DNA of 64,000 nucleotides, taken from Bacteroidota bacterium. GTDB taxonomy: Bacteria > Bacteroidota > Bacteroidia > UBA4408. Numbering within the stretch: the first letter of the stretch is position 1; each line of letters begins with the position of its first letter. The translations under genes and the position numbers were made by a program. Positions 1 to 64,000 of this stretch are shown one piece after another. The notes under the pieces were generated by a model that saw only the letters and a list, made by a program, of their open reading frames with translations, did not search any database and was not told where the DNA came from. The stretch lies in contig JADKCP010000004.1 in NCBI GenBank assembly GCA_016718805.1, positions 403,652 to 467,651 of the forward strand. Reading direction: 5' to 3'.

Positions 1-1
1 A

Positions 2-190
2 CAAATTGCGAGTGCTTTGCATTTGATAAATGAAATTAATATTTACAATAGCATTGGTGCACTTTTAATTCAACAAAAACAAAATAAAATGCAGGTAAGT
101 ATTGATTTAAGCAGCTATGCAAATGGAATTTATTTTGCTGAAATAAAAACAGCAACAATGATTTTTAGAAGAAAAGTGTTAAAGGAGTAG
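2..190 (+). CDS. 3'-terminal fragment (truncated by the window edge) of a T9SS cargo protein. Only the type-A C-terminal sorting domain is visible. It is a paralog of the next two genes.
   Basis: In-frame translation ...NEINIYNSIGALLIQQKQNKMQVSIDLSSYANGIYFAEIKTATMIFRRKVLKE*, with stop TAG at 188-190. Near-identical to the C-termini of 241..3432 and 3502..6234. Confidence 0.6.
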   Translation, partial: QIASALHLINEINIYNSIGALLIQQKQNKMQVSIDLSSYANGIYFAEIKTATMIFRRKVLKE

Positions 191-240
191 TTTCTATTTA
201 CTATCAAAAGAACATCACTAAAAAACAAAATTAAGATTTT

Positions 241-3200
241 ATGACTATGAAAATAAAACTAAACTCTACCCTATTCCTTTGTTTTATTCTTTGCTGCTTC
301 TTTGCTAGACAGGCAATTGCACAGTGGAGTGTAGTAGACACTTGGCCGGGCACTGTTAAAGATATTTACTTTACAGCAGCCGATACCGGATATGAAACAG
401 GTCTCGGCGGAGTAACCCGAAAAACAAGTGATGGCGGAAACACATGGACCATTAGTAATAGCAGTGAATTTGAGGTGCTTTTCTTTACAAATGACAGTGT
501 TGGTTACCTTGCAGGTGCCAATCAAACCATTAAGAAAACAATGGATGCTGGATTAGTCTGGTTGAATCAAAGTTTTGGGAATGGTAATACCTTCTTTGAC
601 TTATCATTTCCTTCAGCAAATATTGGTTATGCAGTTGGCAGTAGCGGATTAATTAAGAAAACAGTGAATGGAGGCTCTAATTGGACAGTTCTAGTTAGCT
701 CGACAACACAAACCATAAATTCTGTATACTTTTTGAACGACACTGTTGGATTTATAGCTGGAACTGGCGGCTTAATAAAAAAAACCATGGATGGTGGTTC
801 AAATTGGGTAACTCAACATAGCGGAACAGATACCTTATTTTCAATCTATTTTACTAGTGCACAAAATGGATTTGCAGTTGCAAATGGAGGAAAGATTTTC
901 AAAACAAACAATGCAGGTTTAACCTGGATTTCACAAGCAAGTATTTCTAACCAAAACCTAAATGATATATTATTTGTTGATGCAGATACCGGATATATTG
1001 TAGGGAATAAGGGAACCATTTTAAAAACGATTGACGGTGGTATGAATTGGAGGGTACAACCTACCGGATTAACCGCTAATCTGACTTCTATATCCATACC
1101 AAGTGCTCAGATTGGTTATATTGGAGGTTGGGAATATGCTTCTGCAGGGAATTATAAAAAAGCAATACTACTTAAGACAATAAATGGCGGTGGACCAACT
1201 TTAACTTGTACACCGGTATTTATTACGAATTCGTTTGGCGCAATTAACACATGTTTGGGTAATACTAGCACTTTTACCATTTCTGCCTGGGGCACTCCCC
1301 CATTTTCTTATCGTTGGTATAAAAATGGGGTATTAATTGATAGTACAATCGCAACAAGCTCAACAACAGATAACTATACTACTCCAGTGCTCACTAATGC
1401 AGATACTGGACATTTTGTTTATTGTAAAATTACAAATCAATGCTTGGGCGGAACAAGTACAACTGTATCTAGTGATACCATTCGGTTGCTTCGCCCGCAA
1501 TGCATTCCTGTTAGTGCAGTTTATACTAATATGGGAACTGTTTTTGTTTATCTTAATAGTCCAAACCCTATTGCTGGATATGCAACTTTTACTGCTTATG
1601 TAACAGGAACTCCTCCATTTACTTATAGTTGGTATGTAAATAATAATTTGCAATATACCACGACTGACACAGCAAAAAGCCAAACTTTCAATTACGCTGC
1701 AAATGGTGCAACTAGCTACCAAATTATGTGCAAGATATCAAATTGTGATGGTTGCATTTCGGGAACTGGTGGTGGTACAAATGCAGTTTATTGTTATGGT
1801 ATTTTAGACGCCAATTGCCCGATGGCAACATTTACCGATCCAATCAATCAAACTAAAACAACCTGTCAAACTGCAACATTTAGCGTTCCTGTTTATTGTA
1901 CCAATTGCAATGATTTAGAATATTCCTGGTATAAAAACGGTACTTTAGTTAATAGCGGGTCAATGTCTACGTTTGGTTCATTCCCTGTTATTAGCTATAC
2001 AACCCCTGCTTTAACGCTAGCAGATAATGGAAATACCTACACACTTCATGTTGGTTATTGTTGGGATTTTATTTGGGGAGGCGGCTATTGGACTTCCAGT
2101 CCTGCAACCCTTACAGTTATTCAACCTGTAACCATTTCTCAGCAACCTGTAAATCAAATTATAGTTCCCGGCAACACTGCGACATTCTTAACTACAGTTG
2201 CAGGGCCTCCACCGTATTCGTATTCCTGGTATACCAATGGTGTGCTCTCTTCATCAACTCTAAATACTTCCTCGACAAGTTCTTCCTTTACTACACCTAT
2301 ACTTAACCAGACCGATTTTAATAACAGCTATTATTGCGTGGTGAGCAACGGGGCCGGATGCTATACTACCACGAGTGATGTTGTGCATTTGCACTGTGCC
2401 AGTTTTCATTCAGTTGCACTTACGGGCTGTGATTCGGTTTCGCTAAATAATCAAACTTATACACAAAGCGGTGATTATGTTCAGGTGTTTCCGGATTCAC
2501 TGGGCTGTGATAGTATTCTTAACATACATGTTGCCTTGTTGGGAATAAATAATAGCATCTTACAACAATTGCAAGACCTAAGTTTTCAACCTGGAAATGC
2601 TGCCTCCTTCACCACATCTGTAAATGGAAATCCTCCTTTCTCCTACTATTGGTTCAAGAATGGAGTTGTGTTGGATAGCCTCCTTGCCAGCTCTGACAGC
2701 AGTGACACATTTAATATTCCTGCGCTTAGTCTGGTAGATATTGGGAGCTCTTATTCTTGTACTGTCATTTTTGGTGGTGGCTGTGATACGCTCTATAGCG
2801 ACACAGCTCATTTGATTTGTACTACTTCCGGTGCCATCTCTCCTGTGGCTTGTGATAGCATTAGCATCAACGGACAAACCTATACCAGCTCCGGGCTGTA
2901 TGTTCAAACCTTATCCAACAGCTGGGGCTGTGATAGTACCCTTACCATCAATTTAACGGTAACCAATATAATTGATTCTATTCTTCAAAATGGAAGTACG
3001 TTGAGTTCTAGTATATCCGGAGCCACCTATCAATGGGTGGATTGCGAAAATGGATTTGCTGCTATTGCTGGTGCTACTAATCAATCCTTTGCTCCTATTG
3101 TAAATGGTTATTATGCCTTGATTATTAGCAAAGGTTTATGTGTTGACACTTCTGCTTGTTACAATGTAAATTCTGTGGGCATAAACAAATTGGATTTTGA

Positions 3201-3432
3201 GGAAGGCATTACTATTTTTCCTAGTCCGGTAAAGAATATTTTACAAATAGCAAGCACCTCAATGTTGATTAATGAAATTAAGCTTTACAACAGCATTGGT
3301 GCGCTTTTAATTGAGCAAAAACAAAATAAAAAGCAGGTAAGTATTGATTTAAGCAGCCATGCAAATGGAATTTATTTTGTAGAAATTAAAACAGAAAAGG
3401 GACATATTCGCAAGAAGGTGGTGAAGGAATAA
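241..3432 (+). CDS. Secreted multidomain T9SS cargo protein. Architecture: signal peptide, about 8 BNR/Ycf48-like beta-propeller repeats (GxxxKTxDGGxTW), Ig-like modules (PPFSYRWYKNG), two Cys-rich CDS...NGQTYT...GCDS repeats, and a T9SS type-A C-terminal domain.
   Basis: 1063-aa ORF with a hydrophobic N-terminus. Repeated KT(x)DGGxxW motifs. The C-terminal tail KNILQIASTSMLINEIKLYNSIGALLIEQK...GIYFVEIKTEKGHIRKKVVKE is typical of Por secretion tails. Confidence 0.8.
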   Translation: MTMKIKLNSTLFLCFILCCFFARQAIAQWSVVDTWPGTVKDIYFTAADTGYETGLGGVTRKTSDGGNTWTISNSSEFEVLFFTNDSVGYLAGANQTIKKTMDAGLVWLNQSFGNGNTFFDLSFPSANIGYAVGSSGLIKKTVNGGSNWTVLVSSTTQTINSVYFLNDTVGFIAGTGGLIKKTMDGGSNWVTQHSGTDTLFSIYFTSAQNGFAVANGGKIFKTNNAGLTWISQASISNQNLNDILFVDADTGYIVGNKGTILKTIDGGMNWRVQPTGLTANLTSISIPSAQIGYIGGWEYASAGNYKKAILLKTINGGGPTLTCTPVFITNSFGAINTCLGNTSTFTISAWGTPPFSYRWYKNGVLIDSTIATSSTTDNYTTPVLTNADTGHFVYCKITNQCLGGTSTTVSSDTIRLLRPQCIPVSAVYTNMGTVFVYLNSPNPIAGYATFTAYVTGTPPFTYSWYVNNNLQYTTTDTAKSQTFNYAANGATSYQIMCKISNCDGCISGTGGGTNAVYCYGILDANCPMATFTDPINQTKTTCQTATFSVPVYCTNCNDLEYSWYKNGTLVNSGSMSTFGSFPVISYTTPALTLADNGNTYTLHVGYCWDFIWGGGYWTSSPATLTVIQPVTISQQPVNQIIVPGNTATFLTTVAGPPPYSYSWYTNGVLSSSTLNTSSTSSSFTTPILNQTDFNNSYYCVVSNGAGCYTTTSDVVHLHCASFHSVALTGCDSVSLNNQTYTQSGDYVQVFPDSLGCDSILNIHVALLGINNSILQQLQDLSFQPGNAASFTTSVNGNPPFSYYWFKNGVVLDSLLASSDSSDTFNIPALSLVDIGSSYSCTVIFGGGCDTLYSDTAHLICTTSGAISPVACDSISINGQTYTSSGLYVQTLSNSWGCDSTLTINLTVTNIIDSILQNGSTLSSSISGATYQWVDCENGFAAIAGATNQSFAPIVNGYYALIISKGLCVDTSACYNVNSVGINKLDFEEGITIFPSPVKNILQIASTSMLINEIKLYNSIGALLIEQKQNKKQVSIDLSSHANGIYFVEIKTEKGHIRKKVVKE

Positions 3433-3501
3433 TAAGGATTGAAGATTACATCTTGGCACTTCATTTCGAAAGTAGAGTATAAAGAAAAAAATAAAATCAG
3501 A

Positions 3502-6234
3502 ATGAAATTAAAAGTAGAAACACTGACTCTAATTATGCTAAGTCTCTTATTGAGTCTTTCTGCAAAAGCTCAATGGACAACTACTTTTAGTCAAGGAGCA
3601 GCGATTAAGGAAGTGTTTTTTACTTCTAAAGATACAGGATATATTGCTGGGCCGTATGTTACAACCTACAAAACAGAAAATGGAGGCGGCACTTGGAATT
3701 CCTTAGCATCAAGTGGTCTAAATTTAGAAGCTTTGTTTTTCACAAGTGATTCTGTTGGGTATATTGTCGGGGCGAATGAAACCATTAAAAAAACAAATGA
3801 TGCGGCTTCCACCTGGATAATTCAAAACACTGTGACGGGTTCACCAAAATCTTTTTTTGATGTATCATTCCCATCTAAAAATATAGGATTTGCAGTTGGA
3901 AGTTCTGGCTTACTAAAAAAAACCATAAATGGAGGTACTAACTGGACAGCTCTTTCAAGTGGTACTTCACAAAATCTATATTCAGTTTATTTTATTAATG
4001 ATACAATGGGATACATAGCTGGAAACTTAGGCTTGATAAAAAAAACGGTTGATGGCGGTCTTAATTGGATAACTCAAACAACAGGAATAACGGAGCTATT
4101 ATACGGAATATATTTCACTGACGTACTCAATGGTTATGCTGTAGGCGGATTTGGTACCATTCTGAAAACCTCGAATGGTGGAACTACCTGGATACTTTTG
4201 GCAAATTTAACGAACGCGTTCCTGAGTGACATTATGTTTGTAGATGCAGATACAGGTTATATAGTTGGATTTGGGGGTACGATTTTAAAAACGATAAATG
4301 CAGGCACCAGCTGGAGATTTCAGCCAACAGGCTTAACAACAAACTTACTTTCCATTTCTTTTCCTAATGCACTTACAGGCTATATTGCAGGATATGAAAA
4401 TAATGGAACACCTATTAATGGAATTGTGCTCAAAACAACGAATTCAGGAGGTTCAACGTATAGTTGCAATCCCGTTTTTATCACTTCTCAACCAACAAGC
4501 AGTATTGCCTGTATTGGCAATACTGCAACATTTGCTATTGGTGCTAACGGATCTCCGCCTTACAATTATCGATGGTATAAAAATGGGGTACTTGTGGATA
4601 GCACAATTTCCAGTTTAAATAATTTTAATTCATATACAACTGCATCATTAACAAGTACAGATAGTGGAAGTATAGTTTACTGTGTTATTTCTAATAAGTG
4701 CTGGGATAATACGACTAGTCTAATAACAAGCGATACGGCAAACCTTGTGGTAAATCCGGTTTGCACTCCTGTTTCCCTTGTCAATGGATTAGGAAATATT
4801 TATTACACTATTGGGATTAGCAGCTATCCTATTATGTCCATTACAGTTGCCGGAACTCCTCCATTTATCTACCATTGGTACTCCGGTAGCTCATTGGTTC
4901 AAACCGATACACTTTATTCAACGAGTTGCACTTATCAACAGTGGCCGGCTTTAATTATTCCCGGTATATATTCTATTTCCTGCACTGTAACCAATTGTTC
5001 GAACTGTGGTTCAGGAAGTGGAAGCGGCGCCGGTTCTGTCACTAGTTTCGGTTCTTTAAACGTTTATTGTCCTTCAATTTATATATTCACACATCCGATA
5101 AACCAATCTAAGTCAATATGCCAAACAGCTACCTTTAGTGTTTCACTTAATTCAGGAGACCCGTCAATAGTATATGCATGGTTTAAAAATGGAACCTATA
5201 TTCCGGGAACTTACGGACCCTTTAATTCAAGTTATACTACCCCTGCACTCACTTCAGCAGATAATGGGAATACTTATTATTGTAAAGTTACTTCGTGCAA
5301 TGGAATTATGATGAATCAAAGTAATACTGCAACACTAACTATAATTCAGCCCGCTTCCATTATTCAGCAGCCGACAAATCAAAACTTACTACCCGGAACA
5401 ACGGCTACGTTCAATGCTTCGGTTAATGGTCCCCCGCCTTTCTCCTATTATTGGTATACAAACGGTGTACTTTCATCTAGCACATTAAATACTTTTTCTA
5501 CAACTTCATCTTTTACTACACCGTTGCTTACGTCGGGTGATATAAATAATTCCTATTATTGCATCATCACCAATGGAGCAGGCTGTTACACTGTTACAAG
5601 TGATACCGCTCACTTCAATTGTGCAAGCTTTAATTCAATTTCACCAACGGCTTGTGATAGTTTTTCAATTAATGGACAAACTTTTACTACAAGTGGCATT
5701 TATACGCAAACATTGGTTAGCCAAAATGGTTGTGATAGTACCCTTACCATTAATTTAATTGTTACCAATTTAATTGATTCTATTCTTCAAAATGGAGCAA
5801 CTTTGAGTTCTAGTATTTCCGGAGCAAATTATCAATGGGTGGATTGCGAAAATGGACTTGCTCCAATACCTGGCGCAACCAATCAATCTTTTAATCCTAC
5901 AGTCAATGGTTTTTACGCCTTGATTATTAGCAAAGGTTTATGTGTAGATACTTCTGCTTGTTTCAATGTAAATTCTGTGGGCATAAACATATTGGATTTT
6001 GAGGAAGGCATTTCTATTTTTCCTAGTCCGGTAAAGAATGTTTTACAAATTTCAAGCTCATCTATGCAGCTAATTGAAGTTAATCTTTACAGTAGCATTG
6101 GCGCACTTTTAATTGAGCAAAAACAAACTAAAAAACAAGTAAGCATTGATTTAAGCAGCTATGCAAATGGAATTTATTTTGTTGAGATTAAAACAGATAA
6201 AGGACATATTCGCAAGAAGGTGGTGAAGGAATAG
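3502..6234 (+). CDS. Paralog of 241..3432 with the same BNR/Ycf48-like, Ig-like and T9SS type-A CTD architecture.
   Basis: ORF 3439..6234. ATG at 3502 is followed by a signal-peptide-like MKLKVETLTLIMLSLLLSLSAKAQ. The C-terminal ~330 aa are near-identical to gene 241..3432. Confidence 0.8.
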   Translation: MKLKVETLTLIMLSLLLSLSAKAQWTTTFSQGAAIKEVFFTSKDTGYIAGPYVTTYKTENGGGTWNSLASSGLNLEALFFTSDSVGYIVGANETIKKTNDAASTWIIQNTVTGSPKSFFDVSFPSKNIGFAVGSSGLLKKTINGGTNWTALSSGTSQNLYSVYFINDTMGYIAGNLGLIKKTVDGGLNWITQTTGITELLYGIYFTDVLNGYAVGGFGTILKTSNGGTTWILLANLTNAFLSDIMFVDADTGYIVGFGGTILKTINAGTSWRFQPTGLTTNLLSISFPNALTGYIAGYENNGTPINGIVLKTTNSGGSTYSCNPVFITSQPTSSIACIGNTATFAIGANGSPPYNYRWYKNGVLVDSTISSLNNFNSYTTASLTSTDSGSIVYCVISNKCWDNTTSLITSDTANLVVNPVCTPVSLVNGLGNIYYTIGISSYPIMSITVAGTPPFIYHWYSGSSLVQTDTLYSTSCTYQQWPALIIPGIYSISCTVTNCSNCGSGSGSGAGSVTSFGSLNVYCPSIYIFTHPINQSKSICQTATFSVSLNSGDPSIVYAWFKNGTYIPGTYGPFNSSYTTPALTSADNGNTYYCKVTSCNGIMMNQSNTATLTIIQPASIIQQPTNQNLLPGTTATFNASVNGPPPFSYYWYTNGVLSSSTLNTFSTTSSFTTPLLTSGDINNSYYCIITNGAGCYTVTSDTAHFNCASFNSISPTACDSFSINGQTFTTSGIYTQTLVSQNGCDSTLTINLIVTNLIDSILQNGATLSSSISGANYQWVDCENGLAPIPGATNQSFNPTVNGFYALIISKGLCVDTSACFNVNSVGINILDFEEGISIFPSPVKNVLQISSSSMQLIEVNLYSSIGALLIEQKQTKKQVSIDLSSYANGIYFVEIKTDKGHIRKKVVKE

Positions 6235-6312
6235 AAAAGAGTTAGCATTACTAGTATATCTCCACTTCGAAAGAGGAATTAAGTGCGACAATGAGAATGA
6301 GAATGAAGAAAA

Positions 6313-6357
6313 GCAGAAAGAGAATGATTGCTTAACGCTATCATTCTCTTTCTGCTT
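6313..6357 (-). terminator. Hairpin terminator downstream of tRNA-Met on the minus strand. It also sits 3' of the plus-strand gene ending at 6234.
   Basis: Perfect 17-bp inverted repeat AGCAGAAAGAGAATGAT / ATCATTCTCTTTCTGCT with a 10-nt loop. On the minus strand it is followed by TTTTCTTCATTCTC. Confidence 0.6.
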
Positions 6358-6359
6358 TG

Positions 6360-6433
6360 TGGGCCCACTTGGGCTCGAACCAAGGACCAAAAGATTATGA
6401 GTCTTCTACTCTAACCAACTGAGCTATAGGCCC
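6360..6433 (-). tRNA. tRNA with anticodon CAT. This is elongator tRNA-Met or the lysidine-modified tRNA-Ile2; sequence alone does not distinguish them.
   Basis: The reverse complement reads GGGCCTATAGCTCAGTTGGTTAGAGTAGAAGACTCATAATCTTTTGGTCCTTGGTTCGAGCCCAAGTGGGCCC. It folds as a cloverleaf with a 7-bp acceptor stem, anticodon loop CTCATAA and T-loop TTCGAGC. Confidence 0.85.
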
Positions 6434-6495
6434 TCATTTTTAAGGACTGCAAAAGTATATATTTGCACGTAAAAAACAAATTTACGCAAGTACTT

Positions 6496-7137
6496 ATGCA
6501 AACTCAAAACTTACATCGTATTAAGAACCTTGTTATAGATATGGGCGGTGTAATCATTGATATAGATTATAGTCTTACCGCTCGAGCATTTGAAAAACAC
6601 GGGATCAAAGACTTTGAGCATATTTTTACACAAGCTAAGCAATTAGGGTTTATTGATGAATTTGAAAAAGGAACTATAACTCCTTCCCAATTTAGAAATG
6701 AGTTAAAAAATTGTGCAAATATTCATCTTAGCGATGACCTAATTGACAGCTGCTGGAATGCACTAATTCTGGATTTTACACAAGAAAAGTTACAACTGGT
6801 ACAAGCACTTTCGAAGCAATACAACTTATTTTTGCTGAGTAATAATAATGCCATTCATTTCCAAAAATTAATTAGCAAAATCGAACAAATAGTTCCCTTT
6901 GCAGACTTCAGTAGTTTATTCCTAAAAAACTATTATTCGCATCAGCTAAAAATGCGAAAACCGGATGCTGAAATATTTAATTATGTGCTTCAGCAAAATA
7001 ATTTATTGCGAGATGAAACCTTGTTTATTGATGATTCTATACAACATATACAATCGGCAGAAAAAATTGGAATACCTTGTTTGTTCGTTCGTACATCAAG
7101 CACTTTGTCGGATTTTTTTGACATGAAAAAACACTGA
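6496..7137 (+). CDS. HAD-superfamily hydrolase (subfamily IA-like).
   Basis: ORF 6463..7137. N-terminal motif IKNLVIDMGGVIIDID resembles HAD motif I. Size is ~210 aa. The start could alternatively be 6463. Confidence 0.5.
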   Translation: MQTQNLHRIKNLVIDMGGVIIDIDYSLTARAFEKHGIKDFEHIFTQAKQLGFIDEFEKGTITPSQFRNELKNCANIHLSDDLIDSCWNALILDFTQEKLQLVQALSKQYNLFLLSNNNAIHFQKLISKIEQIVPFADFSSLFLKNYYSHQLKMRKPDAEIFNYVLQQNNLLRDETLFIDDSIQHIQSAEKIGIPCLFVRTSSTLSDFFDMKKH

Positions 7138-7217
7138 GTGCAAAGAAAAAAAAATCATTTCTTTATCGCTCCTTTTTTATTTAAGTTTGCAAACAGTATA
7201 AAAAATCTTACACAAGC

Positions 7218-7958
7218 ATGAAAATCTTAGTTTGCATCAGTAAAGCTCCCGATACTACTACAAAAATTGCGTTTAAAGATAACGATACCCGTTTTAATGA
7301 GGATAATGTTCAGTACATAGTAAACCCTTACGACGAATGGTATGCTTTGGTACGAGCACTGGAATTGAAAGAAAGTCTTGGTGGTAATGTTACCATTATT
7401 AATGTTGGTCCTGCCGATAATGATGCAGTAATACGAAAAGCATTGGCCATTGGTGCTGATGATGCAGTTAGAATTGATGCTGACCCAAGCGATGCCTACT
7501 ATGTAGCTGAACAAATAGCACATCATGCAAAAAGCGGCAATTACGATTTAATTATGACCGGTAAGGAAACAATTAATTACAACGGTGCTTCAATTGGAGC
7601 CATGTTAGCGGAATTGCTCGATTTGCCCTTTGTATCGCTCGCTACCAAATTGGAAATGAGTGGAAATACAGCCACCATTGAACACGATATTGACGGTGGA
7701 ACCGAGGTTGTTGAATGTACAACTCCTTTGGTTTTGAGTGCGAATAAAGGAATGGCCGAAGCACGCATTCCTAACATGCGTGGAATTATGGCTGCGCGAA
7801 CAAAACCTTTAACGGTTGTTCCGGTTGCTAATGCTGAAGTATTAACATCCATTAAAAATTATCAACTCGCTGCCGGAAGAGTCGATTGTAAATACATATC
7901 GGCTGATAAGCCTGAAGAGTTAATTGACCTGTTGCACAATGTAGCCAAGGTAATTTAA
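7218..7958 (+). CDS. etfB: Electron transfer flavoprotein beta subunit.
   Basis: MKILVCISKAPDTTTKI...NPYDEWYALVRALELKE is an EtfB hallmark. It is followed directly by etfA. Confidence 0.85.
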   Translation: MKILVCISKAPDTTTKIAFKDNDTRFNEDNVQYIVNPYDEWYALVRALELKESLGGNVTIINVGPADNDAVIRKALAIGADDAVRIDADPSDAYYVAEQIAHHAKSGNYDLIMTGKETINYNGASIGAMLAELLDLPFVSLATKLEMSGNTATIEHDIDGGTEVVECTTPLVLSANKGMAEARIPNMRGIMAARTKPLTVVPVANAEVLTSIKNYQLAAGRVDCKYISADKPEELIDLLHNVAKVI

Positions 7959-8017
7959 CTTGCACGATTGAAACGAAAATAGAACCAGATAAAACAATCA
8001 CTGAAATCCCTAAATAA

Positions 8018-8998
8018 ATGTCAGTTTTAGTAATCGCAGAACTATCAAAAGGAAAAATTAAGAAAGCTTCATTGGAAGCAACGAATTATGCTGCAAAAAT
8101 TGCAAGTCAATTAAGTACCACGGTTACAGCTGTTATTATTGCTAAAGCCGGAGAGGCTTCATTGGGCGATTTAGGAAAAGCAGGTGCAAGTAAAGTGCTT
8201 TGCATAAGCAACGAAAAATTAGCTTCTCAGGATTCGCAATTAATGACAAAAGCCTTGGAACAGGCCGTTGCAGCAGAATCGGCAGATGTTATTGTTTTTT
8301 CACACGACTTTACTTCAAAAGCTGTTGCTCCACGTTTAGCAGCCAAATTAAAAGCAGGATTCGTACCCGCTGCTGTGGGTTATCCAAGCATTGAAGGTTC
8401 GGCTTTTTCAGTGAAGAAAAATGTGTTTTCAGGTAAAGCAATAGCTGATTATGTAATTCATTCTACCAAAAAAATAATTGCTTTACTTCCTAATTCATTT
8501 CCTGTAACACTAGGAGAAGGAAGTGCTGAAGTAGTTGATTTTTCGGTTAATTTAGACGGAATTGAATCACGCATTAAAGTAAAAGAAGTTAAAAAAGAAA
8601 GCAATGAATTATCACTGCCTGAAGCTGAATTAGTAGTGAGTGCAGGGCGGGGAATGAAAGGTCCAGAAAATTGGGGCATTGTGGAAGATCTTGCAAAATC
8701 GTTGGGTGCTGCAACAGCTTGTTCACGACCAGTAAGTGATATAGGATGGCGTCCGCATCATGAGCACGTAGGACAAACGGGTATTGCAATTCGTCCAAAT
8801 TTATACATTGCCATTGGTATTTCGGGGGCTATACAGCATTTGGCCGGTGTAAACGGAAGTAAAACAATTGTTGTGATAAATAAGGATCCGGAAGCTCCCT
8901 TTTTTAAAGCAGCCGATTATGGTATTGTAGGAGATGCATTTGAAATTGTTCCCAAGTTAACTGCAGCTATTAAGCAATTTAAAGCAAATCAACATTAA
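8018..8998 (+). CDS. etfA: Electron transfer flavoprotein alpha subunit.
   Basis: C-terminal FAD-binding motifs IAIGISGAIQHLAGVNGSKTIVVINKDPEAPFF, preceded by etfB. Confidence 0.85.
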   Translation: MSVLVIAELSKGKIKKASLEATNYAAKIASQLSTTVTAVIIAKAGEASLGDLGKAGASKVLCISNEKLASQDSQLMTKALEQAVAAESADVIVFSHDFTSKAVAPRLAAKLKAGFVPAAVGYPSIEGSAFSVKKNVFSGKAIADYVIHSTKKIIALLPNSFPVTLGEGSAEVVDFSVNLDGIESRIKVKEVKKESNELSLPEAELVVSAGRGMKGPENWGIVEDLAKSLGAATACSRPVSDIGWRPHHEHVGQTGIAIRPNLYIAIGISGAIQHLAGVNGSKTIVVINKDPEAPFFKAADYGIVGDAFEIVPKLTAAIKQFKANQH

Positions 8999-9053
8999 TT
9001 AATAGTTGAACAAAAGGCGGTAATACCGCTTTTTGTGTTTCTAAAATAACACT

Positions 9054-9653
9054 ATGCGAAAAATTAAACTTGAAATTTTAAGTTTATCCTATAGCCAAAC
9101 TCATTCGAGTTCCTTTACATTGGTATTAATTGAGCCAAAGAAAAACAAAAAACTCCCCATCATCATTGGTAGTGCCGAAGCTCAATCTATAGCAATGCAG
9201 TTGGAAAAAATGGTTTCACCTCGTCCGCTTAGTCATGATATTATTAAATCGTTTGCTGATAAATTTGCTATTCAAGTAACCGAAATCATTATCTATAACT
9301 TAATTGAAGGAGTATTTTTTTCAAAACTTATTTGTAATAATGGTGGTCAGGAAGAAGAAATTGATTCGCGCACATCCGATGCAGTAGCTATTGCCCTTCG
9401 TTTTAATTGTCCTATTTATACCTATGATTTTATATTAAGCACTGCGGGTATTTTGTTGGAAGATGATGTGTTGGAAGATTTGCAAAAAGAAAATGAAGCA
9501 GATGATAACAGCGGTATTCATGACCCTCAAACCGAATTTAGTTCCTATACATCAGATGAACTAAAGCATCAGTTAAATAAGGCCTTAGAAGAAGAAGACT
9601 ACGAACGTGCTACCCAGCTTAGGGACGAAATAGCTAAACGAAAAAACACTTAA
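9054..9653 (+). CDS. Bifunctional nuclease (BFN/DUF151) family protein with a C-terminal UVR motif.
   Basis: LPIIIGSAEAQSIAMQLE...SRTSDAVAIALRFNCPIYT matches the BFN core. The C-terminal EEEDYERATQLRDEIAKRK is UvrB/UvrC-like. Confidence 0.7.
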   Translation: MRKIKLEILSLSYSQTHSSSFTLVLIEPKKNKKLPIIIGSAEAQSIAMQLEKMVSPRPLSHDIIKSFADKFAIQVTEIIIYNLIEGVFFSKLICNNGGQEEEIDSRTSDAVAIALRFNCPIYTYDFILSTAGILLEDDVLEDLQKENEADDNSGIHDPQTEFSSYTSDELKHQLNKALEEEDYERATQLRDEIAKRKNT

Positions 9654-9666
9654 AAACCTATATTTT

Positions 9667-10902
9667 ATGGAGCGATTTACCGGATTATTGGGCGTAGCAT
9701 TAATTTTTACCATTGCATTTTTATTTTCAAATAATCGCAAGGCAATTAATTATAGATTGGTAATAAGTGGCGTTACCTTGCAGGTGGTGATTGCCATATT
9801 AATATTAAAAATTCCTCCTGTTACACGATTTTTTCAAACCTTGGGAAAGGGGATGCAAAAAATAGAACAATTTGCAAAGGAAGGGGCCAATTTTGTGTAT
9901 GGAGGTATTGGTACCATAGGTTTTGATGGAAGTGTTGGTAATTATGCAGCTCCACATACTTTTGTTTTTGCTTTCAACATTACTGCTACCATTATTTTGG
10001 TGTGTGTGCTTGTAGCCATATTTTATTACGCCGGAATTATGCAAAGAGTAGTTTCGGTGATTGCTAAAGCTATGAATTTTATAATGCGTGTGAGCGGTGC
10101 TGAAGCACTGAGTAATGTTGCCAGTGCTTTCGTTGGTCAAGTAGAAGCACAGGTAATGATTCGACCGTATTTATCGAGCATGACTAAAAGTGAATTACTG
10201 GCCAGCATGAGTGGAAGTCTTGCTTGTATTGCCGGCGGTATTTTAATTGTGTATACATCTATGGGTGCTAAGGCCGAGTATTTAATAGCAGCAAGTTTGA
10301 TGGCGGCTCCCGGAGCTTTGGTAATTTCAAAAATAGTATTTCCCGAAACTGAAGAATCGCAAACAATGGGAAATGTAAAGCTGGAAGTAAAAAGCGAATA
10401 CAGTAATTTAATTGATGCCATTAGCCATGGAGCTGCCGAAGGTTTTAAAATATCGATGAATGTTATTGCCATGCTTATTGGGTTTATAGCTTTAATAGCC
10501 ATGGTGAACTGGATATTGGGACATATTTACACCGGACTAACCTTGGATTTTATTTTTGGAAAATTATTTTATCCACTTGCTTGGAGCATGGGTATTCCTG
10601 CAAGTGATGTAAGCAATGCGGCAACCTTACTCGGACAAAAAATTACTGTAAACGAATTTGTTGCATTTAAAAATTTAACCAGTAATGCTGTTCCGGTTTT
10701 AACCGAAAAAGGAACACTTATAATCAGTATAGCTATTTGTGGATTTGCAAATTTCAGTAGTGTAGGTATGCAGATTGGAGGTATTGGGGCACTGGCTCCG
10801 GAGCGTAGAGCAGATTTAGCCAAATTAGGAATGAAGGCTTTGCTTTGTGGTACTCTTGCATCCTATTTATCAGCCACAATTGCCGGAATTTTAATGGGAT
10901 AA
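9667..10902 (+). CDS. Concentrative nucleoside transporter (NupC/CNT family).
   Basis: 411-aa polytopic membrane protein. LLGQKITVNEFVAFKNL resembles the conserved CNT NEFVAY motif. It lies next to thyA and folA. Confidence 0.6.
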   Translation: MERFTGLLGVALIFTIAFLFSNNRKAINYRLVISGVTLQVVIAILILKIPPVTRFFQTLGKGMQKIEQFAKEGANFVYGGIGTIGFDGSVGNYAAPHTFVFAFNITATIILVCVLVAIFYYAGIMQRVVSVIAKAMNFIMRVSGAEALSNVASAFVGQVEAQVMIRPYLSSMTKSELLASMSGSLACIAGGILIVYTSMGAKAEYLIAASLMAAPGALVISKIVFPETEESQTMGNVKLEVKSEYSNLIDAISHGAAEGFKISMNVIAMLIGFIALIAMVNWILGHIYTGLTLDFIFGKLFYPLAWSMGIPASDVSNAATLLGQKITVNEFVAFKNLTSNAVPVLTEKGTLIISIAICGFANFSSVGMQIGGIGALAPERRADLAKLGMKALLCGTLASYLSATIAGILMG

Positions 10903-10927
10903 TTTGCAGCCATTTCACGTTATTTAA

Positions 10928-11722
10928 ATGAAACAATACCACGACTTAATGCGTCATGTGCTGGAAAACGGCACCTCCAAAACCGACCGTACAGGTACCG
11001 GAACCATCAGTGTATTTGGCTATCAAATGCGTTTCGATTTGCAACAAGGATTTCCACTTTTGACAACCAAGAAATTGCACTTAAAATCAATCATTCATGA
11101 ATTGCTTTGGTTTTTAAAAGGCGATACCAACATTGCATATTTAAAAGAAAACGGAGTTAAAATTTGGGACGAATGGGCTGATGAAAACGGCAATCTGGGA
11201 CCTGTGTATGGCTCCCAATGGCGAAGTTGGCCAACAGCAGATGGTCGACACATCGATCAAATCAGCCAGTTAATACATCAATTAAAAAACAATCCTGATA
11301 GTAGACGGATGATTGTAAGTGCTTGGAATGTTGGCGAAATTGAACACATGAAACTTCCACCTTGCCATGCTTTTTTTCAGTTTTATGTAGCCGATGGAAA
11401 ATTAAGTTGCCAATTGTATCAGCGAAGTGCAGATATTTTTTTAGGTGTTCCATTTAATATTGCATCATATGCTATACTTACCAAAATGATTGCACAGGTT
11501 TGCGATTTACAAGCTGGCGATTTTGTACATACGCTTGGAGATGCGCATTTGTATTCAAATCATATTGAGCAAGCAAAATTGCAACTCACAAGAGATTTCA
11601 GGAAATTACCTACTTTTCAATTGAATCCCGAAGTGAAAGATATTTTTGGTTTTACCTATGCTGATTTCACTTTAGAAGGGTACGATCCGCATCCGCATAT
11701 AAAAGCAGAAGTTGCAGTATAA
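10928..11722 (+). CDS. thyA: Thymidylate synthase.
   Basis: [31 protein letters not shown]...[12 protein letters not shown] carries the canonical ThyA motifs. Confidence 0.95.
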
Positions 11723-11734
11723 TTCGCACACAAA

Positions 11735-12244
11735 ATGAAATCGCCTATACTATCATTAATTGTTGCAGCAGCCGAGAACAATGCCATTGGTAAAAACAAT
11801 GATTTAATTTGGCATTTGCCAACCGACATGAAGTATTTTAAAGATACTACTACCGGGCATTGTGTCATTATGGGGCGTAAAAATTACGATTCAATTCCAC
11901 TCAAATACCGGCCTTTATCGAACCGAACAAATATTATTGTTACTCGCCAAAAGGATTTTACTGCACCGGGTTGCCATGTCGCTTATTCATTAGAAGAAGC
12001 TATTTCTCGTGCAAAGGAAATTGAAGAGGTTGAAGTATTTATTATTGGCGGTGCAGAAATATATGCGCAAAGTATTTCCTTGGTAGATAGAATTTACCTT
12101 ACCCGTGTGCATCATTCGTTTGAAGCTGATGCATTTTTTCCAGAAGTAGATTTTAAGCACTATAAAATAAGAAGTTCGCTATTTGTGCAGAAGGATACGA
12201 AAAATCCATATTCCTTTACTATCACGATTTACGAAAAAAAATAA
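11735..12244 (+). CDS. folA: Dihydrofolate reductase.
   Basis: ILSLIVAAAENNAIGKNNDLIWHLPTDMKYFKDTTTG...IMGRKNYDSIP matches DHFR. It sits immediately downstream of thyA. Confidence 0.9.
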   Translation: MKSPILSLIVAAAENNAIGKNNDLIWHLPTDMKYFKDTTTGHCVIMGRKNYDSIPLKYRPLSNRTNIIVTRQKDFTAPGCHVAYSLEEAISRAKEIEEVEVFIIGGAEIYAQSISLVDRIYLTRVHHSFEADAFFPEVDFKHYKIRSSLFVQKDTKNPYSFTITIYEKK

Positions 12245-12313
12245 ACCCGATTAAACTTTTTAAAAAGTTATTCGTCATAGGTTCATTCCATAATCAATAA
12301 AACGTATTTAAAC

Positions 12314-13192
12314 ATGAAAACAACTAAAAGAGTACTAAGTTATACCCTTGCGGTATTTTTTGCCGGAGCCTTGCTATTATCTTCTTGTAAAAAAGAAAAA
12401 GAGGAAGAAGAAGTAGATTCTGATACTCAATCGAGTAAAGATAATACACAAGCCGATTTATATTTTAACGATGTAGCGAACATTGCTGATGAGGCTAGTG
12501 AAGGTGATTTAGTAAATTACAAAACTGCAAACTTTGATGGTTTATTAAGCAACTGTGCAAACATTACACGCTTGCATGCCGATAGTACTAATTCAGACAC
12601 CTTGTTGATTTCTTTTGGTAGCAATGGAGGAACAAATAGCACAGTAAATTGCCTATGTGCAGACGGACGATTACGAAGGGGAATTATTACTGTAATTTAT
12701 ACAGGTAAATACCGCGACTCGCTGTCGACCCACAACATTAGCTTCTCGAACTATTTTGTAAACAATAACCAATTAATTGGCAGTAAAACTGTCACTAATA
12801 AAGGAAGAAATTCAGCCGGCCATCCGGTATTTGAAATCACTGTGAATGGTACTTTATTGCTGGCAAACAGCGGAGGTACTGTAACCTGGAACTCTAATCG
12901 TACCCGTGAGTGGACTGCAGGTTATACAACGTTTGGCCCAGGAAACTGGAACGATGATGTGTATTTAATCAGAGGAACAGCGAGTGGAACTAATGCTGCC
13001 GGAAATTCATTTAATGCAACAATTATTAATCCTTTGGAAAGAGCAATTGGCTGTCGTTGGTTTAGAAAAGGAACAGTTGAATTTACTCCTTCAGGCAAAG
13101 CAACACGTACCATCGACTATGGCACCGGTAATTGCGATGATATTGCCACAGTTACTATCAATGGCATCACGCACACCATCAACTTAAATTAA
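12314..13192 (+). CDS. Hypothetical lipoprotein.
   Basis: Signal peptide followed by Cys (LLLSSCKKEKEEEE). I recognise no family. Confidence 0.5.
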   Translation: MKTTKRVLSYTLAVFFAGALLLSSCKKEKEEEEVDSDTQSSKDNTQADLYFNDVANIADEASEGDLVNYKTANFDGLLSNCANITRLHADSTNSDTLLISFGSNGGTNSTVNCLCADGRLRRGIITVIYTGKYRDSLSTHNISFSNYFVNNNQLIGSKTVTNKGRNSAGHPVFEITVNGTLLLANSGGTVTWNSNRTREWTAGYTTFGPGNWNDDVYLIRGTASGTNAAGNSFNATIINPLERAIGCRWFRKGTVEFTPSGKATRTIDYGTGNCDDIATVTINGITHTINLN

Positions 13193-13200
13193 CAATTAAC

Positions 13201-13236
13201 AAAAAAAAGCTGCATGATTATGCAGCTTTTTTTTTA
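13201..13236. terminator. Bidirectional hairpin terminator between convergent genes.
   Basis: AAAAAAAAGCTGCATgattATGCAGCTTTTTTTTTT: a 7-bp stem flanked by an A-run and a T-run. Confidence 0.7.
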
Positions 13237-13830
13237 CTATTTCCCAAATAAATTTCCTAGCATACCGCCAATTCCCGATGAGGCATCGGTACCTGTAAAT
13301 TTACTTGCAATATCTTTTAAATTGGAATCACCCGAAAGTAAGTTAGAGAAATCCATTCCTTGAGTTTTTCCACCGCTAAGCGTATTAAAAATTCCACCTA
13401 AATCAAAACTACTATCGCTGGGGTCGTTGGTTTTATTAACGAGCTGACTCATTACATTGGGCACTAATCCATTGCTTACAGAAGCAGCAGCCTCTTGTGA
13501 TAAACCAAATTTTGACATAATGGATGAGCTTACCGAAGAAATAATATTGCTAACCACTGGATTGTTTGCCATACCTGATTTCCCGCCAAGAGTAGAAAGT
13601 ACTTCCGCAAAATTACCACCGGCTACCTGACTTTTTAAACTCTCGATGATGCTTCCCGAAGCATGATTTATTACGGCATCATTATGCGCATTAGGCACTG
13701 CCGTATTATTAATAATTGCCTCAGTTGCATTTCCCTTTACTAAATCCAATAAATTTTCGAACATGTTGTTGATTTTAATTAGTTTATTTACCTTGTAAAA
13801 GTATTGAAAATAATTCAACCTTTTTAGCAA
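13237..13830 (-). CDS. Hypothetical Gly/Ser-rich protein, possibly DUF937-like.
   Basis: 197-aa ORF ending ...SGIGGMLGNLFGK. Family assignment is tentative. Confidence 0.4.
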   Translation of the reverse strand: MLKRLNYFQYFYKVNKLIKINNMFENLLDLVKGNATEAIINNTAVPNAHNDAVINHASGSIIESLKSQVAGGNFAEVLSTLGGKSGMANNPVVSNIISSVSSSIMSKFGLSQEAAASVSNGLVPNVMSQLVNKTNDPSDSSFDLGGIFNTLSGGKTQGMDFSNLLSGDSNLKDIASKFTGTDASSGIGGMLGNLFGK

Positions 13831-13837
13831 TCAGCGG

Positions 13838-14344
13838 ATGATTCGATATACTACCAGCATTTTAAAATTTGACAAACAAGGTGAAAAAACAGGATGGACT
13901 TATTTAGTAATTCCAGCAGATATTGCTCAACAAATAAATCCCGGAATAAAAAAATCTTATCGCGTTAAAGGAAAACTTGATAACTATGTGTTTAGTGGTC
14001 TTACCATATTGCCGATGGGAGAAGGAGAATTCATCCTTCCATTAAAATTGGAAATACGAAAATCTATAGGTAAAAAACAGGGAGCTATGGTTTCGGTGGA
14101 ACTTGAATTTGATGCTACTGAATATGAAATTAATGCTGAATTTATTGCCTGTTTAAAGGATGAACCGGCTGCTTACAAAATTTTTTCGGCACTCCCAAAA
14201 TCGCATCAGCGTTATTATTCTAAATGGATTGAGAGTGCGAAAACCGATGCTACTCGTGCAAAACGCATACATTCAAGTATTTTAAGTTTCTTGAAAAATC
14301 AAACCTTTGCCGAACTGTTGCGTTCGCAAAAAAACCTTAGCTAA
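13838..14344 (+). CDS. DUF1905/YdeI (OmpD-associated) family protein.
   Basis: The N-terminal region ...YRVKGKLDNYVFSGLTILPMGEGEFILPLKLEIRKSIGKKQGAMVSVELE is DUF1905-like. The C-terminal ...ALPKSHQRYYSKWIESAKTDATRAKRI is YdeI-like. Confidence 0.65.
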   Translation: MIRYTTSILKFDKQGEKTGWTYLVIPADIAQQINPGIKKSYRVKGKLDNYVFSGLTILPMGEGEFILPLKLEIRKSIGKKQGAMVSVELEFDATEYEINAEFIACLKDEPAAYKIFSALPKSHQRYYSKWIESAKTDATRAKRIHSSILSFLKNQTFAELLRSQKNLS

Positions 14345-17300
14345 GTTGTTCTACAGTGCTATCTGATCGAACTTTATACTCGAGTCGTTTCATTTCATTA
14401 ATATCTAAACTATAAAAACCAAACTCTTCAACCACCTTTCCTGTTAGCAAATAACAGCCATTTCCGGTAAATGGAAATTGTTTTATAATAAGCGGAAAAT
14501 GCGTGGTATCAATCCAGTTGCCGGCTTTGTCTAAAAAAGTTCCGAAGCACATTTCATCGCCTCGCTTGGTACGCGTGCGTTTGCGTGTAACTAAATAGCC
14601 TACAATACGAACTAAATTTCCAAGATGCTCCTTAAATTCTGTTGCTAAACTGAGTGTAGTTAGAGTTGTGCTCAATTGATTTTCGTTCCCTTTTGTATTA
14701 GTGTCAGCAAGCTCTTTAATGAGGTCGAAGGGCGAGCAGAGCGGGAAACCTAAAATTTCAATCTGGTCCCATGCATCGTCTAAACTATGATGAAAAAGTG
14801 GTGGCAGGGTAAATTCGCGTTGCTCCACTTCAAACAGTTCGTGTCGTGTACTTGTCTTTTTTTGAGCCCCTATTTGCGTGTGAATGTCCCAAAGAAGTTG
14901 CTTCTTTGAACGGCTCGTAAACTCAAATGCTCCTACCCGAATGAGTATGCGCAATTGTTCCACCGAAATATCCACACGGCTCATAAAATTTTGCAGAGAG
15001 CTGAATACTCCGTGCGCTTTACGTTCATTGATTAGTTGAGTAATAACGTTTGTTTCAAATTCGGCTAGGTGATCAAATCCAATGTAAATTACCTTGCCTT
15101 TAATGATAGTTTTTGCTTCACTGTGGTTGATGTGTGGTGCATGAATTATTGCTCCGCACAAACGCGCTTCATGAAAATAAATTTCGGGGCGGTAAAAACC
15201 TCCGCCATTATTGATTACAGCCACCATGTACTCGAGCGGAAAATGTGTTTTTAAAAACATGCACTGATAGCTCTCAACAGCATAGGAAGCCGAATGTCCT
15301 TTGCTAAACGCATATCCTGCAAAGCTTTCAATTTGTCGCCACACTTCTTTTGTGATAGTATCGGGATATCCCTTTTGTTTACAATTGCTAAAAAATTTTT
15401 GCTCTACTTTTTTAAACTCTTCTCTCCCTCTGTATTTACCACTCATTCCGCGTCGCAGCATATCGGCATCGGCAAAACTTAATCCTGCAAAGTGATATGC
15501 CACTTTTATCACATCTTCTTGATACACCATTACACCAAAGGTATCGTGCAAAATTTCGTTAATTGCCTGAGGAGTTTGGTAGGATGGTTTCATACCTCGT
15601 GAACGCAAAATATACTCGCGCATCATTCCCGACGAAGCTACACCGGGGCGGATGATAGAACTAGCTGCAACCAAATCGAGATAGGTTTCGGCTTGCAGTT
15701 TTGTAAGCAACATACGCATGGCAGGACTTTCAACATAAAAGCATCCAATTAATCTGGCTTCTTTTAGATTTTTTCGAATCGCCGGGTCTTCCTTAAATTG
15801 CTGAACATTTCTGATATCAATGGATACCTGCTGATTATTCTGTATAATCGTTACAGCATCTCTTATTTTTCCTAAACCGCGCTGGGCAAGTATATCAAAC
15901 TTATACAAGCCAACATCTTCTGCTTCAAGCATACTAAACTGGGTTAGCGGAAAACCTTTGGGAGGATTGTTAAGTGCTGTATAGCGCGTAATGGGTTTCT
16001 CTGAAATCAGTATTCCTCCGGCATGTACACTCAGGTGATTGGGAAATGAATACAAGTGCTCGCCATACTTGCGGATGAGTTGTACAATGTGATCGGGTGT
16101 GCCCGGATTTCTTTTATTATCCACCAAGTCATCAATTTCTGCTTTGGGCAAACCGAATACTTTTCCCAATTCGCGGATGATGGAATTGTCTTTCATTTCG
16201 CTGTATGTTCCCAGCAAAGCAACAGTGCTGTTTCGGCTTTTCCCGTAAGGGGAACGGTAAAAAATATAATCGGTAACATCGGCACGTTCGGTGGATGAAA
16301 AATCAATATCAAAATCGGGAGGGCTTGTTCGAGAAGGATTGATGAAGCGTTCGAAATACAAATCGAGGTCAATGGGATCTACATCGGTAATACGCAGCAG
16401 GTAGGCAACCATTGAATTAGCGCCACTTCCACGGCCTACATAAAAATAATTTTGCGATTGTGCATAGCGAACAATGTCCCAATTAATCAAAAAGTAAGAA
16501 GTAAATCCTTGCGTAGTGATAACTTCAATTTCCTTTTTAAAACGTTCACGCACTTTTTCGTTCTGCACAGGATAACGGTAGGGTAAATTTTCGTAGCATA
16601 GCTTCAGCAGCAAATCGTAATCGCCTTGCTGAGTCCCTGTAAAATAGCGAAGGTTCTTATTTTGTTTGTATTCAAACTGAATGTTGCAAGCCTGCAGAAA
16701 TTGATTGGTATTGCTTATAAGTTGAGGAAACTCGTTGTACTGTGTAGCAAGTTCATCGCTCGTATAAAAAATTTCATCCGGGAGTGCTTGTTCGCTTATT
16801 GGGAGTTTACTGAGCAACATGTTATGGTCCATGGCACGTAGCAAACGATGTGCATTAAAATCCATCTTACTCCGAAAAGTTACCGGACTAAGCAGCAGCA
16901 TTTTTTTTTGCCATTCGCCGGGTTGAAAATCCTTCATCACTTGTTGTAGTGAAAACAGCTGTCGTGCATGTATTCCAATAAATTCGTGAGAGGCCAGGTC
17001 TTTTATTTTAGTAAATGTGCTTTTCAAATTCGCTTCATTCGTTGCTTCTTTACATGCGTGAAGGTATTGATAGGGGTAAATTATATAAGCGTTTTCAAAG
17101 ACAGGAGCACGGTCATCGATACTTTGATTGTGTGTAAGGTGTGCCGTAAGAAAACGGTTGAGTTCGTCAAAGCCATCGTTGTTTTTGGCAATTCCGATAA
17201 ATTTTTGTGCTGCGCCATTTCTAAAATCAATACCCACCACGGGCTTAATTCCATAGTTGGGTGCCAGTCTAACAAAATCCAAAACTGCCGAGGTGTTATT

Positions 17301-17414
17301 AATATCGGTAAGGGCCAATTGGGTGCATCCCTTTAGTTTTGCCTCATGCAGTAGTTGTTCGGTGCTCATGGTACCAAACTTAAAGCTATAGTAGGTGTGG
17401 CAATTGAGGTACAT
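14337..17414 (-). CDS. dnaE2: Error-prone DNA polymerase III alpha-like polymerase DnaE2 (ImuC).
   Basis: 1025 aa. N-terminal PHP domain MYLNCHTYYSFKFGTMSTEQLLHEAKLKGCTQLALTDINN. The size and the location downstream of a Y-family polymerase gene are typical of DnaE2. Confidence 0.85.
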   Translation of the reverse strand: MYLNCHTYYSFKFGTMSTEQLLHEAKLKGCTQLALTDINNTSAVLDFVRLAPNYGIKPVVGIDFRNGAAQKFIGIAKNNDGFDELNRFLTAHLTHNQSIDDRAPVFENAYIIYPYQYLHACKEATNEANLKSTFTKIKDLASHEFIGIHARQLFSLQQVMKDFQPGEWQKKMLLLSPVTFRSKMDFNAHRLLRAMDHNMLLSKLPISEQALPDEIFYTSDELATQYNEFPQLISNTNQFLQACNIQFEYKQNKNLRYFTGTQQGDYDLLLKLCYENLPYRYPVQNEKVRERFKKEIEVITTQGFTSYFLINWDIVRYAQSQNYFYVGRGSGANSMVAYLLRITDVDPIDLDLYFERFINPSRTSPPDFDIDFSSTERADVTDYIFYRSPYGKSRNSTVALLGTYSEMKDNSIIRELGKVFGLPKAEIDDLVDNKRNPGTPDHIVQLIRKYGEHLYSFPNHLSVHAGGILISEKPITRYTALNNPPKGFPLTQFSMLEAEDVGLYKFDILAQRGLGKIRDAVTIIQNNQQVSIDIRNVQQFKEDPAIRKNLKEARLIGCFYVESPAMRMLLTKLQAETYLDLVAASSIIRPGVASSGMMREYILRSRGMKPSYQTPQAINEILHDTFGVMVYQEDVIKVAYHFAGLSFADADMLRRGMSGKYRGREEFKKVEQKFFSNCKQKGYPDTITKEVWRQIESFAGYAFSKGHSASYAVESYQCMFLKTHFPLEYMVAVINNGGGFYRPEIYFHEARLCGAIIHAPHINHSEAKTIIKGKVIYIGFDHLAEFETNVITQLINERKAHGVFSSLQNFMSRVDISVEQLRILIRVGAFEFTSRSKKQLLWDIHTQIGAQKKTSTRHELFEVEQREFTLPPLFHHSLDDAWDQIEILGFPLCSPFDLIKELADTNTKGNENQLSTTLTTLSLATEFKEHLGNLVRIVGYLVTRKRTRTKRGDEMCFGTFLDKAGNWIDTTHFPLIIKQFPFTGNGCYLLTGKVVEEFGFYSLDINEMKRLEYKVRSDSTVEQLS

Positions 17415-17419
17415 GTTGC

Positions 17420-19246
17420 TTAGCTATTTCCTGATAGGTTGCCGGTATTACAAAATTCAAATTCGCCCAAGCTGAAGCATTGCTCAAAGGCGCTCTTGCG
17501 TTTGAGCAGCGTAATGCTTTGCGCAATAAAAGAGGTTTGGTATTGCTTGGTTTGGTATTCGGGTTGAGCCTTGTTAAAGGTTTCGCCGGTGAGCTCCCCT
17601 GCCAGTAAAAGACTAAAGCGGTAATGAAAGGTAGCGCGGCTTGGGGGCAGTTGCAATTTGAGTCGCAAGGTCTTGCTGAAATCACTTCCTCCACGTGCCG
17701 CTTTTACCGGAATATGAATGTTTGATGGGGTTGCAACATCAAAGTTGCAGAGCTGTACTTCAAAAGGCTGTTGTGCCACGCATACAGCTTCAATGGTTTC
17801 AATGAGGTTTTGTTCTTTGCTTTCATCGAGTTGCAAAACGGCGAGTTCAATTTGTGGAATATTTTTTTCGGCACGTAGAAATCCGTAGTGTTGTGCAAAG
17901 TGTTTTTTTTCGTTCAGTAGTTCGTTTTTAACCTTTGCGGGAAGTGTGATTAACAACCTGTATTCATATTCTTCCTCGTTTAGTTTTCCTTTTTTATCGG
18001 GCGATGATGACACTCCGTTAAAAGGATTAAAGGTTCGTAATGAATTAGACAGGGCCACGGCACGATGTACAGCTTGCGGGCCGTACAAAATGCGCATTTT
18101 ATCCATCGCTTGATACAAATTAATTAGTTGTTCGCTATCTTCAAATAAATTGATTTGATAGCCTCCGCCCACGAGGTTACTAAAGCGCACGCCAATGAGG
18201 CGAATGAGCATGCGCCGGCTATACAATTTTTCGAACAATTCTTTTACGCGTGCAATGAGTACATGATCGTTGGAGCTATGCGCGATGCGGCATTGCATGG
18301 TATGTGTATCAAAATTTGAATACCTAATTTTAACGGTAACACAAGCAGTTAGTTTGTTTTCGCTGCGAAGTTGAAAGGCCAGTTTTTCGACCATTTTAAT
18401 TAAAATGTTCTTGAGTTTTTGCACGTCAATGGTATCGGTATCGAAGGTTTCTTCGCTCGAAATACTTTTGCGTTCGCTGTAAGGCTCAACCGGGGAAGTA
18501 TCAATTCCGTTGGCTTTTCGCCAGATGCTGCCTCCATTTTCGCCCAGTACATTTTGCATTAATTCGAGGGGCATTTGTTGCAGTGTATGTACTTTTTCTA
18601 TTCCCATGCTGCGCAACAGTGTATAGGTTTTTTCGCCAATCATGGGAATTTTTTTTACCGAAAGTGGCGCCAAAAAAGATTTTTCGCAACCCGGATCTAC
18701 CTTCATCTGGTTGTTGGGTTTTGCTTCGTCGGTAGCGACTTTGCTCACCGTTTTGTTGGGCGACATGCCAAATGAAATGGGAAGTCCGGTTTCGCGCATG
18801 ATTCGTCGGCGTAGTTCTGTAGCATAGTTGTAGCAGCCAAAAAACTTATCCATTCCGGTAAAATCCATGTAAAATTCGTCAATAGAAGAGCGTTCAAAAA
18901 GGGGAACGTATTCGCCAATAATCTGTGTTACTTCGTCGGAGCGTTTGCTGTATTCTTCGTAATCGCCTCGTACCACAAGGGCGTGCGGGCAGAGGCGTTT
19001 GGCCAGTTTCATGGGCATTGCCGAATGAATTCCGAAGGCGCGTGCTTCGTAACTGCAGGCTGCCACCACTCCCCTGTCGCTGCTTCCGCCTACCAACACA
19101 GGTTTTCCAATCAATTCGGGATGCATGAGCCGCGATACCGAAACAAAATAGCTGTCTAAATCCATGTGCACAATGGTGCGGTTCACTTCGCCTTCGAGGC
19201 CTTTCCAACTATACGGACTATGCAGTTGTTTATTGTTGTTGTGCAT
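17420..19246 (-). CDS. dinB: Y-family DNA polymerase (DinB/Pol IV type with catalytic residues retained) carrying an uncharacterised ~210-aa C-terminal extension. It occupies the ImuB position of a mutagenesis cassette.
   Basis: HMDLDSYFVSVS and SIDEFYMDFTG correspond to the E. coli DinB motifs VDMDCFF and SLDEAYLDVT. The protein is 608 aa versus ~350 aa for typical DinB. Its start codon lies 2 nt after the radical SAM stop, and its stop lies 5 nt before the dnaE2 start. Confidence 0.8.
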   Translation of the reverse strand: MHNNNKQLHSPYSWKGLEGEVNRTIVHMDLDSYFVSVSRLMHPELIGKPVLVGGSSDRGVVAACSYEARAFGIHSAMPMKLAKRLCPHALVVRGDYEEYSKRSDEVTQIIGEYVPLFERSSIDEFYMDFTGMDKFFGCYNYATELRRRIMRETGLPISFGMSPNKTVSKVATDEAKPNNQMKVDPGCEKSFLAPLSVKKIPMIGEKTYTLLRSMGIEKVHTLQQMPLELMQNVLGENGGSIWRKANGIDTSPVEPYSERKSISSEETFDTDTIDVQKLKNILIKMVEKLAFQLRSENKLTACVTVKIRYSNFDTHTMQCRIAHSSNDHVLIARVKELFEKLYSRRMLIRLIGVRFSNLVGGGYQINLFEDSEQLINLYQAMDKMRILYGPQAVHRAVALSNSLRTFNPFNGVSSSPDKKGKLNEEEYEYRLLITLPAKVKNELLNEKKHFAQHYGFLRAEKNIPQIELAVLQLDESKEQNLIETIEAVCVAQQPFEVQLCNFDVATPSNIHIPVKAARGGSDFSKTLRLKLQLPPSRATFHYRFSLLLAGELTGETFNKAQPEYQTKQYQTSFIAQSITLLKRKSAFEQCFSLGEFEFCNTGNLSGNS

Positions 19247-19248
19247 GG

Positions 19249-20325
19249 TTAAAATAATTCGGTTTGACCGTTTAGCGGCGGTCGTTTAAACAAGGTAAAA
19301 TCCTGTGCTGGCATTGATCGTCCGGCCAGGTGAAGCTTTACGGAAAGGCTAAACAGTTGCTTGATGCTTTCGGCAATTTTTCCTTCGCCGCGCATACGTA
19401 TTCCGGGGCGTGAATCGTTTACCTTGCCACCGTGGCAGGCCTCAATGTGATTCCATATTTTATCGGCAGCATCGGGTTTATTTTTATACAGCCAATCGCG
19501 AAAAATGCTTGCTATTTCGCCGTTTAAGCGTACAATGGTATAGCCGGCGGTAGCGGCACCGCAATCGGCTGCGGCTTTAACTATATCGGGAATTTCGTCG
19601 CTGTTTAATCCGGGAATGATGGGAGCTACCATTACTCCAACCGGCACCTTGTTTTGGGCGAGGGTTTCAATTACTTGCAATCGCTTTTTGCTGGTAGCGG
19701 TGCGGGGTTCCATACTGCTGCGAAGTTCTTCGCGTAAGCTGGTAACCGAAATCATTACGCGCAGTAAATTTAGTTGCGCGAGCTCGGTAAGTATATCCAA
19801 ATCGCGTAGCAGCAGCGAATTTTTTGTAATAATGCCTACGGGGTTTTTGTATTCGAGACAGGTTTGGAGCAGGCTTCGGGTTATCTTATAGGTTCGTTCG
19901 AGGGGTTGGTAGCAATCGGTATTTCCTGAAAAGGAAATGCACTCAACTCGATACTTGGGGTGATTAAAATGCTTGCGCAACAATTCGGAAGCAGTGGGTT
20001 TTACCATAATTTTGCGTTCAAAATCGAGGCCTGCGCTAAAGCCATAATAGTTGTGGGTATTTCGCGCATAGCAATACACACAGCCGTGTTCGCAGCCCTG
20101 GTAGGGGTTTGCGCTGCTCATCATGCCTACATCGGGACTGGTAATTTTGTTTACCAGGGTTTTAGGATAGTCCATGTACACTTCTGTTTTTTCGTCGCCG
20201 ATGAGTGGTTCATCAAGGCCTTCGATGTGTTCGGCCAGTACCTGGTATTTTAAGAAGCGGTTAGCCGTGTGAATTTGTGCGCCTCTGCCTTTAAGATAGG
20301 AACTATCGGGTAGGTTTTTCGGCAT
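19249..20325 (-). CDS. Radical SAM protein of the COG1533/SplB-like (DNA repair photolyase-like) type. It is the first gene of the operon.
   Basis: CEHGCVYCYARNTH is a CxxxCxxC motif. 358 aa. Translationally coupled to the dinB-like gene. Confidence 0.7.
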   Translation of the reverse strand: MPKNLPDSSYLKGRGAQIHTANRFLKYQVLAEHIEGLDEPLIGDEKTEVYMDYPKTLVNKITSPDVGMMSSANPYQGCEHGCVYCYARNTHNYYGFSAGLDFERKIMVKPTASELLRKHFNHPKYRVECISFSGNTDCYQPLERTYKITRSLLQTCLEYKNPVGIITKNSLLLRDLDILTELAQLNLLRVMISVTSLREELRSSMEPRTATSKKRLQVIETLAQNKVPVGVMVAPIIPGLNSDEIPDIVKAAADCGAATAGYTIVRLNGEIASIFRDWLYKNKPDAADKIWNHIEACHGGKVNDSRPGIRMRGEGKIAESIKQLFSLSVKLHLAGRSMPAQDFTLFKRPPLNGQTELF

Positions 20326-20345
20326 TTTTTAAACTTTTATAATGT

Positions 20346-20382
20346 TTGTATTACAATCATTTTTGTGATTACAATATAATCA
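20346..20382. promoter_or_regulatory. Candidate operator region of the LexA-like repressor, in the divergent intergenic region.
   Basis: Inverted repeats TTGTA-T-TACAA (20346-20356) and TGATTA-CAATA-TAATCA (20366-20382). ATTACAAT occurs twice as a direct repeat, 25-60 bp upstream of the radical SAM start codon. Confidence 0.3.
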
Positions 20383-20836
20383 TTTATATTTGCAGCAAGA
20401 AAAAATTTTACCACAAAGTTTGCACAGGACAAAAGCACCAATAAGAAAGTTTTTTAGTTCTAGTTGATTAGTAGTCGGCTCTTCGCCTTTGTAAATTTTG
20501 TGGTTTAATTTTTTTTCTCTGAAATGCGTAGATGAGCCGATTATTGGTGAGAATTATATAGAACGCTGATTTGATTAAGATGATTATGATTTTTTAGGAT
20601 TTATTTTCTTGGGAAAAGGGTCTAGAAATTACGGAAAACAGCAAATGTAGATTTCGTGTATTTCAATTGATTTTAAAAAGAGAATAAATGGAATTGAGGT
20701 AATCGATTGTGTTTGGTAATGCTGCAGTTTTAACCCCTGAAAAATTGACTGAACATAAGTTTGTGTTAACAGTGTTTATTACTTGTGCAAAGGATTTAAA
20801 AATTTTAAAAACCTACTAATTTAAACCTCAAAAGCT

Positions 20837-21478
20837 ATGTATTTCAGCAACAACATTAAACTTCTGCGTCAGCGCAAACAGCGTACACAGGATGTGGTGG
20901 CAGGAGAACTCGGAATGAGTCGCTCAACCTTTAACAGCTATGAAAATGGATTAATTACCAATCCAACCATAGATGCACTTATTGGCTTTTCGAGCTATTT
21001 TAAATTGTCGATTGATACTCTTGTAAAAGTGGACTTAAGTAAACTGTCGGAAAGTAAAATGCGGGAGCTTGAACAAGGGCACGATGATTTTATAAAAGGC
21101 ACCAAATTGAGGGTGTTGGCAACTACTGTAGACAGTAAAAACCGCGACAACATTGAATTGGTTCCGGTAAAAGCGAAAGCGGGTTATACAGCCGGTTATA
21201 ACGATCCTGAGTACATTAGTTCATTACCTACTTTTCAGTTACCCTTTTTATCGCCCGACCGCAAATACCGCACATTTCAGATAAGTGGCGACAGCATGTT
21301 ACCCATACCCGATAAAAGTTATGTAACCGCCGAGTTTGTGGATAATTGGATGAACGTAAAAGATGGCAATGCTTACATAGTGCTTACACAGGACGATGGG
21401 GTAGTTTTTAAAGTGCTTTACAATCAGCTTCGCAGCAAAAAAAAAGTTGTTGTTGAAATCACTCAACGCTGCTTATGA
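20837..21478 (+). CDS. Non-canonical LexA-like repressor (HTH_XRE plus S24 peptidase). The frame is broken in an A9 tract, and the C-terminal part continues in the next ORF.
   Basis: The N-terminal LRQRKQRTQDVVAGELGMSRSTFNSYENG is an XRE-type HTH. ISGDSMLP contains the catalytic Ser and VFKVL the catalytic Lys. The ORF ends 13 codons after the A9 tract at 21437-21445. Confidence 0.7.
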   Translation: MYFSNNIKLLRQRKQRTQDVVAGELGMSRSTFNSYENGLITNPTIDALIGFSSYFKLSIDTLVKVDLSKLSESKMRELEQGHDDFIKGTKLRVLATTVDSKNRDNIELVPVKAKAGYTAGYNDPEYISSLPTFQLPFLSPDRKYRTFQISGDSMLPIPDKSYVTAEFVDNWMNVKDGNAYIVLTQDDGVVFKVLYNQLRSKKKVVVEITQRCL

Positions 21479-21656
21479 GCCCTATGAATTAAATTTGAAT
21501 GAAGTACGTGAAATTTGGAAATTTATTAATTACATCAGCCACGAATTGCCCGAGCCCGAAGGCAATAAAGACGAACTGCTGAATACAGTTAACCAACTTC
21601 AAAAAGAGGTAACAAAAATATCGAACAAATTAAAAAAGGGGACTGTAATTAAATGA
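21447..21656 (+). CDS. Probable C-terminal continuation of the LexA-like S24 domain, read in the +1 frame.
   Basis: The frame reads KKKLLLKSLNAAYEPYELNLNEVREIWKFINYI. The AYEP and I-x-Y-I pattern resembles the beta-strands that follow the catalytic Lys in LexA/UmuD. Removing one A from the A9 tract fuses it to 20837..21478, giving ~272 aa. Confidence 0.5.
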   Translation: MLLKSLNAAYEPYELNLNEVREIWKFINYISHELPEPEGNKDELLNTVNQLQKEVTKISNKLKKGTVIK

Positions 21657-21782
21657 GTCGCTATATGTGTAAACAAGCAACTCATCTGCGTTTCAAACAC
21701 AAGCGAGTTGCTACTTAAACACTATTAAACCCTTAATAAAAAATTGAATACTGACAGATCTGCTCCTGGGTCAGGATTAGTT

Positions 21783-24722
21783 CTATAACTTCACTTTCAA
21801 CTCAACCATTTCGTAGCCCTCAATAATATCGCCCGGTTGTATGTCGTTAAAATTATTGATGTTCAAACCGCACTCATAGCCTGTTGTAACTTCTTTTACA
21901 TCGTCTTTGAAGCGCTTTAATGAGCCTAATTCGCCGGTATGAATTACTATACCATCTCGAATAACCCGCACTTTGGTATTGCGTGTAACTTTTCCGTCGA
22001 GTACCATACAACCCGCAATGGTTCCCACTTTGGTAATGTTGAATACTTCACGAATTTCGATATTGCATACCACCTTTTCTTCAAACTCAGGTGCCAACAT
22101 TCCCTGCATGGCCGATTTAATCTCGTTAATTGCATCGTAAATAATTGAATACAAGCGTATGTCAATTTGCTCTTGCTCGGCAAGTTTACGTGCATTTCCG
22201 GACGGACGTACCTGGAAACCAACAATAATAGCATTAGAAGCAGAAGCCAATAATACGTCTGATTCAGTTACCTGACCTACGGATTTGTGAATTACATTTA
22301 CTTGAATTTTATCGGTAGACAATTTCAACAACGAATCGGTTAAGGCTTCAATAGAACCATCCACGTCTCCTTTTACAATCACGTTTAGTTCTTTAAAATC
22401 ACCAATGGCCAATCGTCGTCCAATTTCGTCAAGCGTAATGTGCTTTTGCGTACGGTAACCTTGCTCACGTTGCAATTGCAAACGTTTGGTGGCTATTTCT
22501 CGTGCTTCGCGCTCGTCGTCCATTACTTTAAACTTATCACCCGCCGTTGGAGCACCGGTTAATCCTAATAATAATGCCGGCATAGAAGGGCCAGCTTCTT
22601 TGATGTTGCTACCACGTTCGTTAAATAAAGCTTTTACTCTACCGCTGTAGCAACCCGCTAATACAACATCTCCAATTTTAATTTTACCGGATTGTACCAA
22701 AACAGTAGTAATGTATCCGCGACCTTTATCGAGTGAAGATTCAATTACTGCACCGGTTCCATTTTTAGTTGGGTTTGCTTTTAAATCGAGCAATTCGGCT
22801 TCGAGCAACACTTTTTCGAGTAACAAATCGATGTTTGTTCCCTTTTTTGCACTAATTTCCTGACACTGATATTTACCTCCCCACTCTTCCACCAAAATAT
22901 TCATTTGCGATAATTCTTCACGAATTTTATCTGGATTAGCACCTGGCTTATCAATTTTATTAATGGCTATAATTATAGGTACACCTGCAGCCTGAGCGTG
23001 ATTAATAGCCTCTTTTGTTTGAGGCATTACATTGTCATCGGCAGCTACCACAATAATAACAATATCGGTAACTTGAGCACCACGTGCACGCATAGCGGTA
23101 AATGCTTCGTGACCCGGTGTATCTAAAAAGGCAATGCGTTTACCATTGTCTAATTGCACACTATAGGCACCAATGTGTTGTGTAATTCCTCCCGCTTCCC
23201 CAGCAATAACATTGGCTTTACGAATATAATCCAATAAAGATGTTTTACCGTGATCTACGTGTCCCATTACTGTAACAATAGGCGAACGGTACACTAAATC
23301 TTCCGGTCTATCAATATCTTCTTCAATAGCAACCTGTACATCAGCACTAACAAAATCAACTGTATAACCAAACTCTTCAGCAACAATGCTAATGGTTTCG
23401 GCATTTAAGCGTTGATTAATCGAAACAAACATTCCAAGACTCATACAGGTTGAAATGATGTTATTTACCGGAACATTCATCATGGAAGCAAGCTCATTTG
23501 CCGATACAAATTCGGTAACCTTAATGGTTTTCTTTTCCGATTCTTGCAATTCCATTTCTTCAGCACGCTGGGCGCTTCCTTCTTCTCGTTTGGTACGACG
23601 GTGTTTCGATGCTTTTGATTTACCCGCCCCACTTAATCGCGCTAATGTTTCCTTAATTTGTGCTTGTATTTCTTCTGGAGTTAACTCAGCTTTTACAAAT
23701 GGTTTTGGTCGTTCGCGGTTATCTTTCTTAAAATTACCTCCGGCATTTCCACCAAATTGTGGTCGTGGATTCGCAGGTAATACAGGTCGATTCGGTCCGG
23801 TATTCGGATCAAAACTATCGGTTGAAGAGGCGCCACCTTTGCGAATACGCTTTCTTTTCTTTTTCGATTTATCCAAATCAAATCCTGAAGAGGAAGCAAC
23901 GGGTTTTTTGCGATCGTCCTTAATTGGAAGTTCTATTTTTCCAAGAATGGTAGGACCTTCCAGTTTTTCGTAATTGGTTTTATGGTGTTCAATTTCGGGA
24001 GCTGCCGGTTTTTCTTCAACCGGAGCAGGTGGAGTCTCAACAACTACAGGAACTTCAGGAGTTTCAACAGGATCGGCAGCTTTCTTAGCGGATTTTTTCA
24101 CCGGTTTTTCTTCCGGAACTTCTTCCTCTTCAACTTTTTTCGTTGCCTTTTTAGTAGCCTTTTTCTCTGCTGCAGCGTCGGCTTCTTCTTTTTCCTTTTG
24201 AGCTTTTGTTTTCTTTACCGGTTTGGTTTTGCTGTTGATCGTCGATAAATCGAGTTTCCCTAAAACCTTAGGTCCTTCCAATTTCTCTTCGGATTTTACA
24301 CTTACCACTTCAGGCTCAGGAGTAGGCTCTACAGCTTTCTTGGTAGTTTTAGCTTTTGCTGCTTCTTTTGGTTTTTCAGCTTCCGTCGGTTTTTCCGGTT
24401 CTGCTTTCGCAACAACAGGTGCAACTTCAACCGGTTTTACCTCAACTTTTTTCACCACCACCGGAGCTTCAACAGCTTTTGGTTTTTCTTCAACAACTTC
24501 TTTTTTAGACTTAACAATGTCCAATTTTTTGGAATCGTCTTTTGCCTTTTTATCCGAAGCATATTCATTTAGCAACAAAGCATAGGCCTGTGCAGAAATT
24601 TTCACATTCGGATTTCTTTCAATTGTTTGGCCTTTACTAGCTAAAAATGCTATGGCATGATCGATACCGACGTTAAATTCCTTCAGTGCTTTGGATAATC
24701 TTATTTCTCCGTTTTCCGACAT
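21783..24722 (-). CDS. infB: Translation initiation factor IF-2.
   Basis: 979 aa with a Lys/Ala/Glu/Pro-rich N-terminal low-complexity region. GTPase motifs [16 protein letters not shown] and DTPGHEAF. Confidence 0.95.
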
Positions 24723-24772
24723 ATTCTGCGTTGCTCTATTTTATTCTAATTTAAAATTCTAAAAAATATTAT

Positions 24773-26023
24773 TTATTCGAATTCAGCTTGTAAAATTTCT
24801 TTTACTTCTTTGATTGTTTCTTCTTCTAAATCGGTACGTTTAACCAAATCGTCAGTAGTTAATTCAAGTACACTCTTTGCAGTGTCGCATCCTACAGCTT
24901 TTAATGCATCGAGTACCCATGCATCAATTTCATCTGCAAATTCTTCCAAATCCACGTCATCGGTATCCACATCACTATCGCGGTACACATCTATTTCGTA
25001 GCCGGTAAGTTTACCCGCTAATTTAATATTGTGACCCCCTTTTCCAATAGCCAAGCTTACCTGATCGGGTTTTAAAAACACTTCAGCACGTTTGCTTTCT
25101 TCATCAATTTTTACTGAAGTTATTTTAGCCGGGCTAAGAGCACGAGTAATAAACAAACTTGTATTCGTGGTAAAATTAATTACATCAATATTTTCATTTT
25201 TCAACTCACGCACTATACCATGAATACGTGAACCTTTCATACCTACACATGCACCAACCGGATCAATACGATCGTCGTACGATTCAACAGCCACTTTTGC
25301 TCTTTCGCCCGGTTCGCGTACAATCTTCTTAATGGTAATTAATCCGTCGAATACTTCAGGAACTTCCATTTCAAATAAGCGTTCGAGGAACACCGGAGAA
25401 ACACGTGAAAGCACAATTACCGGAGAGTTATTTTTCATTTCTACCTTCGATACAACGGCACGAACAGTATCTCCCTTTTTGTAGAAGTCAGAAGGTATTT
25501 GTTCTACTTTAGGTAGAATTAATTCATTTCCTTCATCATCAAGAATTAAAATTTCACGTTTCCAAATTTGGTAAACTTCGCCGGTAATAATATCTCCAAC
25601 ACGTTCTTGGTATTTTTTAAATATTCCGTCTTTTTCTAAATCCATGATACGAGAAGCAAGATTTTGACGAACTGCAAGTACAGCTCTTCTTCCAAAATCT
25701 TCTAATCGAACAGGTTGAGTAATGTCTTCACCAATTTCAAAATCAGCATCTATTTTTTGTGCATCGGTTAAACTGATGTGTTTATTTTCATCAAAATCGA
25801 AACTATCTTCGGCAAACTCATCGTCAACAATTTCACGGTTTTGCCAAATTTCGAGGTCACCCTTATCAATGTTTATGATGATATCGAAATTTTCGTCGGA
25901 GCCATATTTTTTTGACAATGCACTACGAAACACATCTTCCAAAATGCTCATCATAGTTGGTCTATCGATGTTTTTAAATTCTTTAAACTCTGAAAACGAC
26001 TCAATTAAATTTATACTTTCCAT
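24773..26023 (-). CDS. nusA: Transcription termination/antitermination factor NusA.
   Basis: 416 aa containing S1 and KH domains (GACVGMKGSRIHGIVREL, LAIGKGGHNIKLAGKLTG). Located between rimP and infB. Confidence 0.9.
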   Translation of the reverse strand: MESINLIESFSEFKEFKNIDRPTMMSILEDVFRSALSKKYGSDENFDIIINIDKGDLEIWQNREIVDDEFAEDSFDFDENKHISLTDAQKIDADFEIGEDITQPVRLEDFGRRAVLAVRQNLASRIMDLEKDGIFKKYQERVGDIITGEVYQIWKREILILDDEGNELILPKVEQIPSDFYKKGDTVRAVVSKVEMKNNSPVIVLSRVSPVFLERLFEMEVPEVFDGLITIKKIVREPGERAKVAVESYDDRIDPVGACVGMKGSRIHGIVRELKNENIDVINFTTNTSLFITRALSPAKITSVKIDEESKRAEVFLKPDQVSLAIGKGGHNIKLAGKLTGYEIDVYRDSDVDTDDVDLEEFADEIDAWVLDALKAVGCDTAKSVLELTTDDLVKRTDLEEETIKEVKEILQAEFE

Positions 26024-26035
26024 TGTTATTAATTT

Positions 26036-26494
26036 TTATTTAAACGAAATTGTTGCTTTAGTTTGCTTTATTTGATTGTAGTTAAATTGTACTATTTCTG
26101 TTGTTGCTATTTTTTTATTGCCTTTTGAAGCTAACTTCATTTCGAGTTCAAACTTAGTTTCATCGGAGGCAATGATTCGCCCGTTTATAATTTTATTTTC
26201 GGTCGTAATTACTTCCACATTTTTTCCCTCATACTTTTTATACTGATCGCGCACTTTAAAGGGAGCATCAGCACCGGGAGAGGAAACCTGTAAGTCAAAA
26301 TCTTCACTTTCTCTGTCGAGGCTAAACTCAATGTGTCTGCTAATTTTTACACAATCGTCAATTGAAAGTCCACGCACTGCATCAATGAGCACCATTATTT
26401 TATTTCCGGGTTTCACGCTCAGGTCGACCAGAAACAAATCGGTTCCCTCAATTTTTTCGTTTACTAATGTGTGTATTGTACTTTCGCTAATCAT
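26036..26494 (-). CDS. rimP: Ribosome maturation factor RimP.
   Basis: MISESTIHTLVNEKIEGTDLFLVDLSVKPGNKIMVLIDA... Start chosen at the internal Met, which is downstream of the leader hairpin. The longer ORF reaching 26602 overlaps that hairpin. Confidence 0.8.
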   Translation of the reverse strand: MISESTIHTLVNEKIEGTDLFLVDLSVKPGNKIMVLIDAVRGLSIDDCVKISRHIEFSLDRESEDFDLQVSSPGADAPFKVRDQYKKYEGKNVEVITTENKIINGRIIASDETKFELEMKLASKGNKKIATTEIVQFNYNQIKQTKATISFK

Positions 26495-26506
26495 TTTTTT
26501 CAAATA

Positions 26507-26533
26507 AAAGAGGGGACTATCTGTCCCCTCTTT
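26507..26533 (-). promoter_or_regulatory. Leader hairpin (terminator/attenuator-like) immediately 5' of rimP.
   Basis: 11-bp stem AAAGAGGGGAC / GTCCCCTCTTT with loop TATCT. On the minus strand it is followed by TTTATTTG, about 10 nt before the rimP ATG. Confidence 0.5.
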
Positions 26534-26706
26534 CAAATAATTCTGCATAAAATCGGCTGCAAATATAAAAAAAATTTCAATTGATACATAAAAAAATACC
26601 ACTCATCGAACTGTTAGTTAATTTTATATCCCTAAGATTTGGATAATTATATTATTTTTGTATCATTGAAAATTGAAAAAACTATTTTCAAACCAATCCT
26701 TTTTGT

Positions 26707-27045
26707 ATGATTTACGCTAAGATTGATTATCCCAGCCTAAAGAAGTCTACTTCATTTTTTACTTTAATTGCGCTTTTTTTATTGGTAGCATTAATTAGTT
26801 TAAGTCCGGTTGCTTTTGCACAAGCTACAGACTCTGCTGCTTCGGCTACTAACACTGAAGTGCAAAAAACTGATACAGCCTTCAACAATAAAACCATGAA
26901 AAGTGTTTTTAAGGAGTTGAAGCACATTACAAAAACCGGAAACGCTACCTTAAATTCTATTTTGATGATTTTGGGTGTTGTTTCGGTTGTAGCTATTGCC
27001 ATGTGGTTAAGCTTTCGAAACGATCCTGAAGAAGAGAGCGCTTAA
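26707..27045 (+). CDS. Hypothetical small membrane protein.
   Basis: N-terminal hydrophobic segment and a C-terminal transmembrane helix (ILMILGVVSVVAIAMWLSF). Confidence 0.45.
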   Translation: MIYAKIDYPSLKKSTSFFTLIALFLLVALISLSPVAFAQATDSAASATNTEVQKTDTAFNNKTMKSVFKELKHITKTGNATLNSILMILGVVSVVAIAMWLSFRNDPEEESA

Positions 27046-27049
27046 TAAC

Positions 27050-28753
27050 TTATTCTTCTCGTTCAATTTTTCCGCGTTTATAATAAACGGTTGAAATAAG
27101 CTTCCCATTTTTATCAAAGCTTTGCCATTTTCCATCCATCCTATCGTTTACAAATTGACCTTTTTGCCATACACCACCGTAATTGTACCAGGTTGTTTTT
27201 TTACCTTCTTGTAATCCTTTTTTGAAGTTTATTTCGGCAAATTTGTTTCCGTTCTCATAGTAAAAAGTCCAAGTACCTGTTTTGCGATTGTTTTCATAAG
27301 CGCCGGTTTCTTTAATTTTTCCGTCATCAAACCACTTGGCAGTTGGCCCATTGAGAATTCCCTTTTCATAACTTTCCTCCTTAACCTTTTGTCCATTTTC
27401 ATTCCAATTCGACCAAAATCCAGTTTTTACATTTTCTTTATATGCTCCGCTATAACTTTGCTTAGCATTGGGGTACCAACCTTTCCAATCGCCGTTCATT
27501 AAACCAGCTATAAAATCGCCTTCGTCCTTTAATTGACCATTTTGGTACCAGGCAATCCAGTGTCCTTCTTCTTTGTTATTTAAGTATTTTCCCTCCTGAA
27601 GTTTCTGTCCATTTTCAAAAAATGTGGTCCACAAACCATTTTTTAAGTCGTTTTCAAACTGTCCTATCTTCCAAACCTCACCGGTAGCGTAATAGTAGGT
27701 CCATGTGCTATCGTGTTTTCCATCTGTGTACCTTCCTTCAAACTCCTTTTTTCCATTGTCAAAAAAATAGGTCCAATGTCCACTTTGTTTGTCATCAATA
27801 AATTCGCCAATCATATCCTTACTTCCATCTTGTCGAAACCATTCCCATGTTCCGGTTTTATTGTTATTGGAATACTTCCCTTGCTTCATAATCTTACCAT
27901 TTTCGAAATAGTAGGTGCATTGCCCTTCCTTTTTGCCATCCACATAATTTAGCATGTATTCCAATTTACCATTTGGTAAATAATAAGTCCATTGTCCATT
28001 TTCTACACCGTTCTTGTAGTCGCCTTCAAATTTTTTATTAGCCCCTGGATAATACACGATATGATGACCGTTACCATTTAGTATAGTTTGCTTTCCATTC
28101 TCCTCCCAAAAGTTCGTTAAAAAATAGCTACCTCGTTGGTAATTGACTTCATCTTTAATTTTTCCGGACGCATAATAATTCGTCCATTTTCCTTCCATGG
28201 TATCGTTTAAAAAATTTCCTTCTTTCTCAATTTTTCCATTTTCATACCAAGCTGTGTACAAGCCATTTTGAAGGTTGTTTTTAAATATACCTTCATTTTG
28301 TTTTTGACCATTCTCAAAATAATAAGTCCATTTTCCTTCCTTTTTTTTCTTTTTATAAAACTCCTCGCTTTTCAATTTCCCGTTTTCGTACCACGACTTG
28401 CAAGTACTATCGAGCCAATTGAACTTATAAAAACATTCTTGCGCCTTTGTTCCGTTGTTGTAATAATAAGTCCATACCCCATTTTTATTTCCGAAAGTAT
28501 AATTTTCAATACCTTTTACTTTGCCGTCTTCGTAGTAACGTGTTAAGCTTCCTTCTTCCTTACCACCTTTATAATTCACTTCTTTGGCAACTTTACCGTT
28601 TTGGTACCAGTAGGTAGATTTTCCCTCTTGAATTCCATTTTTAAAATTCTCTTCACTTTTTTTATTTCCATTTTCCCAGTTTTGAATTTGCGGCTGAGCC
28701 AATAGTAAGTCTACGTGAACTATAATTAAAAAGATAAAAAATAGCTTTTTCAT
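27050..28753 (-). CDS. MORN-variant (YwqK-like) repeat protein with a signal peptide.
   Basis: About 20 repeats of the G(K/Q)WTYYYENGK type. The N-terminus MKKLFFIFLIIVHVDLLLAQ looks like a signal peptide. Confidence 0.7.
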   Translation of the reverse strand: MKKLFFIFLIIVHVDLLLAQPQIQNWENGNKKSEENFKNGIQEGKSTYWYQNGKVAKEVNYKGGKEEGSLTRYYEDGKVKGIENYTFGNKNGVWTYYYNNGTKAQECFYKFNWLDSTCKSWYENGKLKSEEFYKKKKKEGKWTYYFENGQKQNEGIFKNNLQNGLYTAWYENGKIEKEGNFLNDTMEGKWTNYYASGKIKDEVNYQRGSYFLTNFWEENGKQTILNGNGHHIVYYPGANKKFEGDYKNGVENGQWTYYLPNGKLEYMLNYVDGKKEGQCTYYFENGKIMKQGKYSNNNKTGTWEWFRQDGSKDMIGEFIDDKQSGHWTYFFDNGKKEFEGRYTDGKHDSTWTYYYATGEVWKIGQFENDLKNGLWTTFFENGQKLQEGKYLNNKEEGHWIAWYQNGQLKDEGDFIAGLMNGDWKGWYPNAKQSYSGAYKENVKTGFWSNWNENGQKVKEESYEKGILNGPTAKWFDDGKIKETGAYENNRKTGTWTFYYENGNKFAEINFKKGLQEGKKTTWYNYGGVWQKGQFVNDRMDGKWQSFDKNGKLISTVYYKRGKIEREE

Positions 28754-28940
28754 GAATTAATTTAATGATTAAAATAGTTGGGCTAAAATACCTTTAATTA
28801 AAAAAGTTGTGCCGGCATTTGTCACATCAGTTATTACAAAAATATGAACAGGTAGAACAAACTGACGATTATCAGTTCAATGCGTGATTGCTATCATGTA
28901 CGTTTTAGTAGTGATAGAGCATCTTTGTAAGAAAAAAAAT

Positions 28941-29168
28941 ATGGAAAAGCACGATATCTTACACGAATTTCCTGAGAAGAAGGAAATGATACATGAACTA
29001 AAAATTAACAATGTTCATTTTCGAAAATTATTTGATGAATACCATGAAAACGATCATGCTATACATCGTATTGAAAGTGGCGCTGAGATTGCCAATGACG
29101 ACTTTTTAACTGAGTTGAGAAAGAAGCGTGTGACATTGAAAGATCAAATTTATTCGTATCTAAAATAG
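28941..29168 (+). CDS. DUF465 (YdcH-like) family small protein.
   Basis: MEKHDILHEFPEKKEMIHELKINNVHFRKLFDEYHENDHAIHRIE... matches the DUF465 pattern. Confidence 0.55.
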   Translation: MEKHDILHEFPEKKEMIHELKINNVHFRKLFDEYHENDHAIHRIESGAEIANDDFLTELRKKRVTLKDQIYSYLK

Positions 29169-29324
29169 GTTTATTTTTTCGCAAATTTTACAGAGAAATA
29201 CTCGACTAATTTTATTTTATTGTTGGGGTGTGCTAGCATTTTTGGTACTGAATACTGGCTGATAAAATGACTTTTCGCAGGCAATTATTTGTTGCTTATC
29301 TTGCCGCAAAATTGCAGTATTCAA

Positions 29325-29783
29325 ATGTCGCACATAACCATTTATACAGATGGCGCATCACGCGGAAACCCCGGTCCGGGAGGATTTGGTGTGGTGTTGT
29401 TATCCGGTAAGCACCGCAAAGAAATTTCAAAAGGTTACTCCTATACTACCAATAATCGCATGGAGTTGATGAGTGTAATTGTGGGATTGGAGAGTTTAAA
29501 AAATCCCGGTTCATCGGTTGTTATTTATTCCGATTCAAAGTATGTGGTTGATTCGGTTGAGAAGAAATGGGTATTTGGATGGCAAAAGAAAAATTTTAGC
29601 GGCAAAAAAAATCCCGATTTGTGGAAACGTTTTTTGCAGGTTTATGTGCAACACAAGGTAAAATTTATTTGGATAAAAGGTCATAATGAAAACCCGGAAA
29701 ATGAGCGCTGCGATGAGCTTGCAGTTGCTGCTGCCATGGGAGGAAACTTAGAACACGACCACGGGTATGTCCCTGAAAAATAA
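29325..29783 (+). CDS. rnhA: Ribonuclease HI.
   Basis: MSHITIYTDGASRGNPGPGGFGVVLL...TNNRMELMSVIVGLESL. Confidence 0.9.
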   Translation: MSHITIYTDGASRGNPGPGGFGVVLLSGKHRKEISKGYSYTTNNRMELMSVIVGLESLKNPGSSVVIYSDSKYVVDSVEKKWVFGWQKKNFSGKKNPDLWKRFLQVYVQHKVKFIWIKGHNENPENERCDELAVAAAMGGNLEHDHGYVPEK

Positions 29784-29791
29784 ACTGTAGT

Positions 29792-30856
29792 TTACCCCCT
29801 TTCTCTTCGCTGATTTGTTATTTTTAGTGGGTTTGCGACTAAACCAGCCTGTTGCTTTCGTTGATGAAAAAGATCGCATGCTAGGTAAACTGCTTGTCGA
29901 AAGGATGATTCAGATGCTTTGTTTTTACCGGCAATATCATAGCCCGTTCCATGATCGGGTGAGGTACGAATAATTGGAAGTCCGGCCGTAAAATTAACTC
30001 CGCTTTCAAAAGCCATTGCTTTAAATGGTATTAATCCTTGATCGTGGTACATGGCCATTACTCCATCAAATTGATGATACACTTGTGAACCAAAAAAACC
30101 ATCGGCAGCATAAGGGCCTATCGCCATTATTCCTTCCGACTTTAATTTTTCGATGGCAGGAATGATGAGTTTAGTTTCTTCTTCACCTAACAATCCGTTA
30201 TCGCCTGCATGTGGGTTTAATCCCAACACGGCAATTTTAGGTTTACGAATTCCAAAATCCTGAATCAGTGAATTGTTTAGCAATTTTATTTTAGTGTAAA
30301 TTTTTTCAGTGCTTAATGCAGATGCTACCTGATTTAACGGGATGTGGCCGGTAACAGTTCCAATTCGTAAATCGTCACTAACCAACAACATTAAATAGTC
30401 TTTCACATCAAATTTTTCAGCCAAGTATTCTGTATGACCGGGAAATTTAAAGTTGGCGCTTTGTACATTGTTTTTGTTAATAGGAGCAGTAACTAATACA
30501 TCTATTTTACCACTTTTGAGGTCGGCAATTGCTAATTCTAATGAAGCAATGGCTTTTTCACCAGCAAGGTTGGTACTGGTTCCAAGTTCCATTTTTATTT
30601 CTTCATCCCAGCAATTAATCAAATTGGCCATTTTAGGATTTGCTGCATCTGCCTCACGGATAATATTGAAACTAAAATCAGCTATGCCTAAAGCCTTTCG
30701 ATGGAAAGATGCAATGCGTGAGGCGCCATAAACAATAGGAGTACACAGCTGCATCATTCTGTTGTCCATAAACGTTTTAATAATTACTTCCATTCCAATG
30801 CCATTGAAATCGCCCATTGAAATACCCACTTTTACATGATTATCTGATTCTATCAT
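29792..30856 (-). CDS. pdxA: 4-hydroxythreonine-4-phosphate dehydrogenase.
   Basis: ...GHTEYLAEKF...IAVLGLNPHAGDNGLLGEEE...AMYHDQGLIPFKA match PdxA motifs. Confidence 0.85.
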   Translation of the reverse strand: MIESDNHVKVGISMGDFNGIGMEVIIKTFMDNRMMQLCTPIVYGASRIASFHRKALGIADFSFNIIREADAANPKMANLINCWDEEIKMELGTSTNLAGEKAIASLELAIADLKSGKIDVLVTAPINKNNVQSANFKFPGHTEYLAEKFDVKDYLMLLVSDDLRIGTVTGHIPLNQVASALSTEKIYTKIKLLNNSLIQDFGIRKPKIAVLGLNPHAGDNGLLGEEETKLIIPAIEKLKSEGIMAIGPYAADGFFGSQVYHQFDGVMAMYHDQGLIPFKAMAFESGVNFTAGLPIIRTSPDHGTGYDIAGKNKASESSFRQAVYLACDLFHQRKQQAGLVANPLKITNQRRERG

Positions 30857-30869
30857 TTCTTTTCTTGAA

Positions 30870-32810
30870 TTACTTTGTAATAACGATGCGCTTAGTATAT
30901 TGCTTTTGTGCTTGTTTCAAACGAATTAAATACATCCCTTCTGAATAGTTAGATAAATCTATCTGTTTGCCTTCAGCAGCAAGTTCTATTTTTGAATCAC
31001 TATAAATGCGATTCGATAAAGCATCAAAAATTTCAAGAGATTCAATTTGATTTTTCTCCCCATTAAAATAAACCGTAATTAATCCGTTACTTGGATTGGG
31101 CTTTACAACTAATTGAGTTGAATAATTATTTTCCACAATAGAATTAGGTGCATTGAGCGTAAAGTTTACGGTTTTAAAGGCTCCGAAATCTCCAGTATTT
31201 GCAAGGTAAGAAGTTCCCGTTAATCCTTGTATCAAGCGAAAAAAACCATTTCCATTGTAGCAACACATCCCATCACCAAAACTATCATACATGGTAAATG
31301 AATAACATCCATTTGCCAAATAGAATGTATCGCGGTAAATTAAGTTGTTACCTGCATACGGGCCATGCGAATAAAGTATATTTCCTACCACATCCTTTAT
31401 GTCGTAGGAAGATTCATTTCCAGTATTATCGGTACGAACCAGGAGCCTAATTACGTTGGTAGCATAGACGTTTGTAGAATTGAAATTAGCTTTCTGAAAA
31501 TTATCTGTGGGAAATTCATCAGCTAGTCCATTCGGTAAAATTGCGGTGACTTCAATGCTATGTGTTCCGGTAGCTATCGTCAATGCAGGTAATGCAACGC
31601 TGGTGGTGTCTAGAAAAGCTAAATTGCCAGTCCAGGTATAATTTGGTTGAGCAACACCATCCACAGTTATTTGAAATTCAACCGAAGTTAGGGTCGAAGC
31701 ACCATTGTTTTTTATGAGCACTATTGGATTTGTACCACTACAAACCGGATTAGTTCTGCGATAATCGAAAGCACTGTTGGGCTGTTTGATTGCTTGCAGT
31801 TCAACATTGTTGGTATAGGAAGGTGGGTGATAATATACCAATTGGGTTTGTATCCAATATTCAGGTGCATAGCTGCAATTTGGGCCACCGGTATTGGTAT
31901 AAGGTACCATATCGTAATCGATTACGGCGTTTGTGCCAGCAGCCGCTAAGGTGGTAATATTGTAATCGTGCGGACGCACCCAGGCACCCGGACACCAATT
32001 GGCCCGATTGTAAAACCAGGTTCTTATTGCTGTGCCCGACATGGGTTGAGGATACAGCGGATTCGCGCCACAATCGTCGCGCCAGAGATGTTGTTGTAAG
32101 GTGTTTCCATTTACCAGTAGGGTATGTGTAAGGTCTGAAAACTCTGCTACATTCGGATCGGGGTCGCAATTAAAACCGTGACCGGTAGTTACAACCCGCA
32201 ATTTTGTTTGGTTTGCCAGCGAATCGATGGTAACTGATTTGGGTTGTAAATGATTGTCAATGGGGTCGCTGGCATTTCCATATTGAAAAGTACCTGTCCA
32301 CAAATTTTCGATGCTGTAAGCTTCGCGGATTGGATTTCCTTTTATCATGTAGAAATCAGCAGTTACTGACCATCCGTTCGCATAGCCACAAATAATGGTG
32401 CTCATTTTTACTGAATCGTTTAACAAGCTGCGGTAATCGCTCACATCCACCCAAAGTGTAACCCCCATGCCGTAAGGAGTAATCATGCGCATAATTTCGA
32501 AAGGCTCCTTTATTTCAGTTCCGGTGCTATCAAAAATTCCTGTGTTCTTAAATGCTTTTAAAATTCCAATACGGTCGTAAGGGTCGCAACCAATTCCAAC
32601 CGGACAGGTTAATTTATAATTGAGCATTATTTTCTCATACTTATTGGTATCGGCAGGAAATAAAAATGTTTGAACTATGGTATTGCAATTTTGATGAACC
32701 GCATTCGAAAATGTGTGCACAACAAGCGTGTCGCCGGGATTGGCCTTGGAGGCAAGTAAGCTCAGCAAGCAAGCACACAGTGTAAGTAAACCATTTTTAC
32801 TATAGACCAT
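30870..32810 (-). CDS. Secreted protein with a T9SS type-A C-terminal sorting domain. The N-terminal domain is unassigned.
   Basis: Signal peptide. The C-terminal ~80 aa (...LVVKPNPSNGLITVYF...EGMYLIRLKQAQKQYTKRIVITK) is Por_Secre_tail-like. Confidence 0.65.
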   Translation of the reverse strand: MVYSKNGLLTLCACLLSLLASKANPGDTLVVHTFSNAVHQNCNTIVQTFLFPADTNKYEKIMLNYKLTCPVGIGCDPYDRIGILKAFKNTGIFDSTGTEIKEPFEIMRMITPYGMGVTLWVDVSDYRSLLNDSVKMSTIICGYANGWSVTADFYMIKGNPIREAYSIENLWTGTFQYGNASDPIDNHLQPKSVTIDSLANQTKLRVVTTGHGFNCDPDPNVAEFSDLTHTLLVNGNTLQQHLWRDDCGANPLYPQPMSGTAIRTWFYNRANWCPGAWVRPHDYNITTLAAAGTNAVIDYDMVPYTNTGGPNCSYAPEYWIQTQLVYYHPPSYTNNVELQAIKQPNSAFDYRRTNPVCSGTNPIVLIKNNGASTLTSVEFQITVDGVAQPNYTWTGNLAFLDTTSVALPALTIATGTHSIEVTAILPNGLADEFPTDNFQKANFNSTNVYATNVIRLLVRTDNTGNESSYDIKDVVGNILYSHGPYAGNNLIYRDTFYLANGCYSFTMYDSFGDGMCCYNGNGFFRLIQGLTGTSYLANTGDFGAFKTVNFTLNAPNSIVENNYSTQLVVKPNPSNGLITVYFNGEKNQIESLEIFDALSNRIYSDSKIELAAEGKQIDLSNYSEGMYLIRLKQAQKQYTKRIVITK

Positions 32811-32875
32811 ATTAATTAAATTGAATTTATTTTTACTACTTCAAACGATATAAAAGCCTTGCAAAGTTAACTAGA

Positions 32876-34675
32876 TTAATAAATTTCAACTGCATATTCC
32901 ATGCGCATTTGAACTGTGTTATTTGCTTTCGCAAATGAGCGCAATTGCTGCAAGTAGTTGTAGCTTTGACCCAATTCTTTTTTAATCACTTTTGTTTCTA
33001 CATCTCCTGAAATGTCGTTTACCAATTGTTCCAGTGCATCTTTTTGTTTGGGCAAATTATAAATTCGGTACTCCTTTATTTTAGCCAATTTCGCTGCTGA
33101 AGCAATTGCACTTTCAAGTCCACCCAATTCATCAATTAATCCTAATCGCAATGCATCAACTCCACTCCAAACACGTCCTTGGCCCATACTATCAATTTCT
33201 GCTTTTGTTTTGTGACGCCCTTCGGCTACTTTTCCGATAAAATCATCGTATATTTTTTCAACTGATTTTTGCATAAAAGCTTTTTCTTCGGCACTACTTG
33301 GTCGAAGGGCAGTGCCTGCGTCAGCATGATAGTTAGTTTTTACGGTATCGATGGTAATACCCAATTTATTGTTGAGCAGTTTTTGAGCATTCATCATTAC
33401 ACCAAATACTCCAATAGATCCGGTAATGGTTGTTGGGCTAGCAATAATTTTATCGGCAGCACAACTAATGTAATAACCGCCCGAGGCAGCTAAATCGCCC
33501 ATGGAAACAACAAGCGGTTTTTGCTTTTTAGCAAGCACGGTTTCACGCCAAATAACATCGCTTGCTAATGCGCTTCCACCTGGTGAATTCACACGTAAAA
33601 CAATTGCTTTTACTTTGGAATCATTTCGTGCTTCTCGAATGGCAGCGGCCAATTTTTCTGAACCGATAGTTTTTTCATCTCCTTCTCCACTTTCAATATC
33701 GCCTTGAGCAAAAATAACAGCAATTTTATCCATGCTTAATCTTTCGTGCGCTGAATCTGCTACCTTGTGGTATTTAGACAAAGAAACCAATGACACTTTA
33801 TCATCTGGCTTTTGTTTCAATCGTTTATTTAATTCAAGTTGTACTTCATCATCATACATTAGCTTGTCGATTAATTTCGCCGTAACAGCATCTTCTGCAC
33901 TATTAACAGTCATGTTATTTGCAAGCGCATTGAGCTGATCAATTTCTATTTTGCGTTGCTTCATAATTCCTTGTAGTAAGTGGTTCCAAATTGAACCGAT
34001 GAATGCTTTGGTTTGAATGCGATTAGCGTCGCTCATTTTATCTAAAATAAAAGGTTCTATTGCACTTTTAAATTTTCCGTGACGAATTATTTCAGGTTCC
34101 ACTTCAAGTTTTTCGAGCATTCCTTTGAAAAAAAGCAGCTGGGCACTTAGGCCTTTCCAGTCCATATCACCAGCGGGATTGAGATAAATGGCATCCGCTA
34201 CAGTTGCAAGGTAATACGCTTTTTGAGTGTAGTGTTCGCTGTAACTGATTATAAACTTATTAGAACTTTTAAAATCAAGAAGGGCATTTCTAATTTCCTC
34301 AACTGTAGCAATACCAGCAGGTATAGCGGATAATTGTAAATAAATACCTTTTATATTGTTGTCGTTTTTCGCCTTTTGAATATCCTTCAAAATCTCATTT
34401 AAGCCATTTTGATGATTCGATTTGAGTGAGGAGAAATTAAAATTATCAAAAGGATTTTTCGATGCTCGGTCCATTATTTCATCATCGAGTTTAAGCACCA
34501 GTACAGAGTTTTCCGAGATTTTAAACACTTCATCTTCACTCGATTTAAGCATCGTACTAATTCCTGCAATTAGTAGTGCAGCAACAATAAAAAAACAAAT
34601 TAAAAAGCCAAGCATGGAGGCAAACATGAACTTAAAAAACTGTCGCATTGAAAAATAGTTAAGGGTTAATTTCAA
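32876..34675 (-). CDS. sppA: Signal peptide peptidase SppA (67K type).
   Basis: 599 aa with two S49 repeats and VLRVNSPGGSALASDVIWRE. The start may be at the second Met. Confidence 0.85.
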   Translation of the reverse strand: MKLTLNYFSMRQFFKFMFASMLGFLICFFIVAALLIAGISTMLKSSEDEVFKISENSVLVLKLDDEIMDRASKNPFDNFNFSSLKSNHQNGLNEILKDIQKAKNDNNIKGIYLQLSAIPAGIATVEEIRNALLDFKSSNKFIISYSEHYTQKAYYLATVADAIYLNPAGDMDWKGLSAQLLFFKGMLEKLEVEPEIIRHGKFKSAIEPFILDKMSDANRIQTKAFIGSIWNHLLQGIMKQRKIEIDQLNALANNMTVNSAEDAVTAKLIDKLMYDDEVQLELNKRLKQKPDDKVSLVSLSKYHKVADSAHERLSMDKIAVIFAQGDIESGEGDEKTIGSEKLAAAIREARNDSKVKAIVLRVNSPGGSALASDVIWRETVLAKKQKPLVVSMGDLAASGGYYISCAADKIIASPTTITGSIGVFGVMMNAQKLLNNKLGITIDTVKTNYHADAGTALRPSSAEEKAFMQKSVEKIYDDFIGKVAEGRHKTKAEIDSMGQGRVWSGVDALRLGLIDELGGLESAIASAAKLAKIKEYRIYNLPKQKDALEQLVNDISGDVETKVIKKELGQSYNYLQQLRSFAKANNTVQMRMEYAVEIY

Positions 34676-34865
34676 TTAAAAGAAACAAGCGCGATTTGTT
34701 ATTGTTGTAAACTCGACAAAATAAAAGGATTCGTGCAAGATTTACCTAACAAATTTAGGCGCTGCAAAATAGGCATTACTATTAGTTTATACAAATAGAG
34801 AAGCGATTCTAAAGCAAAAATAAGTACCTAAATTTTTTGTTGCAAGGAGTGGGAAACAGAATGAG

Positions 34866-34941
34866 AAACAGAATGAGAATGAGAGGGAGAAACATAATAA
34901 GAAGGGTCGCTCTTCGCTCTCATTCTCATTCTCATTCTGTT
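34866..34941 (-). terminator. Long hairpin terminator closing the transcription unit of tRNA-Ala plus the repeat array on the minus strand.
   Basis: About 20-bp inverted repeat AAACAGAATGAGAATGAGAG ... CTCTCATTCTCATTCTGTTT with a ~35-nt loop. On the minus strand it is followed by a T-rich tract. It shares the GAGAATGAGAATGAG motif with the hairpin at 6290-6357. Confidence 0.55.
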
Positions 34942-34943
34942 TA

Positions 34944-35591
34944 GTGGAGAATACCGGATTCGAACCGGTCACCTTCCCGATGGATCGGGACGCTCTTGCT
35001 TTTTTTTTGTGGAGAATACCGGATTCGAACCGGTCACCTTCCCGATGGATCGGGACGCTCTTGCTTTTTTTGTGGAGAATACCGGATTCGAACCGGTCAC
35101 CTTCCCGATAGATCGGGACGCTCTTGCTTTTTTTTTTTTGTGGAGAATACCGGATTCGAACCGGTCACCTTCCCGATGGATCGGGACGCTCTTGCTTTTT
35201 TTTGTGGAGAATACCGGATTCGAACCGGTCACCTTCCCGATAGATCGGGACGCTCTTGCTTTTTTTTGTGGAGAATACCTGATTCGAACCGGTCACCTTC
35301 CCGATAGATCGGGACGCTCTTGCTTTTTTTTTGTGGAGAATACCGGATTCGAACCGGTCACCTTCCCGATGGATCGGGACGCTCTTGCTTTTTTTTTGTG
35401 GAGAATACCGGATTCGAACCGGTCACCTTCCCGATAGATCGGGACGCTCTTGCTTTTTTTTTGTGGAGAATACCGGATTCGAACCGGTCACCTTCCCGAT
35501 AGATCGGGACGCTCTTGCTTTTTTTTGTGGAGAATACCGGATTCGAACCGGTCACCTTCCCGATAGATCGGGACGCTCTTGCTTTTTTTTT
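34944..35591 (-). repeat. Tandem array of 10 units, each 63-68 bp. Each unit is the 3'-terminal ~31 nt of tRNA-Ala (variable loop, T arm, acceptor 3' strand and CA) plus a 34-nt flank containing the palindrome CCCGAT(G/A)GATCGGG and an A8-13 tract. Coordinates are given on the tRNA strand.
   Basis: On the plus strand each unit reads GTGGAGAATACCGGATTCGAACCGGTCACCTTCCCGAT(G/A)GATCGGGACGCTCTTGC(T)7-12. Units start at 34944, 35009, 35072, 35140, 35204, 35268, 35333, 35398, 35463 and 35527. Unit 6 carries a G-to-T change (CCTGATTC). Confidence 0.9.
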
Positions 35592-35592
35592 G

Positions 35593-35666
35593 TGGAGAAT
35601 ACCGGATTCGAACCGGTCACCTCTTGCCTGCCAGGCAAGCGCTCTAGCCAAATGAGCTAATTCCCC
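35593..35666 (-). tRNA. tRNA-Ala (anticodon GGC).
   Basis: The reverse complement reads GGGGAATTAGCTCATTTGGCTAGAGCGCTTGCCTGGCAGGCAAGAGGTGACCGGTTCGAATCCGGTATTCTCCA. It has the G3:U70 Ala identity pair, anticodon loop CTGGCAG and discriminator A. Confidence 0.9.
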
Positions 35667-35781
35667 AAGTAATGCGGACTGCGAAAATAGAAAATCTTTT
35701 TATTCGGACTAATTAATTGCAGTAATTTTTTATTTTTGGGAAAGCCTTATAAAGCTTTATATTTACTCATCAAATATACTT

Positions 35782-38685
35782 ATGCAAGCTTGCGTTTTAC
35801 GCCCTTTAATTTTTTTATTACTTTTAGTTTTTCAGTATAAAAGCCACGCTACACATATAGTTGGAGGAGTTTTAAATTATCGGTATTTGGGGAATAGCAA
35901 TTATGAAATTCATCTTACCGTATTTAGAGACTGCAGCCCTAGTGTAACCACACCTTTTGATAATCCGGCAAGAGTTGGAATATTTGATGGAGCCAATAAT
36001 TTTATCAACGATATTTTAATTCCAATATCTCCAATTGATACCTTGGCTCCTTCAATTAATAGTCCTTGCCTGACTCCGCCCTCTATTTGTTATGAACGCG
36101 CTCAGTATTTTGATACCATTAATTTACCACCAACTAATTTAGGGTATCAATTGGCCTATCAGCGTTGTTGCCGCAATGGGACTATACAAAACATAGTAAC
36201 GCCTTTGCAAATTGGAGCAACATATTATGCAAGTTTACCAAGCAATACAATTGCTTTTTCAAACTCAAATCCAACCTTTACGAATTTACCTCCGCTTTTT
36301 TTGTGCTTAAATTATCCTTACACGTTTGATCATTCGGCAACAGATTTGGATAGCGATTCATTGGTGTATAGTTTATATACTCCTCTTGAAGGAGGTTCGC
36401 AAGGATCCCCTTCTCCCAATCCTACCAATCCCCCACCCTACTTTCCACTATCGTTTCAGCCACCCTATAATCTTTCAAATGTTATGGGAGGTGTGCCTTT
36501 GACTATCAATCCGCAAACGGGTTCGCTAACAGTAACCCCAAATACACAAGGGCAATTTGTAGTAGGTGTTCAAGTGGCTGAATACCGCAATGGTTTTTAT
36601 TTAGGAGCTACCAAAAGAGATGTGCAATTTAATGTAGTGCCATGCCCTAATTTAATTGTCTCTGAAATTGTAATTCCAGTACCCAGTTTGCAAGCAATTG
36701 TAGCTTGTGGAAGCAATACAGTGCAGTTTAACAACAATAGTTTTGGAGCAGTAAACTATAAGTGGAATTTTGGTGATCCTACAACAATAAGCGACACCTC
36801 TTTATTGTTTCAACCCAGCTATACTTATCCCGGTCCCGGTACATATCAATCCTACTTAGTAGCTTTTAGTTCGAATCCAAATTGTAACGATACCAGCTTT
36901 GCTACGGTAAAAGTTTACCCTCCTTTTACTGCTGATTTTACAAGCAATTTTAATCCTTGTACACGAACTGTTAGCCTAACTGATTTAACAACCTTTCCGG
37001 GTCACCCTATTACTAGCCGTTCCTGGAATTTTGGAGATGGTAGTACTTCAACATTGCAAAACCCAACGCATACCTATGCAAACCCGGGAACTTATACCAT
37101 AACTATGCAGTCGGCTTCTAATTTGGGTTGTTCAGGTAGCAAAAGTATAACGATTACCGTTCCATCGGTAAATACACTAAGCGTTGCCGGTTCAACTTCC
37201 ATATGTTTAGGCGATAGTACACAGATTTCTGTAAGTGGTGGTTTCGATTATTCGTGGTTTCCGACGATTAGCCTTAGCAACCCTACTAGTGCTAACCCTA
37301 TTGCATTTCCAAGTAGTACTACTACTTATTCTGTTTTAGGAAAAGTACTTACGAGTACAGGTGATACATGTAGCGCCAACCAATCGGTTACTGTTACGGT
37401 GAATGCTTTAGCACAGGCAGCAGCATCTGTTAATCCAATAAGTTGTGGCAAAAAAACGATTCCTTTCACTAATACATCGCTTAATGCACTAAGTTATGCT
37501 TGGAATTTTGGAGACCCCAGTTCTACAAGCAATACATCCCTGCAAACAAATCCTGTACATCTGTATTCAGATACCGGAATTTTTCAGATTCGCTTAGTTG
37601 CTTATACGCAAGCGGGACAACAAGGATGTACCGATACAACCTATACTAGTTTGCATATTTACCCACCAATAATTGCCGGTTTTGATTATGAAGTAGAAAG
37701 CTGCAGCAATACTGTTAGCTTTTATGACAGCACCGCTGATGCTTTTTCGCATCCTTCAAATTGGGTATGGGATTTTGGTGATGGGCAATTTTCATTTCTT
37801 CAAAATCCGATACATGTGTATGCGAGTTTTGGGAATTTTAATGCGAGTTTAATTGCAAGTACATGGGTAGGATGTAAAGATACGCTGATTGTTCCCATTA
37901 ATTTAACTGCTTTGGCTGCTGCAGTTGGCCCAAATGATACCAGTTTGTGTGACGGTAATCCGGTAGAAATTTCGGCCTCCGGAGGTATCGCGTATTTATG
38001 GACACCGGCAATTGGATTAAGCAGTGACACTGTTGCCAACCCAACTGTTACAATTAATCAAACTACCACCTATACTGTTGCAATTACAGCAATTGCGGCC
38101 GATGGAGATACTTGTATTATTTCAAAAAATGTAACAGTATTTGTCCCTTCCGGTCAATTACCCGCCTTAACAGCAACAGTTGATAAAGATACTATTTATG
38201 CAGGTGAAAGCACTATACTGCATGCTATCCCCGATCAATCAAATTTATTCTACAATTGGACTCCGGCATCCTGGTTAAATAGCGCAGCAATTGCAAATCC
38301 TGTTGCTACACCTCTTGAAACAATCACTTACCAAGTTGTACTATCCGATTCATTTGAATGTGTGCGTAATGCCGATGTTAAAATTGTAGTGATTCAATTG
38401 AGTTGTGGCGAGAGTGAAGTGTTTATTCCCAATTCATTTACGCCCAATAACGATGGCGAAAACGATATTTTATTTGTACGCGGAAATCAAATTAAAGAAT
38501 TGTATTTTATCGTTTACAATCGCTGGGGTGAAAAAGTATTTGAAACTAATAATCCCAAAAGTGGTTGGGATGGAATTTACAAAGGAGTTATTTCAGAACC
38601 GGGAGTATTTGCCTACTATGCGCGTATTATCTGTTTAAATAATGATGAATTAATTAAGCAGGGAAATGTAACTCTATTACGCTAA
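35782..38685 (+). CDS. Cell-surface protein with PKD repeats and a T9SS type-B (gliding-motility-associated, CHU_C-like) C-terminal domain.
   Basis: Signal peptide. Several WNFGDG/WNFGDP PKD motifs. The C-terminus ...VFIPNSFTPNNDGENDILFVRGNQIKELYFIVYNRWGEKVFE...GWDGIYKG is typical of type-B CTDs. Confidence 0.8.
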   Translation: MQACVLRPLIFLLLLVFQYKSHATHIVGGVLNYRYLGNSNYEIHLTVFRDCSPSVTTPFDNPARVGIFDGANNFINDILIPISPIDTLAPSINSPCLTPPSICYERAQYFDTINLPPTNLGYQLAYQRCCRNGTIQNIVTPLQIGATYYASLPSNTIAFSNSNPTFTNLPPLFLCLNYPYTFDHSATDLDSDSLVYSLYTPLEGGSQGSPSPNPTNPPPYFPLSFQPPYNLSNVMGGVPLTINPQTGSLTVTPNTQGQFVVGVQVAEYRNGFYLGATKRDVQFNVVPCPNLIVSEIVIPVPSLQAIVACGSNTVQFNNNSFGAVNYKWNFGDPTTISDTSLLFQPSYTYPGPGTYQSYLVAFSSNPNCNDTSFATVKVYPPFTADFTSNFNPCTRTVSLTDLTTFPGHPITSRSWNFGDGSTSTLQNPTHTYANPGTYTITMQSASNLGCSGSKSITITVPSVNTLSVAGSTSICLGDSTQISVSGGFDYSWFPTISLSNPTSANPIAFPSSTTTYSVLGKVLTSTGDTCSANQSVTVTVNALAQAAASVNPISCGKKTIPFTNTSLNALSYAWNFGDPSSTSNTSLQTNPVHLYSDTGIFQIRLVAYTQAGQQGCTDTTYTSLHIYPPIIAGFDYEVESCSNTVSFYDSTADAFSHPSNWVWDFGDGQFSFLQNPIHVYASFGNFNASLIASTWVGCKDTLIVPINLTALAAAVGPNDTSLCDGNPVEISASGGIAYLWTPAIGLSSDTVANPTVTINQTTTYTVAITAIAADGDTCIISKNVTVFVPSGQLPALTATVDKDTIYAGESTILHAIPDQSNLFYNWTPASWLNSAAIANPVATPLETITYQVVLSDSFECVRNADVKIVVIQLSCGESEVFIPNSFTPNNDGENDILFVRGNQIKELYFIVYNRWGEKVFETNNPKSGWDGIYKGVISEPGVFAYYARIICLNNDELIKQGNVTLLR

Positions 38686-38721
38686 GTGGGATTTACATTC
38701 ATACTGTTTTAAAATACAGCA

Positions 38722-39096
38722 ATGAAAAAAACACTTTTACCTATTTTACTTGCAAGTGTTTGGATCAGCATTTCCGAATTTTTTAGAAATAGTCTACTGC
38801 TACATGAGCATTGGGTTGTTCATTATCAAAAACGAGGAATACTATTTCCTGAAAGCCCAGTAAATGGTATAATTTGGGGTATATGGTCAATTTGTTTTGC
38901 TTGTGTGATTTTTATGTTGAGTAAAAAATATTCGCTCCTTCAAACCACGCTTTTTTCATGGTTTATTGGTTTTGGATTAATGTGGATAGTACTGGCAAAT
39001 TTGAGCGTATTACCCTTTGCAATTTTGCCACTTGCTATACCCTTAAGTGTTTTTGAATCATTTGTTGCAAGCTATTGTATGTATAAATTTAAATAA
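38722..39096 (+). CDS. Hypothetical small integral membrane protein.
   Basis: 124 aa with 3-4 hydrophobic helices. Confidence 0.4.
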
Positions 39097-39145
39097 GCTT
39101 CATCCAAGTATCCGCTTCAATAAGTTAAAACTTGAGAACCAATTT

Positions 39146-41173
39146 ATGACTCAAACACAAGCAAAGTTTACCAATAAGCTCATTCACGAAACTAGTCCTT
39201 ATTTGTTACAGCATGCCCACAATCCGGTTGATTGGTATGCCTGGAACGAAAACACTTTGCAAAAAGCAAAAGATGAAAACAAATTATTGCTAATCAGCAT
39301 CGGTTATTCGGCATGTCATTGGTGCCATGTTATGGAGCACGAAAGTTTTGAAAACGAAGGAATAGCGCAGCTAATGAATGCTCACTTCATTTGTGTTAAA
39401 GTGGATAGAGAAGAGCGTCCTGATATTGATCAAGTATACATGAATGCCGTGCAGTTAATGACCGGCAGCGGCGGATGGCCACTGAATTGCTTTGCTCTGC
39501 CGGATGGTCGTCCTATTTATGGAGGTACTTATTTTCAACCTGAGCGCTGGAAAAATGTGTTGTTGAACATTGCTGATTTATACAGCAACGAACCTAACAA
39601 AGCTATTGAATATGCTCAAAAATTAGTAGATGGCATTCATCAAAGTGAACTCATAAAGCGTGAGGAAAAAGCAGCAGAATTTACCACTGAAGAGTTAGCA
39701 AAAATAGTTTCCGAATGGTGTAAACGCTTTGATACAATTGAAGGGGGAGCAGATAGAACTCCGAAATTTCCTTTACCTAATAACTATTTATTTTTGTTGC
39801 AGTTCGCCTTCCTTCAAAAAAGCCCTGCAATTGAAAGGCATGTGCATCTTACTTTACAAAAAATGGCAATGGGTGGAATTTATGATCAATTGGGAGGTGG
39901 ATTTGCTCGCTACTCAACCGATCATTTGTGGAAGGTACCTCATTTCGAAAAAATGTTGTACGACAATGCTCAGTTAGTGAGTTTGTACAGCGAAGCATTT
40001 CAAACTACACAAAAAGAGCTATACAAAAATGTAGTTGTTGAAACTCTCCGTTTTATTGAACGCGAAATGACTTCTACTGAAGGTGCATTTTATTCGGCTT
40101 TGGATGCCGACACTGAGGGAAAGGAAGGAAAATACTATGTATGGACAAAAGAAGAATTACAGCATTTGTTAGGTGAGGCTTTTGAAATTGCATCAACCTA
40201 CTATTCGGTAAATGAAATTGGCTATTGGGAAGAAGAAAACTACATTTTACTCAGAAAAAAAGAAGATCATGAATTGGCGCAAGCATTGAATTTAGATGAA
40301 GCTGAATTGCTTGTGAAGCTTGAAACGATAAAGAAGATACTACTCCATGCGCGAGAAAAAAGAGCAAGACCCGGCTTAGATGATAAAATTTTATGTTCGT
40401 GGAATGCATTGATGATTAAGGGATACAGCAATGCGTACAAGGTATTTGGCACAGAAAATTATTTACGAATAGCTGATGAAGCAGCCAAATTTATTTGCAA
40501 CAAAATGATGCAAGATGATTGTACTCTTCTTCATTCCTATAAAAATGGAAAGGCAGTAATCAATGGTTTTTTGGAAGATTATTGCTTTACAATAGAAGCT
40601 TATATTTCCTTGTACGATGTTACTTTTAATGAATTTTATTTAGAAGATGCTAAACGTCTTATGGATTATAGCATTGCGCATTTTTATGATTCGGAAAGCG
40701 GATTTTTCTTTTTTACATCGGACCTAGATGCTCCATTGATAGCGCGAAAGATGGAAACTTCCGACAATGTAATTCCTGCATCAAATTCAAGCATTGCCCA
40801 TTCTCTTTTTTTGTTAGGTCATTATTTTGATGTGCCCGATTATATAGATAAGTCACGTCAAATGCTTCGGAATGTGAAACGAATGATGCTACATTATGGA
40901 GAAGGTTATTCGAATTGGGCAAGGTTACAACTCTATGAGCTAACGCCATTTTACGAGATTGCAATTGTGGGAAATAACGCTGAAAAATTTCGGGTAGACC
41001 TTCAAAAAATCTATCTTCCCAATACACTAATTATGGGCTCAGCACACACAAGTAAGCTTCCTTTGCTTGAAAACAAATACGTTGAAAACAAAACTTTAAT
41101 ATACGTATGCAAGGAAAGAAATTGCTTTTTACCTGTTGAAACGGTTGATGATGCAATGAAGTTGCTGAAGTAA
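39146..41173 (+). CDS. Thioredoxin-domain protein of the YyaL/DUF255 family, with a six-hairpin glycosidase-like C-terminus.
   Basis: [54 protein letters not shown]... matches DUF255. The start is taken at the internal ATG 39146, which avoids overlap with the upstream gene. Confidence 0.8.
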
Positions 41174-41309
41174 AATTTTTAGTCAACTAGAAAGGAACAG
41201 TTTTGATAATCTATCCCAATTACTGCTAGAAATAGATGCTTGCTGTTAATTTGAACAGTTTTTGAACTCGCTGGATGTAGAAAAATATTAAACAAGGACA
41301 TCCGTCTAA

Positions 41310-43256
41310 TTAAGTGATTACTTTTGCTTGCTCAAGTTTTTCGTTCAAGGCAGCCCAGTTTTCCATTTCCTTTTCGAGCAGCACTTTGGTGGATTCGTAT
41401 TTTTGAAACAGGTCGCTACTTTTCATGGCCTCTTTATATTTTTCAGGATCCATCAGCACTTCATCCATTTGCTTCAGTTCTAATTCGAGTCGTTCAATTT
41501 CTTTTTCGCTTTTGCTTATTTGATTTGAAATTTTTCGAAGTTCCTTTTCATTTTCCCTTTTTTGTTCGAATGAAACTTTGTTCTCTGATTTTCTTTCATC
41601 CGATTCGGCTTTTGCAGCAATTGCTTTTACTTCGAGTTCGCCCAGATTAGCTATTTTTTTTGATGCTAAAAAATCGTACACATCACCAATGTGTTGCTTG
41701 ATGCTTTTGTTGCGAAATTCAAAAACTTTGTTGGTTAATCCTTGTAAAAAATCACGATCGTGGCTCACAATGATTAAGGTTCCATCGTAATTTATTAATG
41801 CTTGTTTCAACACGTCTTTACTGCGCATGTCGAGGTGGTTGGTAGGTTCATCCAACACCAATAAATTATACGGATGTAAAAGTAGTTTGCACATGGCCAA
41901 ACGCGATTTTTCTCCACCTGAAAGTACTTTTACTTTTTTGTCGATAGTATCGCCACTGAATAAAAATGAACCCAGCAAGCCGCGCACATTTTTACGAATT
42001 TCGCCTACAGCAGCTTCATCAATTGTTTCGAAAACCGATTTATCCCCATCCAGCATCTCTGCTTGGTTTTGCGCATAATATCCAATTTCGGTATTGTGAC
42101 CAATTATGAGTTTTCCTTCATAGGATTCCTTGCCAACAATTAACTTTGATAAGGTTGATTTTCCTTCGCCATTTCGTCCAACAAAAGCAATTTTTTCCTG
42201 GCGTTCAATCATAAAATCAACGCCTGTAAAAATGACCTTATCACCATATTTTTTCTGTACTTCCTGCGCTTCCACCACTACTTTTCCTGCACGCGGTGCC
42301 GGTGGAAAACGGAAACGAATACTTGAAGTTTCTTCGTCGTCAACCTCCACTCTTTCGAGCTTATCTAACTTTTTGATTAGGCTTTGTGCAAAAGCTGCCT
42401 TGTTTTTTTTCGCACGAAACTTATTAATAAGCTCTTCGGTATGTTCAATATACTTTTCTTGATTTTTAGCCTCGGCTTGTTGCAATGCTCTACGTTCATT
42501 ACGTAGTTCAACATAGCGCGAATAATTGGTTTTATAATCGTATATTTTACCTAAACTAATTTCTATTGTACGGTTGGTGATGGTATCTAAAAAAGCTCTA
42601 TCGTGACTAACTAACACCAAGGCTCCCGCATAGTTTTTCAAAAAATCTTCGAGCCATTGAATACTTTCAATATCGAGGTGATTGGTTGGCTCATCCAGCA
42701 ACAACACACTTGGTTTTTGAAGTAATATTTTGGCTAGTTCAATGCGCATTCTCCAGCCTCCGCTGAATTCATCCGTTAAACGCGTTAAATCTTCCCGTTC
42801 AAATCCTAATCCAAATAAGACCAGTTCAATGTTGGCATGAATTGAATAGCCATCGAGTAGTTGAAATCGCTCGTTTTTATCGTTAAGTTGGTGTATTAAA
42901 TTATAGTACTCAGTGCTGTTGTGATCTTCTCGGGTTGCTAACTGTTCGTTGATATGTTCGATAGCGTGTTCTAATTCTCTAATTTCCTTAAAAGCAGTAG
43001 CCGCTTCATCAAACACAGAGTTGCCTGATTGATATACCATTTCTTGAGGCAAATAGCCGATAGTACACTCATTTTGTTTCGCGATAGTGCCTGTTTCTGA
43101 TGCTTGTGCACCACTTAATATTTTGAGAAGCGTTGATTTTCCTGCACCATTTTTACCAACCAAACCAATTCGATCGCGCGAATTAACCAAAAACGAAACT
43201 TCGTCGAACAAATAATTTCCCCCAAATTGTACTGATAGTTGATTTACCGAAATCAT
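41310..43256 (-). CDS. ABC-F family ATPase (Uup/YbiT-like): two ABC domains and a C-terminal coiled coil, with no transmembrane domain.
   Basis: Two Walker A motifs (GKNGAGKST, GRNGEGKST) and two signature motifs (LSGGWRMR, LSGGEKSR). Lys/Glu-rich C-terminus. Confidence 0.85.
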   Translation of the reverse strand: MISVNQLSVQFGGNYLFDEVSFLVNSRDRIGLVGKNGAGKSTLLKILSGAQASETGTIAKQNECTIGYLPQEMVYQSGNSVFDEAATAFKEIRELEHAIEHINEQLATREDHNSTEYYNLIHQLNDKNERFQLLDGYSIHANIELVLFGLGFEREDLTRLTDEFSGGWRMRIELAKILLQKPSVLLLDEPTNHLDIESIQWLEDFLKNYAGALVLVSHDRAFLDTITNRTIEISLGKIYDYKTNYSRYVELRNERRALQQAEAKNQEKYIEHTEELINKFRAKKNKAAFAQSLIKKLDKLERVEVDDEETSSIRFRFPPAPRAGKVVVEAQEVQKKYGDKVIFTGVDFMIERQEKIAFVGRNGEGKSTLSKLIVGKESYEGKLIIGHNTEIGYYAQNQAEMLDGDKSVFETIDEAAVGEIRKNVRGLLGSFLFSGDTIDKKVKVLSGGEKSRLAMCKLLLHPYNLLVLDEPTNHLDMRSKDVLKQALINYDGTLIIVSHDRDFLQGLTNKVFEFRNKSIKQHIGDVYDFLASKKIANLGELEVKAIAAKAESDERKSENKVSFEQKRENEKELRKISNQISKSEKEIERLELELKQMDEVLMDPEKYKEAMKSSDLFQKYESTKVLLEKEMENWAALNEKLEQAKVIT

Positions 43257-43408
43257 TGTGTATTAAAAAATAGGCTGCAAAAGTAGGAAATTAGCTGAGG
43301 TATTCTTTTAGGAAACAGTTACACTCTACAAATAAAATATGAAAATAAACTAACTGTAAATGTGTATTCAAAAAGGCTTTTGGGCCTTTATATAGCAGTA
43401 AATTCGGC

Positions 43409-44638
43409 CTATTTTATTTGAATATGTTCCTTTTTAATAAGTGTTTGAGAAGGGTAAAAAGCTGCTAAAAACCCAATGGTAAGCACTGTTCCAAAAACAA
43501 AAACAAAATCGCTAAGTTGCATCCTAACGGGATAGGTATCTACTACAAAAGAACCGCCGCCCGGCATTTTAATCCATCCAAAATGAAGTTGCGATAGGCA
43601 AATTGCGGTTCCCAATAACAAACCTGAAATGCCTCCGATAAAGGAAATCATCAAGCCTTCAGTTAAAAACAATTTTCGAATAAAGGAAACTGTAGCACCC
43701 ATACTTCTTAAAACAACCATATCTTTTTTCTTCTCAATTATGAGCATGGTAAGCGACCCTATTACATTAAACGTAGCGATAATCAATATAAATCCAAGAA
43801 TTAAAAAAACCGCCCATTTTTCTGAACGCATAATTTTATAGAGCAATGCATGTTGCTGGAAGCGGTTTTTCACGATTAATTTGTTTCCGGAAATTTGTTC
43901 AATTTGTGCTTGTACTTTTTTGATATCAGTTCCCGGTTTAATTAGAATTTCAATTGCGCTAACTTGGCTTGAGTAGTTCAACATTTTTTTTACAAAAGGC
44001 AAAGGAAGCAGCACATACTTTGAATCAAAATCTTGTTGTATTGCAAATATTCCACCGGCAGTTACGGCTTCACTTGTAAATGCGCTTTCAGGATTTAAGC
44101 TATTAAAAGTAACACCTCGCCTGGGAACGTATACTTGCAAAAAACTCAACACATCGTGAATATTTACTCCCAATTTATTGGCAACACCTTGACCAACTAA
44201 AGCAAAATACGTGCAGTCGCGTTGCAGGGCAATTTTACCATCGGCAAGCATAGTATCGAGTCCGGTTTGTTGCAAGTAATCACTGTTAACTCCCTTGATG
44301 GTGGCTATATACTGTCGGTTATTGTATTTCAGTAGCGCGTTTTCTTCAACAACAGGACTTAGTGCACGAATTCCTTCAACACTAGTTAATTGTTGGTACA
44401 GGTAATCAGAAGGTTCAAATGTTTTACCATATTTTGCGGTTATTTCAATATCGGGATCAAATGAATTGTACAAGGACATGACCAGATTTTCAAATCCATT
44501 AAATACAGAAAGTACCACAATTAGTGCAGTAGTACCAACGGTTACACCTACAATAGAAATAGCAGTAATAACATTTATCGCATTGTGCGATTTTTTTGAA
44601 ATAAGGTAGCGCCTGGCAATGAATAGTGAAAGATTCAT
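43409..44638 (-). CDS. FtsX-like ABC transporter permease (LolC/LolE-like).
   Basis: 409 aa with an N-terminal transmembrane helix, a large periplasmic loop and three C-terminal transmembrane helices. Confidence 0.7.
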   Translation of the reverse strand: MNLSLFIARRYLISKKSHNAINVITAISIVGVTVGTTALIVVLSVFNGFENLVMSLYNSFDPDIEITAKYGKTFEPSDYLYQQLTSVEGIRALSPVVEENALLKYNNRQYIATIKGVNSDYLQQTGLDTMLADGKIALQRDCTYFALVGQGVANKLGVNIHDVLSFLQVYVPRRGVTFNSLNPESAFTSEAVTAGGIFAIQQDFDSKYVLLPLPFVKKMLNYSSQVSAIEILIKPGTDIKKVQAQIEQISGNKLIVKNRFQQHALLYKIMRSEKWAVFLILGFILIIATFNVIGSLTMLIIEKKKDMVVLRSMGATVSFIRKLFLTEGLMISFIGGISGLLLGTAICLSQLHFGWIKMPGGGSFVVDTYPVRMQLSDFVFVFGTVLTIGFLAAFYPSQTLIKKEHIQIK

Positions 44639-44677
44639 ATGTTCATTTTTAAGCCTTGGCTGATGTACTAACTAAAT

Positions 44678-45484
44678 TTATTTCCAGGCCTTAACTATTA
44701 ATCCGGTACCGGTTGGGTGATCCATATGGGTATCCAAATAGTTAAGCACAAACGAAATCGGATAAGTAATTAAATAATACAGCGGAAGTATGAGGTAAAA
44801 CAATTTAGACTTACCGAGCATTAGAATAGGATATTTCATACTGAGCTTCCACGAAATTTTACCCGGAGTACCGTAAGAGTAGCGCACGTCAGCTTTACTA
44901 AAGCCGGCAGATTTTAATTTATCGGCAATTTCCTTCGCATTGTATCCATCTCTAACATGTTCTTCAATAAATGAAGTTTCTCCATCGCTATGCACATCAG
45001 AACCTCCCTGGTCAGAAGGAGTTGAAATTAACAACATACCACCACTTTTAAGGGAGGCATGAAAGTTTTTGAACACCTGCACATCTTCTAAAATATGCTC
45101 CATCACATCAACTGATAAAACTAAATCAAAACTATTTTCTTGCTTAAAAACAGTGAGGTCTTCAACACTAAAATGCACATTGTTTCGCTTTACTTTCTTA
45201 AAAAAGCGGGAACAATCTGCAACTTGTTCTTCTTTTACATCCACTGCTTTAATTGTCCATTTTGAATTAATACCTGATAGGTAATAGGAATATTGCCCAA
45301 AGCCCATTCCTGCATCAAGAATAGAAATATAGCTTCTACTAGAGCGATTCCACAATTTAATTTCTTTGTGAATATGCCAACTACGAAGCAATAGCAAATC
45401 GAGTAATTTGTAAAAAACGATGCGTAAAAAAGGCGTGGTATTAAAAACTTTACCTAATGAACTTTTAATTGGGTCGTAAAACAT
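44678..45484 (-). CDS. Class I SAM-dependent methyltransferase.
   Basis: ILDAGMGFGQYSYYLS is motif I. Confidence 0.6.
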   Translation of the reverse strand: MFYDPIKSSLGKVFNTTPFLRIVFYKLLDLLLLRSWHIHKEIKLWNRSSRSYISILDAGMGFGQYSYYLSGINSKWTIKAVDVKEEQVADCSRFFKKVKRNNVHFSVEDLTVFKQENSFDLVLSVDVMEHILEDVQVFKNFHASLKSGGMLLISTPSDQGGSDVHSDGETSFIEEHVRDGYNAKEIADKLKSAGFSKADVRYSYGTPGKISWKLSMKYPILMLGKSKLFYLILPLYYLITYPISFVLNYLDTHMDHPTGTGLIVKAWK

Positions 45485-45504
45485 TTGATGAAGCGCAGTA
45501 TAAA

Positions 45505-45852
45505 TTATTTTTTAAGAAGTGATTCAATTTTCATGGCATAGTCGAGCGAGTCGTCGATAAAAAATTCGAAGTTTGGAATTATCCGAACCTGTTGTTTAAT
45601 TCTATCGCCGATGCGTTTTCTGATTTCCTTGCTTTGCGATTTGATAAGCTTAAGTGTTGGTTCCCTATCCTTTTCGATCAAAATACTTAGATACACTTTA
45701 GCAACTGATAAATCAGCACTTATTCGCACTGTTGTAACAGTAATGAAAGCTCTGTTAAATAAGTTTCCACTTTCGCGCTGAAAAAATTCGCCGAGCTCTT
45801 TTTGCAATAGGCGCGATACCTTATTTTGACGTGTAGAATCCATTGTGGGCAA
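45505..45852 (-). CDS. rbfA: Ribosome-binding factor A.
   Basis: ...LFNRAFITVTTVRISADLSVAKVYLS... Confidence 0.8.
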   Translation of the reverse strand: MPTMDSTRQNKVSRLLQKELGEFFQRESGNLFNRAFITVTTVRISADLSVAKVYLSILIEKDREPTLKLIKSQSKEIRKRIGDRIKQQVRIIPNFEFFIDDSLDYAMKIESLLKK

Positions 45853-45874
45853 ATGTATTAAAAAAATCTTCGGA

Positions 45875-47179
45875 TTATTTTAAACGGAAAAACAGTTGTA
45901 GTGGGACACCTTCAAAATCGAACTTAAGTCGCATTTGATTTTCAACAAATCTTCGGTACGATTCCTTTACTAATTGCGGCTGATTGCAGAAAAAAGCAAA
46001 GGAAGGCGCCAGTGTAGGCAACTGGGTACAAAATTTAATTTTTATGTATTGTCCATTTAAAGCAGGTGGTGGATTGGCTTGTATAATGGGAAGCATTACC
46101 TCGTTGAGTACATTGGTTTTTATTCGCTGTGTGCGGTTTTGATGCACTTTGGTAGCTACTTCCAATGCTTTAAATATGCGTTGTTTGCTTAACGCAGAAA
46201 TAAAAACAATGGGAACATCCTTGAATGGCATCAATTTTTTACGAATTTTTTCTTCGTAGTCTTTGGTGGTATTATTTTCCTTTTCTATTAAATCCCATTT
46301 ATTCACTAGGATAACTATACCCTTTCGATTGCGTTCAGCTAGGTGAAAAATATTTAAATCCTGAGATTCAATTCCTTCCTTCGCATCGAGCACTAATAAG
46401 CAAACATCGCAGCTTTCGATAGCTTTAATAGAGCGCATTACGGAATAAAATTCGAGGTCTTCGTGAACCTTTCCTTTCTTTCGAACTCCTGCTGTATCAA
46501 CCAATAAAAAATCGTGTCCAAAGCTTTGGTAGCGCGTGTGAATTGTATCGCGTGTGGTACCAGCTATATTGGTTACAATGTTTCGCTCCTCGCCTACTAA
46601 GGCATTCAGTAGTGACGATTTTCCAACATTCGGGCGACCAACAATTGCAAACTTTGGTAGGTCGAGTTGTTCTTCATCTTCTTCACTCTTAAAGGATTTT
46701 ACCACATCGTCGAGTAAATCACCTGTGCCGCTGCCATTTATTGACGAGATGCAATACACTTCTCCAAGACCTAAACCATAAAATTCAGCAGCCCATGCCT
46801 GACGGTCGCCATTATCCACCTTGTTGGCTATTAAAAATACCTTCTTTTTTGTTTTTCGAAGTAAATTGGCAACATCTCTATCGTCGTCAGTAGCACCGGT
46901 CGCAACATCCACTACAAATAAAAGTACAGATGCTTCGTCAATTGCAATTTTTACTTGCTTCCGTATTTCTCCTTCAAAAATATCGTCAGAACCTGTTACA
47001 TAGCCACCCGTATCAATTACACTAAACTCACGACCATTCCATTCACATTTTCCATAGTGACGGTCGCGGGTAACGCCGCTAATTTCGTCGACAATGGCAG
47101 CACGGGTTTCGGTAAGGCGATTAAAAAGCGTTGATTTTCCAACATTAGGACGACCAACAATTGCTACAATATTTGACAC
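45875..47179 (-). CDS. der: Ribosome-associated GTPase Der (EngA).
   Basis: Two GTPase domains: [19 protein letters not shown] and [18 protein letters not shown]. Confidence 0.9.
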
Positions 47180-47579
47180 GGTACGCAGGTTTTAAAACAA
47201 AAAAGCCGATGAATCGGCTTCTACATCTACTTATTTTCGGAAACAAATGTACTTAAACTTTGCGACATTTGGTTATAAAGCGAACCTTCTCTTCAAAATA
47301 AGTGGGAAAAATCAAAGTGATTATTCTTTTGTAGATTAATGTTGACAAGCCTTTGGGATTTTTATTCTCTGATTTCTTTTTTTAGATTTGCGTTCTAATT
47401 AACCTAAAATCAATTGAATCCTTATGAAAATATTTGTACGAAATAATTTTTCGAAAATAATTAGAAGTGTATTAATACAAAAAAAATAGTAATAGAATAA
47501 TAGCTGTTTTATATGCTAGATGTCGTTATACAGAAAATAAAATCACACTAACAAATTCAATTCAATCAGTTAATAGCAC

Positions 47580-50500
47580 ATGAAAAAACTTAGAAGTAGC
47601 TTAAAATTAATATTGGCTTTAGTTCTGTGTCTTGGTGTTAAACAAGCTTCAAGTCAAATAACAGTTTCAACTACCAATACCTTTACAAATAATAACGGTA
47701 GTGGTACTGTAACATTTAACTTTGAAAATACCAACACAAGCGACATTATCATTACCGATATTGAAGGAATAACCGGATCAAGTGGCACATTTTCGGTAGA
47801 TTTTTGGTATAAAACTACTCCGGTTAATGGGGCTCCGGGAGCAATTTCGGTAGCAAATGGTTGGACACTTGTTGCAACAGGTACGATAACAGGTGTTGCC
47901 AACACAATCTCTACAACCACTCAATCATTTTTTAGCGGATTGAATTTTAATGTTCCGGCTGGAGCGCTTTATGGATTTGCTGTATCGGCTTACAATGGAA
48001 CTGCCGGAGTTCAACGTTATCATACAATTGTTGCCCCCAATCTTCCAACTGTAACAATGTCGGCAGGTGGTTGTAACATTATAACGGGAACAAACATTGG
48101 ATATGGAGGCGGAGCACCGCCAACAGCGCCAGGAAACACACCGCGAGGTTGGTTAGGTTCTATCTCTTTTATACCTGCAATTCCCTGTACTGCACCGCCT
48201 ACAGCTGGTATGACAATTTCAAATGATTCAACTGTTTGCCCTAACACAAATTTCACGCTTGGTTTAACAGGAAACACACTGGCTTCAGGATTGTCATACC
48301 AATGGTTATCTTCTTCCAATAACACAAGCTGGACTCCTATTTCCGGTGCTACAAATATTAATTATAATACTAGCCAATTAACAAATACCTATTATCGTTG
48401 TATTGTTACCTGCAACAGTGTAAGTGATACTTCGAGCAGTGTATTTATTACTACCAATTCATTTATTAATTGCTATTGTACTTCAAATCCAACTTCAGCA
48501 GCTGGTAGTGATATAGGAAATCTTGCTGTTGCCAGTTTAAATAATGGAGTTGCCGGTGCTGCAACTAACAACCCAGCATCAACCGGAACCTATACTGATT
48601 ACACTTCTTTACCTCCTACTGCGCTCACCCAAGGAGCAAGCTATCCATTAGCTATTACTCAAATCAATAGTGCCGGTTTTACAGTGAACTTTGCAACTGT
48701 TCATATTGATTTTGATCACGATGGTATTTTTGACCCGGTGACCGAAACTTTTGCTATTGGAGCAAGTAACGCTGCTGCAGGAGGAAACATAATTAACGGG
48801 AATATTGCTATACCATTTACTGCGTTAACCGGTCAAACCAGAATGCGTGTAAAATTGCAAGCAGGAGGTTCAGCGACACAAAGTCCTTGTGGGACTTACG
48901 GAACCGGTGAAACAGAGGATTATATTGTTTCAATTGCAGCTGGTTCACCTTGTACGGCACCGCCAACAGCAGGTACCACTATGAGTTCGCTTTCGAGCGT
49001 GTGTCCTAGTACATCGGTTACTATTTCATTAAGTGGAAATTCAATAGGCACCGGTCAAACTTATGTTTGGGAATCTTCTCCGAATGGAACAAACTGGACA
49101 ACAGTTAATGGTGTAAGTTCAACCTTTTTTATTGCGACAATCACTAACACAATTCAGTACCGTTGTATAGTAACTTGCAGTGGGCAAAGCGCAACTTCAA
49201 CTCCTGTTGTCGTTACAATTAACCCACCTTCGTTATGTTATTGTGTAACCGGGCTTGGTGGTGGAAACTGTGGAGGTAATTTAATAACCACGGTAGAAAT
49301 AACCGGAACAACCCTGAATAGTGTATCAGCTGATACCTGTACCTTTACAACCGGAAATACATTAACTGTTTATCCGCCAACAGGTGCAACCACTGCAACA
49401 TTAATTCAAGGTGTTACATATGACTTAAATGTAACACTTTCTGCGAGCAGTATAGTTTCTGTTTGGATTGACTATGATAGGAATGGAATATATGCAGCAA
49501 GTGAATGGCAGCAGGTTGCAGTTACTTCAACATCAGGAACACCCAATACAATTCAAATTAATGTTCCCTTTTCATCTGGCCTCGGCCAAACAGGTATGCG
49601 TGTGAGAAGTAGAGGTGTGGGTAATACTAATGGAGCTCCGGATGCATGTACCAATTTTGGTAGTGGTGAATCTGAAGACTATGTTATAACTATTATTCCG
49701 AATACACCTTGTGCAGGAACTCCAATTGCAGGTACAACGGTATCTAGTGTTGTTTCAGCCTGTCCGAATGTTCCTTTCAGCTTAAGTTTAAGTGGAAATA
49801 CACTAGCTTCAGGCTTAACATATCAATGGCAAAATTCAACCAATAATGTTTTATGGAATTCTATAACTGGAGCAACTAATGTGGGCTATTCAACTACGCA
49901 GGTTGCTGACTATTATTACAGATGTATTGTTAGTTGTGGCGCTGCTTCCGATACTTCAACTGCTTTATTAGTAACAACAAATTCATTTTTTACTTGTTAC
50001 TGTGCTTCAAATGCAACCGACCCGGCTGATAGCGATATTGGAAATGTAAGCATTGGTTCATTAAATAATGGGAATCCAAATCCTGCAACAAACAATTCAA
50101 CGGCTACTTCAACCTATACCAGTTATAGTAACGTTTCACCGCCTGTATTGCTAAAAGGATTAAATTATCCTATTTCAGTAACACAAATAAACCAGCTTGC
50201 ATTTTTAGCTTGCAACTTAAAAGTGTATATCGATTATAACCAAGATGGAATTTATGATACAGCAACTGAGGAAGTGCTTAATGGACAGTCGAATGCAAAT
50301 TTAGGTGGTAATGTAATGAGTGGAAATGTGCAGATTCCAACTACTGCTAGTAGTGGTTTAACTGGAATGCGCGTGGTTCTGGTGGAGGGAACGTTTTCGA
50401 CTGTTACACCTTGTGGAACTTATTTTAATGGTGAAACAGAAGATTATATTGTAGAAATACAAACTCCATTGCCTTGTAGCACTCCTCCTGCTGCTGGAAC

Positions 50501-52271
50501 TGCGATATGTACAGCTACCTCAGTATGTGCAAACACTCCATTTGATTTAAATTTATCAGGAAGTGCTAATGCTTCCGGGTTAACCTATCAATGGCAAGAA
50601 TCGAGCAATGGAACTAGTTGGCAAAATTTACCAGGAGCTACTTCCATTTTGTATTCCTATTCACAGGTTGCTGCAACTTATTATCGTTGTGAAGTTATTT
50701 GTTCAGGAGTTTCATCTTTTTCAACACCTGTTTTAGTAGGTTTAAATTCGTTTTATACCTGCTATTGTACCAGCGGAGCCACCAGCACAGGAGACGATGA
50801 TATAGGTAATGTTACTTTTGGATTAATGAGTAATGGTATTGCAAGTCCTTCTACTCAAAATCCTACTTCTGTAAATACCTATTCAAATTTCACGAATTTG
50901 CCACCATATAGCTATATACAAACACTTACCTACCCTATTTCAATGACACAAATTAATTTGAATGGATTTTATGTTAATAGTGGGGCTATTTTTATTGATT
51001 TTGACCACGATGGAACATTTGACCCTTCTACCGAATCGGTATTGAGTGGTACTACATCGGCAGGGAATACTACTATAAGTGGCACTTTAACAATCCCTCT
51101 TTCTGCCTTAACCGGAATAACCGGAATGCGTGTTGTAATGAAAGAAACCGCTACCCCTGCAGCCCAGCCTTGTGGAACTTATACTTGGGGTGAAACAGAA
51201 GATTACTTGATAAATATTTTAGCACCCAACTCTTGCACAGTACCGTTTATTGCCGGCTTTGCAAAAACAAGTTCTAGTCTTGTTTGTGCAAGCGATGTAT
51301 TTACATTATCAATTGACAGTTTGCCGCCAGATACTGGATTTACTTTTCAATGGCAACAATCGTTTGACAGCATTAATTGGAGCAATATTGTTGGAGCTAC
51401 TACCCAAATATATAATGGAACACAAAGTTTTAAATCGTGGTACCGCTGTAATGTTACCTGCAATGGGGGAAGTATGGAAAGCTCAATTGCAACTAAAATA
51501 CTGAACAAACCGGTTACTCAGTGTGATTATTGCAACTCCATTATCAATGGGAATTGCAGTACCGATTATTTTATTGACTCATTGGCTATTGGTGGAACAA
51601 CCTTAAATAATGCCAACACTGGTTGTGCTGCCAATGCCGGATTTGCATATTCAAAATATCCGTTCAATGGTAATACAACAGCTGATTTAGGTAGAGGCAA
51701 TTACTACGATTTGTACGTAAAAACTTCGGGGTCTTGCAATATTTCAGTTTGGATAGATTATGATCAAAGTGGAACTTTTGATGCTAAGGAGTGGATTCAG
51801 GTTAGTCAAGCAACCGATTCGGCTGTGGCTACTACTGTTCCTTTAGTATTACCTACCGGCGCAACATTAGGTGCAACCGGACTTCGAATTCGTTCGCGCA
51901 AAGCCGGTAACATAAACATGGCAGCAGATGCTTGTAGCACTTATGGTAGTGGCGAAACTGAGGACTATTACATAAATATAATAGAGGCTATTTCTACCGG
52001 TAAGGAACTAAGTAACGATAAAAATGTTCGCATATATCCCAATCCGGCATCAGGAAATGTAACTTTGGAATATCACTCTGAAGAGGCAAAAACTTTACAG
52101 ATAAAGTTATTAAACGCAACTGGAAGTTGTGTGTTTTCTGAAACTACAGATAAATTTAAAAATAGTTATTCTGCCAAATTATCCTTAGATGATTTTGCTC
52201 CGGGAATTTATTTTGTACAGTTTACTACTGATAAATCTGTAAGTATAAAAAAGCTGATTATTCAAAAATAA
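47580..52271 (+). CDS. Giant T9SS cargo protein of 1563 aa. Architecture: signal peptide, a unique N-terminal domain, then about 5 repeats of an Ig-like module plus a module ending in GxGETEDY (GEVED-like), then a T9SS type-A CTD.
   Basis: Repeated CTAPPTAG...YRCIVTC and ...PCGTY(x)xGETEDY(I/L)(V/I) blocks. The C-terminus is VRIYPNPASGNVTLEYHSEEAKTLQIKLLNATGS...GIYFVQFTTDKSVSIKKLIIQK. Confidence 0.8.
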   Translation: MKKLRSSLKLILALVLCLGVKQASSQITVSTTNTFTNNNGSGTVTFNFENTNTSDIIITDIEGITGSSGTFSVDFWYKTTPVNGAPGAISVANGWTLVATGTITGVANTISTTTQSFFSGLNFNVPAGALYGFAVSAYNGTAGVQRYHTIVAPNLPTVTMSAGGCNIITGTNIGYGGGAPPTAPGNTPRGWLGSISFIPAIPCTAPPTAGMTISNDSTVCPNTNFTLGLTGNTLASGLSYQWLSSSNNTSWTPISGATNINYNTSQLTNTYYRCIVTCNSVSDTSSSVFITTNSFINCYCTSNPTSAAGSDIGNLAVASLNNGVAGAATNNPASTGTYTDYTSLPPTALTQGASYPLAITQINSAGFTVNFATVHIDFDHDGIFDPVTETFAIGASNAAAGGNIINGNIAIPFTALTGQTRMRVKLQAGGSATQSPCGTYGTGETEDYIVSIAAGSPCTAPPTAGTTMSSLSSVCPSTSVTISLSGNSIGTGQTYVWESSPNGTNWTTVNGVSSTFFIATITNTIQYRCIVTCSGQSATSTPVVVTINPPSLCYCVTGLGGGNCGGNLITTVEITGTTLNSVSADTCTFTTGNTLTVYPPTGATTATLIQGVTYDLNVTLSASSIVSVWIDYDRNGIYAASEWQQVAVTSTSGTPNTIQINVPFSSGLGQTGMRVRSRGVGNTNGAPDACTNFGSGESEDYVITIIPNTPCAGTPIAGTTVSSVVSACPNVPFSLSLSGNTLASGLTYQWQNSTNNVLWNSITGATNVGYSTTQVADYYYRCIVSCGAASDTSTALLVTTNSFFTCYCASNATDPADSDIGNVSIGSLNNGNPNPATNNSTATSTYTSYSNVSPPVLLKGLNYPISVTQINQLAFLACNLKVYIDYNQDGIYDTATEEVLNGQSNANLGGNVMSGNVQIPTTASSGLTGMRVVLVEGTFSTVTPCGTYFNGETEDYIVEIQTPLPCSTPPAAGTAICTATSVCANTPFDLNLSGSANASGLTYQWQESSNGTSWQNLPGATSILYSYSQVAATYYRCEVICSGVSSFSTPVLVGLNSFYTCYCTSGATSTGDDDIGNVTFGLMSNGIASPSTQNPTSVNTYSNFTNLPPYSYIQTLTYPISMTQINLNGFYVNSGAIFIDFDHDGTFDPSTESVLSGTTSAGNTTISGTLTIPLSALTGITGMRVVMKETATPAAQPCGTYTWGETEDYLINILAPNSCTVPFIAGFAKTSSSLVCASDVFTLSIDSLPPDTGFTFQWQQSFDSINWSNIVGATTQIYNGTQSFKSWYRCNVTCNGGSMESSIATKILNKPVTQCDYCNSIINGNCSTDYFIDSLAIGGTTLNNANTGCAANAGFAYSKYPFNGNTTADLGRGNYYDLYVKTSGSCNISVWIDYDQSGTFDAKEWIQVSQATDSAVATTVPLVLPTGATLGATGLRIRSRKAGNINMAADACSTYGSGETEDYYINIIEAISTGKELSNDKNVRIYPNPASGNVTLEYHSEEAKTLQIKLLNATGSCVFSETTDKFKNSYSAKLSLDDFAPGIYFVQFTTDKSVSIKKLIIQK

Positions 52272-52291
52272 CAGAAAAGTCTTCGTGTTTA

Positions 52292-52325
52292 CAAAAAAGT
52301 CCTTATTTTTAAGGACTTTTTTGCT
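52292..52325 (+). terminator. Rho-independent terminator after the first giant gene.
   Basis: AGTCCTTA tttt TAAGGACT followed by TTTTTTGCTTTTA. Confidence 0.7.
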
Positions 52326-52404
52326 TTTATACCCTCAATCAACCATATTTTATTCTTAATTTCAATTGCGGCATACCATCATCAATGATTAACCAACCTT
52401 AACT

Positions 52405-55400
52405 ATGAAAAAAAACTACACTACAAATTATCAAAAAACTAAACTACTTCTGTGCACTTTGCTTGCAATTTTTTTGGTGTCGAGCAACAATGTTATGGCA
52501 CTAATTAACTCATATGGGTTTAGTTCAAGCCTTGGAACCTATGCACCAATAAGCGGTGGAACAATTTTAGGAACCAATACAACCGATGATGAGCGCTTTG
52601 TTGACCCAAACAATTTAGCCGGTAGCACAGCCTTCTTAACAGGAGTTGGTTTTCCAATTGGTTTTAACTTTAGTTACGATGGAGTAATTTACGATGTATT
52701 TGGAGTTAATGCCAATGGATGGATAGTGCTTGGAAACAATGCTCTAGTTGATTTAAATGCTCCTAACTATGGACCAATTTCGGGAGCCGGTGGAACAAAC
52801 GTTATTGCAGCATTGGCCCGTGATATACAGGCTCAAACCGGTGCTAGCATCGAATTTAAAACCATAGGAATTGCTCCTAATCAAACATTGGTTGTGCAAT
52901 GGAATAATTACAAGAAATATGGAACTAATGGAACCAACGATACGATTAATTTTCAAATTCGATTAAACGAAAGTAGCAATTCAATACAATGTGTTTATGG
53001 AAGCATTTTATTAAATTCCAACACAGCCGATGCCCAAGTAGGTTTAAGAGGAATTGACCCTACTGATTACAATAACCGTGAAACTACTACCAACTGGGGA
53101 GCTACCGTTTTAGGAACTTCTAATTCGGCCATTTGTGCATTTTCAAGTACCGTATTTCCTTTAAACGGTACAACTTTTACTTGGACAATTCCATTACCTT
53201 GCAGTGGTACACCAACTGCAGGAACGGCACTTTCATCGGTAACCAATTCTTGTCCGGGTACTCCTTTTGCTTTATCGCTTACAGGAAATACAGTTGCATC
53301 GGCGTTAAGCTATCAATGGCAAATTTCACCCAACGGATCATCTTGGACGAATATAACCGGAGCCACTGCTTTAAATCAATCAATGACACAATCATCGCCA
53401 AACTTTTACCGATGTGTGGTTACTTGTGTTGGGGTTTCTGATACCTCGAGTCAAGTTTATGTTGGCACCAATTCATTTATTACCTGCTATTGCACATCAG
53501 GAGCTACCAGTACTTTTGATGACGATATCGGAAATGTAACATTCGGCTCAATCAACAATGGAGTCGGTACACCTGCAACGCAAAATTCAAGCTCAACGAA
53601 TACCTATACCGATTTTACTAATTTGCCTGTACAAACATTTTTACAAGGAATTAATTATCCGATATCAATAACGCAAATTAATTCAGCAGGCTTTTATGCA
53701 TGTAGAATTGCTGCATTTATTGATTACGATCAAAATGGTGTATTTGATACAACATCTGAAAAAATTTATACCGGAGTTACCAATGCGAATGTGGGTGGTA
53801 ACGTAGTTTCAGGAACAGTAACGATTCCTTTAACTTCAACTCCCGGAAATACATTAATGCGTGTTGTTTTATTAGAAGGACTTTTCAATACCATGGATCC
53901 TTGTGGTACTTATACTTGGGGAGAAACAGAAGACTATATGGTAAATATTCAAGCTGCTGTGCCTTGTACTGCGCCTCCAACTGCAGGTATGGCTTATGCG
54001 AACGATTCTACAGTTTGTCCTTCGGTTAACTACAATTTAAATTTATCAGGAAGTTCTATCGCTTCCGGATTGAGTTATCAGTGGGAAAAATCAAGCAATG
54101 GAACAACTTGGGCTGCTGTCTCTGGTGCCACTGCAATAAACTACCAAACCTCACAAACCAGCGATAATTATTACCGTTGTATCGTAACTTGTTTAGGTGT
54201 TCCCGATACTTCTACCGTTGTGTTCATTTCAACCAATAGCTTCACCACCTGTTATTGTACTTCCAATGCCACCGACCCTGCCGATAGCGATATTGGAAAT
54301 GTGAGTTTGGGTGCTCTCAACAATGGAAATCCAAATCCTGCAGTTAATAATACAAATGCTACTGCTACTTACACCAATTATACCTCGGTTACAGCTCCGG
54401 TATTGTTGCAAGGAATTAATTATCCCATTTCGATCACCCAAATCAGCCAGTTTAATTTTAATGCTTGCAATGTTAAAGCCTATATCGACTACAATCAAAA
54501 CGGTATTTATGACCCGGCTACAGAAGAGGTTTTTTCAAACCAAACAACTTCTAACCAAGGGGGAAATGTGGTGAGTGGAGTTATTACCATTCCGCTTACT
54601 GCATTAAACGGACTTACCGGCATGCGTGTAGTGATGGTAGAAGGAACTTTTAACACGGTAACACCTTGTGGTACATATTTTAATGGTGAAACCGAAGATT
54701 ATGTTGTAGACATTCAAACTCCGTTGCCGTGTACTACCCCACCTGTTGCTGGTATTGCGGTAAGTTCGGCCCCATCGGTTTGCGCTAACGCACCATTTGA
54801 TTTAAATTTAACCGGTAGTGCAAATGCCTCAGGTTTAACCTATCAATGGCAAGAATCGAGCAATGGTACTACCTGGAATGACATCGTGGGAGCTACTTCA
54901 ATTCTTTACTCTTACGCACAGCTTATAGCAACCCATTACCGATGTGTAGTTACCTGCAGCGGTATTCAGTCAAACTCTACACCTGTATTGGTTGGCATGA
55001 ATTCATTTTTTAGCTGCTACTGCACCAGTGGCGCTACCAGCACCGGTGACGACGATATTGGAAATGTAACATTTGGCTTATTGAATAATGGAGTAGCTAG
55101 CCCTGCTACCCAAAATCCAACTTCGGTAAATACTTACTCCGATTTTACCAACTTACCGCCTTATAGCTACATACAAACTTTGACCTATCCAATGTCGATG
55201 ACACAAATTAATTTGAATGGATTTTATGTGTGCAGCGGAGCTATTTTTATTGATTTTGACCACGATGGAACATTTGACCCTTCTACCGAGTCAGTATTGA
55301 GCGGTACTACTTCTGCCGGAAATACAACCATTAGCGGAACTTTAACTATTCCTTTAACTGCAGCAACCGGTATAACAGCCATGCGTGTGGTGTTGAAAGA

Positions 55401-56358
55401 AGGTGCCAATCCTGCTGCACAACCTTGCGGAACCTATACCTGGGGTGAAACAGAAGATTACCTCATCAATATTTTAGCACCTAACTCTTGCACTGTACCT
55501 TTCATTGCAGGATTTGCTAAAACAAATTCGAACTTGGTGTGTGCTTCAGATATCTTTACTTTATCGCTTGATAGCTTGCCTCCAGATACTGGTTTTACTT
55601 TTCAGTGGCAACAATCGTTTGATAGCATTAACTGGAACAACATAGCAGGTGCAACTGTTCAAATTTACAGCGGTTCGCAAAGCTTTAATTCATGGTATCG
55701 TTGCAACGTTACCTGCAATGGTGGAACCATGGAAAGCTCTGTTGCAACCAAGGTAATGAACAAACCTGTAACACAATGTGATTATTGCAATTCAAGCATC
55801 AGCGGAAACTGCAGCACCGATTATTTTATTGATTCCTTAGCTATTGGAGGTACTACCTTTAACAATGCCAACACAGGCTGTGCTGCCAATGCAGGATTTG
55901 CCTATTCAAGATATCCAATAAACGGTAATACTACTGCGGATTTAGGACGTGGAAATTACTTCGATTTGTATGTAAAAACTTCGGGATCATGTAATATTTC
56001 AGTATGGTTGGATTATGACCAAAGCGGAACTTTTGATGCCAACGAATGGATACAGGTTAGTCAGGCAACTGATTCTGCTGTTACTACTACTGTGCCTTTA
56101 GTATTACCTGCCGGAGCTCAACTGGGTGCAACCGGTATGCGTGTGCGTTCACGCAAAGCCGGAAACATAAACTTAGGGGCTGATGCTTGCACCAATTACG
56201 GTAGTGGTGAAACAGAAGATTATTATGTAAACGTTGTGGAAGCTATTTCAACAGGTAAGGAGTTAAGCAACGATAAAAATGTGCGCATTTATCCAAACCC
56301 TGCATCAGGATTTGTTACGGTTGAGTACCGTTCAGAAGAGGCAAAGAGTTACAAATAA
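52405..56358 (+). CDS. Second giant paralog of at least 1317 aa, built from Ig-like plus GETEDY modules. The ORF stops inside what should be the T9SS CTD.
   Basis: Same modular repeats as the first giant gene. The C-terminal ~550 aa are about 85-90% identical to 47580..52271. It ends ...RIYPNPASGFVTVEYRSEEAKSYK*. Confidence 0.75.
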   Translation: MKKNYTTNYQKTKLLLCTLLAIFLVSSNNVMALINSYGFSSSLGTYAPISGGTILGTNTTDDERFVDPNNLAGSTAFLTGVGFPIGFNFSYDGVIYDVFGVNANGWIVLGNNALVDLNAPNYGPISGAGGTNVIAALARDIQAQTGASIEFKTIGIAPNQTLVVQWNNYKKYGTNGTNDTINFQIRLNESSNSIQCVYGSILLNSNTADAQVGLRGIDPTDYNNRETTTNWGATVLGTSNSAICAFSSTVFPLNGTTFTWTIPLPCSGTPTAGTALSSVTNSCPGTPFALSLTGNTVASALSYQWQISPNGSSWTNITGATALNQSMTQSSPNFYRCVVTCVGVSDTSSQVYVGTNSFITCYCTSGATSTFDDDIGNVTFGSINNGVGTPATQNSSSTNTYTDFTNLPVQTFLQGINYPISITQINSAGFYACRIAAFIDYDQNGVFDTTSEKIYTGVTNANVGGNVVSGTVTIPLTSTPGNTLMRVVLLEGLFNTMDPCGTYTWGETEDYMVNIQAAVPCTAPPTAGMAYANDSTVCPSVNYNLNLSGSSIASGLSYQWEKSSNGTTWAAVSGATAINYQTSQTSDNYYRCIVTCLGVPDTSTVVFISTNSFTTCYCTSNATDPADSDIGNVSLGALNNGNPNPAVNNTNATATYTNYTSVTAPVLLQGINYPISITQISQFNFNACNVKAYIDYNQNGIYDPATEEVFSNQTTSNQGGNVVSGVITIPLTALNGLTGMRVVMVEGTFNTVTPCGTYFNGETEDYVVDIQTPLPCTTPPVAGIAVSSAPSVCANAPFDLNLTGSANASGLTYQWQESSNGTTWNDIVGATSILYSYAQLIATHYRCVVTCSGIQSNSTPVLVGMNSFFSCYCTSGATSTGDDDIGNVTFGLLNNGVASPATQNPTSVNTYSDFTNLPPYSYIQTLTYPMSMTQINLNGFYVCSGAIFIDFDHDGTFDPSTESVLSGTTSAGNTTISGTLTIPLTAATGITAMRVVLKEGANPAAQPCGTYTWGETEDYLINILAPNSCTVPFIAGFAKTNSNLVCASDIFTLSLDSLPPDTGFTFQWQQSFDSINWNNIAGATVQIYSGSQSFNSWYRCNVTCNGGTMESSVATKVMNKPVTQCDYCNSSISGNCSTDYFIDSLAIGGTTFNNANTGCAANAGFAYSRYPINGNTTADLGRGNYFDLYVKTSGSCNISVWLDYDQSGTFDANEWIQVSQATDSAVTTTVPLVLPAGAQLGATGMRVRSRKAGNINLGADACTNYGSGETEDYYVNVVEAISTGKELSNDKNVRIYPNPASGFVTVEYRSEEAKSYK

Positions 56359-56517
56359 AACTCATGAATCCTGAGGGAAGAGTGATTTATACTGAAAGCA
56401 ACGATAAATTCAAAGCTATTCACACAAATTAAATGTAAACGACCTGGCGCGTGGAATTTACTTTGTGCAATTCATTAGTGATAAGCAAGTGCTTACTAAG
56501 AAGGTAGTACTTAATTA
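56359..56517 (+). pseudogene. Out-of-frame remnant of the T9SS C-terminal sorting domain of gene 52405..56358, with two frameshifts.
   Basis: Alternative frames read ELQIKLMNPEGRVIYTESNDKFKAIHTN* and then KLNVNDLARGIYFVQFISDKQVLTKKVVLN*. These align to KTLQIKLLNATGSCVFSETTDKFKNSYSAKLSLDDFAPGIYFVQFTTDKSVSIKKLIIQK of the paralog. Confidence 0.7.
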
Positions 56518-56536
56518 AAAAAAACAAAGCAACATA

Positions 56537-56578
56537 AACAAGGGCTGGGTTAATTGACTCAGCCCTTGTTTTATTTTA
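56537..56578 (+). terminator. Rho-independent terminator.
   Basis: AACAAGGGCTG ggttaattgact CAGCCCTTGTT followed by TTATTTTAT. Confidence 0.7.
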
Positions 56579-56607
56579 TATTTTTGCACTCCATTTTTAT
56601 AATAGCA

Positions 56608-57996
56608 ATGAGCAGAACAAAAATTTGTGATTTACTGGTATCAAGCGAATACCAAAAGGATGTAACCGTTAAGGGTTGGGTGCGCACCAAAAGAGGCAAT
56701 AAAAATGTTGCCTTTATTGCCGTAAATGATGGTTCCACTATACATACCATTCAGGCAGTTGTTGATGTTGCTCAATTTGATGAAGAAATTTTAAAATTAA
56801 TTACTACAGGTTCTTGTGTTAAAATTGACGGATTATTGGTGCAATCGCAAGGACAGGGACAATCGGTTGAAATACAAGCAAAAAATATTGAAGTTTACGG
56901 CACTGCCGATGCCGAAACATATCCCCTACAAAAAAAGGGACACACTTTGGAGTTTTTACGCGAAATAGCGCACCTTCGTCCGCGTACCAATACCTTTGGC
57001 GCTGTGTTGCGTATACGGCATCACATGGCTTTTGCCATACACAATTATTTTAATTCGAAAGGATTTTTTTATTTGCATACTCCCATTATTACTGGTTCTG
57101 ATGCAGAAGGAGCAGGTGAAATGTTTCATGTTACCAATTTTGACATTGCCAATCCTCCTAAAAATGAGGATGGAACAATCAATTATGCAGAAGATTTTTT
57201 TGGGAAAGAAACCAACCTTACTGTTTCAGGTCAATTAGAAGGTGAGTTGGGAGCTATGGCACTTTCTCAAATTTATACGTTTGGCCCCACCTTTAGAGCC
57301 GAAAATTCGAATACAGCCCGACACCTTGCTGAATTTTGGATGATTGAACCCGAAATGGCATTTTACGAGTTGGAAGACAACATGAATTTGGTGGAAGATT
57401 TTTTAAAATATTTGATTGGATATTGTTTGCAACACTGTAAAGATGATTTGGAGTTTTTGAACAAAATGTACGACACCGAACTTATTCAACGTTTACAAAT
57501 GGTGCAATCTACAGCGTTTGAACGACTTACTTATACAGCTGCCATTGAGATTTTAAAAGCAAGCAAACATCCTTTTGAATACCCTGTTGATTGGGGAACA
57601 GATTTGCAGTCGGAACATGAGCGCTATTTGGTAGAGAAACACTTTAAAAAACCGGTTATTTTAACCAATTATCCAAAGCATATAAAAGCGTTTTACATGA
57701 AGCAGGATGAAGATGGGAAAACTGTGCGTGCTATGGATGTTTTGTTTCCCGGAATTGACGAAATAGTTGGAGGTTCGCAGCGTGAAGACAACTATGAAAA
57801 ATTACTCAACCGTGTACGCGAAATGGGAATCCCTGAAAAAGATATTTGGTGGTATTTAGAAACACGCAAATTTGGAACGGCTCCACACAGTGGATTTGGA
57901 TTGGGTTTTGAGCGATTAATTTTGTTTGTTACAGGCATGAGTAATATCCGCGATGTAATTCCTTTTCCACGTACACCTAAAAATGCAGAATTTTAA
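56608..57996 (+). CDS. asnS: Asparaginyl-tRNA synthetase.
   Basis: [10 protein letters not shown]... contains class II aaRS motifs [21 protein letters not shown] and GGSQRE. The start is taken at the internal Met of ORF 56554..57996. Confidence 0.9.
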
Positions 57997-58124
57997 GAAC
58001 AAAATAGTTTGAAAAAGCTATTTTTGGAGGAATATAATTTTGGTGAAAGAATGGTGTTAATTAGCAAGAGTCTTCTAACTCCAAACAAAAAAACTATCCC
58101 AATTAAAAATATAATCGTTACAAC

Positions 58125-59108
58125 ATGAAAACAGTACAGTTTAGAGAAGCACTTCGGGAAGCCATGAATGAAGAAATGCGCCGGGATGAAAAGATATTTT
58201 TGATGGGCGAGGAAGTTGCTGAATACAATGGTGCTTACAAAGTTAGTCAAGGTATGCTGGCTGAATTTGGTGCCAAACGTGTAATCGATACCCCAATTGC
58301 AGAGCTTGGTTTTGCCGGAATTGCGGTAGGTGCAGCAATGAATGGATTACGTCCAATTGTAGAGTTTATGACATTTAACTTTTCACTCGTTGCAATTGAT
58401 CAAGTAATAAACTCGGCTGCAAAAATGATGAGTATGAGCGGCGGTCAATTTACTGTTCCCATTGTTTTTAGAGGACCAACCGGTTCGGCCGGAATGCTTA
58501 GTTCGCAGCACTCTCAAGCATTTGAGAGCTGGTATGCCAACTGTCCCGGATTAAAAGTGGTAGTTCCTTCTAATCCTGCAGATGCTAAAGGCCTTTTAAA
58601 ATCGGCTATTCGCGATAACGATCCGGTTATTTTTATGGAGAGCGAGCAAATGTATGGCGATAAAGGTGAAATTCCGGAAGGAGAATATTTAATACCTATT
58701 GGAGTTGCCGATATTAAACGTGAAGGGAAAGATGTTACGATTGTTTCGTTCGGAAAAATTATGAAAGTTGCTTTGGCAGCTGCTGCCGAATTAGCCAATG
58801 AAGGGATACAAGCCGAAGTAATCGATTTACGTACTGTACGCCCAATTGATTATGCCACTGTTATTAATTCAGTAAAAAAGACCAATCGTTTGGTTGTTGT
58901 TGAAGAGGCATGGCCACTAGCGTCAATTGCTTCCGAAATTGCTTTCAAAGTTCAAAAAGATGCATTCGATTATTTGGATGCTCCTGTTTTACGTGTTACT
59001 TCTGCCGATGTACCTTTGCCCTATGCTCCAACTTTAATTGATGCAGCTTTGCCTAATGTAAGCAGAGTAGTTAAAGCTGTAAAACAAGTATTGTATGTAG
59101 CTAAATAA
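58125..59108 (+). CDS. 2-oxoacid (pyruvate or branched-chain) dehydrogenase E1 component, beta subunit.
   Basis: 327 aa with transketolase-like pyrimidine-binding and C-terminal domains ([19 protein letters not shown]...[25 protein letters not shown]). Confidence 0.85.
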
Positions 59109-59153
59109 GCTGCTATCGCTTACCTAATCAAATTAATAGTACCCATCTAAATT

Positions 59154-60980
59154 ATGAAAAAACATTTTTATTACCTAACTGCATTAACTGTAGCCTTAGT
59201 TTCTTGCAAGAATTCATCAACCAGCACCGACAAAAACGCTTTGCTGCAACAACAAGCTCAAAGTTATTTGAATTCCTACAATGCCGAATATCAGCGCCTA
59301 TCAATAGTAGCCAACGAAGCTTCGTGGAAATCGAACACTTACATTGTTGAAGGCGATACTGCAACAAAAAATGCTACTAACCGAAGCAGTGAAGCAATCG
59401 CTGTGTTTACAGGAAGTAATGCGAATATCGACAGTGCTAAAAAATACCTGGCTGTAAAAGAGCAGTTAACCGATATTCAGGTGAAGCAATTTCAGTTTAT
59501 TTTGTATAACGCTGCCAATAATCCTGAAAGTTTGAAGGACATGGTTAAATCGCGAATTACTGCCGAAACTGAACAAAACGACAAGCTCTTTGGCTACAAT
59601 TTTATGATTGACGGCAAAAAGGTTTCTACGAATGAAATTGATGCGGTTTTATCCACTGAAACAGACATAAAGAAACGCGAAAAAGCATGGGAATCGAGCA
59701 AGCAAGTTGGATTGGTTTTAAAAGACGGATTAGCTAATTTACAACAATTGCGCAACAATACGGTAAAGCCTCTTGGTTATCCTGACTACTTTACCTATCA
59801 GGTTTCGGACTACGGTATGACTACCGAAGAAATGATGAAAATGAACAAGCAAATGATTAAAGACATTTGGCCGTTGTACCGAGAATTACATACTTGGGCG
59901 CGTTATAATTTGGCTGCAAAATATAAAGTAAAAGAAATTCCTGAATATTTACCTGCACATTGGTTGAGCAATCGTTGGGGACAAGATTGGAGCGGACTTG
60001 TTGAAGTAAAAGGTTTAAATCTTGATAGCGTTTTGAAATCGAAAAGTAAGGAGTGGATGGTGGAACAGGCTGAGCGTTTTTATGTGAGTTTAGGAATGCC
60101 GTCTTTACCTAAATCGTTTTATGAAAAATCTAGTTTGTTTCCTGCTCCAGCAGATGCTACTTACAAAAAAAACAACCATGCTTCAGCTTGGCATATGGAT
60201 TACGATCAGGATGTAAGAAGTTTAATGAGTATAGTTCCAAATTCAGAATGGTATGAAACGTTACACCATGAACTGGGACATATTTATTATTATTTGTGTT
60301 ATTCAAATCCGGAGGTTCCTATTATTTTACGCAGTGGAGCCAACCGTGCTTATCATGAAGGTTTTGGAAGTATGATTGGAATGGCTGCTATGCAAAAACC
60401 TTTTTTAGAAGGCTTGAAATTGATACCTGAAAACACGCCTACTGATGATACACAAACCTTGTTAAAAGAGGCTTTAAATTACATTGTATTTATACCTTGG
60501 AGTGCCGGTGTGATGACGAATTTTGAACATGAATTGTATACCAACAATCTTTCAAAAGATGCCTACAACAAAACCTGGTGGGATTTGGTTAAAAAATATC
60601 AAGGAATTGTACCTCCTAACCCGCGTGGAGAAGAGTATTGTGATGCAGCATCTAAAACACATATTAATAACGATGCAGCGCAATATTATGATTATGCTTT
60701 ATCCTACCTATTTATTTTTCAGGTACATGAACACATTGCAAAAAACATTTTACACCAAGACCCACATGCTACCAATTATTATGGCAGTAAAGAAGTAGGA
60801 ACCTTTTTGAAAAACATAATGACTCCGGGTGCCAGCAAAGATTGGAGAGAAGTATTTAAAGCTAACATGGGCGAAGATTTAAGTGCAAAAGCTATGTTAA
60901 ACTATTTTATGCCATTGATGGATTATTTGAAAAAAGAAAATGCAGGTAGGAAATATACATTGCCAGAAACTATTGATTAA
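59154..60980 (+). CDS. M2-family (ACE-like peptidyl-dipeptidase) zinc metallopeptidase, a probable lipoprotein.
   Basis: HHELGHIYYY is an HEXXH motif, and the downstream HEGFGSMIG is like the ACE HEAIGD motif. 608 aa with a lipobox-like LVSCKNS. Confidence 0.6.
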   Translation: MKKHFYYLTALTVALVSCKNSSTSTDKNALLQQQAQSYLNSYNAEYQRLSIVANEASWKSNTYIVEGDTATKNATNRSSEAIAVFTGSNANIDSAKKYLAVKEQLTDIQVKQFQFILYNAANNPESLKDMVKSRITAETEQNDKLFGYNFMIDGKKVSTNEIDAVLSTETDIKKREKAWESSKQVGLVLKDGLANLQQLRNNTVKPLGYPDYFTYQVSDYGMTTEEMMKMNKQMIKDIWPLYRELHTWARYNLAAKYKVKEIPEYLPAHWLSNRWGQDWSGLVEVKGLNLDSVLKSKSKEWMVEQAERFYVSLGMPSLPKSFYEKSSLFPAPADATYKKNNHASAWHMDYDQDVRSLMSIVPNSEWYETLHHELGHIYYYLCYSNPEVPIILRSGANRAYHEGFGSMIGMAAMQKPFLEGLKLIPENTPTDDTQTLLKEALNYIVFIPWSAGVMTNFEHELYTNNLSKDAYNKTWWDLVKKYQGIVPPNPRGEEYCDAASKTHINNDAAQYYDYALSYLFIFQVHEHIAKNILHQDPHATNYYGSKEVGTFLKNIMTPGASKDWREVFKANMGEDLSAKAMLNYFMPLMDYLKKENAGRKYTLPETID

Positions 60981-61093
60981 GTAAATCCAATTTATTCATT
61001 TAGGCCAACAGAAAATAATTTCTCTGTTGGCCTTTTTGTTTATTATTTTTGACTGCCTGAAGTACCTAACTATTAAAATATATAGTTGAACTT

Positions 61094-61891
61094 ATGTCTA
61101 ATTCGAAATCAAAGTTATTCACTGTTTTTCGTGCTATTGCATTTTTATTGGGAACTTTTATTTTGCCTGCTCTTCCGTCAATAGCGCAACAGGACTATGT
61201 TGAAACTAGCAACAAAAAGAAGAGTTTTTATTTTACCATTAGTCAAGAACAAGGATTAACCATAAACCTCGCTGAGAAGCAAAACAGACCTGATTATAAG
61301 CAAGTGGCAACTGCAAATTTGCAAGTGGGACTAAGTGCAAAACTTGACTATAAGAATTACTTTGTCTCTATTGGTTACTTCCATCATGGCTACACAGTTG
61401 GTGTTAGCTCGCAAGATGAAGCAATTAATACAGGCCGGCAACACAAAAGCACGAGCGATTTTTATGCCTATAAACGTATACCGCTTAAACTTGGGTATTG
61501 CTTTGAAACGGGCAAAACTTGGCTTACTGTTTCGCCTTTTATTGCAGAAAATTTATTGCATAGCAATCGTTCAGGAATTTCTTTTACAAGTAATGGAAGT
61601 GGTTTATCAATGAGCTCTGAAGATACCATTTTTACTACAACTCAAACAAGTATGGCTCGTCCTTATCGCAAGCTTTTTGCACCCGGTGCAGGAATATTGC
61701 TTTGTGCCGGAAAAAATTTTTTCAAAATTTCACTACTTGCCGAATACTTTCAAGCTAGTAAAAATTGGACAGAAATTCGCGATATTTATACGCGCGATTC
61801 AAAGGTACAGGGCTTTTACACGCATACAGAATATTATCATTCAAAAGCACGAACAATAAACTTAAGTTTGCTGCTCAGTTTCCGTTTTTAA
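61094..61891 (+). CDS. Hypothetical outer-membrane beta-barrel protein.
   Basis: Signal peptide, alternating hydrophobic strands and a C-terminal Phe (...LLLSFRF). Confidence 0.45.
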   Translation: MSNSKSKLFTVFRAIAFLLGTFILPALPSIAQQDYVETSNKKKSFYFTISQEQGLTINLAEKQNRPDYKQVATANLQVGLSAKLDYKNYFVSIGYFHHGYTVGVSSQDEAINTGRQHKSTSDFYAYKRIPLKLGYCFETGKTWLTVSPFIAENLLHSNRSGISFTSNGSGLSMSSEDTIFTTTQTSMARPYRKLFAPGAGILLCAGKNFFKISLLAEYFQASKNWTEIRDIYTRDSKVQGFYTHTEYYHSKARTINLSLLLSFRF

Positions 61892-61918
61892 CTTGCATCT
61901 CAAATTGATTAATTGCCC

Positions 61919-63379
61919 ATGAAAAAGATTCTATTTATTTGTGGATTGCTTTATAGTTTTAGTGTGTTATCACAAAACAAATTAAGCATTATAGGAAGTG
62001 CTGAATGTTGTGATGGAGATACTATTACACTTACTTCAGACAACTATTATTTAGGTAAAAAATCTGAATTCGTTACTACAATTAGTAAAGCCAATTCCTT
62101 TAGTTTTGTGGTTCCCATTGAAAAAACTTGTATTGTTGAATTGAAGCACAAATCGAAGCTGAGCTATATTTATGCTGAGCCCAATTCAGAACTTCATCTA
62201 AAACTAAGTAGTGCGAATGAAATTATTTTTGATGAAAATGAATCGGCCAACAATGTGTTTCTTCAGCAATTTAATACGCAGTTTTTTGCTGATTTTGATA
62301 AACCAACATTAGAGAAAAAAATGTTGGAACAAAACATTGATGCTTTTGAAATTGATGTGTTTGTCGCCAAACAAAAGCAACATACTTTTTTATCGAACTA
62401 TGATTTGAATGCAAAATTGAGCGACACTTTTAAGCAGCTAATTAAAAAACGAATAAATTACAATTATTGGTTTTGCTTGCTTGATTTTCCTGCTGTAAAT
62501 GCAAATTCGGCGAAGGCAAAAATAGTAAAAGCGCTACCTGCAATTATGTTGGAAAGTTTGGATAAAACAACTGTTGTTGATGAAGAAGCAATGATGCTTG
62601 AAAGCTACCGTGAATTTATTGCGGCGTATGTTACTTACTTTAATTCGGAAGCCAATGGTTTTAATACTTTCCATGATTTTAATACGGCTGTGGAGCGTAA
62701 ATGCAACTTCGCTAAAAACCATTTAAGTGGTACTCCTTACTCGTATTTTGTGTGCAAGCAATTGCTCGAATATTGCGAAAAAATGACTCCATCCTTGGTA
62801 AAGGAGCTTCATAAAAACTTTGAAATTCTTGATAAAAAAGGAGCTTATTCAGCTCTTGCAAAAGAAAAATGTGGCGACCGAATGAATGAAAAAGACCCTA
62901 AAAAAATAAGTCAAGTTAAAAGCGAAAGCCCTCGAGAAACTGCTGCATCTGCAGGAAACCAAGCACCTAAATTTATTGATAAGAATGGGAAAGAAGTTTC
63001 ATTAAACAGTTTAAAAGGAAAAGTACTTTATGTTGATTTTTGGGCTAGCTGGTGCGGCCCCTGTAGAATGCAATTTCCATTTTCGAAAACACTTCATTCA
63101 AATTTAACCGATAAACAAAAAAAGCAAATTGAATTTGTTTACATCAGTATTGATGATGATGAATCGCGCTGGAAAAAAGGAATTGAAGACAATCAACTTG
63201 ATTATGGTGTACAGTTACTGTCGCCGGGTGGATGGAAATCGAAAGCATGCAGCTATTATCAAATAAACAGTATACCTCGCTACATGATTATTGATCAAAA
63301 AGGGAATATTGTAAATATCAATGCCACTCGTCCGTCGGATGAAAATACATTGAAAGAATTGTTAGATCTACTGAAGTAA
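61919..63379 (+). CDS. TlpA-like thiol-disulfide oxidoreductase (thioredoxin fold) with an N-terminal extra domain.
   Basis: C-terminal VLYVDFWASWCGPCRMQFP is a CxxC thioredoxin motif. Signal peptide MKKILFICGLLYSFSVLSQ. Confidence 0.75.
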   Translation: MKKILFICGLLYSFSVLSQNKLSIIGSAECCDGDTITLTSDNYYLGKKSEFVTTISKANSFSFVVPIEKTCIVELKHKSKLSYIYAEPNSELHLKLSSANEIIFDENESANNVFLQQFNTQFFADFDKPTLEKKMLEQNIDAFEIDVFVAKQKQHTFLSNYDLNAKLSDTFKQLIKKRINYNYWFCLLDFPAVNANSAKAKIVKALPAIMLESLDKTTVVDEEAMMLESYREFIAAYVTYFNSEANGFNTFHDFNTAVERKCNFAKNHLSGTPYSYFVCKQLLEYCEKMTPSLVKELHKNFEILDKKGAYSALAKEKCGDRMNEKDPKKISQVKSESPRETAASAGNQAPKFIDKNGKEVSLNSLKGKVLYVDFWASWCGPCRMQFPFSKTLHSNLTDKQKKQIEFVYISIDDDESRWKKGIEDNQLDYGVQLLSPGGWKSKACSYYQINSIPRYMIIDQKGNIVNINATRPSDENTLKELLDLLK

Positions 63380-63401
63380 CCATCCAATCCTAAAAAATCA
63401 A

Positions 63402-63974
63402 TTGACACATCGGCATTTTATTTTTCACAAACCCTTTGGCTATTTAAGTCAGTTTGTATGTGAACTAAAAAAGAAAAAACTGTTGGGGGAATTGTATGAT
63501 TTTCCGGAAGGAACTATGGCCATTGGACGTTTAGATGAAGATAGTGAAGGGCTATTACTGCTCACTACTGATGGTAAGGTGAGCGAACAAATTCGCAGCA
63601 AAAATATAACTAAAGAATATTATGCACAGGTAGATGGATTAATTACTCCAGCTGCTATTAATCAATTGCAACAAGGGGTTGAAATTGGTGTAAGAAATGT
63701 AAAATACACTACCTTGCCCTGTAGTGCTTTTATCTTAAAAGAAGATCCCGGCTTTGCAACCAGAACAAAAAAAATACGCGACGATAGACATGGTCCTACT
63801 TGTTGGATATCGATTACACTTAATGAAGGAAAAGTACGTCAGGTGCGAAAAATGACTGCTGCAGTGGGATTTCCCACATTACGACTTGTTCGGGTACGAA
63901 TAGGCAACATAAATTTAGATGGGCTTTCAGCAGGAGAAGTGATTGAATCTTCCTCCCTGCCACAGGATATATAA
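63402..63974 (+). CDS. Pseudouridine synthase of the RsuA/RluE family.
   Basis: HKPFGYLSQF...GRLDEDSEGLLLLTTDG is the catalytic Asp motif of the family. Confidence 0.85.
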   Translation: MTHRHFIFHKPFGYLSQFVCELKKKKLLGELYDFPEGTMAIGRLDEDSEGLLLLTTDGKVSEQIRSKNITKEYYAQVDGLITPAAINQLQQGVEIGVRNVKYTTLPCSAFILKEDPGFATRTKKIRDDRHGPTCWISITLNEGKVRQVRKMTAAVGFPTLRLVRVRIGNINLDGLSAGEVIESSSLPQDI

Positions 63975-64000
63975 ACTAGAGTTCTTAAGTTAAATATCTG

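Follow-up and report, generated by a model that had tools for sequence, protein, structure and literature searches.

The imuA-imuB-dnaE2 mutagenesis cassette was reportedly established by Erill et al. 2006 and Warner et al. 2010. As proposed for the locus presented here, a Y-family protein and a second DnaE-type polymerase stand together in a LexA-regulated operon for damage-induced mutagenesis. For Bacteroidetes, Timinskas and Venclovas (NAR 2019, PMC6511836) described an active PolY2 that forms a putative mutasome with DnaE2, and Sanchez-Osuna et al. (NAR 2021, PMC8565304) described a non-canonical LexA together with its SOS regulon. Relatives in this LexA family were studied by EMSA, mitomycin C induction and RecA-dependent cleavage; CTAA-N5-TTAG is an experimentally validated LexA box, the PA0069 radical SAM gene is listed in the regulon, and the error-prone polymerase gene placed divergently from a LexA paralogue with a diverged motif is damage-induced (PMC8565304).

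Our locus lies in a window of 64 kb, which is the whole stretch of Bacteroidota DNA analyzed, and its features are collected in Table 1. In agreement with the original prediction, which was made from the letters alone, the ORF list of the window contains three tightly coupled minus-strand genes, with gaps of 2 nt between the radical SAM and polymerase genes and 5 nt between the polymerase and DnaE2-like genes. The predicted repressor gene is indeed divergent from them, at a distance of 511 nt (20326–20836) rather than 510. The prediction had also called the arrangement unusual, and this does not hold, as an active Y-family polymerase with DnaE2 but without ImuA and ImuB-C was described in 2019 (PMC6511836), and an XRE-type LexA regulon including dinB-dnaE operons and the PA0069 radical SAM gene in 2021 (PMC8565304). 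The locus is a variant of this already described Bacteroidota system, and its unreported local details are the operator sequence, an apparently dead extra domain on the polymerase and a frameshifted repressor gene.

Table 1. Features of the locus, with positions in the 64-kb window.
Feature	Position	Strand	Description
DnaE2-like C-family polymerase, third gene	14337–17414	-	1025 aa; PHP, palm, fingers, HhH, OB
DinB-type Y-family polymerase (Bacteroidetes "PolY2" type), second gene	17420–19246	-	608 aa; IMS + IMS_C
C-terminal 2H-phosphoesterase (LigT/YjcG-like) domain of the polymerase	17447–17974	-	residues ~425–600
PA0069-family (COG1533, "SplB-like") radical SAM gene, first in operon	19249–20325	-	358 aa
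Predicted operator O2, TGTTTGTATTACAATCA	20343–20359		1 mismatch to TGAYTR-N5-YARTCA; 17 nt upstream of radical SAM start codon
Predicted lexA promoter, Bacteroidetes type	20362–20392	+	-33 TTTG (20362–20365), 19-nt spacer, -7 TATATTTG (20385–20392)
Predicted operator O1, TGATTACAATATAATCA	20366–20382		perfect TGATTA-N5-TAATCA palindrome; 40 nt upstream of radical SAM start codon
lexA	20837–21656	+	XRE-HTH + S24 autopeptidase + C-terminal helical tail; +1 frameshift in window
A9 homopolymer causing lexA frameshift	21437–21445	+	A8 in all other assemblies

The second gene product scores 297 bits against the DinB equivalog NF002677 (cutoff 256). As predicted, it keeps the DinB catalytic residues: D29/D31 and D123/E124 are intact, and the motifs HMDLD (27–31) and SIDEF (121–125) are invariant in the aligned homologues. 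The prediction was right about the DinB identity but overlooked that the protein exceeds a DinB by about 200 aa and has a C-terminal 2H-phosphoesterase domain. QINLF at 364–368 fits the beta-clamp consensus, helices are predicted at 372–397 in the AF2 secondary structure, and FNPFNG at 406–411 is invariant in homologues. PolY2 and DnaE2 of PMC6511836 likewise come without ImuA and ImuB-C, and the helical segment that comes after the clamp motif here corresponds in position to the RecA-NT-like motif of that paper; a 2H domain is not mentioned there. The imuA-imuB-dnaE2 cassette differs in its ImuA and in its Y-family protein, which here is catalytically intact and lacks ImuB-C.

The 2H domain matches YjcG (2D4G) by profile (E=9e-9), polymerase homologues match PF13563 or PF02834, and the AF2 model (pLDDT 92.9) has YjcG, CPDase and LigT as its best Foldseek matches, with TM 0.6–0.79. 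Unlike these enzymes of the same fold, it is fused to a DNA polymerase and lacks both catalytic HxT/S motifs: in motif 1 (IPQIELA), Q465 and E467 stand in place of H and T, and in motif 2 (RFSLLLAG), S545 and L547 do. With both catalytic histidines lost, the domain is predicted to be catalytically dead here, whereas both HxT motifs are kept in 14 of 21 homologues. No description of a 2H domain fused to a DNA polymerase was found in the literature.

The third gene product contains the Pfam domains PHP, pol3-alpha, finger and HHH_6, and its palm Asp triad is intact (PDFDIDF at 366–372, KFDILAQ at 505–511). It has no tau-binding tail, the NCBIfam DnaE profile being matched up to position 1065 of 1146, and its closest PDB relatives are DnaE1 enzymes. 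All NCBIfam cutoffs are missed (DnaE, 540 vs 1002 bits; DnaE2, 453 vs 939 bits), which sets the protein apart from DnaE2 of the imuA-imuB-dnaE2 cassette, and the name "DnaE2" therefore rests on architecture and context. We compared 80 species-level loci holding the Y-family polymerase. Of the 69 with enough sequence, 59 have DnaE2 downstream on the same strand; a divergent lexA lies upstream of the polymerase operon in 32 of 70, and only 2 of the 80 contain the radical SAM gene.

The repressor matches HTH_3 at residues 7–62 and Peptidase_S24 in Pfam, and the motifs of an S24 autopeptidase are located at A115-G116 (cleavage site), S153 and K192. The repressor is a non-canonical LexA of Bacteroidetes type. 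In PMC8565304 this LexA is likewise an XRE-type HTH joined to an S24 autopeptidase and an extra C-terminal tail; it is chromosomal and autoregulated, with dyad-N5-dyad operators that are often in tandem, dinB-dnaE operons and the PA0069 radical SAM gene are among its targets, and its gene often forms a divergent pair with that of an error-prone polymerase.

A comparison of 160 related loci gave the motif TGAYTR-N5-YARTCA, which is counted below in the loci from which it derives. O1, with CAATA between its two half-sites, and O2 form tandem 17-bp palindromes located 17–57 nt upstream of the operon's first start codon. At ≤1 mismatch these two adjacent sites in the promoter region are the window's only matches, against 2.34 expected by chance; since the count equals chance expectation, the case for operators rests on adjacency, position and conservation across species. 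Both sites are identical in all 10 conspecific contigs, and a second site follows the first at 23–24 bp in seven further loci. In 15 other species the motif occurs no more than 300 bp upstream of the operon. In loci with split genes, it recurs upstream of lexA, polY and dnaE2 separately, as in L022 (sites at 1481, 6843 and 13907, respectively), and sites upstream of dnaE2 are seen in three more loci. Moreover, the TGAYTR class is seen only with LexA proteins at least 61% identical to that of the window (9/9), and the CTAA-N5-TTAG class only with those 34–41% identical (10/10); over all CTAA-type LexA proteins of the comparison, identity to that of the window is 34–42%. The published boxes CTAA-N5-TTAG and GGA-N5-TCC are both absent from the locus, whose operator is longer; in Table S10 of PMC8565304, similar cores appear just as isolated single-genome dyads (ACTA-N5-TAGT, ATTA-N5-TAAT). 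Because the palindromes recur upstream of lexA, polY and dnaE2, exclusively with this LexA subtype, they support the original prediction of a repressor beside its target operon, and LexA very probably represses the adjacent operon.

The Bacteroides promoter consensus is TTTG-N19-TAnnTTTG, and its sole full match on either intergenic strand is directed towards lexA, with O1 filling the -33/-7 spacer. The reverse complement of the -7 box, GCAAATATAA, abuts O1 in five other loci. With this promoter, the lexA leader would measure about 440 nt, which is unusually long, and a second -7-like box at 20756–20763 could be the real lexA promoter instead. Towards the operon, the scan of the intergenic region gave just a relaxed -7 box, TATATTGT, within O1.

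How far the repressor's control would extend bears on a further reading, in which it is a dedicated local paralogue serving only the polymerase cassette and itself, while a second LexA of CTAA or GGA type runs the global SOS response. Paralogy is extensive in this LexA family, and diverged dyad-N5-dyad motifs occur beside error-prone polymerase genes, for example in E. anophelis (PMC8565304). The TGAYTR sites fit such a role as well, being confined to O1 and O2 in the window at ≤1 mismatch and, where strong in other species, to lexA, polY, dnaE2 or the radical SAM gene. The classical SOS genes recA, uvrA and ssb are all absent from the 64-kb window. However, the radical SAM gene, which in CTAA-type species belongs to the core of the global regulon, sits under the TGAYTR operator here, and in L160 two TGAYTR-like sites lie in tandem, at a distance of 23 bp, by a stand-alone radical SAM orthologue with no polymerase nearby, a hint of a wider TGAYTR regulon. 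We regard a purely local paralogue as possible, but somewhat doubtful.

Taken at face value, the sequence has a frameshift in lexA, and this strain may therefore make no repressor. The predicted domains are present, but the prediction of one repressor gene overlooked that the A9 run splits it into ORFs 20837–21478 (213 aa) and 21447–21656 (69 aa). Deleting one A restores a 272-aa protein, which exactly matches public entries named "LexA family transcriptional regulator" by NCBI. If the frameshift were real, the product would lose native residues 204–272, and with them the final S24 strands and C-terminal helix; the mutagenic operon would then be constitutive for want of a functional repressor, or transcriptional slippage at A9 would restore some full-length repressor. 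The A9 run is present in the sequence, and comparison with the closest contig shows no other coding indel over 13.8 kb; homopolymer errors thus do not abound in the assembly, which counts for a real frameshift. Against it, A8 and the intact ORF are found in 10/10 independent metagenome contigs of the same species (98.3–99.4% identical), 52 contigs carry the intact protein and none the truncated one, which is also missing from a collection of 15 billion proteins, and single-base homopolymer indels are the commonest assembly error. In other species the A-run is broken by G and not conserved, and no slippery site is thus kept across species. A real null allele is therefore unlikely, and an assembly error in the homopolymer is more likely.

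The radical SAM protein was correctly predicted as COG1533/SplB-like: it carries the CxxxCxxC cluster motif CEHGCVYC at residues 78–85 and matches Pfam Radical_SAM and NCBIfam NF033668, "PA0069 family radical SAM protein" (456.6 bits, cutoff 360). It shares COG1533 and the cluster with SplB, the spore photoproduct lyase, but belongs to the uncharacterised PA0069 family, and the nearest other family is Rv2578c (193 bits). Profile searches gave no SPL family match, it has no sequence relative in the PDB, and the JGI annotation reads "DNA repair photolyase". Its gene heads the operon here, which differs from the arrangement in PMC6511836. The prediction that it fills the ImuA slot did not survive. 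For it to replace ImuA functionally, joining the Y-family protein and DnaE2 in a three-component mutasome as its structural or regulatory subunit, is very unlikely: the gene is translationally coupled to the polymerase gene, in the same order in six related loci, but the polY-dnaE2 pair is conserved without it. In fact, about 70 of 80 orthologues stand alone, 43 of 77 orthologue loci have their own perfect CTAA-N5-TTAG box (background 0.002 per 270 bp), and in L104 it shares a transcription unit with lexA, opposite in strand to the polymerases. Profile searches found no similarity to RecA, SulA or ImuA, and RecA itself has been proposed for the ImuA role (PMC6511836). The PA0069 gene is best read as a co-regulated, usually stand-alone SOS gene that joined the operon in one small lineage.

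That the repressor is instead a leftover CI of a prophage or mobile element, beside the operon by accident, is scarcely credible: its CI-type fold (HTH_3 and S24), a weak RstR match and a G+C of 0.42–0.46 across 16–20 kb, against 0.35–0.40 in the flanks, would fit, but the locus has infB, nusA and rimP to one side, thyA and folA to the other, and neither phage nor integrase genes in its vicinity, the repressor and polymerase genes keep their divergent pairing across species, and the operators co-vary with repressor subtype.

In the mechanism we propose, a dimer of the LexA-type repressor, a chromosomal protein resembling phage CI, would bind O1 and O2, both within 57 nt of the operon's first start codon and overlapping back-to-back divergent promoters, with O1 inside the lexA promoter spacer. 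Upon DNA damage, RecA nucleofilaments would trigger self-cleavage at A115-G116 by the S153/K192 dyad, and lexA and the translationally coupled operon would be derepressed. The operon would yield the PA0069 radical SAM enzyme, product of a widespread SOS gene joined to it in this lineage, and an active DinB-type polymerase with a clamp-binding QINLF, a putatively dead 2H domain and a helical segment placed like the published RecA-binding motif. The DinB-type and DnaE2-like polymerases probably act together as a mutasome independent of ImuA and ImuB. We consider it likely that the locus is, by this mechanism, a LexA-controlled SOS translesion-synthesis locus of Bacteroidota type.

The three minus-strand genes of the original prediction, namely a radical SAM gene, the Y-family polymerase gene polY and a dnaE2-like gene, were found as ORFs at the predicted places, with gaps of 2 nt and 5 nt between consecutive ORFs. 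The repressor gene lexA lies on the plus strand, at an intergenic distance of 511 nt from this operon. In the polY protein, IMS and IMS_C domains were detected, and its score for the DinB equivalog NF002677, 297 bits, exceeds the cutoff of 256. Its catalytic motifs HMDLD (27–31) and SIDEF (121–125) are intact, with D29/D31 and D123/E124 invariant in homologues, so the DinB catalytic residues are indeed kept. The dnaE2-like protein comprises PHP, pol III alpha, finger and HhH domains and a C-terminal OB fold; the palm has kept its aspartates (PDFDIDF 366–372 and KFDILAQ 505–511), and the PHP motif is degenerate. Its match to the DnaE model stops at profile position 1065 of 1146, and hence the tau-binding tail is missing. 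Because it scores below every NCBIfam cutoff (DnaE, 540 bits versus 1002; DnaE2, NF004225, 453 versus 939), the name “DnaE2” is an assignment by architecture and context. Moreover, homologues share its N-terminal sequence, MYLNCH..., from the first residue onwards, which supports the start of the 1025-aa protein and thereby the 5-nt gap.

Table. Coordinates and properties of the genes, domain, operators and operator consensus sites
Feature	Position	Strand	Size, sequence or location
Radical SAM ORF	19249-20325	-	358 aa
polY ORF	17420-19246	-	608 aa
2H-phosphoesterase (LigT/YjcG-like) domain (predicted)	17447-17974	-	C-terminal end of polY
dnaE2-like ORF	14337-17414	-	1025 aa
O1 (predicted operator)	20366-20382		TGATTA-CAATA-TAATCA, perfect match to motif
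O2 (predicted operator)	20343-20359		one mismatch to motif
Site 1, loci with LexA at least about 59% identical	beside operon		TGAyTA-TATTr-TArTCA
Site 2, loci with LexA at least about 59% identical	23-24 bp from site 1		TGATTG-N5-CArTCA
Bifunctional-nuclease and UVR-motif protein	9054-9653	+	
Na+/nucleoside transporter	9667-10902	+	
thyA	10928-11722	+	
folA	11735-12244	+	

As predicted, the divergent gene encodes a repressor with an XRE-type helix-turn-helix and an S24 peptidase domain: the intact LexA (272 aa) contains HTH_3 (7–62), Peptidase_S24 (133–222), an A115-G116 site and the Ser/Lys dyad S153 and K192. It had been read as a single ORF and proved to be split in the window, where an A9 run at 21437–21445 breaks the frame into ORFs of 213 aa (20837–21478) and 69 aa (21447–21656). 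A8 and an intact 272-aa lexA were found in each of ten independent conspecific metagenome contigs (98.3–99.4% identical). After removal of one A, the window gene matches exactly a public protein named “LexA family transcriptional regulator” by NCBI, which is found on 52 contigs, and the truncated product is absent from the protein collection searched. For these reasons we consider the A9 run considerably more likely to be a homopolymer assembly error than a real, strain-specific null allele. A9 is also the only coding indel in 13.8 kb compared with the closest contig (L003). The lysine patch is conserved in the LexA of other species, with the A-run interrupted there by G; a programmed slippage site was rejected, as the A-run is not conserved in those species. 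An annotation of lexA as a pseudogene would suggest a constitutive mutator, and yet its cause may be a mere homopolymer error.

Neither of the published Bacteroidetes LexA boxes, CTAA-N5-TTAG and GGA-N5-TCC, is present in 20326–20836. We therefore collected 80 species-level loci with polymerase relatives and 80 metagenome loci with radical SAM relatives for comparison. The published boxes are likewise missing from those loci in which the neighbouring LexA shares at least 56% identity with that of the window, and from about 59% identity upwards a pair of 17-bp palindromes, sites 1 and 2, lies beside the operon. Further-diverged palindromes, such as TGATAC-TAATA-GTATCA in L054, are found at LexA identities of 51–58% (loci L048, L049, L054 and L069), and together these sites suggest a graded series of TGAnnn-N5-nnnTCA operators.

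In the window, the predicted operators O1 and O2 are the sole matches to the motif TGAYTR-N5-YARTCA with at most one mismatch in 64 kb, for which the chance expectation is 2.34. Since the number of matches equals chance, the argument rests on adjacency, position, conservation, split-gene sites and the partition by LexA subtype. O1 and O2 are adjacent, 17–57 nt upstream of the first start codon, and identical in 10/10 of the contigs from the same species. In 15 further species, too, the motif lies no more than 300 bp upstream of the operon, and it is enriched about 18-fold near the operon start relative to the remainder of the 80 loci. Where the genes are unlinked (L022), separate sites lie upstream of lexA (1481), polY (6843) and dnaE2 (13907), and dnaE2-upstream sites are also present in L027 (6643), L028 (14059 and 14083) and L032 (13227). 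The operator class follows the LexA subtype perfectly: TGAYTR sites occur only with a LexA at least 61% identical (9/9), and CTAA-N5-TTAG only with one that is 34–41% identical (10/10). This comparative evidence from operators and subtypes supports the proposal that the repressor probably regulates the operon. The LexA of the window may be either the global SOS regulator or a paralogue dedicated to the cassette. In L160, a stand-alone radical SAM orthologue is preceded by two TGAYTR-like sites in tandem, spaced by 23 bp, a hint that the regulon could be wider. There are no classical SOS genes inside the window, nor is there a TGAYTR site in the nucleotide-metabolism run at 9054–12244 (+). As separate observations, the leader between operators and polymerase gene in L028 (about 6880–7000) is filled with arrays of the short repeat GTTCAAAGTTCAAAG, and the leaders from operator to polY in L043 and L051 hold short tandem or inverted repeats, with CAGTCC/GGTCTG in L043.

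The sole full Bacteroidetes-type promoter predicted in the gap, called with what we take to be the consensus for this group, is directed at lexA and consists of a −33 element TTTG (20362–20365), a 19-nt spacer and a −7 element TATATTTG (20385–20392). Its spacer is exactly filled by O1, and the promoter element recurs beside site 1 in five other species. For the operon's own promoter only a relaxed −7 box, TATATTGT, was found, on the opposite strand inside O1; a second −7-like box, TAAGTTTG, lies at 20756–20763. In the only other species locus so arranged (L018), lexA and the radical SAM gene are separated by 171 nt, compared with 511 nt here. About 300 nt of extra, species-specific DNA is located within 20397–20836, including an imperfect inverted repeat (20472–20484/20531–20543). 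An Rfam search of 13000–22500 at a permissive threshold detected nothing in the gap, the fold of the putative 440-nt lexA leader was not significant (z = −1.33), self-BLAST of the long intergenic DNA gave no second copy in the window, and none of the gap's small ORFs (25–36 aa) was convincing. A scan for sigma-70 promoters and terminators gave counts at chance, and the sigma-70 model is not applicable to Bacteroidota promoters. Outside the gap, sub-threshold Rfam hits to leader and sRNA models (21–35 bits) at 13135–13319, between the convergent genes 12314–13192 (+) and 13237–13830 (−), most likely mark a bidirectional terminator hairpin.

The first gene of the operon had been described as SplB-like and as occupying the slot of ImuA. 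The description of a radical SAM protein stands, with the CxxxCxxC cluster CEHGCVYC at residues 78–85, and the protein matches the NCBIfam model NF033668, “PA0069 family radical SAM protein”, over its full profile (1–348/348) with 456.6 bits against a cutoff of 360. It is not SplB proper: the SPL family model was not among the NCBIfam hits at E ≤ 0.01, and a PDB sequence search gave zero hits at the same threshold. Searches of the literature for PA0069 together with radical SAM returned nothing. Conservation of gene order was confirmed for the other members of the cassette, as 59 of the 69 loci with enough sequence have DnaE2 downstream of polY in the same orientation (within 400 bp in 41 of them) and a divergent LexA lies upstream of the polymerase in 32 of 70 species-level loci, but not for the radical SAM gene, which is present in only 2 of the 80 species-level polymerase loci.

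Among 80 orthologues of the radical SAM gene, only the closest, at least 70% identical (L091–L094), adjoin a polymerase. In L104 (33–4871) the same four genes are rearranged: dnaE2 and polY share one strand, and on the opposite one the radical SAM gene comes after lexA and is thus co-directional with lexA and not with the polymerases; the other orthologues are stand-alone. A perfect CTAA-N5-TTAG box lies 19–131 nt upstream in 43 of the 77 orthologues with sufficient upstream sequence, compared with a background of 0.002 per 270 bp, and published regulon tables list the “PA0069 family radical SAM protein” with tandem boxes (PMC8565304). A role as substitute for ImuA is thus not borne out, given the rare linkage to polymerases, the mostly stand-alone orthologues and their own LexA boxes. 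Rather, these observations and the regulon listing mark it as a core SOS gene that has become part of the polymerase operon within a single small lineage. As a further observation, a DUF1905/YdeI (OmdA) gene (13838–14344, +) is convergent with the dnaE2-like gene, their ends overlapping by 8 nt, and in L095 a 46%-identical homologue (2951–3448) is the next gene after a radical SAM orthologue that stands alone; this link may be more than coincidence.

The polY protein is about 200 aa longer than a DinB, and in dozens of homologues of about 600 aa the C-terminal part matches PF13563 or PF02834. A profile of the polY C-terminal region matches Bacillus subtilis YjcG (2D4G) with E = 9e-9. Since the AF2 model of the whole protein was mediocre (pLDDT 68.9), the 2H domain was modelled on its own; the model of residues 422–608 reached a pLDDT of 92.9 and superposes on YjcG, plant CPDase and Escherichia coli LigT (TM 0.6–0.79, Foldseek E 3.5e-9 to 1e-5). 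The domain is therefore predicted to adopt the 2H fold, with two lobes and pseudo-symmetry, and not that of ImuB-C. The stretch from the little finger to this domain contains QINLF (364–368), in which Q and F are invariant and which matches the beta-clamp consensus, two predicted helices (372–388 and 390–397) and an invariant FNPFNG (406–411). Of the 21 homologues aligned, 14 have both of the catalytic HxT motifs. The corresponding positions in the window protein read IPQIELA (Q465/E467) and RFSLLLAG (S545/L547), with both histidines and both threonines lost; in the window species the domain is a pseudoenzyme. The polymerase-2H fusion was seen in 9 of the 80 species-level loci as well as dozens of metagenome proteins; searches for a Y-family or translesion polymerase together with 2H phosphoesterase did not find it in the searchable literature.

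We consider it possible, though rather unlikely, that the 2H domain is a functional part of the mutasome, healing 3' ends where HxT is intact and serving as a scaffold pseudoenzyme here, and that with the TGAYTR operator it marks an unrecognised branch of the Bacteroidota SOS response. Under such a scheme, HxT-intact domains could act on blocked 3' termini, for instance 2',3'-cyclic, 3'-phosphate and ribonucleotide-derived ones, and heal them for extension by the fused polymerase; the pseudoenzyme of the window would have been kept as a scaffold, possibly as an adaptor for DnaE2 that replaces the absent ImuB-C.

Compared with known systems, the locus differs from the imuA-imuB-dnaE2 cassette in most of its defining features. 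That cassette needs a RecA/SulA-like ImuA, whereas no cassette ORF here has a RecA, SulA or ImuA match and the sole extra gene is the radical SAM gene; its ImuB is catalytically dead with an ImuB-C, whereas polY has an intact active site and a 2H C-terminus; and its DnaE2 is a second, tau-less DnaE paralogue, a description that the 1025-aa window protein may fit by architecture, though it stays below the NF004225 cutoff and scores higher with the DnaE model. A closer likeness is found in the active PolY2-DnaE2 system of Bacteroidetes, which has neither ImuA nor ImuB-C and for which RecA has been proposed in the role of ImuA (PMC6511836): in both, an active Y-family polymerase lies directly upstream of DnaE2. 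After the clamp motif, where that system has a RecA-NT-like motif, polY has the predicted helices. The repressor resembles the non-canonical XRE/S24 LexA family (Sanchez-Osuna et al. 2021; PMC8565304), for which two motifs and motif drift in paralogues have been described, with targets including dinB-dnaE operons and the radical SAM gene. Characterised relatives bind dyad-N5-dyad sites and are induced by mitomycin C, and paralogues with diverged motifs lie divergently beside an error-prone polymerase gene (PMC8565304). A further trait of this family is autocleavage that depends on RecA and is induced by DNA damage, with derepression of the targets. The likeness extends to the XRE/CI-type HTH without a winged helix, S24, the Ala-Gly site, the Ser/Lys dyad, and the dyad-N5-dyad palindromes, which lie both in the promoter of the repressor itself and ahead of SOS genes; the difference is the absence of either published operator from the gap. 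The locus is not a classical imuA-imuB-dnaE2 cassette, and in architecture it agrees with both Bacteroidetes systems, the operator sequence excepted. The configuration first called unusual had largely been described in these two papers. Table S10 of the latter (PMC8565304) contains only isolated single-genome dyads with cores similar to TGAYTR-N5-YARTCA, which was not found as a conserved class in the searchable literature.

The flanks are housekeeping in character, with infB, nusA and rimP on one side and thyA and folA on the other, and no integrase was found among ORFs or called genes immediately flanking the cassette. The G+C content is 0.42–0.46 over 16001–20000 (polymerase and radical SAM genes), compared with 0.35–0.40 in the flanks and most of the window; a horizontal origin or a coding bias may account for this.

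In its core, a phage-type LexA that controls an active Y-family/DnaE2 pair together with a radical SAM gene, the finding repeats what has been published for Bacteroidota, and so the locus adds little on its own. The locally differing features are the operator class, the fusion with a 2H pseudoenzyme and the inclusion of the radical SAM gene in the operon. Judged from sequence conservation, TGAYTR-N5-YARTCA is a well-supported candidate for a third operator class, belonging to a subclade of non-canonical LexA in uncultured Bacteroidia; it would extend the documented drift of LexA motifs and offers a target for EMSA. The fusion of a translesion polymerase with a 2H phosphoesterase is apparently unreported, and since the 2H motifs are intact in most species and lost here, it provides a natural experiment on the role of the domain in the mutasome. 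The locus as a whole is a clear case of SOS genes gathered into one operon under a locally encoded repressor.

What the first reader, a model, noticed from the sequence alone, without database searches (positions are those of the whole stretch)
21437..21445. LexA-like repressor gene is split by a frameshift inside an A9 homopolymer
ORF 20837..21478 carries the HTH and the S24 catalytic Ser (GDSM) and Lys (VFKVL). It then runs into A9 at 21437-21445 and terminates 13 codons later (...KKKVVVEITQRCL*). The +1 frame (ORF 21447..21656) continues with LLLKSLNAAYEPYELNLNEVREIWKFINYI... This has the AYEP and hydrophobic beta-strand pattern expected for the remainder of an S24 domain. Removing one A (A8) would give a ~272-aa intact protein. 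Three explanations fit: a homopolymer sequencing error, a slipped-strand ON/OFF switch of the SOS repressor that would give constitutive mutagenesis-operon expression in the OFF state, or a true truncation that removes the last beta-strands and likely destabilises the dimer/cleavage domain.
Basis: seen in the sequence. Interest (0 to 1): 0.6.

Follow-up and report, generated by a model that had tools for sequence, protein, structure and literature searches.

The report
One extra A splits SOS repressor gene
A Bacteroidia SOS-repressor gene is broken here by one extra A in a run of eight, but every other assembly of the same species has the gene intact, so this is most likely an assembly error or a one-off mutation rather than a genetic switch.

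Summary
There is an A9 run at 21437-21445. It splits an HTH + S24-peptidase gene into ORF 20837-21478 and a +1-frame ORF 21447-21656. Deleting one A gives a 272-aa protein.

The gene belongs to the known Bacteroidetes "non-canonical LexA" family. It lies divergent to a radical-SAM / Pol IV / DnaE-like operon, with an operator-like palindrome pair between them.

The extra A is private to this assembly:
- The A8-corrected protein is identical to a protein seen on at least 52 public contigs.
- The 213-aa and 69-aa split products are absent from about 15 billion proteins.
- All 23 close-relative DNA copies that span the site are in frame.
- In a four-assembly alignment of 16 kb, the extra A is the window's only private difference.

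The tract is not conserved in other species, which have 2-7 A's. The lost segment is under purifying selection.

My estimates are: homopolymer-length consensus error about 0.55, genuine very recent slippage mutation about 0.37, and a phase-variable switch or programmed recoding 0.07 or less. Only raw reads can separate the first two. This is an ordinary, low-interest finding.

The parts
20837..21656 (+). Whole frameshifted gene for a Bacteroidetes-type non-canonical LexA (XRE/CI-type HTH, linker with an Ala-Gly site, S24 peptidase domain, terminal alpha-helix). It is 272 aa once one A is removed.
   Evidence: The A8-corrected product is identical to P0121 (NCBI MBK9673593.1 and others, 'LexA family transcriptional regulator'), which is seen on 52 contigs. 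The AF2 model's best Foldseek hits are LexA C-terminal domains 3k2z and 1jhh.
20837..21478 (+). ORF1, 213 aa: native residues 1-203 (HTH, A115-G116, S153, K192) plus 10 out-of-frame residues (VVVEITQRCL) and a stop.
   Evidence: HTH_3 35.6 bits; S24 only 19.4 bits, below the cut-off. This exact product is absent from the public collections.
21437..21445 (+). A9 homopolymer. It is one A longer than the A8 found in 21 of the 23 close-relative copies, and this extra A causes the frameshift.
   Evidence: It is the window's only private difference from three conspecific assemblies over 16 kb.
21447..21656 (+). ORF2 in the +1 frame, encoding native residues 204-272. These are the last three beta-strands of the S24 domain (about 203-207, 216-219 and 223-233) and the family-specific terminal helix (about 244-267).
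   Evidence: (invariant S208 N210 E217 E225 W227 F229 P238). All population differences in this segment are synonymous or within the stop codon.
20344..20381 (.). Pair of operator-like 15-bp palindromes 23 bp apart: GTTTGTATTACAATC (20344-20358, one mismatch) and GATTACAATATAATC (20367-20381, perfect). This is the putative binding site of the repressor, 19-56 bp from the radical-SAM start codon.
   Evidence: The same GAYTR-N5-YARTC motif occurs in 31 of 61 orthologue upstream regions against 2 of 61 coding controls, often as a pair about 23 bp apart. Binding is inferred, not shown.
20385..20392 (+). TATATTTG, a match to the Bacteroidetes -7 promoter box (TAnnTTTG; consensus from my own knowledge). 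It lies just downstream of the second palindrome and points towards the repressor gene.
   Evidence: Read directly from the sequence. The same arrangement is seen in relative L012. This is inference only.
14337..20325 (-). Divergent putative target operon. PA0069-family radical SAM at 19249-20325, Pol IV-type Y-family polymerase of 608 aa at 17420-19246, and DnaE-family polymerase of 1025 aa at 14337-17414.
   Evidence: Pfam. NCBIfam: NF033668 456.6 bits against a cut-off of 360; NF002677 297.4 against 256; TIGR00594 505.4 against 434. Synteny is conserved in relatives. The same gene types are reported as the regulon of this repressor family in PMC8565304.

Best explanation
The gene is an ordinary member of the Bacteroidetes non-canonical LexA family of SOS repressors. 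It has a CI/XRE-type HTH, a RecA-stimulated self-cleaving S24 domain and a terminal helix. It most likely represses the neighbouring radical-SAM / Pol IV / DnaE-like operon through a GATTR-N5-YAATC operator pair.

The split into two ORFs is most likely not biological. The assembly's consensus calls one A too many (A9 instead of A8) in a homopolymer, which is the commonest residual error type in long-read or hybrid metagenome assemblies. The organism would then make the normal 272-aa repressor.

Shown: the gene's identity, the extra A, that it is private to this assembly, and that the downstream frame is intact and under selection. Inferred: that the extra A is a base-calling or consensus error rather than a real mutation.
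For: 1. **Private to this assembly.** The A8-corrected protein is 100% identical to P0121, seen on 52 contigs and indexed in 65 blocks. The 213-aa and 69-aa split products are absent from about 15 billion proteins and from 153 billion gene positions.
2. **All other DNA copies are in frame.** 18 conspecific copies (99.6-99.97% identical DNA, or encoding the identical protein) and 5 relatives at 93-98% were read. 21 have A8 + G. Two, both from run SRR11088485, have an in-frame A9 through a synonymous G>A change.
3. **Only private difference.** In a 4-assembly alignment of 16 kb, the window's sole private difference is this A. It has no private SNP, against 5, 17 and 21 private differences in the other three assemblies.
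4. **No decay apart from the extra A.** The gene is otherwise identical to two intact alleles. All variation among seven conspecific alleles is synonymous or within the stop codon, including downstream of the tract.
5. **Homopolymer miscalls occur in this species' public assemblies.** Sister MAG GCA_016721255.1 (99.96% identical) has single-base homopolymer deletions (T6>T5, C3>C2, A8>A7). These split the 567-aa, 1563-aa and 1061-aa genes that are intact in the window. A JGI contig has a private A9 at another A8 tract. One of 80 orthologous genome loci (L048) has a different 1-nt frameshift.
6. **Hint of long-read data.** The window runs unbroken through a 683-bp tandem array of 96% matching copies. 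This suggests long reads, but that is an inference.
Against: The window's assembly is otherwise very clean. There is no other indel against short-read-type contigs over about 45 kb, and about 20 other runs of 8 or more are in frame. A consensus error is therefore a rare event here.

A8 tracts are also genuine replication-slippage hot spots, so a real mutation would look identical. The error here is an insertion, whereas the errors in the sister MAG are deletions.

The sequencing platform and reads of the source are unknown. The source assembly was not found in any searchable collection.
Confidence: 0.55

Rival explanations
1. Genuine, very recent replication-slippage mutation (A8>A9) in this strain or population, giving a null or hypomorphic repressor allele.

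The 213-aa product keeps the HTH, the Ala-Gly site, Ser153 and Lys192. It lacks three core beta-strands and the terminal helix, so it should fold and dimerise poorly. Repression of the radical-SAM / Pol IV / DnaE-like operon would then be relaxed.

Because A9 is at the length where RNA polymerase slips efficiently, some mRNAs (A8 or A11) could still yield full-length protein, making the allele leaky rather than null.
For: Homopolymers of this length are mutational hot spots. The assembly is otherwise accurate.

The tract varies naturally in the population. There is an in-frame A9 through G>A in run SRR11088485. One metagenome contig (L096) ends exactly after the eighth A, as expected at an assembly-graph branch.

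The family is dispensable in some Bacteroidetes lineages (PMC8565304). The 9A/9T slippage threshold and rescue of frameshift alleles are documented (PMC1088944).
Against: No second observation of the allele exists in any public assembly. There are no private SNPs in the flanking 16 kb.

The protein is under strong purifying selection, with 0 amino-acid changes among conspecific alleles and invariant residues in the lost part. A loss-of-function allele reaching consensus frequency would therefore be unusual.
Confidence: 0.37
2. Phase-variable contingency locus. The A tract is a selected slipped-strand switch that toggles the SOS repressor ON and OFF, creating mutator subpopulations.
For: The only support is that the tract sits in a regulator of error-prone polymerases, that one OFF-length allele (this window) exists, and that the tract length varies (A8 or in-frame A9) in the population.
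Against: The tract is not conserved. It is AAAAAGAAA in the next clade, 2-7 A's in other species, and the loop it encodes is variable.

A8 is a common length in this genome, including in frame in many genes. OFF alleles number 1 against 23 close-relative DNA copies and at least 52 contigs with the intact protein. No contingency-type features, such as a longer tract or multiple length classes, are present.
Confidence: 0.05
3. Programmed recoding. The split arrangement is the normal gene, and the full-length protein is made by programmed +1 ribosomal frameshifting or by transcriptional slippage at A9.
For: A9 is a known slippage-prone motif (PMC1088944).
Against: No orthologue has the split arrangement. 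All are single ORFs of 264-301 aa. Programmed recoding sites are conserved across relatives, and this one is not.
Confidence: 0.02

Closest known systems
Non-canonical LexA proteins of the Bacteroidetes (Sanchez-Osuna et al. 2021, Nucleic Acids Res 49:11050, PMC8565304)
   Same: - N-terminal PF01381 CI-type HTH.
- S24 domain with an Ala-Gly site and a Ser/Lys dyad.
- An extra terminal alpha-helix.
- Divergent placement next to DinB-type, DnaE-type and SplB-like radical SAM genes.
- Dyad-N5-dyad palindromic operators, often in pairs.

   Different: Neither published motif (GGA-N5-TCC, CTAA-N5-TTAG) occurs in the promoter region. This clade uses a GAYTR-N5-YARTC variant.

In this lineage the operators lie about 470 bp from the repressor start codon, not about 25-50 bp. 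Here the gene carries a 1-nt insertion.
Homopolymer-length consensus errors in long-read or hybrid metagenome-assembled genomes
   Same: A single-base indel in a run of 8 or more that splits an otherwise conserved gene and is private to one assembly. A sister MAG of the same species shows several such breaks.
   Different: The window has only this one discrepancy in about 45 kb that could be compared. It is an insertion, whereas those in the sister MAG are deletions. The platform of the source is unknown.
Frameshift alleles rescued by transcriptional slippage on 9A/9T runs (Baranov et al. 2005, Genome Biol 6:R25, PMC1088944; Thermus thermophilus dnaX)
   Same: An A9 run on the sense strand inside a coding sequence. 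Removing one A or adding two A's in the mRNA would restore the frame.
   Different: There is no evidence that slippage occurs in this organism. The arrangement is not conserved, so any rescue would be adventitious rather than programmed.
Homopolymer-based phase-variable (contingency) genes of Haemophilus, Neisseria and Campylobacter (my own knowledge)
   Same: A coding homopolymer whose length change switches the reading frame.
   Different: The tract is short, common in this genome, not conserved, and found out of frame only once. The target is a housekeeping regulator, not a surface or restriction-modification gene.

Membership tests
Bacteroidetes non-canonical LexA (PMC8565304) | N-terminal CI/XRE-type penta-helical HTH (PF01381) | tested here: met
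   HTH_3 at 35.6 bits against a cut-off of 23, residues 7-62. The AF2 model has helices at 3-64. PDB profile hits are XRE/SinR/CylR2 HTH proteins.
Bacteroidetes non-canonical LexA (PMC8565304) | C-terminal S24 peptidase domain with a Ser-Lys dyad and an Ala-Gly cleavage site | tested here: met
   For the A8-corrected protein, Peptidase_S24 scores 35.6 bits against 23.3. A115-G116, S153 and K192 are invariant in 43 homologues. Foldseek best hits are LexA C-terminal domains. For the ORF as written in the window the domain is incomplete (19.4 bits, below the cut-off).
Bacteroidetes non-canonical LexA (PMC8565304) | Terminating alpha-helical segment after the S24 domain | tested here: met
   Helix 244-267 in the AF2 model (moderate confidence). 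It is conserved in length across homologues. The feature is described.
Bacteroidetes non-canonical LexA (PMC8565304) | Palindromic operator (GGA-N5-TCC or CTAA-N5-TTAG, or a diverged dyad-N5-dyad) in its own or its target's promoter | tested here: inconclusive
   Both published motifs are absent from 20326-20836. A diverged GAYTR-N5-YARTC motif is present, as a pair in the window, and is enriched in orthologue promoters at 31/61 against 2/61. Binding was not tested.
Bacteroidetes non-canonical LexA (PMC8565304) | Genomic association with SOS-type genes (dinB/umuC, dnaE paralogue, splB-like radical SAM) | tested here: met
   Synteny is conserved in relatives.
Bacteroidetes non-canonical LexA (PMC8565304) | RecA-stimulated autocleavage and DNA-damage induction of the regulon | not testable with these tools
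   This needs biochemistry, or RT-qPCR after mitomycin C treatment.
Phase-variable contingency locus | Hypermutable tract conserved among strains, with both in-frame and out-of-frame lengths seen repeatedly | tested here: not met
   One out-of-frame copy (the window) against 23 in-frame close-relative DNA copies and at least 52 contigs with the intact protein. The tract is 2-7 A's in other species.
Phase-variable contingency locus | Tract longer than expected for the genome's composition | tested here: not met
   The window has 23 runs of A8/T8 and 10 runs of 9 or more in 64 kb, many of them in frame inside genes.
Programmed frameshift / programmed transcriptional slippage gene | Two-ORF arrangement and slippery site conserved in orthologues | tested here: not met
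   All orthologues are single ORFs.

The most novel reading that the evidence does not exclude
The A9 allele is real and leaky. Transcriptional slippage (or ribosome sliding) on the A9 run restores a minority of full-length repressor. This strain would then carry a hypomorphic SOS repressor with raised basal expression of the radical-SAM / Pol IV / DnaE-like cassette. That would be a naturally occurring, readily reversible (A9 to A8) mutator-like state in an uncultured Bacteroidia population.
Probability: 0.08. Interest if true: 0.45.

Novelty: already known. Interest (0 to 1): 0.12.

Why it matters
It matters little. If the extra A is an artefact, the only consequence is annotation hygiene: the gene should be read as an intact 272-aa LexA-family repressor. 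If it is a real mutation, it is a single strain's loss or weakening of a known SOS repressor by a known mechanism. That would be of local interest for mutagenesis in that population but would not be a new kind of system.

The by-products are modestly useful. They are a clade-specific operator variant (GAYTR-N5-YARTC, often in pairs about 23 bp apart) for the recently described Bacteroidetes non-canonical LexA family, and a clear example of how conspecific public assemblies can adjudicate a homopolymer frameshift.

Tried and rejected
- **Exact-pattern scan of genome contigs** for the tract with A8 or A9: 0 hits. The species representative differs by SNPs inside the pattern.
- **Locating the window's own source assembly** to learn its platform: not found. 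The split products are not on record, and no listed contig carries the A9+G allele.
- **The new motif GATTR-N5-YAATC across the whole window:** not enriched (12 matches against 10.2 expected). No further regulon members can be claimed here. The perfect match inside the repressor's own coding sequence (20949-20963) is treated as chance.
- **Profile search of PDB sequences:** only HTH proteins matched, with no S24 hit at the sequence level. The fold search was needed to recover the LexA C-terminal domains.
- **NCBIfam:** no specific model for this repressor family, only sub-threshold RstR/HipB HTH hits.
- **Literature search** for the accession numbers of the sister MAGs, to learn their sequencing platform: no paper found.
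- **A second frameshift at 38722-39096 / 39047-41173:** rejected. Relatives call the same 124-aa gene and a separate thioredoxin-domain gene.
- **A difference at the dnaE-like start** (1010 aa against 1025 aa calls): the DNA is identical, so this is only a gene-calling difference.

Full report
**Observation**

The window reads ...CTTCGCAGC-AAAAAAAAA-GTTGTTGTTG..., with the A run at exactly 21437-21445. ORF 20837-21478 encodes 213 aa ending SKKKVVVEITQRCL*. The +1-frame ORF 21447-21656 encodes 69 aa beginning LLKSLNAAYEPYEL. Removing one A joins them into a 272-aa protein.

Pfam finds HTH_3 (35.6 bits) in ORF1 but only a sub-threshold, truncated Peptidase_S24 match (19.4 bits against a gathering score of 23.3; profile positions 24-84 of 116). 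The joined protein scores 35.6 bits over positions 24-108.

The tract length itself is unremarkable for this 38% GC sequence. The window has 23 runs of A8/T8 and 10 runs of nine or more, and about 20 runs of eight or more lie in frame inside genes.

**What the gene is**

A search with the joined protein returns 5682 homologues. The best 120 are 264-301 aa long and cover 90-100% of the query. An alignment of 43 of them shows these residues invariant:
- A115-G116 (the S24 cleavage site), G151/S153/M154 and F191/K192 (the catalytic dyad).
- After the frameshift point: S208, N210, E217, E225, W227, F229 and P238.

An AlphaFold model of the 99%-identical P0001 has moderate confidence (mean pLDDT 64). 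It places strands at 203-207, 216-219 and 223-233 and a helix at 244-267. All of these are encoded downstream of the tract. Its best structural matches are LexA C-terminal domains (3k2z, 1jhh; rmsd 2.2-2.4 A over about 100 columns).

This architecture is a CI-type HTH, an S24 domain and an extra terminal helix. Together with the divergent neighbour operon, it matches the "non-canonical LexA" family of SOS repressors described for the Bacteroidetes by Sanchez-Osuna et al. 2021 (PMC8565304). NCBI names the identical intact protein "LexA family transcriptional regulator".

The neighbour operon consists of:
- a PA0069-family radical SAM protein, NF033668, 456.6 bits;
- a Pol IV-type Y-family polymerase, NF002677, 297.4 bits;
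- a DnaE-family polymerase.

**Operator**

The two published motifs are absent from the 512-bp divergent region. The region does contain GATTACAATATAATC (20367-20381) and, 23 bp upstream, GTTTGTATTACAATC (20344-20358).

The pattern GAYTR-N5-YARTC occurs in 31 of 61 orthologue upstream regions against 2 of 61 coding controls. It is often a pair about 23 bp apart, about 25 and 48 bp before the repressor start codon. It is a clade-specific variant of the family's dyad-N5-dyad operators. Binding is inferred, not shown.

In the window the pair lies 19-56 bp from the radical-SAM start and about 470 bp from the repressor start. The intergenic region is expanded here, at 512 bp against 128 bp in relative L005. 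It carries a different insertion in the species representative L008.

**Is the extra A shared by anything else?**

No.

- *Close relatives.* Five relatives at 93-98% nucleotide identity have A8: L001, L006, L007 and L008, with L111 a second fetch of the same JGI contig as L006. More distant relatives have AAAAAGAAA.
- *Same species.* Looking up window proteins by exact sequence brought in contigs of the same species from NCBI, JGI, ENA and Logan. Eighteen of these are 99.6-99.97% identical in DNA or encode the identical protein, and span the site. Sixteen read AGC-A8-GTTG. Two, both from run SRR11088485, read AGC-A9-TTG, a synonymous G>A change that stays in frame.
- *Closest samples.* One run (SRR35672333) gives a contig 100% identical to the window over 6.7 kb elsewhere, and it still has A8 here.
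- *Protein level.* The A8-corrected protein is identical to P0121, seen on 52 contigs and indexed in 65 blocks. The 213-aa and 69-aa split products are absent from about 15 billion proteins and 153 billion gene positions.
- *Four-way alignment.* Across 16 kb (window, L088, L089, L090), the extra A is the window's only private difference. The window has no private SNP, while the other three assemblies have 5, 17 and 21 private differences.
- *Selection.* Apart from this A, the gene is identical to two intact alleles. All variation among seven conspecific alleles is synonymous or within the stop codon, including sites downstream of the tract. The downstream frame is therefore under purifying selection in the population and shows no decay in the window.

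**Is it a switch?**

The tract is not conserved. Other species have 2-7 A's at this site, and the loop it encodes is variable in sequence. A8 is a common length in this genome. Only one out-of-frame copy exists. The split arrangement is not seen in any orthologue, which rules out programmed recoding. The defining features of a contingency locus were tested and not met.

**Artefact or real mutation?**

Both would look the same in a consensus sequence.

*For an artefact.* Besides the privacy of the allele, public assemblies of this very species contain such errors. The sister MAG GCA_016721255.1 is 99.96% identical. It has single-base homopolymer deletions (T6>T5 at about 28031 and about 47928, C3>C2 at about 48183, A8>A7 at about 777). 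These split the 567-aa, 1563-aa and 1061-aa genes that are intact in the window and in other assemblies. A JGI contig has a private A9 at another A8 tract. One of 80 orthologous genome loci (L048) has an unrelated 1-nt frameshift. The window runs through a 683-bp tandem array, which suggests long-read data; this is an inference.

*For a real event.* The window is otherwise very accurate, with no other indel against short-read-type contigs over about 45 kb. A8 runs are genuine slippage hot spots. The tract does vary in nature (the in-frame A9). One metagenome contig (L096) ends exactly after the eighth A, as at an assembly-graph branch.

I put the artefact at about 0.55 and a real private mutation at about 0.37.

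**If the mutation is real**

The 213-aa product keeps the HTH, the cleavage site, Ser and Lys. It lacks three core strands and the terminal helix. It should therefore fold and dimerise poorly, and repression of the divergent operon would be relaxed (inference and from established LexA/CI biology).

Nine A's is the length at which bacterial RNA polymerases slip efficiently, and frameshift alleles of this kind can be partly rescued (PMC1088944). The allele could therefore be leaky rather than null. This is untested.

**Verdict**

The switch idea is not supported. The finding is an ordinary homopolymer frameshift, probably an assembly error, in a member of a known repressor family.

Noticed in passing
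window 34940-35666 (- strand): A tRNA-Ala(GGC) gene at 35592-35666 is followed directly by about 10.5 tandem 65-bp copies (96% matches). Each unit repeats the tRNA's T-arm and 3' acceptor strand plus a short hairpin-forming insert, and the units are separated by A7-A12 runs. The array is also present in conspecific assemblies, with different run lengths. Its origin and function are unknown.
   Followed up: partly
window 20326-20836; L008 3287-3984: The divergent intergenic region is 512 bp here, against 128 bp in relative L005. This puts the operator pair and a -7-like box about 450 bp upstream of the repressor start codon. In the species representative L008 the same region carries a different, roughly 700-bp insert with a small ORF (MTENEISKLVYDS...) that I recognise from memory as resembling a GxxExxY/PD-(D/E)xK-type protein. 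The spacer appears to be an insertion hot spot.
   Followed up: partly
L088 / L098 / L105 (GCA_016721255.1, JADKIM010000003.1), equivalent to window ~777, ~28031, ~47928, ~48183: The 99.96%-identical public MAG has several single-base homopolymer deletions. They split genes that are intact in the window (567-aa, 1563-aa and 1061-aa proteins), which indicates residual consensus errors in that assembly.
   Followed up: yes
L092 / L116 (Logan SRR11088485): A natural allele of the repressor gene has AGC-A9-TTG. A synonymous AAG>AAA change lengthens the in-frame run to nine A's, so a more slippage-prone but intact version exists in the population.
   Followed up: yes
L096 (GCA_020050275.1, JAHZTE010259996.1), end of contig = window 21444: A 2279-bp metagenome contig stops exactly after the eighth A of the tract. 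This may mark an assembly-graph branch, meaning sequence variation at this position in that sample, or it may be coincidence.
   Followed up: no
L048 4001-4782 (JBJTQS010000087.1): The orthologous repressor gene in another MAG has its own 1-nt frameshift (GTAAACCCA read as GTAACCCA near codon 42). It is the only one of 80 genome loci with a broken frame.
   Followed up: partly
window 16901-16909 (T9 on +, A9 on the coding strand of the DnaE-like gene 14337-17414): The DnaE-family polymerase gene of the putative SOS operon contains an in-frame A9 run at about 16% of its length. This is the only other 9-mer inside a real gene in the window. Runs of this length are slippage-prone.
   Followed up: no
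window 17420-19246 (-): The Pol IV-type polymerase is 608 aa. It has a C-terminal extension of about 230 aa beyond the IMS/IMS_C domains, which in relatives matches PF13563 (2_5_RNA_ligase2, a 2H-phosphoesterase-like family). This is an unusual fusion for a translesion polymerase.
   Followed up: no
window 12234-12241; L106 (JGI Ga0272412_1004974): A JGI contig has A9 where the window and other assemblies have A8, at the very 3' end of the dihydrofolate reductase gene. This is another private A8>A9 difference in a public assembly of this species.
   Followed up: no

Follow-up and report, generated by a model that had tools for sequence, protein, structure and literature searches.

The ten tandem copies of a tRNA fragment that lie behind a tRNA-Ala(GGC) gene in this uncultured Bacteroidota bacterium are, in our opinion, likely to be a hypervariable tandem repeat (a minisatellite) in the 3' trailer of that tRNA, which would have grown from a seed unit by slippage or unequal recombination and would have no function of its own. 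The main evidence comes from close relatives, in which the same locus carries 0, 1, 2, 10 or 11 units, as is expected of a minisatellite or VNTR. In what follows, "the window" is the whole stretch of DNA that was analysed (64 kb), and "the preliminary description" is an earlier account of this DNA made from its letters.

The tRNA-Ala gene, its array and their surroundings

The intact tRNA-Ala(GGC) gene lies on the minus strand at 35592/35593-35666 and is recovered both by ARAGORN and by the Rfam model RF00005 (64.3 bits), with a cloverleaf fold. The gene does not encode CCA, its sequence running on as ...CTCC A CAAA. According to the same two programs it is the only complete tRNA at the locus, which is not a tandem tRNA gene array in the sense of several complete tRNAs in a row. 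What follows the gene, at 34944-35591 on the same strand, is a series of ten head-to-tail units of 63-68 bp. This was the central claim of the preliminary description, and it is confirmed by ARAGORN, Rfam and Tandem Repeats Finder, the last of which reports a period of 65, 10.5 copies, 96% matches and a score of 1262 at 34940-35622. When the array is split at TTCTCCAC, units 1-5 occupy 35591-35527, 35526-35463, 35462-35398, 35397-35333 and 35332-35268, and units 6-10 occupy 35267-35204, 35203-35140, 35139-35072, 35071-35009 and 35008-34944 (all on the minus strand; lengths from 35591 downward: 65, 64, 65, 65, 65, 64, 64, 68, 63 and 65 bp). The spacer motif CGTCCCGATCYATCGGGA occurs 10 times, against 0.02 occurrences expected by chance, and nowhere else in the 64-kb window.

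Each unit is made of a run of 7-12 A, GCAAGAGCG, a palindrome TCCCGATC(T/C)ATCGGGA, AGGTG, a T-arm, ATTCTCC and a final AC. In unit 1 (35527-35591, minus strand), for example, these are A9 at 35591-35583, GCAAGAGCG at 35582-35574, the palindrome TCCCGATCTATCGGGA at 35573-35558, AGGTG at 35557-35553, the T-arm ACCGGTTCGAATCCGGT at 35552-35536, the 3' strand of the acceptor stem, ATTCTCC, at 35535-35529, and AC at 35528-35527. From AGGTG on, the letters of the units are those of the tRNA between position 44 and the 3' end, and AGGTGACCGGTTCGAATCCGGTATTCTCCAC, the 3'-terminal sequence of the preceding tRNA, is present in all ten of them. The array ends flush with a tRNA-like 3' end (CTCCAC), followed by TAAACAG and then by a hairpin.

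The similarity to the tRNA had been thought to begin at about position 44. This must be amended, as the 9-nt GCAAGAGCG in front of the palindrome also matches the tRNA, and it does so in two ways. It can be aligned with tRNA positions 39-45 (7/7), and the palindrome is then a 20-nt insertion in the variable loop. It can also be aligned with the D-loop/D-stem segment GCTAGAGCG, at tRNA positions 19-26 (8/9); the 16-nt palindrome then stands in place of the 17-nt anticodon arm, and the unit minus its A run (56 nt) is colinear with tRNA positions 19-75 (57 nt). The 16-nt palindrome is not tRNA-derived under either reading. The differences between unit and tRNA are concentrated in this one block instead of being evenly spread, which is unlike the pattern left by neutral divergence of a duplicate. 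Among themselves, the units show all three polymorphisms that had been pointed out before, i.e. the palindrome centre (C in units 1, 2, 4 and 7, counted from the plus strand, and T in the others), the length of the A run (7-12 nt across units) and one T-stem substitution, at 35280.

At 35682-35689 on the minus strand, about 16 nt upstream of tRNA-Ala, a reading of the sequence finds a candidate promoter -7 box, TATTTTCG, followed by GCAGTCC. We take it to be a match to the Bacteroidota TAnnTTTG -7 consensus and call it a putative promoter; a sigma-70 promoter scan was uninformative for the region. The window holds a second tRNA gene, tRNA-Met (6359-6433), which has TACTTTTG and GCAGTCC in the same relative place (6450-6457), again TAnnTTTG-like, and directly 3' of it, at 6287-6354, a hexamer-repeat hairpin. 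A long hairpin of that motif family, made of GAATGA/CATTCT hexamer repeats, lies 3' of the array (approximately 34854-34942, minus strand). The preliminary description had spoken here of a strong hairpin terminator. The hairpin is real (-38.4 kcal/mol, z = -7.8 against shuffles), and it is probably the native terminator of the tRNA-Ala gene: we read it as the normal type of tRNA terminator in this organism because tRNA-Met has a similar box and a similar hairpin. If so, the array would lie inside the tRNA-Ala transcription unit, and its co-transcription with the tRNA, which had also been proposed, is plausible from its position between the tRNA and a terminator-type hairpin.

The next gene on the array strand, 206 nt past the hairpin, is sppA (32876-34648, minus strand), which codes for a signal peptide peptidase of the S49 family (Pfam Peptidase_S49, E = 4e-79). 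A Pfam scan of the 38 ORFs in the 64-kb window that are 150 aa or longer describes a core chromosomal region, with IF-2, NusA, RimP, ThyA, FolA and Der, together with an aminoacyl-tRNA synthetase, PdxA, RNase H and several cargo proteins of type IX secretion. None of these 38 ORFs is an integrase (as the preliminary description had it), a transposase, a reverse transcriptase, a Cas protein or a phage gene, and no toxin gene is present. A CRISPR array, already dismissed in the preliminary description, can be rejected, as all units have the same spacer and cas genes are absent from the window. A toxin-antitoxin system of type III with a ToxI-like repeat RNA is ruled out, the downstream gene being sppA and not a ToxN-type endoribonuclease. 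An extant genomic island or prophage was likewise rejected: the window has no integrase, the palindrome-plus-fragment motif has no match in IMG/VR, and a metagenome scan with this motif gave matches at the same chromosomal locus only.

Copy number in relatives and the proposed origin of the array

Views of the locus in relatives were gathered via the exact SppA protein (found in three NCBI MAG records) and the members of its 90% cluster. In lineage A, whose flanks are 99-100% identical to those of the window, the window and L001 (GCA_016721255.1) have 10 short units each and L262 (flanks 99.0-99.5% identical to the window) has 11. In lineage A' (98%), the units are long (257-320 bp), each with its own terminator hairpin, a 110-nt segment, the palindrome and the fragment; there is one in L263, at least one in L244 and at least three in L245. 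The five contigs of lineage B (93-95%; L246, L257, L258, L259 and L261) have exactly one short unit each. In lineage C (93-94% to the window, 99.4-100% mutually), L266 has none, L267 and L272 have one and L268 has two short units. Finally, four outgroups with SppA proteins 69-72% identical (L250, L252, L253 and L255) have 0 units, neither the tRNA fragment nor the palindrome being found at their locus; they keep the order PKD protein, tRNA-Ala, sppA, with a single tRNA which, together with its promoter, is reversed relative to the window.

The comparison between the window and L001 is especially telling. Over 13.8 kb the two sequences differ at 21 places, of which 18 fall within the array of 650 bp; moreover, the C/T variants of the ten L001 units come in a different order. 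The suggestion that we are dealing with a tRNA-derived minisatellite that changes by expansion and contraction, made at the outset from the window alone, is well borne out by these differences and by the allele series. The low counts in lineage C do not stem from collapsed repeats, because the four contigs, which encode identical SppA proteins and bear k141-style names (which we read as k = 141), span both flanks of the locus. The distribution of alleles over the lineages indicates that the unit arose once, before lineages A, B and C split, and that it expanded to 10-11 copies in one of them. That the unit can be lost completely is observed directly, and the array is dispensable because a 0-copy allele exists. 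For this genome, the array is therefore a small matter, a dispensable and fast-changing repeat that breaks short-read assemblies and that could possibly be used as a strain marker. It resembles bacterial minisatellites or VNTRs in being an intergenic tandem repeat with a unit of tens of bp and a copy number that differs among close strains; it is unlike them in that the adjacent tRNA gene is the source of its unit, the first copy being within a functional gene.

We propose the following scenario. One seed unit of about 61-64 bp would have arisen in the common ancestor of the species group to which the window belongs, at a locus that had, in addition, seen the inversion of the tRNA gene together with its promoter. 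This seed would have consisted of a short A run, a small non-tRNA palindrome and a copy of the 3' part of the tRNA, a short duplication having thus set a second tRNA 3' part a few tens of bp behind the first. Closely spaced direct repeats with hairpins are classic substrates for replication slippage and unequal exchange. In the present case, the tRNA copy of a unit is only 27-34 bp away from its identical counterpart in the tRNA, and inverted repeats able to form hairpins are present in both, which should make the pair prone to slipped-strand mispairing and unequal recombination. Such events would add and remove whole units, so that the lineage of the window may have drifted up to 10-11 units and its sister lineages to 0-2, one sub-lineage having acquired a longer unit (257-320 bp). 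Slippage and unequal exchange produce allele series like the one observed. The array would most likely be transcribed as the 3' trailer of the tRNA and discarded during 3' processing; its dispensability and the missing signals argue against a function of its own, for which we have found no evidence.

How the seed itself came about is a separate question. A simple duplication of native sequence fails to explain the unit because the palindrome and the 110-nt segment of the long units have no match in anything that was searched (flanks, outgroup trailers, phages, plasmids and viral contigs). We also considered the insert of the long units as a diverged native flank or outgroup trailer and found no significant local alignment, a single exact 12-mer, CCACTAAACAGA, common to the insert and one outgroup being borderline. 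A retro-copy of the mature tRNA, an idea prompted by the A37C and U34C changes in other arrays (see below), is unsupported here because the units have no CCA after the discriminator and no anticodon loop. The seed might alternatively have arisen by fold-back template switching at the T-arm. A hint of such switching is seen in arrays whose palindrome arm copies the T-arm strand (L139).

Similar arrays in Escherichia coli and in other genomes

The arrangement had been presented in the preliminary description as one that was not recognised as a described feature. This can no longer be maintained, in view of the RtT repeats of the E. coli tyrT/tyrV genes and of similar arrays behind many tRNAs in many phyla. 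The E. coli repeats are reportedly the subject of classical papers by Egan and Landy (1978), Rossi et al. (1981) and Bosl and Kersten (1991). Behind tyrV in E. coli K-12 lie 3.1 repeats of 178 bp. Each of them begins with the final 19 nt of tRNA-Tyr (the units start AATCCTTCCCCCACCACCA), and here too a fragment forms the flush end of the array. The locus gives four matches to the RtT model RF00391 (133-138 bits) and, across 5,426 complete genomes, it has 1, 2, 3 or 4 units. The window array shares this known architecture and its copy-number variation: same-strand tandem repeats 3' of a tRNA, each with the tRNA's own 3' end, an array that ends flush with the fragment inside the (for the window, presumed) transcription unit of the tRNA, and a copy number that varies between strains, among the relatives of the window as in E. 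coli. It has no similarity to the RtT model itself, as RF00391 gives no match at E up to 10 in 34700-35800. The two also differ in the length of the unit (65 versus 178 bp), in that of the fragment (35 nt plus a further 7-9 nt versus 19 nt), in the number of copies (10 versus about 3) and in the spacer (a 16-nt palindrome and an A run versus a structured RtT element of 130 nt). Unlike the E. coli locus, the window has no tpr-like ORF, and its host is a Bacteroidota bacterium.

When each prokaryotic species was represented by one genome and searched for three T-arm motifs at intervals of 38-68 nt, at least 120 loci were obtained, and at least about 90 of those among the matches listed have regular tandem arrays. 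In at least 72 clusters an intact tRNA recognised by ARAGORN holds the first copy, and the fragments are always downstream on the same strand; across phyla, at least 70 further tRNA-led arrays came to light. Among the matches listed, the 72 clusters belong to tRNAs for Ser (15), Arg (13), Leu (10) and then eleven other isotypes, and the number of extra copies is 2 in 50 clusters, 3 in 15, 4-7 in six and 10 in one, which puts the window array at the top of the range (2-10). The hosts, again among the matches listed, are Actinomycetota, Acidobacteriota, Bacteroidota, Chloroflexota, Verrucomicrobiota, candidate phyla and haloarchaea. Shared arrays behind the same tRNA are seen in related species, with differing numbers of copies (2.5, 2.6 and 10.7 at a tRNA-Gln of Acidobacteriaceae, for instance). 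A generic pattern of two T-arms was too permissive, being saturated even in viral contigs, and the sole viral match to the three-T-arm pattern turned out to be a tRNA cluster of a jumbo phage and not an array. Where actinomycetotal units reach the anticodon loop, they carry a change from A37 to C relative to the resident tRNA in five isotypes, and from U34 to C in two; the C37 variant was looked for as the attP of a known phage or plasmid, and none matched.

These results put the E. coli tyrT repeat in another light: usually treated as a curiosity, it now appears to be one case of a common outcome at the 3' ends of tRNA genes. A full-text search of the literature did not find short arrays of tRNA 3' fragments described as a class, which is of course no proof of absence. 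One may go further and suppose that arrays of a tRNA's own 3' part form a widespread class in bacteria and archaea of which at least some members are under constraint and are not passive scars, although we would give this idea little credit at present. It is prompted by the A37-to-C and U34-to-C changes in Actinomycetota and by units of Microbacteriaceae, which keep a conserved non-tRNA extension next to spacer sequence that turns over. If it were true, the units could be RtT-like RNAs, decoys for factors that bind the 3' part of tRNAs, or inactivated attachment sites that block integration, and the array of the window, with its 10 units, would be one extreme member of a general system. In any case, the arrays offer a natural system in which to study the seeding and amplification of short duplications beside hairpin-forming, highly transcribed genes, they supply candidate loci for RtT-like RNAs outside enterobacteria, and they call for caution in tRNA annotation and in the detection of genomic islands from tRNA fragments. 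Worth following up are the class-wide survey and the recurrent A37-to-C signature of the actinobacterial arrays.

Alternative explanations

The best of the alternatives concerns the seed, and it is compatible with later expansion by slippage and unequal exchange. The seed may be the scar of an element with a tyrosine integrase that inserted into the tRNA gene, leaving attL (the rebuilt tRNA) and attR (an arm plus the displaced fragment); the element would then have been lost except for a few tens of bp, and the array would have grown by unequal exchange between att sites, either homologous or integrase-catalysed. We consider this possible, though somewhat unlikely. Integrative elements are presented as an origin of tRNA gene fragments in the relevant parts of PMC9897764 and of the Islander database paper (PMC4383910). 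As in the attR fragments of such elements, a direct repeat of the tRNA 3' part lies here downstream of an intact tRNA and is preceded by non-tRNA sequence. Indeed, every fragment is preceded by a non-tRNA palindrome, like the inverted-repeat core of a real attP; the attP of phage Mbo4 for tRNA-Arg is identical to that tRNA from position 39 up to the 3' end and carries an inverted repeat of 10 bp on its left. The array L160 alternates two unrelated spacers around identical tRNA-like blocks, and the tRNA-Ala gene of the window has the opposite orientation to that of the outgroups. Across the wider set, the left boundaries of units are clustered at two places, the T-arm start and the anticodon loop, and tRNAs for Ser, Arg and Leu dominate (both among the matches listed). 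These are reportedly the two sublocations that tRNA-targeting integrases use (Williams 2002, cited in PMC9897764). In the window, similarity to the tRNA sets in at position 39 or, if the anticodon arm is taken to be replaced, at position 19, and the two parses are inseparable. An integration scar would explain the palindrome, the class-wide positions of the boundaries and the local inversion.

Several observations nevertheless point the other way. The tRNA and displaced fragment of a genomic island flank an island of 5-200 kb that bears an integrase, whereas the repeats of the window are 27-34 bp apart, regular and tenfold, and no integrase, transposase or phage gene was seen among the 38 ORFs mentioned above. 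The 111 ORFs beside 63 other arrays tell the same story: they contain no integrase family with two or more members, and the nearest downstream ORFs are housekeeping genes. The palindrome and the insert of the long units have no match in phages, plasmids or IMG/VR. Finally, the clustering of boundaries fails to separate a scar from a template-switch origin, because the bases of hairpins are also natural sites for template switching by polymerases.

We find it rather improbable that the array, instead of being a minisatellite without a role, is a functional RNA element of the tRNA operon, whether its units are released as RtT-like small RNAs, act as sponges or decoys for factors that bind the T-arm or the 3' end, or tune by their number the read-through into sppA. 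The array does lie in the presumed transcription unit, upstream of sppA and on the same strand, and there is a precedent: in the passage of PMC4986893 that cites Bosl and Kersten 1991, the RtT RNAs of E. coli are said to be released from the transcripts of tRNA operons and to be connected with the response to limiting amino acids (starvation). Furthermore, in the tRNA-Arg(TCT) arrays of Microbacteriaceae, a block of 50 nt, of which 7 nt are not tRNA, is conserved between genera that have otherwise unrelated spacers. Release of a tRNA trailer by processing, as in the 3'ETS-leuZ type of sponge, is by pure analogy a possible fate of the array transcript. (3'ETS-leuZ is a 3' external transcribed spacer of an E. 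coli tRNA operon that acts as a sponge for small RNAs.) Against a function stands above all the 0-copy allele, found in a strain with an identical SppA and flanks 99.4-100% identical. In addition, a T-stem substitution without a compensating change is present in one of the units, Rfam has no matching family even when E is allowed to reach 10, and a single unit folds into two hairpins (palindrome and T-arm; -17.8 kcal/mol) no better than shuffles (z = -1.6, not significant), with no structural signal beyond them. The units are not mini-tRNAs with a pseudo-acceptor stem either, because pairing of the spacer with the 3' strand of the acceptor is at chance level (5/72 arrays at p < 0.05) and the fold resembles that of shuffles.

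Last, that the repeat was inflated or invented by a long-read assembler is scarcely credible: homopolymer lengths do differ between assemblies, the units of L262 contain indel-type noise typical of unpolished long reads, and short-read contigs break beside the array, but, against the sign of an artefact named in the preliminary description (an array absent or collapsed in other assemblies), three independent assemblies have 10, 10 and 11 units, short-read contigs span the whole 1-unit and 2-unit alleles with both flanks, and five further contigs carry a single unit. An artefact is thereby already refuted for the unit as such and for its repetition in tandem, with the exception of the precise number (10) and of the lengths of the A runs. 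Some of the homopolymer and single-base differences between units may be long-read assembly noise, as is probably the case for the indels of L262.

As a minor point, the presence of exactly 10 units in two assemblies could hint at some stability of the array or at a shared recent origin.

Orientation of the tRNA-Ala gene and the region between the array and sppA

The tRNA-Ala gene, together with its promoter region, is inverted in the species group of the window relative to four outgroup contigs, with the flanking genes unchanged: the tRNA heads towards the PKD gene in the outgroups and towards sppA in the window (regions compared: window 35592-35781; outgroups L250 3530-4000, L252 2555-3000 and L255 2600-3000). 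The array region is flanked by genes for two type IX cargo proteins, a PKD/CHU_C protein (35782-38685) and an N-glycanase-like protein (30870-32810).

Hairpins built of GAATGA/CATTCT hexamer repeats stand 3' of both tRNA genes of the window (6287-6354 and 34854-34942). The interval from the last tRNA fragment to sppA, inside which the tRNA-Ala hairpin lies, differs in length from one strain to another (332, 354 and 382 nt), in a comparison of the region downstream of the array that also took in two relatives with one unit (L257 and L261) and one with none (L266). Short-read contigs of relatives break off within the hairpin.

A mechanical ORF list for both strands of window positions 34969-35660 gives several ORFs of 60-142 aa within the array (e.g. 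35009-35437, plus strand); these merely reflect the periodicity of the repeat and are not to be annotated as genes.

Spacers, palindromes and anticodon-loop changes in the arrays of other species

In the array of Microterricola pindariensis (L160, 1719-2250), eight blocks derived from the 3' part of tRNA-Arg(TCT) are accompanied by two unrelated 23-nt spacers lying between them, which alternate strictly (ABABABAA). This array is a higher-order repeat, in which the blocks are conserved and the spacers replaced. The units of three tRNA-Met arrays (L139, L200 and L242) carry perfect GC-rich palindromes, placed between their anticodon-loop part and the T-arm. The left arm of the L139 palindrome, AATCCCGCC, equals the 3' strand of the T-loop/T-stem, and this identity in sequence suggests that the palindrome may have originated by fold-back copying.

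Actinobacterial units that span the anticodon loop show, in five isotypes, a change of A37 to C with respect to the resident tRNA, and those of Leu-TAA and Thr-TGT also have U34 changed to C (units and tRNAs compared at loci L128, L130, L148, L157, L160, L180, L195, L203, L210, L226 and L230). The Arg-TCT units of Microbacteriaceae have in common a 7-nt extension of non-tRNA sequence, CGCGGTG. Searches of phage, plasmid and viral collections gave no match.

In the 249-kb IMG/VR viral contig L123 (region 7150-7650), a jumbo-phage tRNA cluster comprises 12 tRNA genes along with three degenerate T-arm-like elements, close together, which are not among the tRNAs called by ARAGORN.

Other genes of the window

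A cassette encoding a DnaE2-like polymerase (14340-17414), a Y-family ImuB-like protein (17423-19246) and a radical SAM protein (19252-20325) adjoins a divergently oriented gene for an HTH regulator (20837-21475). The G+C content of this segment (14340-21475) is raised, at 0.42-0.46 versus about 0.37, and the segment looks like an SOS mutagenesis module.

Large paralogous proteins are encoded side by side in two places (241-6231 and 47580-56355). Both copies of the BNR/Ig pair have a type IX secretion sorting domain; within the GEVED-repeat pair it was detected only in 47580-52268.

Follow-up and report, generated by a model that had tools for sequence, protein, structure and literature searches.

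The RemA protein of F. johnsoniae is said, in work by Shrivastava from 2012, to have a SUEL-type (galactose/rhamnose-binding) lectin domain. The family to which it belongs also includes RemZ (Fjoh_0803), and the PDB chain 8gl6_D, although labelled 'RemA' there, is this RemA homologue RemZ, of which the CTD alone has been resolved (PMC10994853). In Streptococcus gordonii CshA, a single GEVED comes after the NR2 ligand-binding domain, with an anchor domain at the C-terminus; among fibrillar adhesins, GEVED is defined as a domain of the stalk type (PMC10952558). SprB, the CHU_C proteins and GhpA of Aureispira are long strings of beta-sandwiches that end in a T9SS CTD. SprB has ~6,500 aa.

Here, we analysed a 64-kb stretch of DNA (64,000 nucleotides, the window) from an uncultured member of the Bacteroidia, which likely carries two anciently duplicated tandem genes for T9SS cargo with distinct heads on a stalk of Ig-like and GEVED modules. 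The two proteins are further members of a known, ordinary kind of Bacteroidota T9SS adhesin-like protein. The adhesin-like look ascribed to them in a first-pass annotation of this DNA holds up, while the word 'giant' used there was generous for 1.3-1.6 thousand residues. As in the RemA family, they are fitted with a type A CTD of the sort carried by PorV (PMC12618676), and their size is similar (1372-1563 aa here, 1436 aa for the RemA-family protein). The N-terminal domain of the gene 2 product is common to that family (residues 23-228 of 8gl6_D), whereas the head of the gene 1 product differs, and a YQWQ...YYRC Ig-like module (residues 611-697, E 3.7e-5) is common to the family and both genes. 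Unlike in the RemA family, most of the body consists here of GEVED modules, and the GEVED profile (A6) had no match to 8gl6_D; no lectin family, and hence no SUEL/galactose-binding domain, was among the Pfam matches of either protein (E <= 0.01). As in CshA, GEVED stands below the putative binding domain as a stalk-type element (PMC10952558), but it alternates here with Ig-like modules, is repeated 4-5 times and is found in T9SS cargo; CshA_NR2 itself had no Pfam match in either protein. Compared to these proteins, SprB, the CHU_C proteins and GhpA are far larger (in the PDB, fragments of GhpA begin only at residues 2892 and 3402), and SprB has a type B CTD (PMC12618676) instead of type A.

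Layout of the two genes and their predicted secretion signals

The first-pass annotation had proposed two tandem paralogues with iterated Ig-like and GEVED modules, and both were recovered as adjoining open reading frames on the same strand, with five units in gene 1 and four in gene 2. The features of the locus are as follows (positions in the window):

47424..47489, + strand: what is left of a third paralogue, 22 codons of its start (window MKIFVRNNFSKIIRSVLIQKK*, sister MKIVIPIHFSKLIASVFF)
47580..52271, + strand: gene 1 ORF, 1563 aa, predicted T9SS cargo
47580..47654, + strand: putative signal peptide of gene 1, MKKLRSSLKLILALVLCLGVKQASS followed by Q, with the cleavage site judged by eye
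47655..48182, + strand: head 1, N-terminal domain of ~176 aa
48183..51989, + strand: gene 1 repeat region, five units
48183-48947, 48948-49706, 49707-50471, 50472-51230 and 51231-51989, + strand: gene 1 units 1-5
49912..52234, + strand: gene 1 copy of a 3' block shared in colinear order by both genes (unit 3 GEVED module, units 4-5 and CTD), with its gene 2 partner at 54167-56484
52032..52268, + strand: gene 1 type A T9SS CTD, aa 1485-1563
52292..52323, + strand: terminator-like hairpin between genes 1 and 2, 14 pairs and a T tail
52405..56358, + strand: gene 2 ORF in its window form, 1317 aa
52504..53202, + strand: head 2, domain of ~233 aa
53197..56244, + strand: gene 2 repeat region, four units
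53197-53961, 53962-54726, 54727-55485 and 55486-56244, + strand: gene 2 units 1-4
56263..56517, + strand: gene 2 type A CTD, disrupted, placed by aligning it to gene 1 and to the sister MAG
56536..56571, + strand: terminator-like hairpin after the frame-corrected end of gene 2, 16 pairs

The gene 1 product runs from a putative signal peptide through head 1, a string of five [Ig-like + GEVED] units and a linker to a type A CTD, and the gene 2 product from a putative signal peptide through head 2 and four units to a CTD that is only partial in the window. Judged by eye, both N-termini have a basic n-region, followed by a hydrophobic core and by small residues in the c-region. The gene 1 CTD was recognised by PF18962 (Por_Secre_tail; 55.3 bits, 8.3e-15, aa 1485-1561, cut-off 27) and by TIGR04183 (48.4 bits, aa 1485-1562, cut-off 23), and residues 1483-1561 resemble 8glk_D, a chain deposited as 'Endonuclease I'. 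Another assembly, GCA_017988095.1, carries a protein identical to the gene 1 product. Gene 2 as it stands in the window matched neither PF18962 nor TIGR04183 because of two frameshifts, which are considered below. T9SS dependence is supported as a prediction by the type A CTD of gene 1. The window contains no T9SS machinery genes within its 64 kb, but it does contain four further CTD-bearing cargo genes, one of them with a CHU_C-type CTD, which implies that the genome has a T9SS.

Each protein would be exported by Sec via its N-terminal signal peptide, after which, judging from the family, the T9SS translocon and the PorV shuttle, known to carry type A CTDs (PMC12618676, PMC10994853), would recognise the CTD, and the protein would then reach the cell surface or be released. 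The five (gene 1) or four (gene 2) units would form a stalk presenting the distinct N-terminal head, which is the putative binding part. As for expression signals, a sigma-70 promoter scan stayed at chance level and the Bacteroidetes-type TTTG...TAnnTTTG motif had no promoter-oriented match upstream of genes 1 and 2, its only nearby match (52263-52295) being on the opposite strand.

Repeat units and heads

Each unit is 253-255 aa long (765 nt), with the Ig-like part encoded by the first ~279 nt of each gene 1 unit and the GEVED-containing module by the rest. The motifs CxxPPxAG...YRCxVxC and PCGTYxxGE[TS]EDY recur at a regular period, with GE[TS]EDY present in all nine units, and units 2 and 5 of gene 1 and unit 4 of gene 2 represent a subtype B, which has extra cysteines in gene 1. 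Pfam GEVED (PF20009) matched five stretches of gene 1 (287.7 bits, 3.6e-87) and four of gene 2 (240.1 bits), far above its gathering cut-off of 24.4, which bears out the GEVED assignment made at first pass; the modules proposed then, of 80 and 140 aa, do repeat, but they turned out slightly small compared to the ~93 aa (Ig-like) and ~160 aa (GEVED-containing) found here.

An AF2 model of gene 1 unit 4 (pLDDT 92.2) was all-beta and consisted of two beta-sandwiches, the second of which has GEVED as its C-terminal half. Its residues 1-92 form a seven-strand beta-sandwich (pLDDT ~87-98), and the Ig-like profile (A5) reached solved chains such as 9ncf_S, an 'Immunoglobulin-like domain protein' (E 2.3e-14), and the phage tail protein 9c2d_S (E 1.2e-10), confirming the Ig-like call of the first pass. 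The Ig-like sandwich of each unit is predicted to contain a disulfide. Pfam Ig_7 (the CHU_C-associated Ig-like PF19081) stayed below its threshold of 27.3, with a best score of 16.9 bits (E 0.0078) in one unit only. Foldseek searches with the didomain returned tandem Ig/FnIII/macroglobulin domains with probability 1.0, including GhpA fragments at ranks 23 and 26; these PDB matches are to generic tandem beta-sandwiches (TM 0.25-0.30), and we discarded them as a functional lead.

Of the 160 aa of the module, the Pfam GEVED model accounts for no more than the C-terminal 78, half of what folds together, and the ~80 aa that precede it within the same module are an unrelated beta-strand region. Given that both an EF-hand-like DxDxDG loop and an acidic motif, GE[TS]EDY, are present in the module, it probably serves as a rigid spacer stabilised by Ca2+. 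A carbohydrate-binding role instead of a spacer is possible: the GEVED-containing modules might be CBM-like binding units, making the whole protein a multivalent lectin instead of a head on a passive stalk. The only relative of the module among PDB sequences, 9x1i_A, is similar to it over the C-terminal region of an endo-beta-N-acetylglucosaminidase (a glycosidase), but this match is not significant (E 0.037). The Leptospira M4 thermolysin model NF047971 also ends in this module (positions 651-772), and in the T9SS protease EK4-1 the annotation places it between FN3 and Secre_tail (PMC10178186); binding modules often adjoin catalytic domains as in these two cases. The strong divergence of the modules in distal units (25-58% identity once the three colinear unit pairs in the shared block are set aside) would also suit such a lectin. 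Against it, Barringer et al. group GEVED with stalk domains (PMC10952558), and the best conserved modules are the most cell-proximal ones, which fits a structural role better than ligand specificity. Altogether, we find the multivalent lectin improbable and favor the spacer.

The didomain recurs in 23 full-length homologues and also in many of 58 related loci, which are mostly from Bacteroidota and often consist of tandem arrays of 2-4 genes. Unit 2 of gene 2 is a mosaic of the types of units 1 and 3 of gene 1: the Ig and GEVED halves have been shuffled separately, and the Ig-like + GEVED pair is a recurrent unit.

The heads on this common repeat region are unrelated to each other, in line with the differing N-terminal regions noted at first pass. 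Head 1 is the rarer domain and has no characterised relative: it had nine homologues only, none with a Pfam domain, and its profile (A7) found nothing among PDB sequences and Pfam, including no RemA-family match. Loci labelled Crocinitomicaceae, Flavobacteriales and Chitinophaga also encode I-G proteins with this head at the top.

Head 2 is what ties these proteins to the RemA family: its profile (A4) matched the N-terminal residues of 8gl6_D with an E of 2.6e-13, while phmmer with full-length gene 2 found nothing among PDB sequences, so that only the profile reaches that family. With 21,069 cluster representatives in a library of 1.84 billion, head 2 also reveals a very large N-terminal domain family that has no solved structure and no model in the Pfam copy searched; future work on the tip of RemA or RemZ would transfer to it. 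Among the 150 best matches, the large majority have the domain at residues ~22-262. Among 40 sampled carriers, Por_Secre_tail (24/40), fn3 (18/40) and GEVED (16/40) recurred, and no catalytic family was among the recurring families listed. The AF2 model of head 2 is confident (pLDDT 90.6, pTM 0.91), but a PDB fold search with it gave no significant match. NIDO (PF06119) was rejected as its identity (13.5 bits, E 0.07, below the 25-bit threshold), and so was Collagen_bind, whose match also fell below threshold; 3 of 22 members of the head 2 family did match NIDO (best E 3.9e-4), and the relationship is at most a remote one. A viral fold library gave uninformative matches for head 2, to two phage proteins that are unnamed (E ~7e-5, TMq 0.50).

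Age of the duplication

The first-pass annotation described the 3' halves of the two genes as near-identical in DNA and took this as a sign that the duplication was recent or that gene conversion had acted. Over 2.3 kb the two genes are indeed colinear, and their proteins are 87-90% identical there (last 450 aa), as a recent event homogenising these 3' halves would predict. At the DNA level, however, blastn identity was only 76.0% over 2327 columns (windowed identity 61-87%, longest exact run 50 nt), and the regions compared to test the near-identity (50550-52080 and 54805-56335) were 78.9% identical. Synonymous sites are saturated between the paralogues (pS 0.53-0.80, with dN 0.05-0.09), and orthologues group by gene across species, gene 2 of the window being 93% identical in nucleotides to its counterpart in the sister species (L003), which is itself 78% identical to gene 1 of the window. 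Because DNA identity is low, synonymous sites are saturated and orthologues pair gene with gene, the duplication is old, and a recent duplication or conversion is scarcely credible. The duplication is ancient and has been kept by purifying selection, with a dN/dS between orthologues in the sister species of 0.054 for gene 1 and 0.02-0.055 for gene 2 and no indels. The pair is thus a clean case of ~90% protein identity masking saturated synonymous divergence, and it cautions that protein-level similarity is no ground for inferring recent gene conversion.

What purifying selection has held at this level of protein identity is the cell-proximal 2.3 kb, which comprises a GEVED module, two whole units and the CTD. 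T9SS targeting, which needs the CTD only, leaves the strong conservation of the two cell-proximal units unexplained.

Frameshifts and losses at the locus

Repeat collapse or mis-assembly had been named at first pass as what could undo this architecture. The number of units is the same in three other assemblies, L001 (99.98% identical), L060 (99.94%, on a contig of 1.1 Mb) and the MAG of the sister species (L002/L003), all of which reproduce the structure of the pair. A collapse of repeats is therefore ruled out, and the units, at 62-81% DNA identity to each other, are too diverged for it. In contrast, one element of the locus does differ between species: where the window retains only the 22-codon remnant upstream of gene 1, the sister MAG (L002) has a 785-aa gene with the order signal peptide-G-I-G-I-G-CTD. 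Thus, a third paralogue has been lost from the window genome.

The end of gene 2 is also altered. The first-pass annotation had it run to 56517, which is where its original stop codon ends; this is the end of a frame-shifted CTD, as the ORF stops at 56358, and the frameshift had been missed. After the first 31 CTD residues (counted from the alignment with the gene 1 CTD), the ORF continues with an out-of-frame SYK and a premature stop, following a deletion of 1 nt (a T of TTT, ~56348), and a second deletion removes 4 nt (AAGG, ~56412). Both indels are private to the window: L060 lacks them and encodes a gene 2 product of 1372 aa with PF18962, and the CTD is intact in the sister species (L003) as well. 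Since it is intact in a 99.94%-identical genome and in a sister species, the break is probably a residual assembly error rather than biology, a private pseudogene being the less likely explanation.

In a comparison of the window with L060 over 20.4 kb, the four indel events that separate them are all in genes 1 or 2 and all frame-shifting, two being L060 frameshifts in the gene 1 head and two the window frameshifts in the gene 2 sorting domain. These frameshifts could be real if the locus were decaying or switching, with strains of one population inactivating either surface protein, for example under pressure from phages or grazers. That four of four indels fall inside genes making up ~44% of the compared length has a chance of ~0.04, the locus has demonstrably lost its third paralogue, and the loss of 4 nt cannot be put down to a simple homopolymer error. 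However, the tracts are short (T6, C3, T3), unlike those of contingency loci: the sites show T6/T5, CCC/CC, TTT/TT and the 4-nt AAGG, with no long simple-sequence tract of the kind expected for phase variation. Relative to the sister species, both genes are under the purifying selection described above (dN/dS 0.02-0.055), no other assembly has the truncated product of gene 2 on record, and the terminator is still placed after the original stop. Moreover, L060 is a 1.1-Mb contig and likely a long-read assembly, in which residual indels are common; the IPP locus tags presumably belong to an activated-sludge long-read MAG project. We therefore consider real frameshifts in the window gene 2 CTD and in L060 gene 1 unlikely, and the fuller proposal, in which all four private frameshifts are real and co-existing strains would each silence one of the two T9SS surface proteins, somewhat less likely still. 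If it were true, these proteins would be targets of strong fluctuating selection, for instance as phage or grazer receptors.

Architecture and fold of the repeated unit

Gene 1 and gene 2, two tandem paralogues, are each built from an N-terminal head, a row of Ig-like plus GEVED-containing didomain units and the start or whole of a T9SS C-terminal sorting domain (CTD). By motif position, the units recur strictly every 253-255 aa (765 nt), and the Pfam GEVED model matches five times in gene 1 (3.6e-87) and four times in gene 2 (2.5e-72), showing that the iterated repeats described in the first-pass annotation are real; Pfam also places a Por_Secre_tail at the C-terminal end of gene 1.

Features of the gene pair (units delimited by motif positions)
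47580-52271, + strand: gene 1 ORF, 1563 aa
Gene 1 units (n = 5), + strand: aa 202-456, 457-709, 710-964, 965-1217, 1218-1470
52405-56358, + strand: gene 2 ORF, 1317 aa, adjoining gene 1
52504-53202, + strand: head 2, gene 2 aa 34-266
Gene 2 units (n = 4), + strand: aa 265-519, 520-774, 775-1027, 1028-1280

Repeat collapse, which the first-pass annotation named as its refutation, is rejected, since orthologue alignments are free of indels and unit number is equal in three other assemblies. The modular architecture and the adhesin-like reading of the first-pass annotation stand and its evolutionary inference falls.

The unit was modelled with AlphaFold2 from an alignment of 29 units, comprising eight of the nine in the window (all but gene 2 unit 3, a near-duplicate) and 21 of 23 full-length homologous segments. 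The model (pLDDT 92.2, pTM 0.78) is all-beta with two domains, seven strands lying at residues 1-92 and about eleven at residues 93-253. Foldseek returned tandem Ig, FnIII and complement macroglobulin domains with a probability of 1.0 at a TM of only 0.25-0.30, so that this match is generic. A profile of the first domain matched two solved chains, an 'Immunoglobulin-like domain protein' (2e-14) and a phage tail chain (1e-10), and in addition residues 611-697 of a Flavobacterium johnsoniae chain deposited as RemA (3.7e-5); these matches uphold the label 'Ig-like', although Pfam Ig_7 stays below threshold. The second domain exceeds the Pfam GEVED model, which spans only its last 78 residues. GE[TS]EDY is invariant across all units, and each also carries an EF-hand-like loop, [IL]D[YF][DN]x[DNS]G, with a glutamate at canonical position 12 in subtype B units; judging from these motifs, the second domain is probably a Ca2+-stabilised sandwich. 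The GEVED module shows further similarity to the C-terminal portion of a Leptospira M4 thermolysin model (NF047971, positions 651-772) and, weakly, to an endo-beta-N-acetylglucosaminidase region (E 0.037). The CshA adhesin served to define GEVED, which is counted among the stalk domains (PMC10952558).

Heads and proposed working

Relatives of head 1 (gene 1 aa 26-201) are few, and Pfam and PDB searches returned no match; the domain tops Ig-like/GEVED proteins across several Bacteroidota families. Head 2 has no family in the copy of Pfam searched, where NIDO similarity was sub-threshold, and belongs to a family that gene 2 has in common with a RemA-family protein of F. johnsoniae: its profile (22 members) matched residues 23-228 of PDB chain 8gl6_D ('RemA') at 2.6e-13. 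The trapped substrate in that structure is the RemA homologue RemZ (Fjoh_0803), of which the CTD alone is resolved (PMC10994853), so that head 2 is without a solved structure. Its AlphaFold2 model (pLDDT 90.6, pTM 0.91) had no significant match among PDB folds (best E 0.14), the weak matches being lectin or GH16-like jelly rolls; in BFVD, two phage proteins shared the fold (E about 7e-5, TMq 0.50).

A search of 1.84 billion cluster representatives with the head 2 profile recovered 21,069 proteins at a cut-off of E <= 1e-3, of which 11,935 reach E <= 1e-10. The domain is nearly always N-terminal: the great majority of the 150 best matches carry it at residues ~22-262. Close homologues often consist of head and CTD alone. 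Among 40 sampled carriers, Por_Secre_tail (24/40), fn3 (18/40) and GEVED (16/40) recurred, and the recurring families listed included no catalytic ones.

We propose that both proteins would be exported by Sec, that the type A CTD would be recognised by the T9SS translocon with PorV (PMC12618676, PMC10994853) and that passage would end in surface display or release. A presumably rigid row of four or five didomains would then hold outward a head that may bind a ligand. T9SS targeting requires no more than the CTD, which leaves it puzzling why conservation of the two cell-proximal units equals that of the CTD; a common surface-located partner might explain it.

Age of the duplication and history of the units

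The first-pass annotation had described near-identical 3' DNA resulting from recent duplication or gene conversion. The colinear block (49912-52234 against 54167-56484) is only 76.0% identical, and the narrower interval on which that claim was based 78.9%; across 150-nt windows the value varies between 61% and 87%, and no exact match is longer than 50 nt. Over the last 450 codons, protein identity is 87-90% with dN 0.05-0.09 and pS 0.53-0.80, indicating saturation. Orthologues moreover pair gene by gene with the sister species ('Bacteroidia bacterium' DAORJK01), of which locus L003 is 93% identical in nucleotides to window gene 2 and 78% to window gene 1, and dS between the window and this species is about 0.3-1. 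These results refute recent duplication or conversion: the duplication is older than the divergence of the two species, and purifying selection maintains the 3' similarity. Orthologue dS against the sister loci L002 and L003 is uneven, most of gene 1 lying at ~1.1, its aa 1051-1350 at 0.48 and the greater part of gene 2 at 0.14-0.6, possibly reflecting inter-lineage recombination or synonymous-site constraint.

In the identity matrix, the shared block comprises, in order, the GEVED module of gene 1 unit 3/gene 2 unit 2, units 4/3 (Ig part 74%, GEVED part 91%), units 5/4 (85% and 88%) and the CTD. Gene 2 unit 2 (53962-54726) is a mosaic, its Ig part being nearest gene 1 unit 1 (66%) and its GEVED part nearest gene 1 unit 3 (74%), which indicates recombination where the two domains meet and, with it, independent shuffling of the two halves. 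A third paralogue (signal peptide-G-I-G-I-G-CTD, where I is Ig-like and G GEVED-containing; 785 aa) lies between der and gene 1 in a sister MAG (L002 4657-7032); the window retains 22 codons of its start (47424-47489), so gene content at this locus is in flux. Similar tandem arrays of two to four genes occur in Crocinitomicaceae-, Cryomorphaceae- and Flavobacteriales-labelled loci.

The gene 2 tail and the surrounding locus

The gene 2 ORF stops at 56358, after 31 CTD residues (numbered by alignment to the gene 1 CTD) and three out-of-frame residues. Compared with gene 1, the sister species and L060, a locus on a 1.12-Mb contig of GCA_016721255.1 ('Bacteroidetes bacterium'), the window lacks one T of TTT at ~56348 and AAGG at ~56412. 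Restoring both moves the end to 56517, the coordinate first annotated; a strong hairpin (56536-56571) follows 3' of it. L060 encodes a gene 2 of 1372 aa with PF18962 on record, and its gene 1 is broken by two 1-nt homopolymer deletions. Across 20.4 kb (window 37580-57939, 99.94% identity), six substitutions and four indel events separate the two assemblies, and all four indels are frame-shifting and fall inside the repeat genes, two per assembly and in different genes. We regard assembly error as the probable cause, if by no means a secure one. Real inactivating alleles at strain level are less likely, considering that the indel tracts are short, that both genes are strongly constrained (orthologue dN/dS 0.02-0.055) and that the truncated gene 2 product is on record nowhere else. 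In another MAG, GCA_017988095.1, the gene 1 protein is identical at every residue, and its contig aligns gap-free to window 40982-55306 (99.979% identity).

Housekeeping genes flank the pair: der/EngA, rbfA, a methyltransferase and an FtsX-type permease upstream on the minus strand, and a class II aminoacyl-tRNA synthetase, a transketolase-like protein and a bacterial M2 (angiotensin-converting-enzyme-like) peptidase (59154-60980, +) downstream. The sister species carries the same genes in unchanged order at ~85-93% nucleotide identity.

At least six genes in the 64 kb bear a CTD. Another T9SS cargo tandem pair (241-3432 and 3439-6234, +) encodes BNR/PSII_BNR-like repeats, Ig_3/I-set above the Pfam threshold and Por_Secre_tail in both proteins; further cargo genes lie at 30870-32810 (-; N-glycanase_C and Por_Secre_tail) and 35782-38685 (+; PKD array and CHU_C, a type B CTD). 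A MORN-repeat-variant protein of 567 aa is encoded at 27050-28753 (-). Rfam finds tRNA genes at 6360-6433 (-, 67.4 bits) and 35593-35666 (-, 64.3 bits), the latter inside a ~1.1-kb stretch (34675-35782) without a convincing protein gene. Back to back at 14337-20325 (-) lie genes for a DnaE-type polymerase III alpha (1025-aa ORF), a Y-family polymerase (IMS domains, 608-aa ORF) and a radical SAM protein, a set that resembles an imuB-dnaE2-type mutagenesis cassette.
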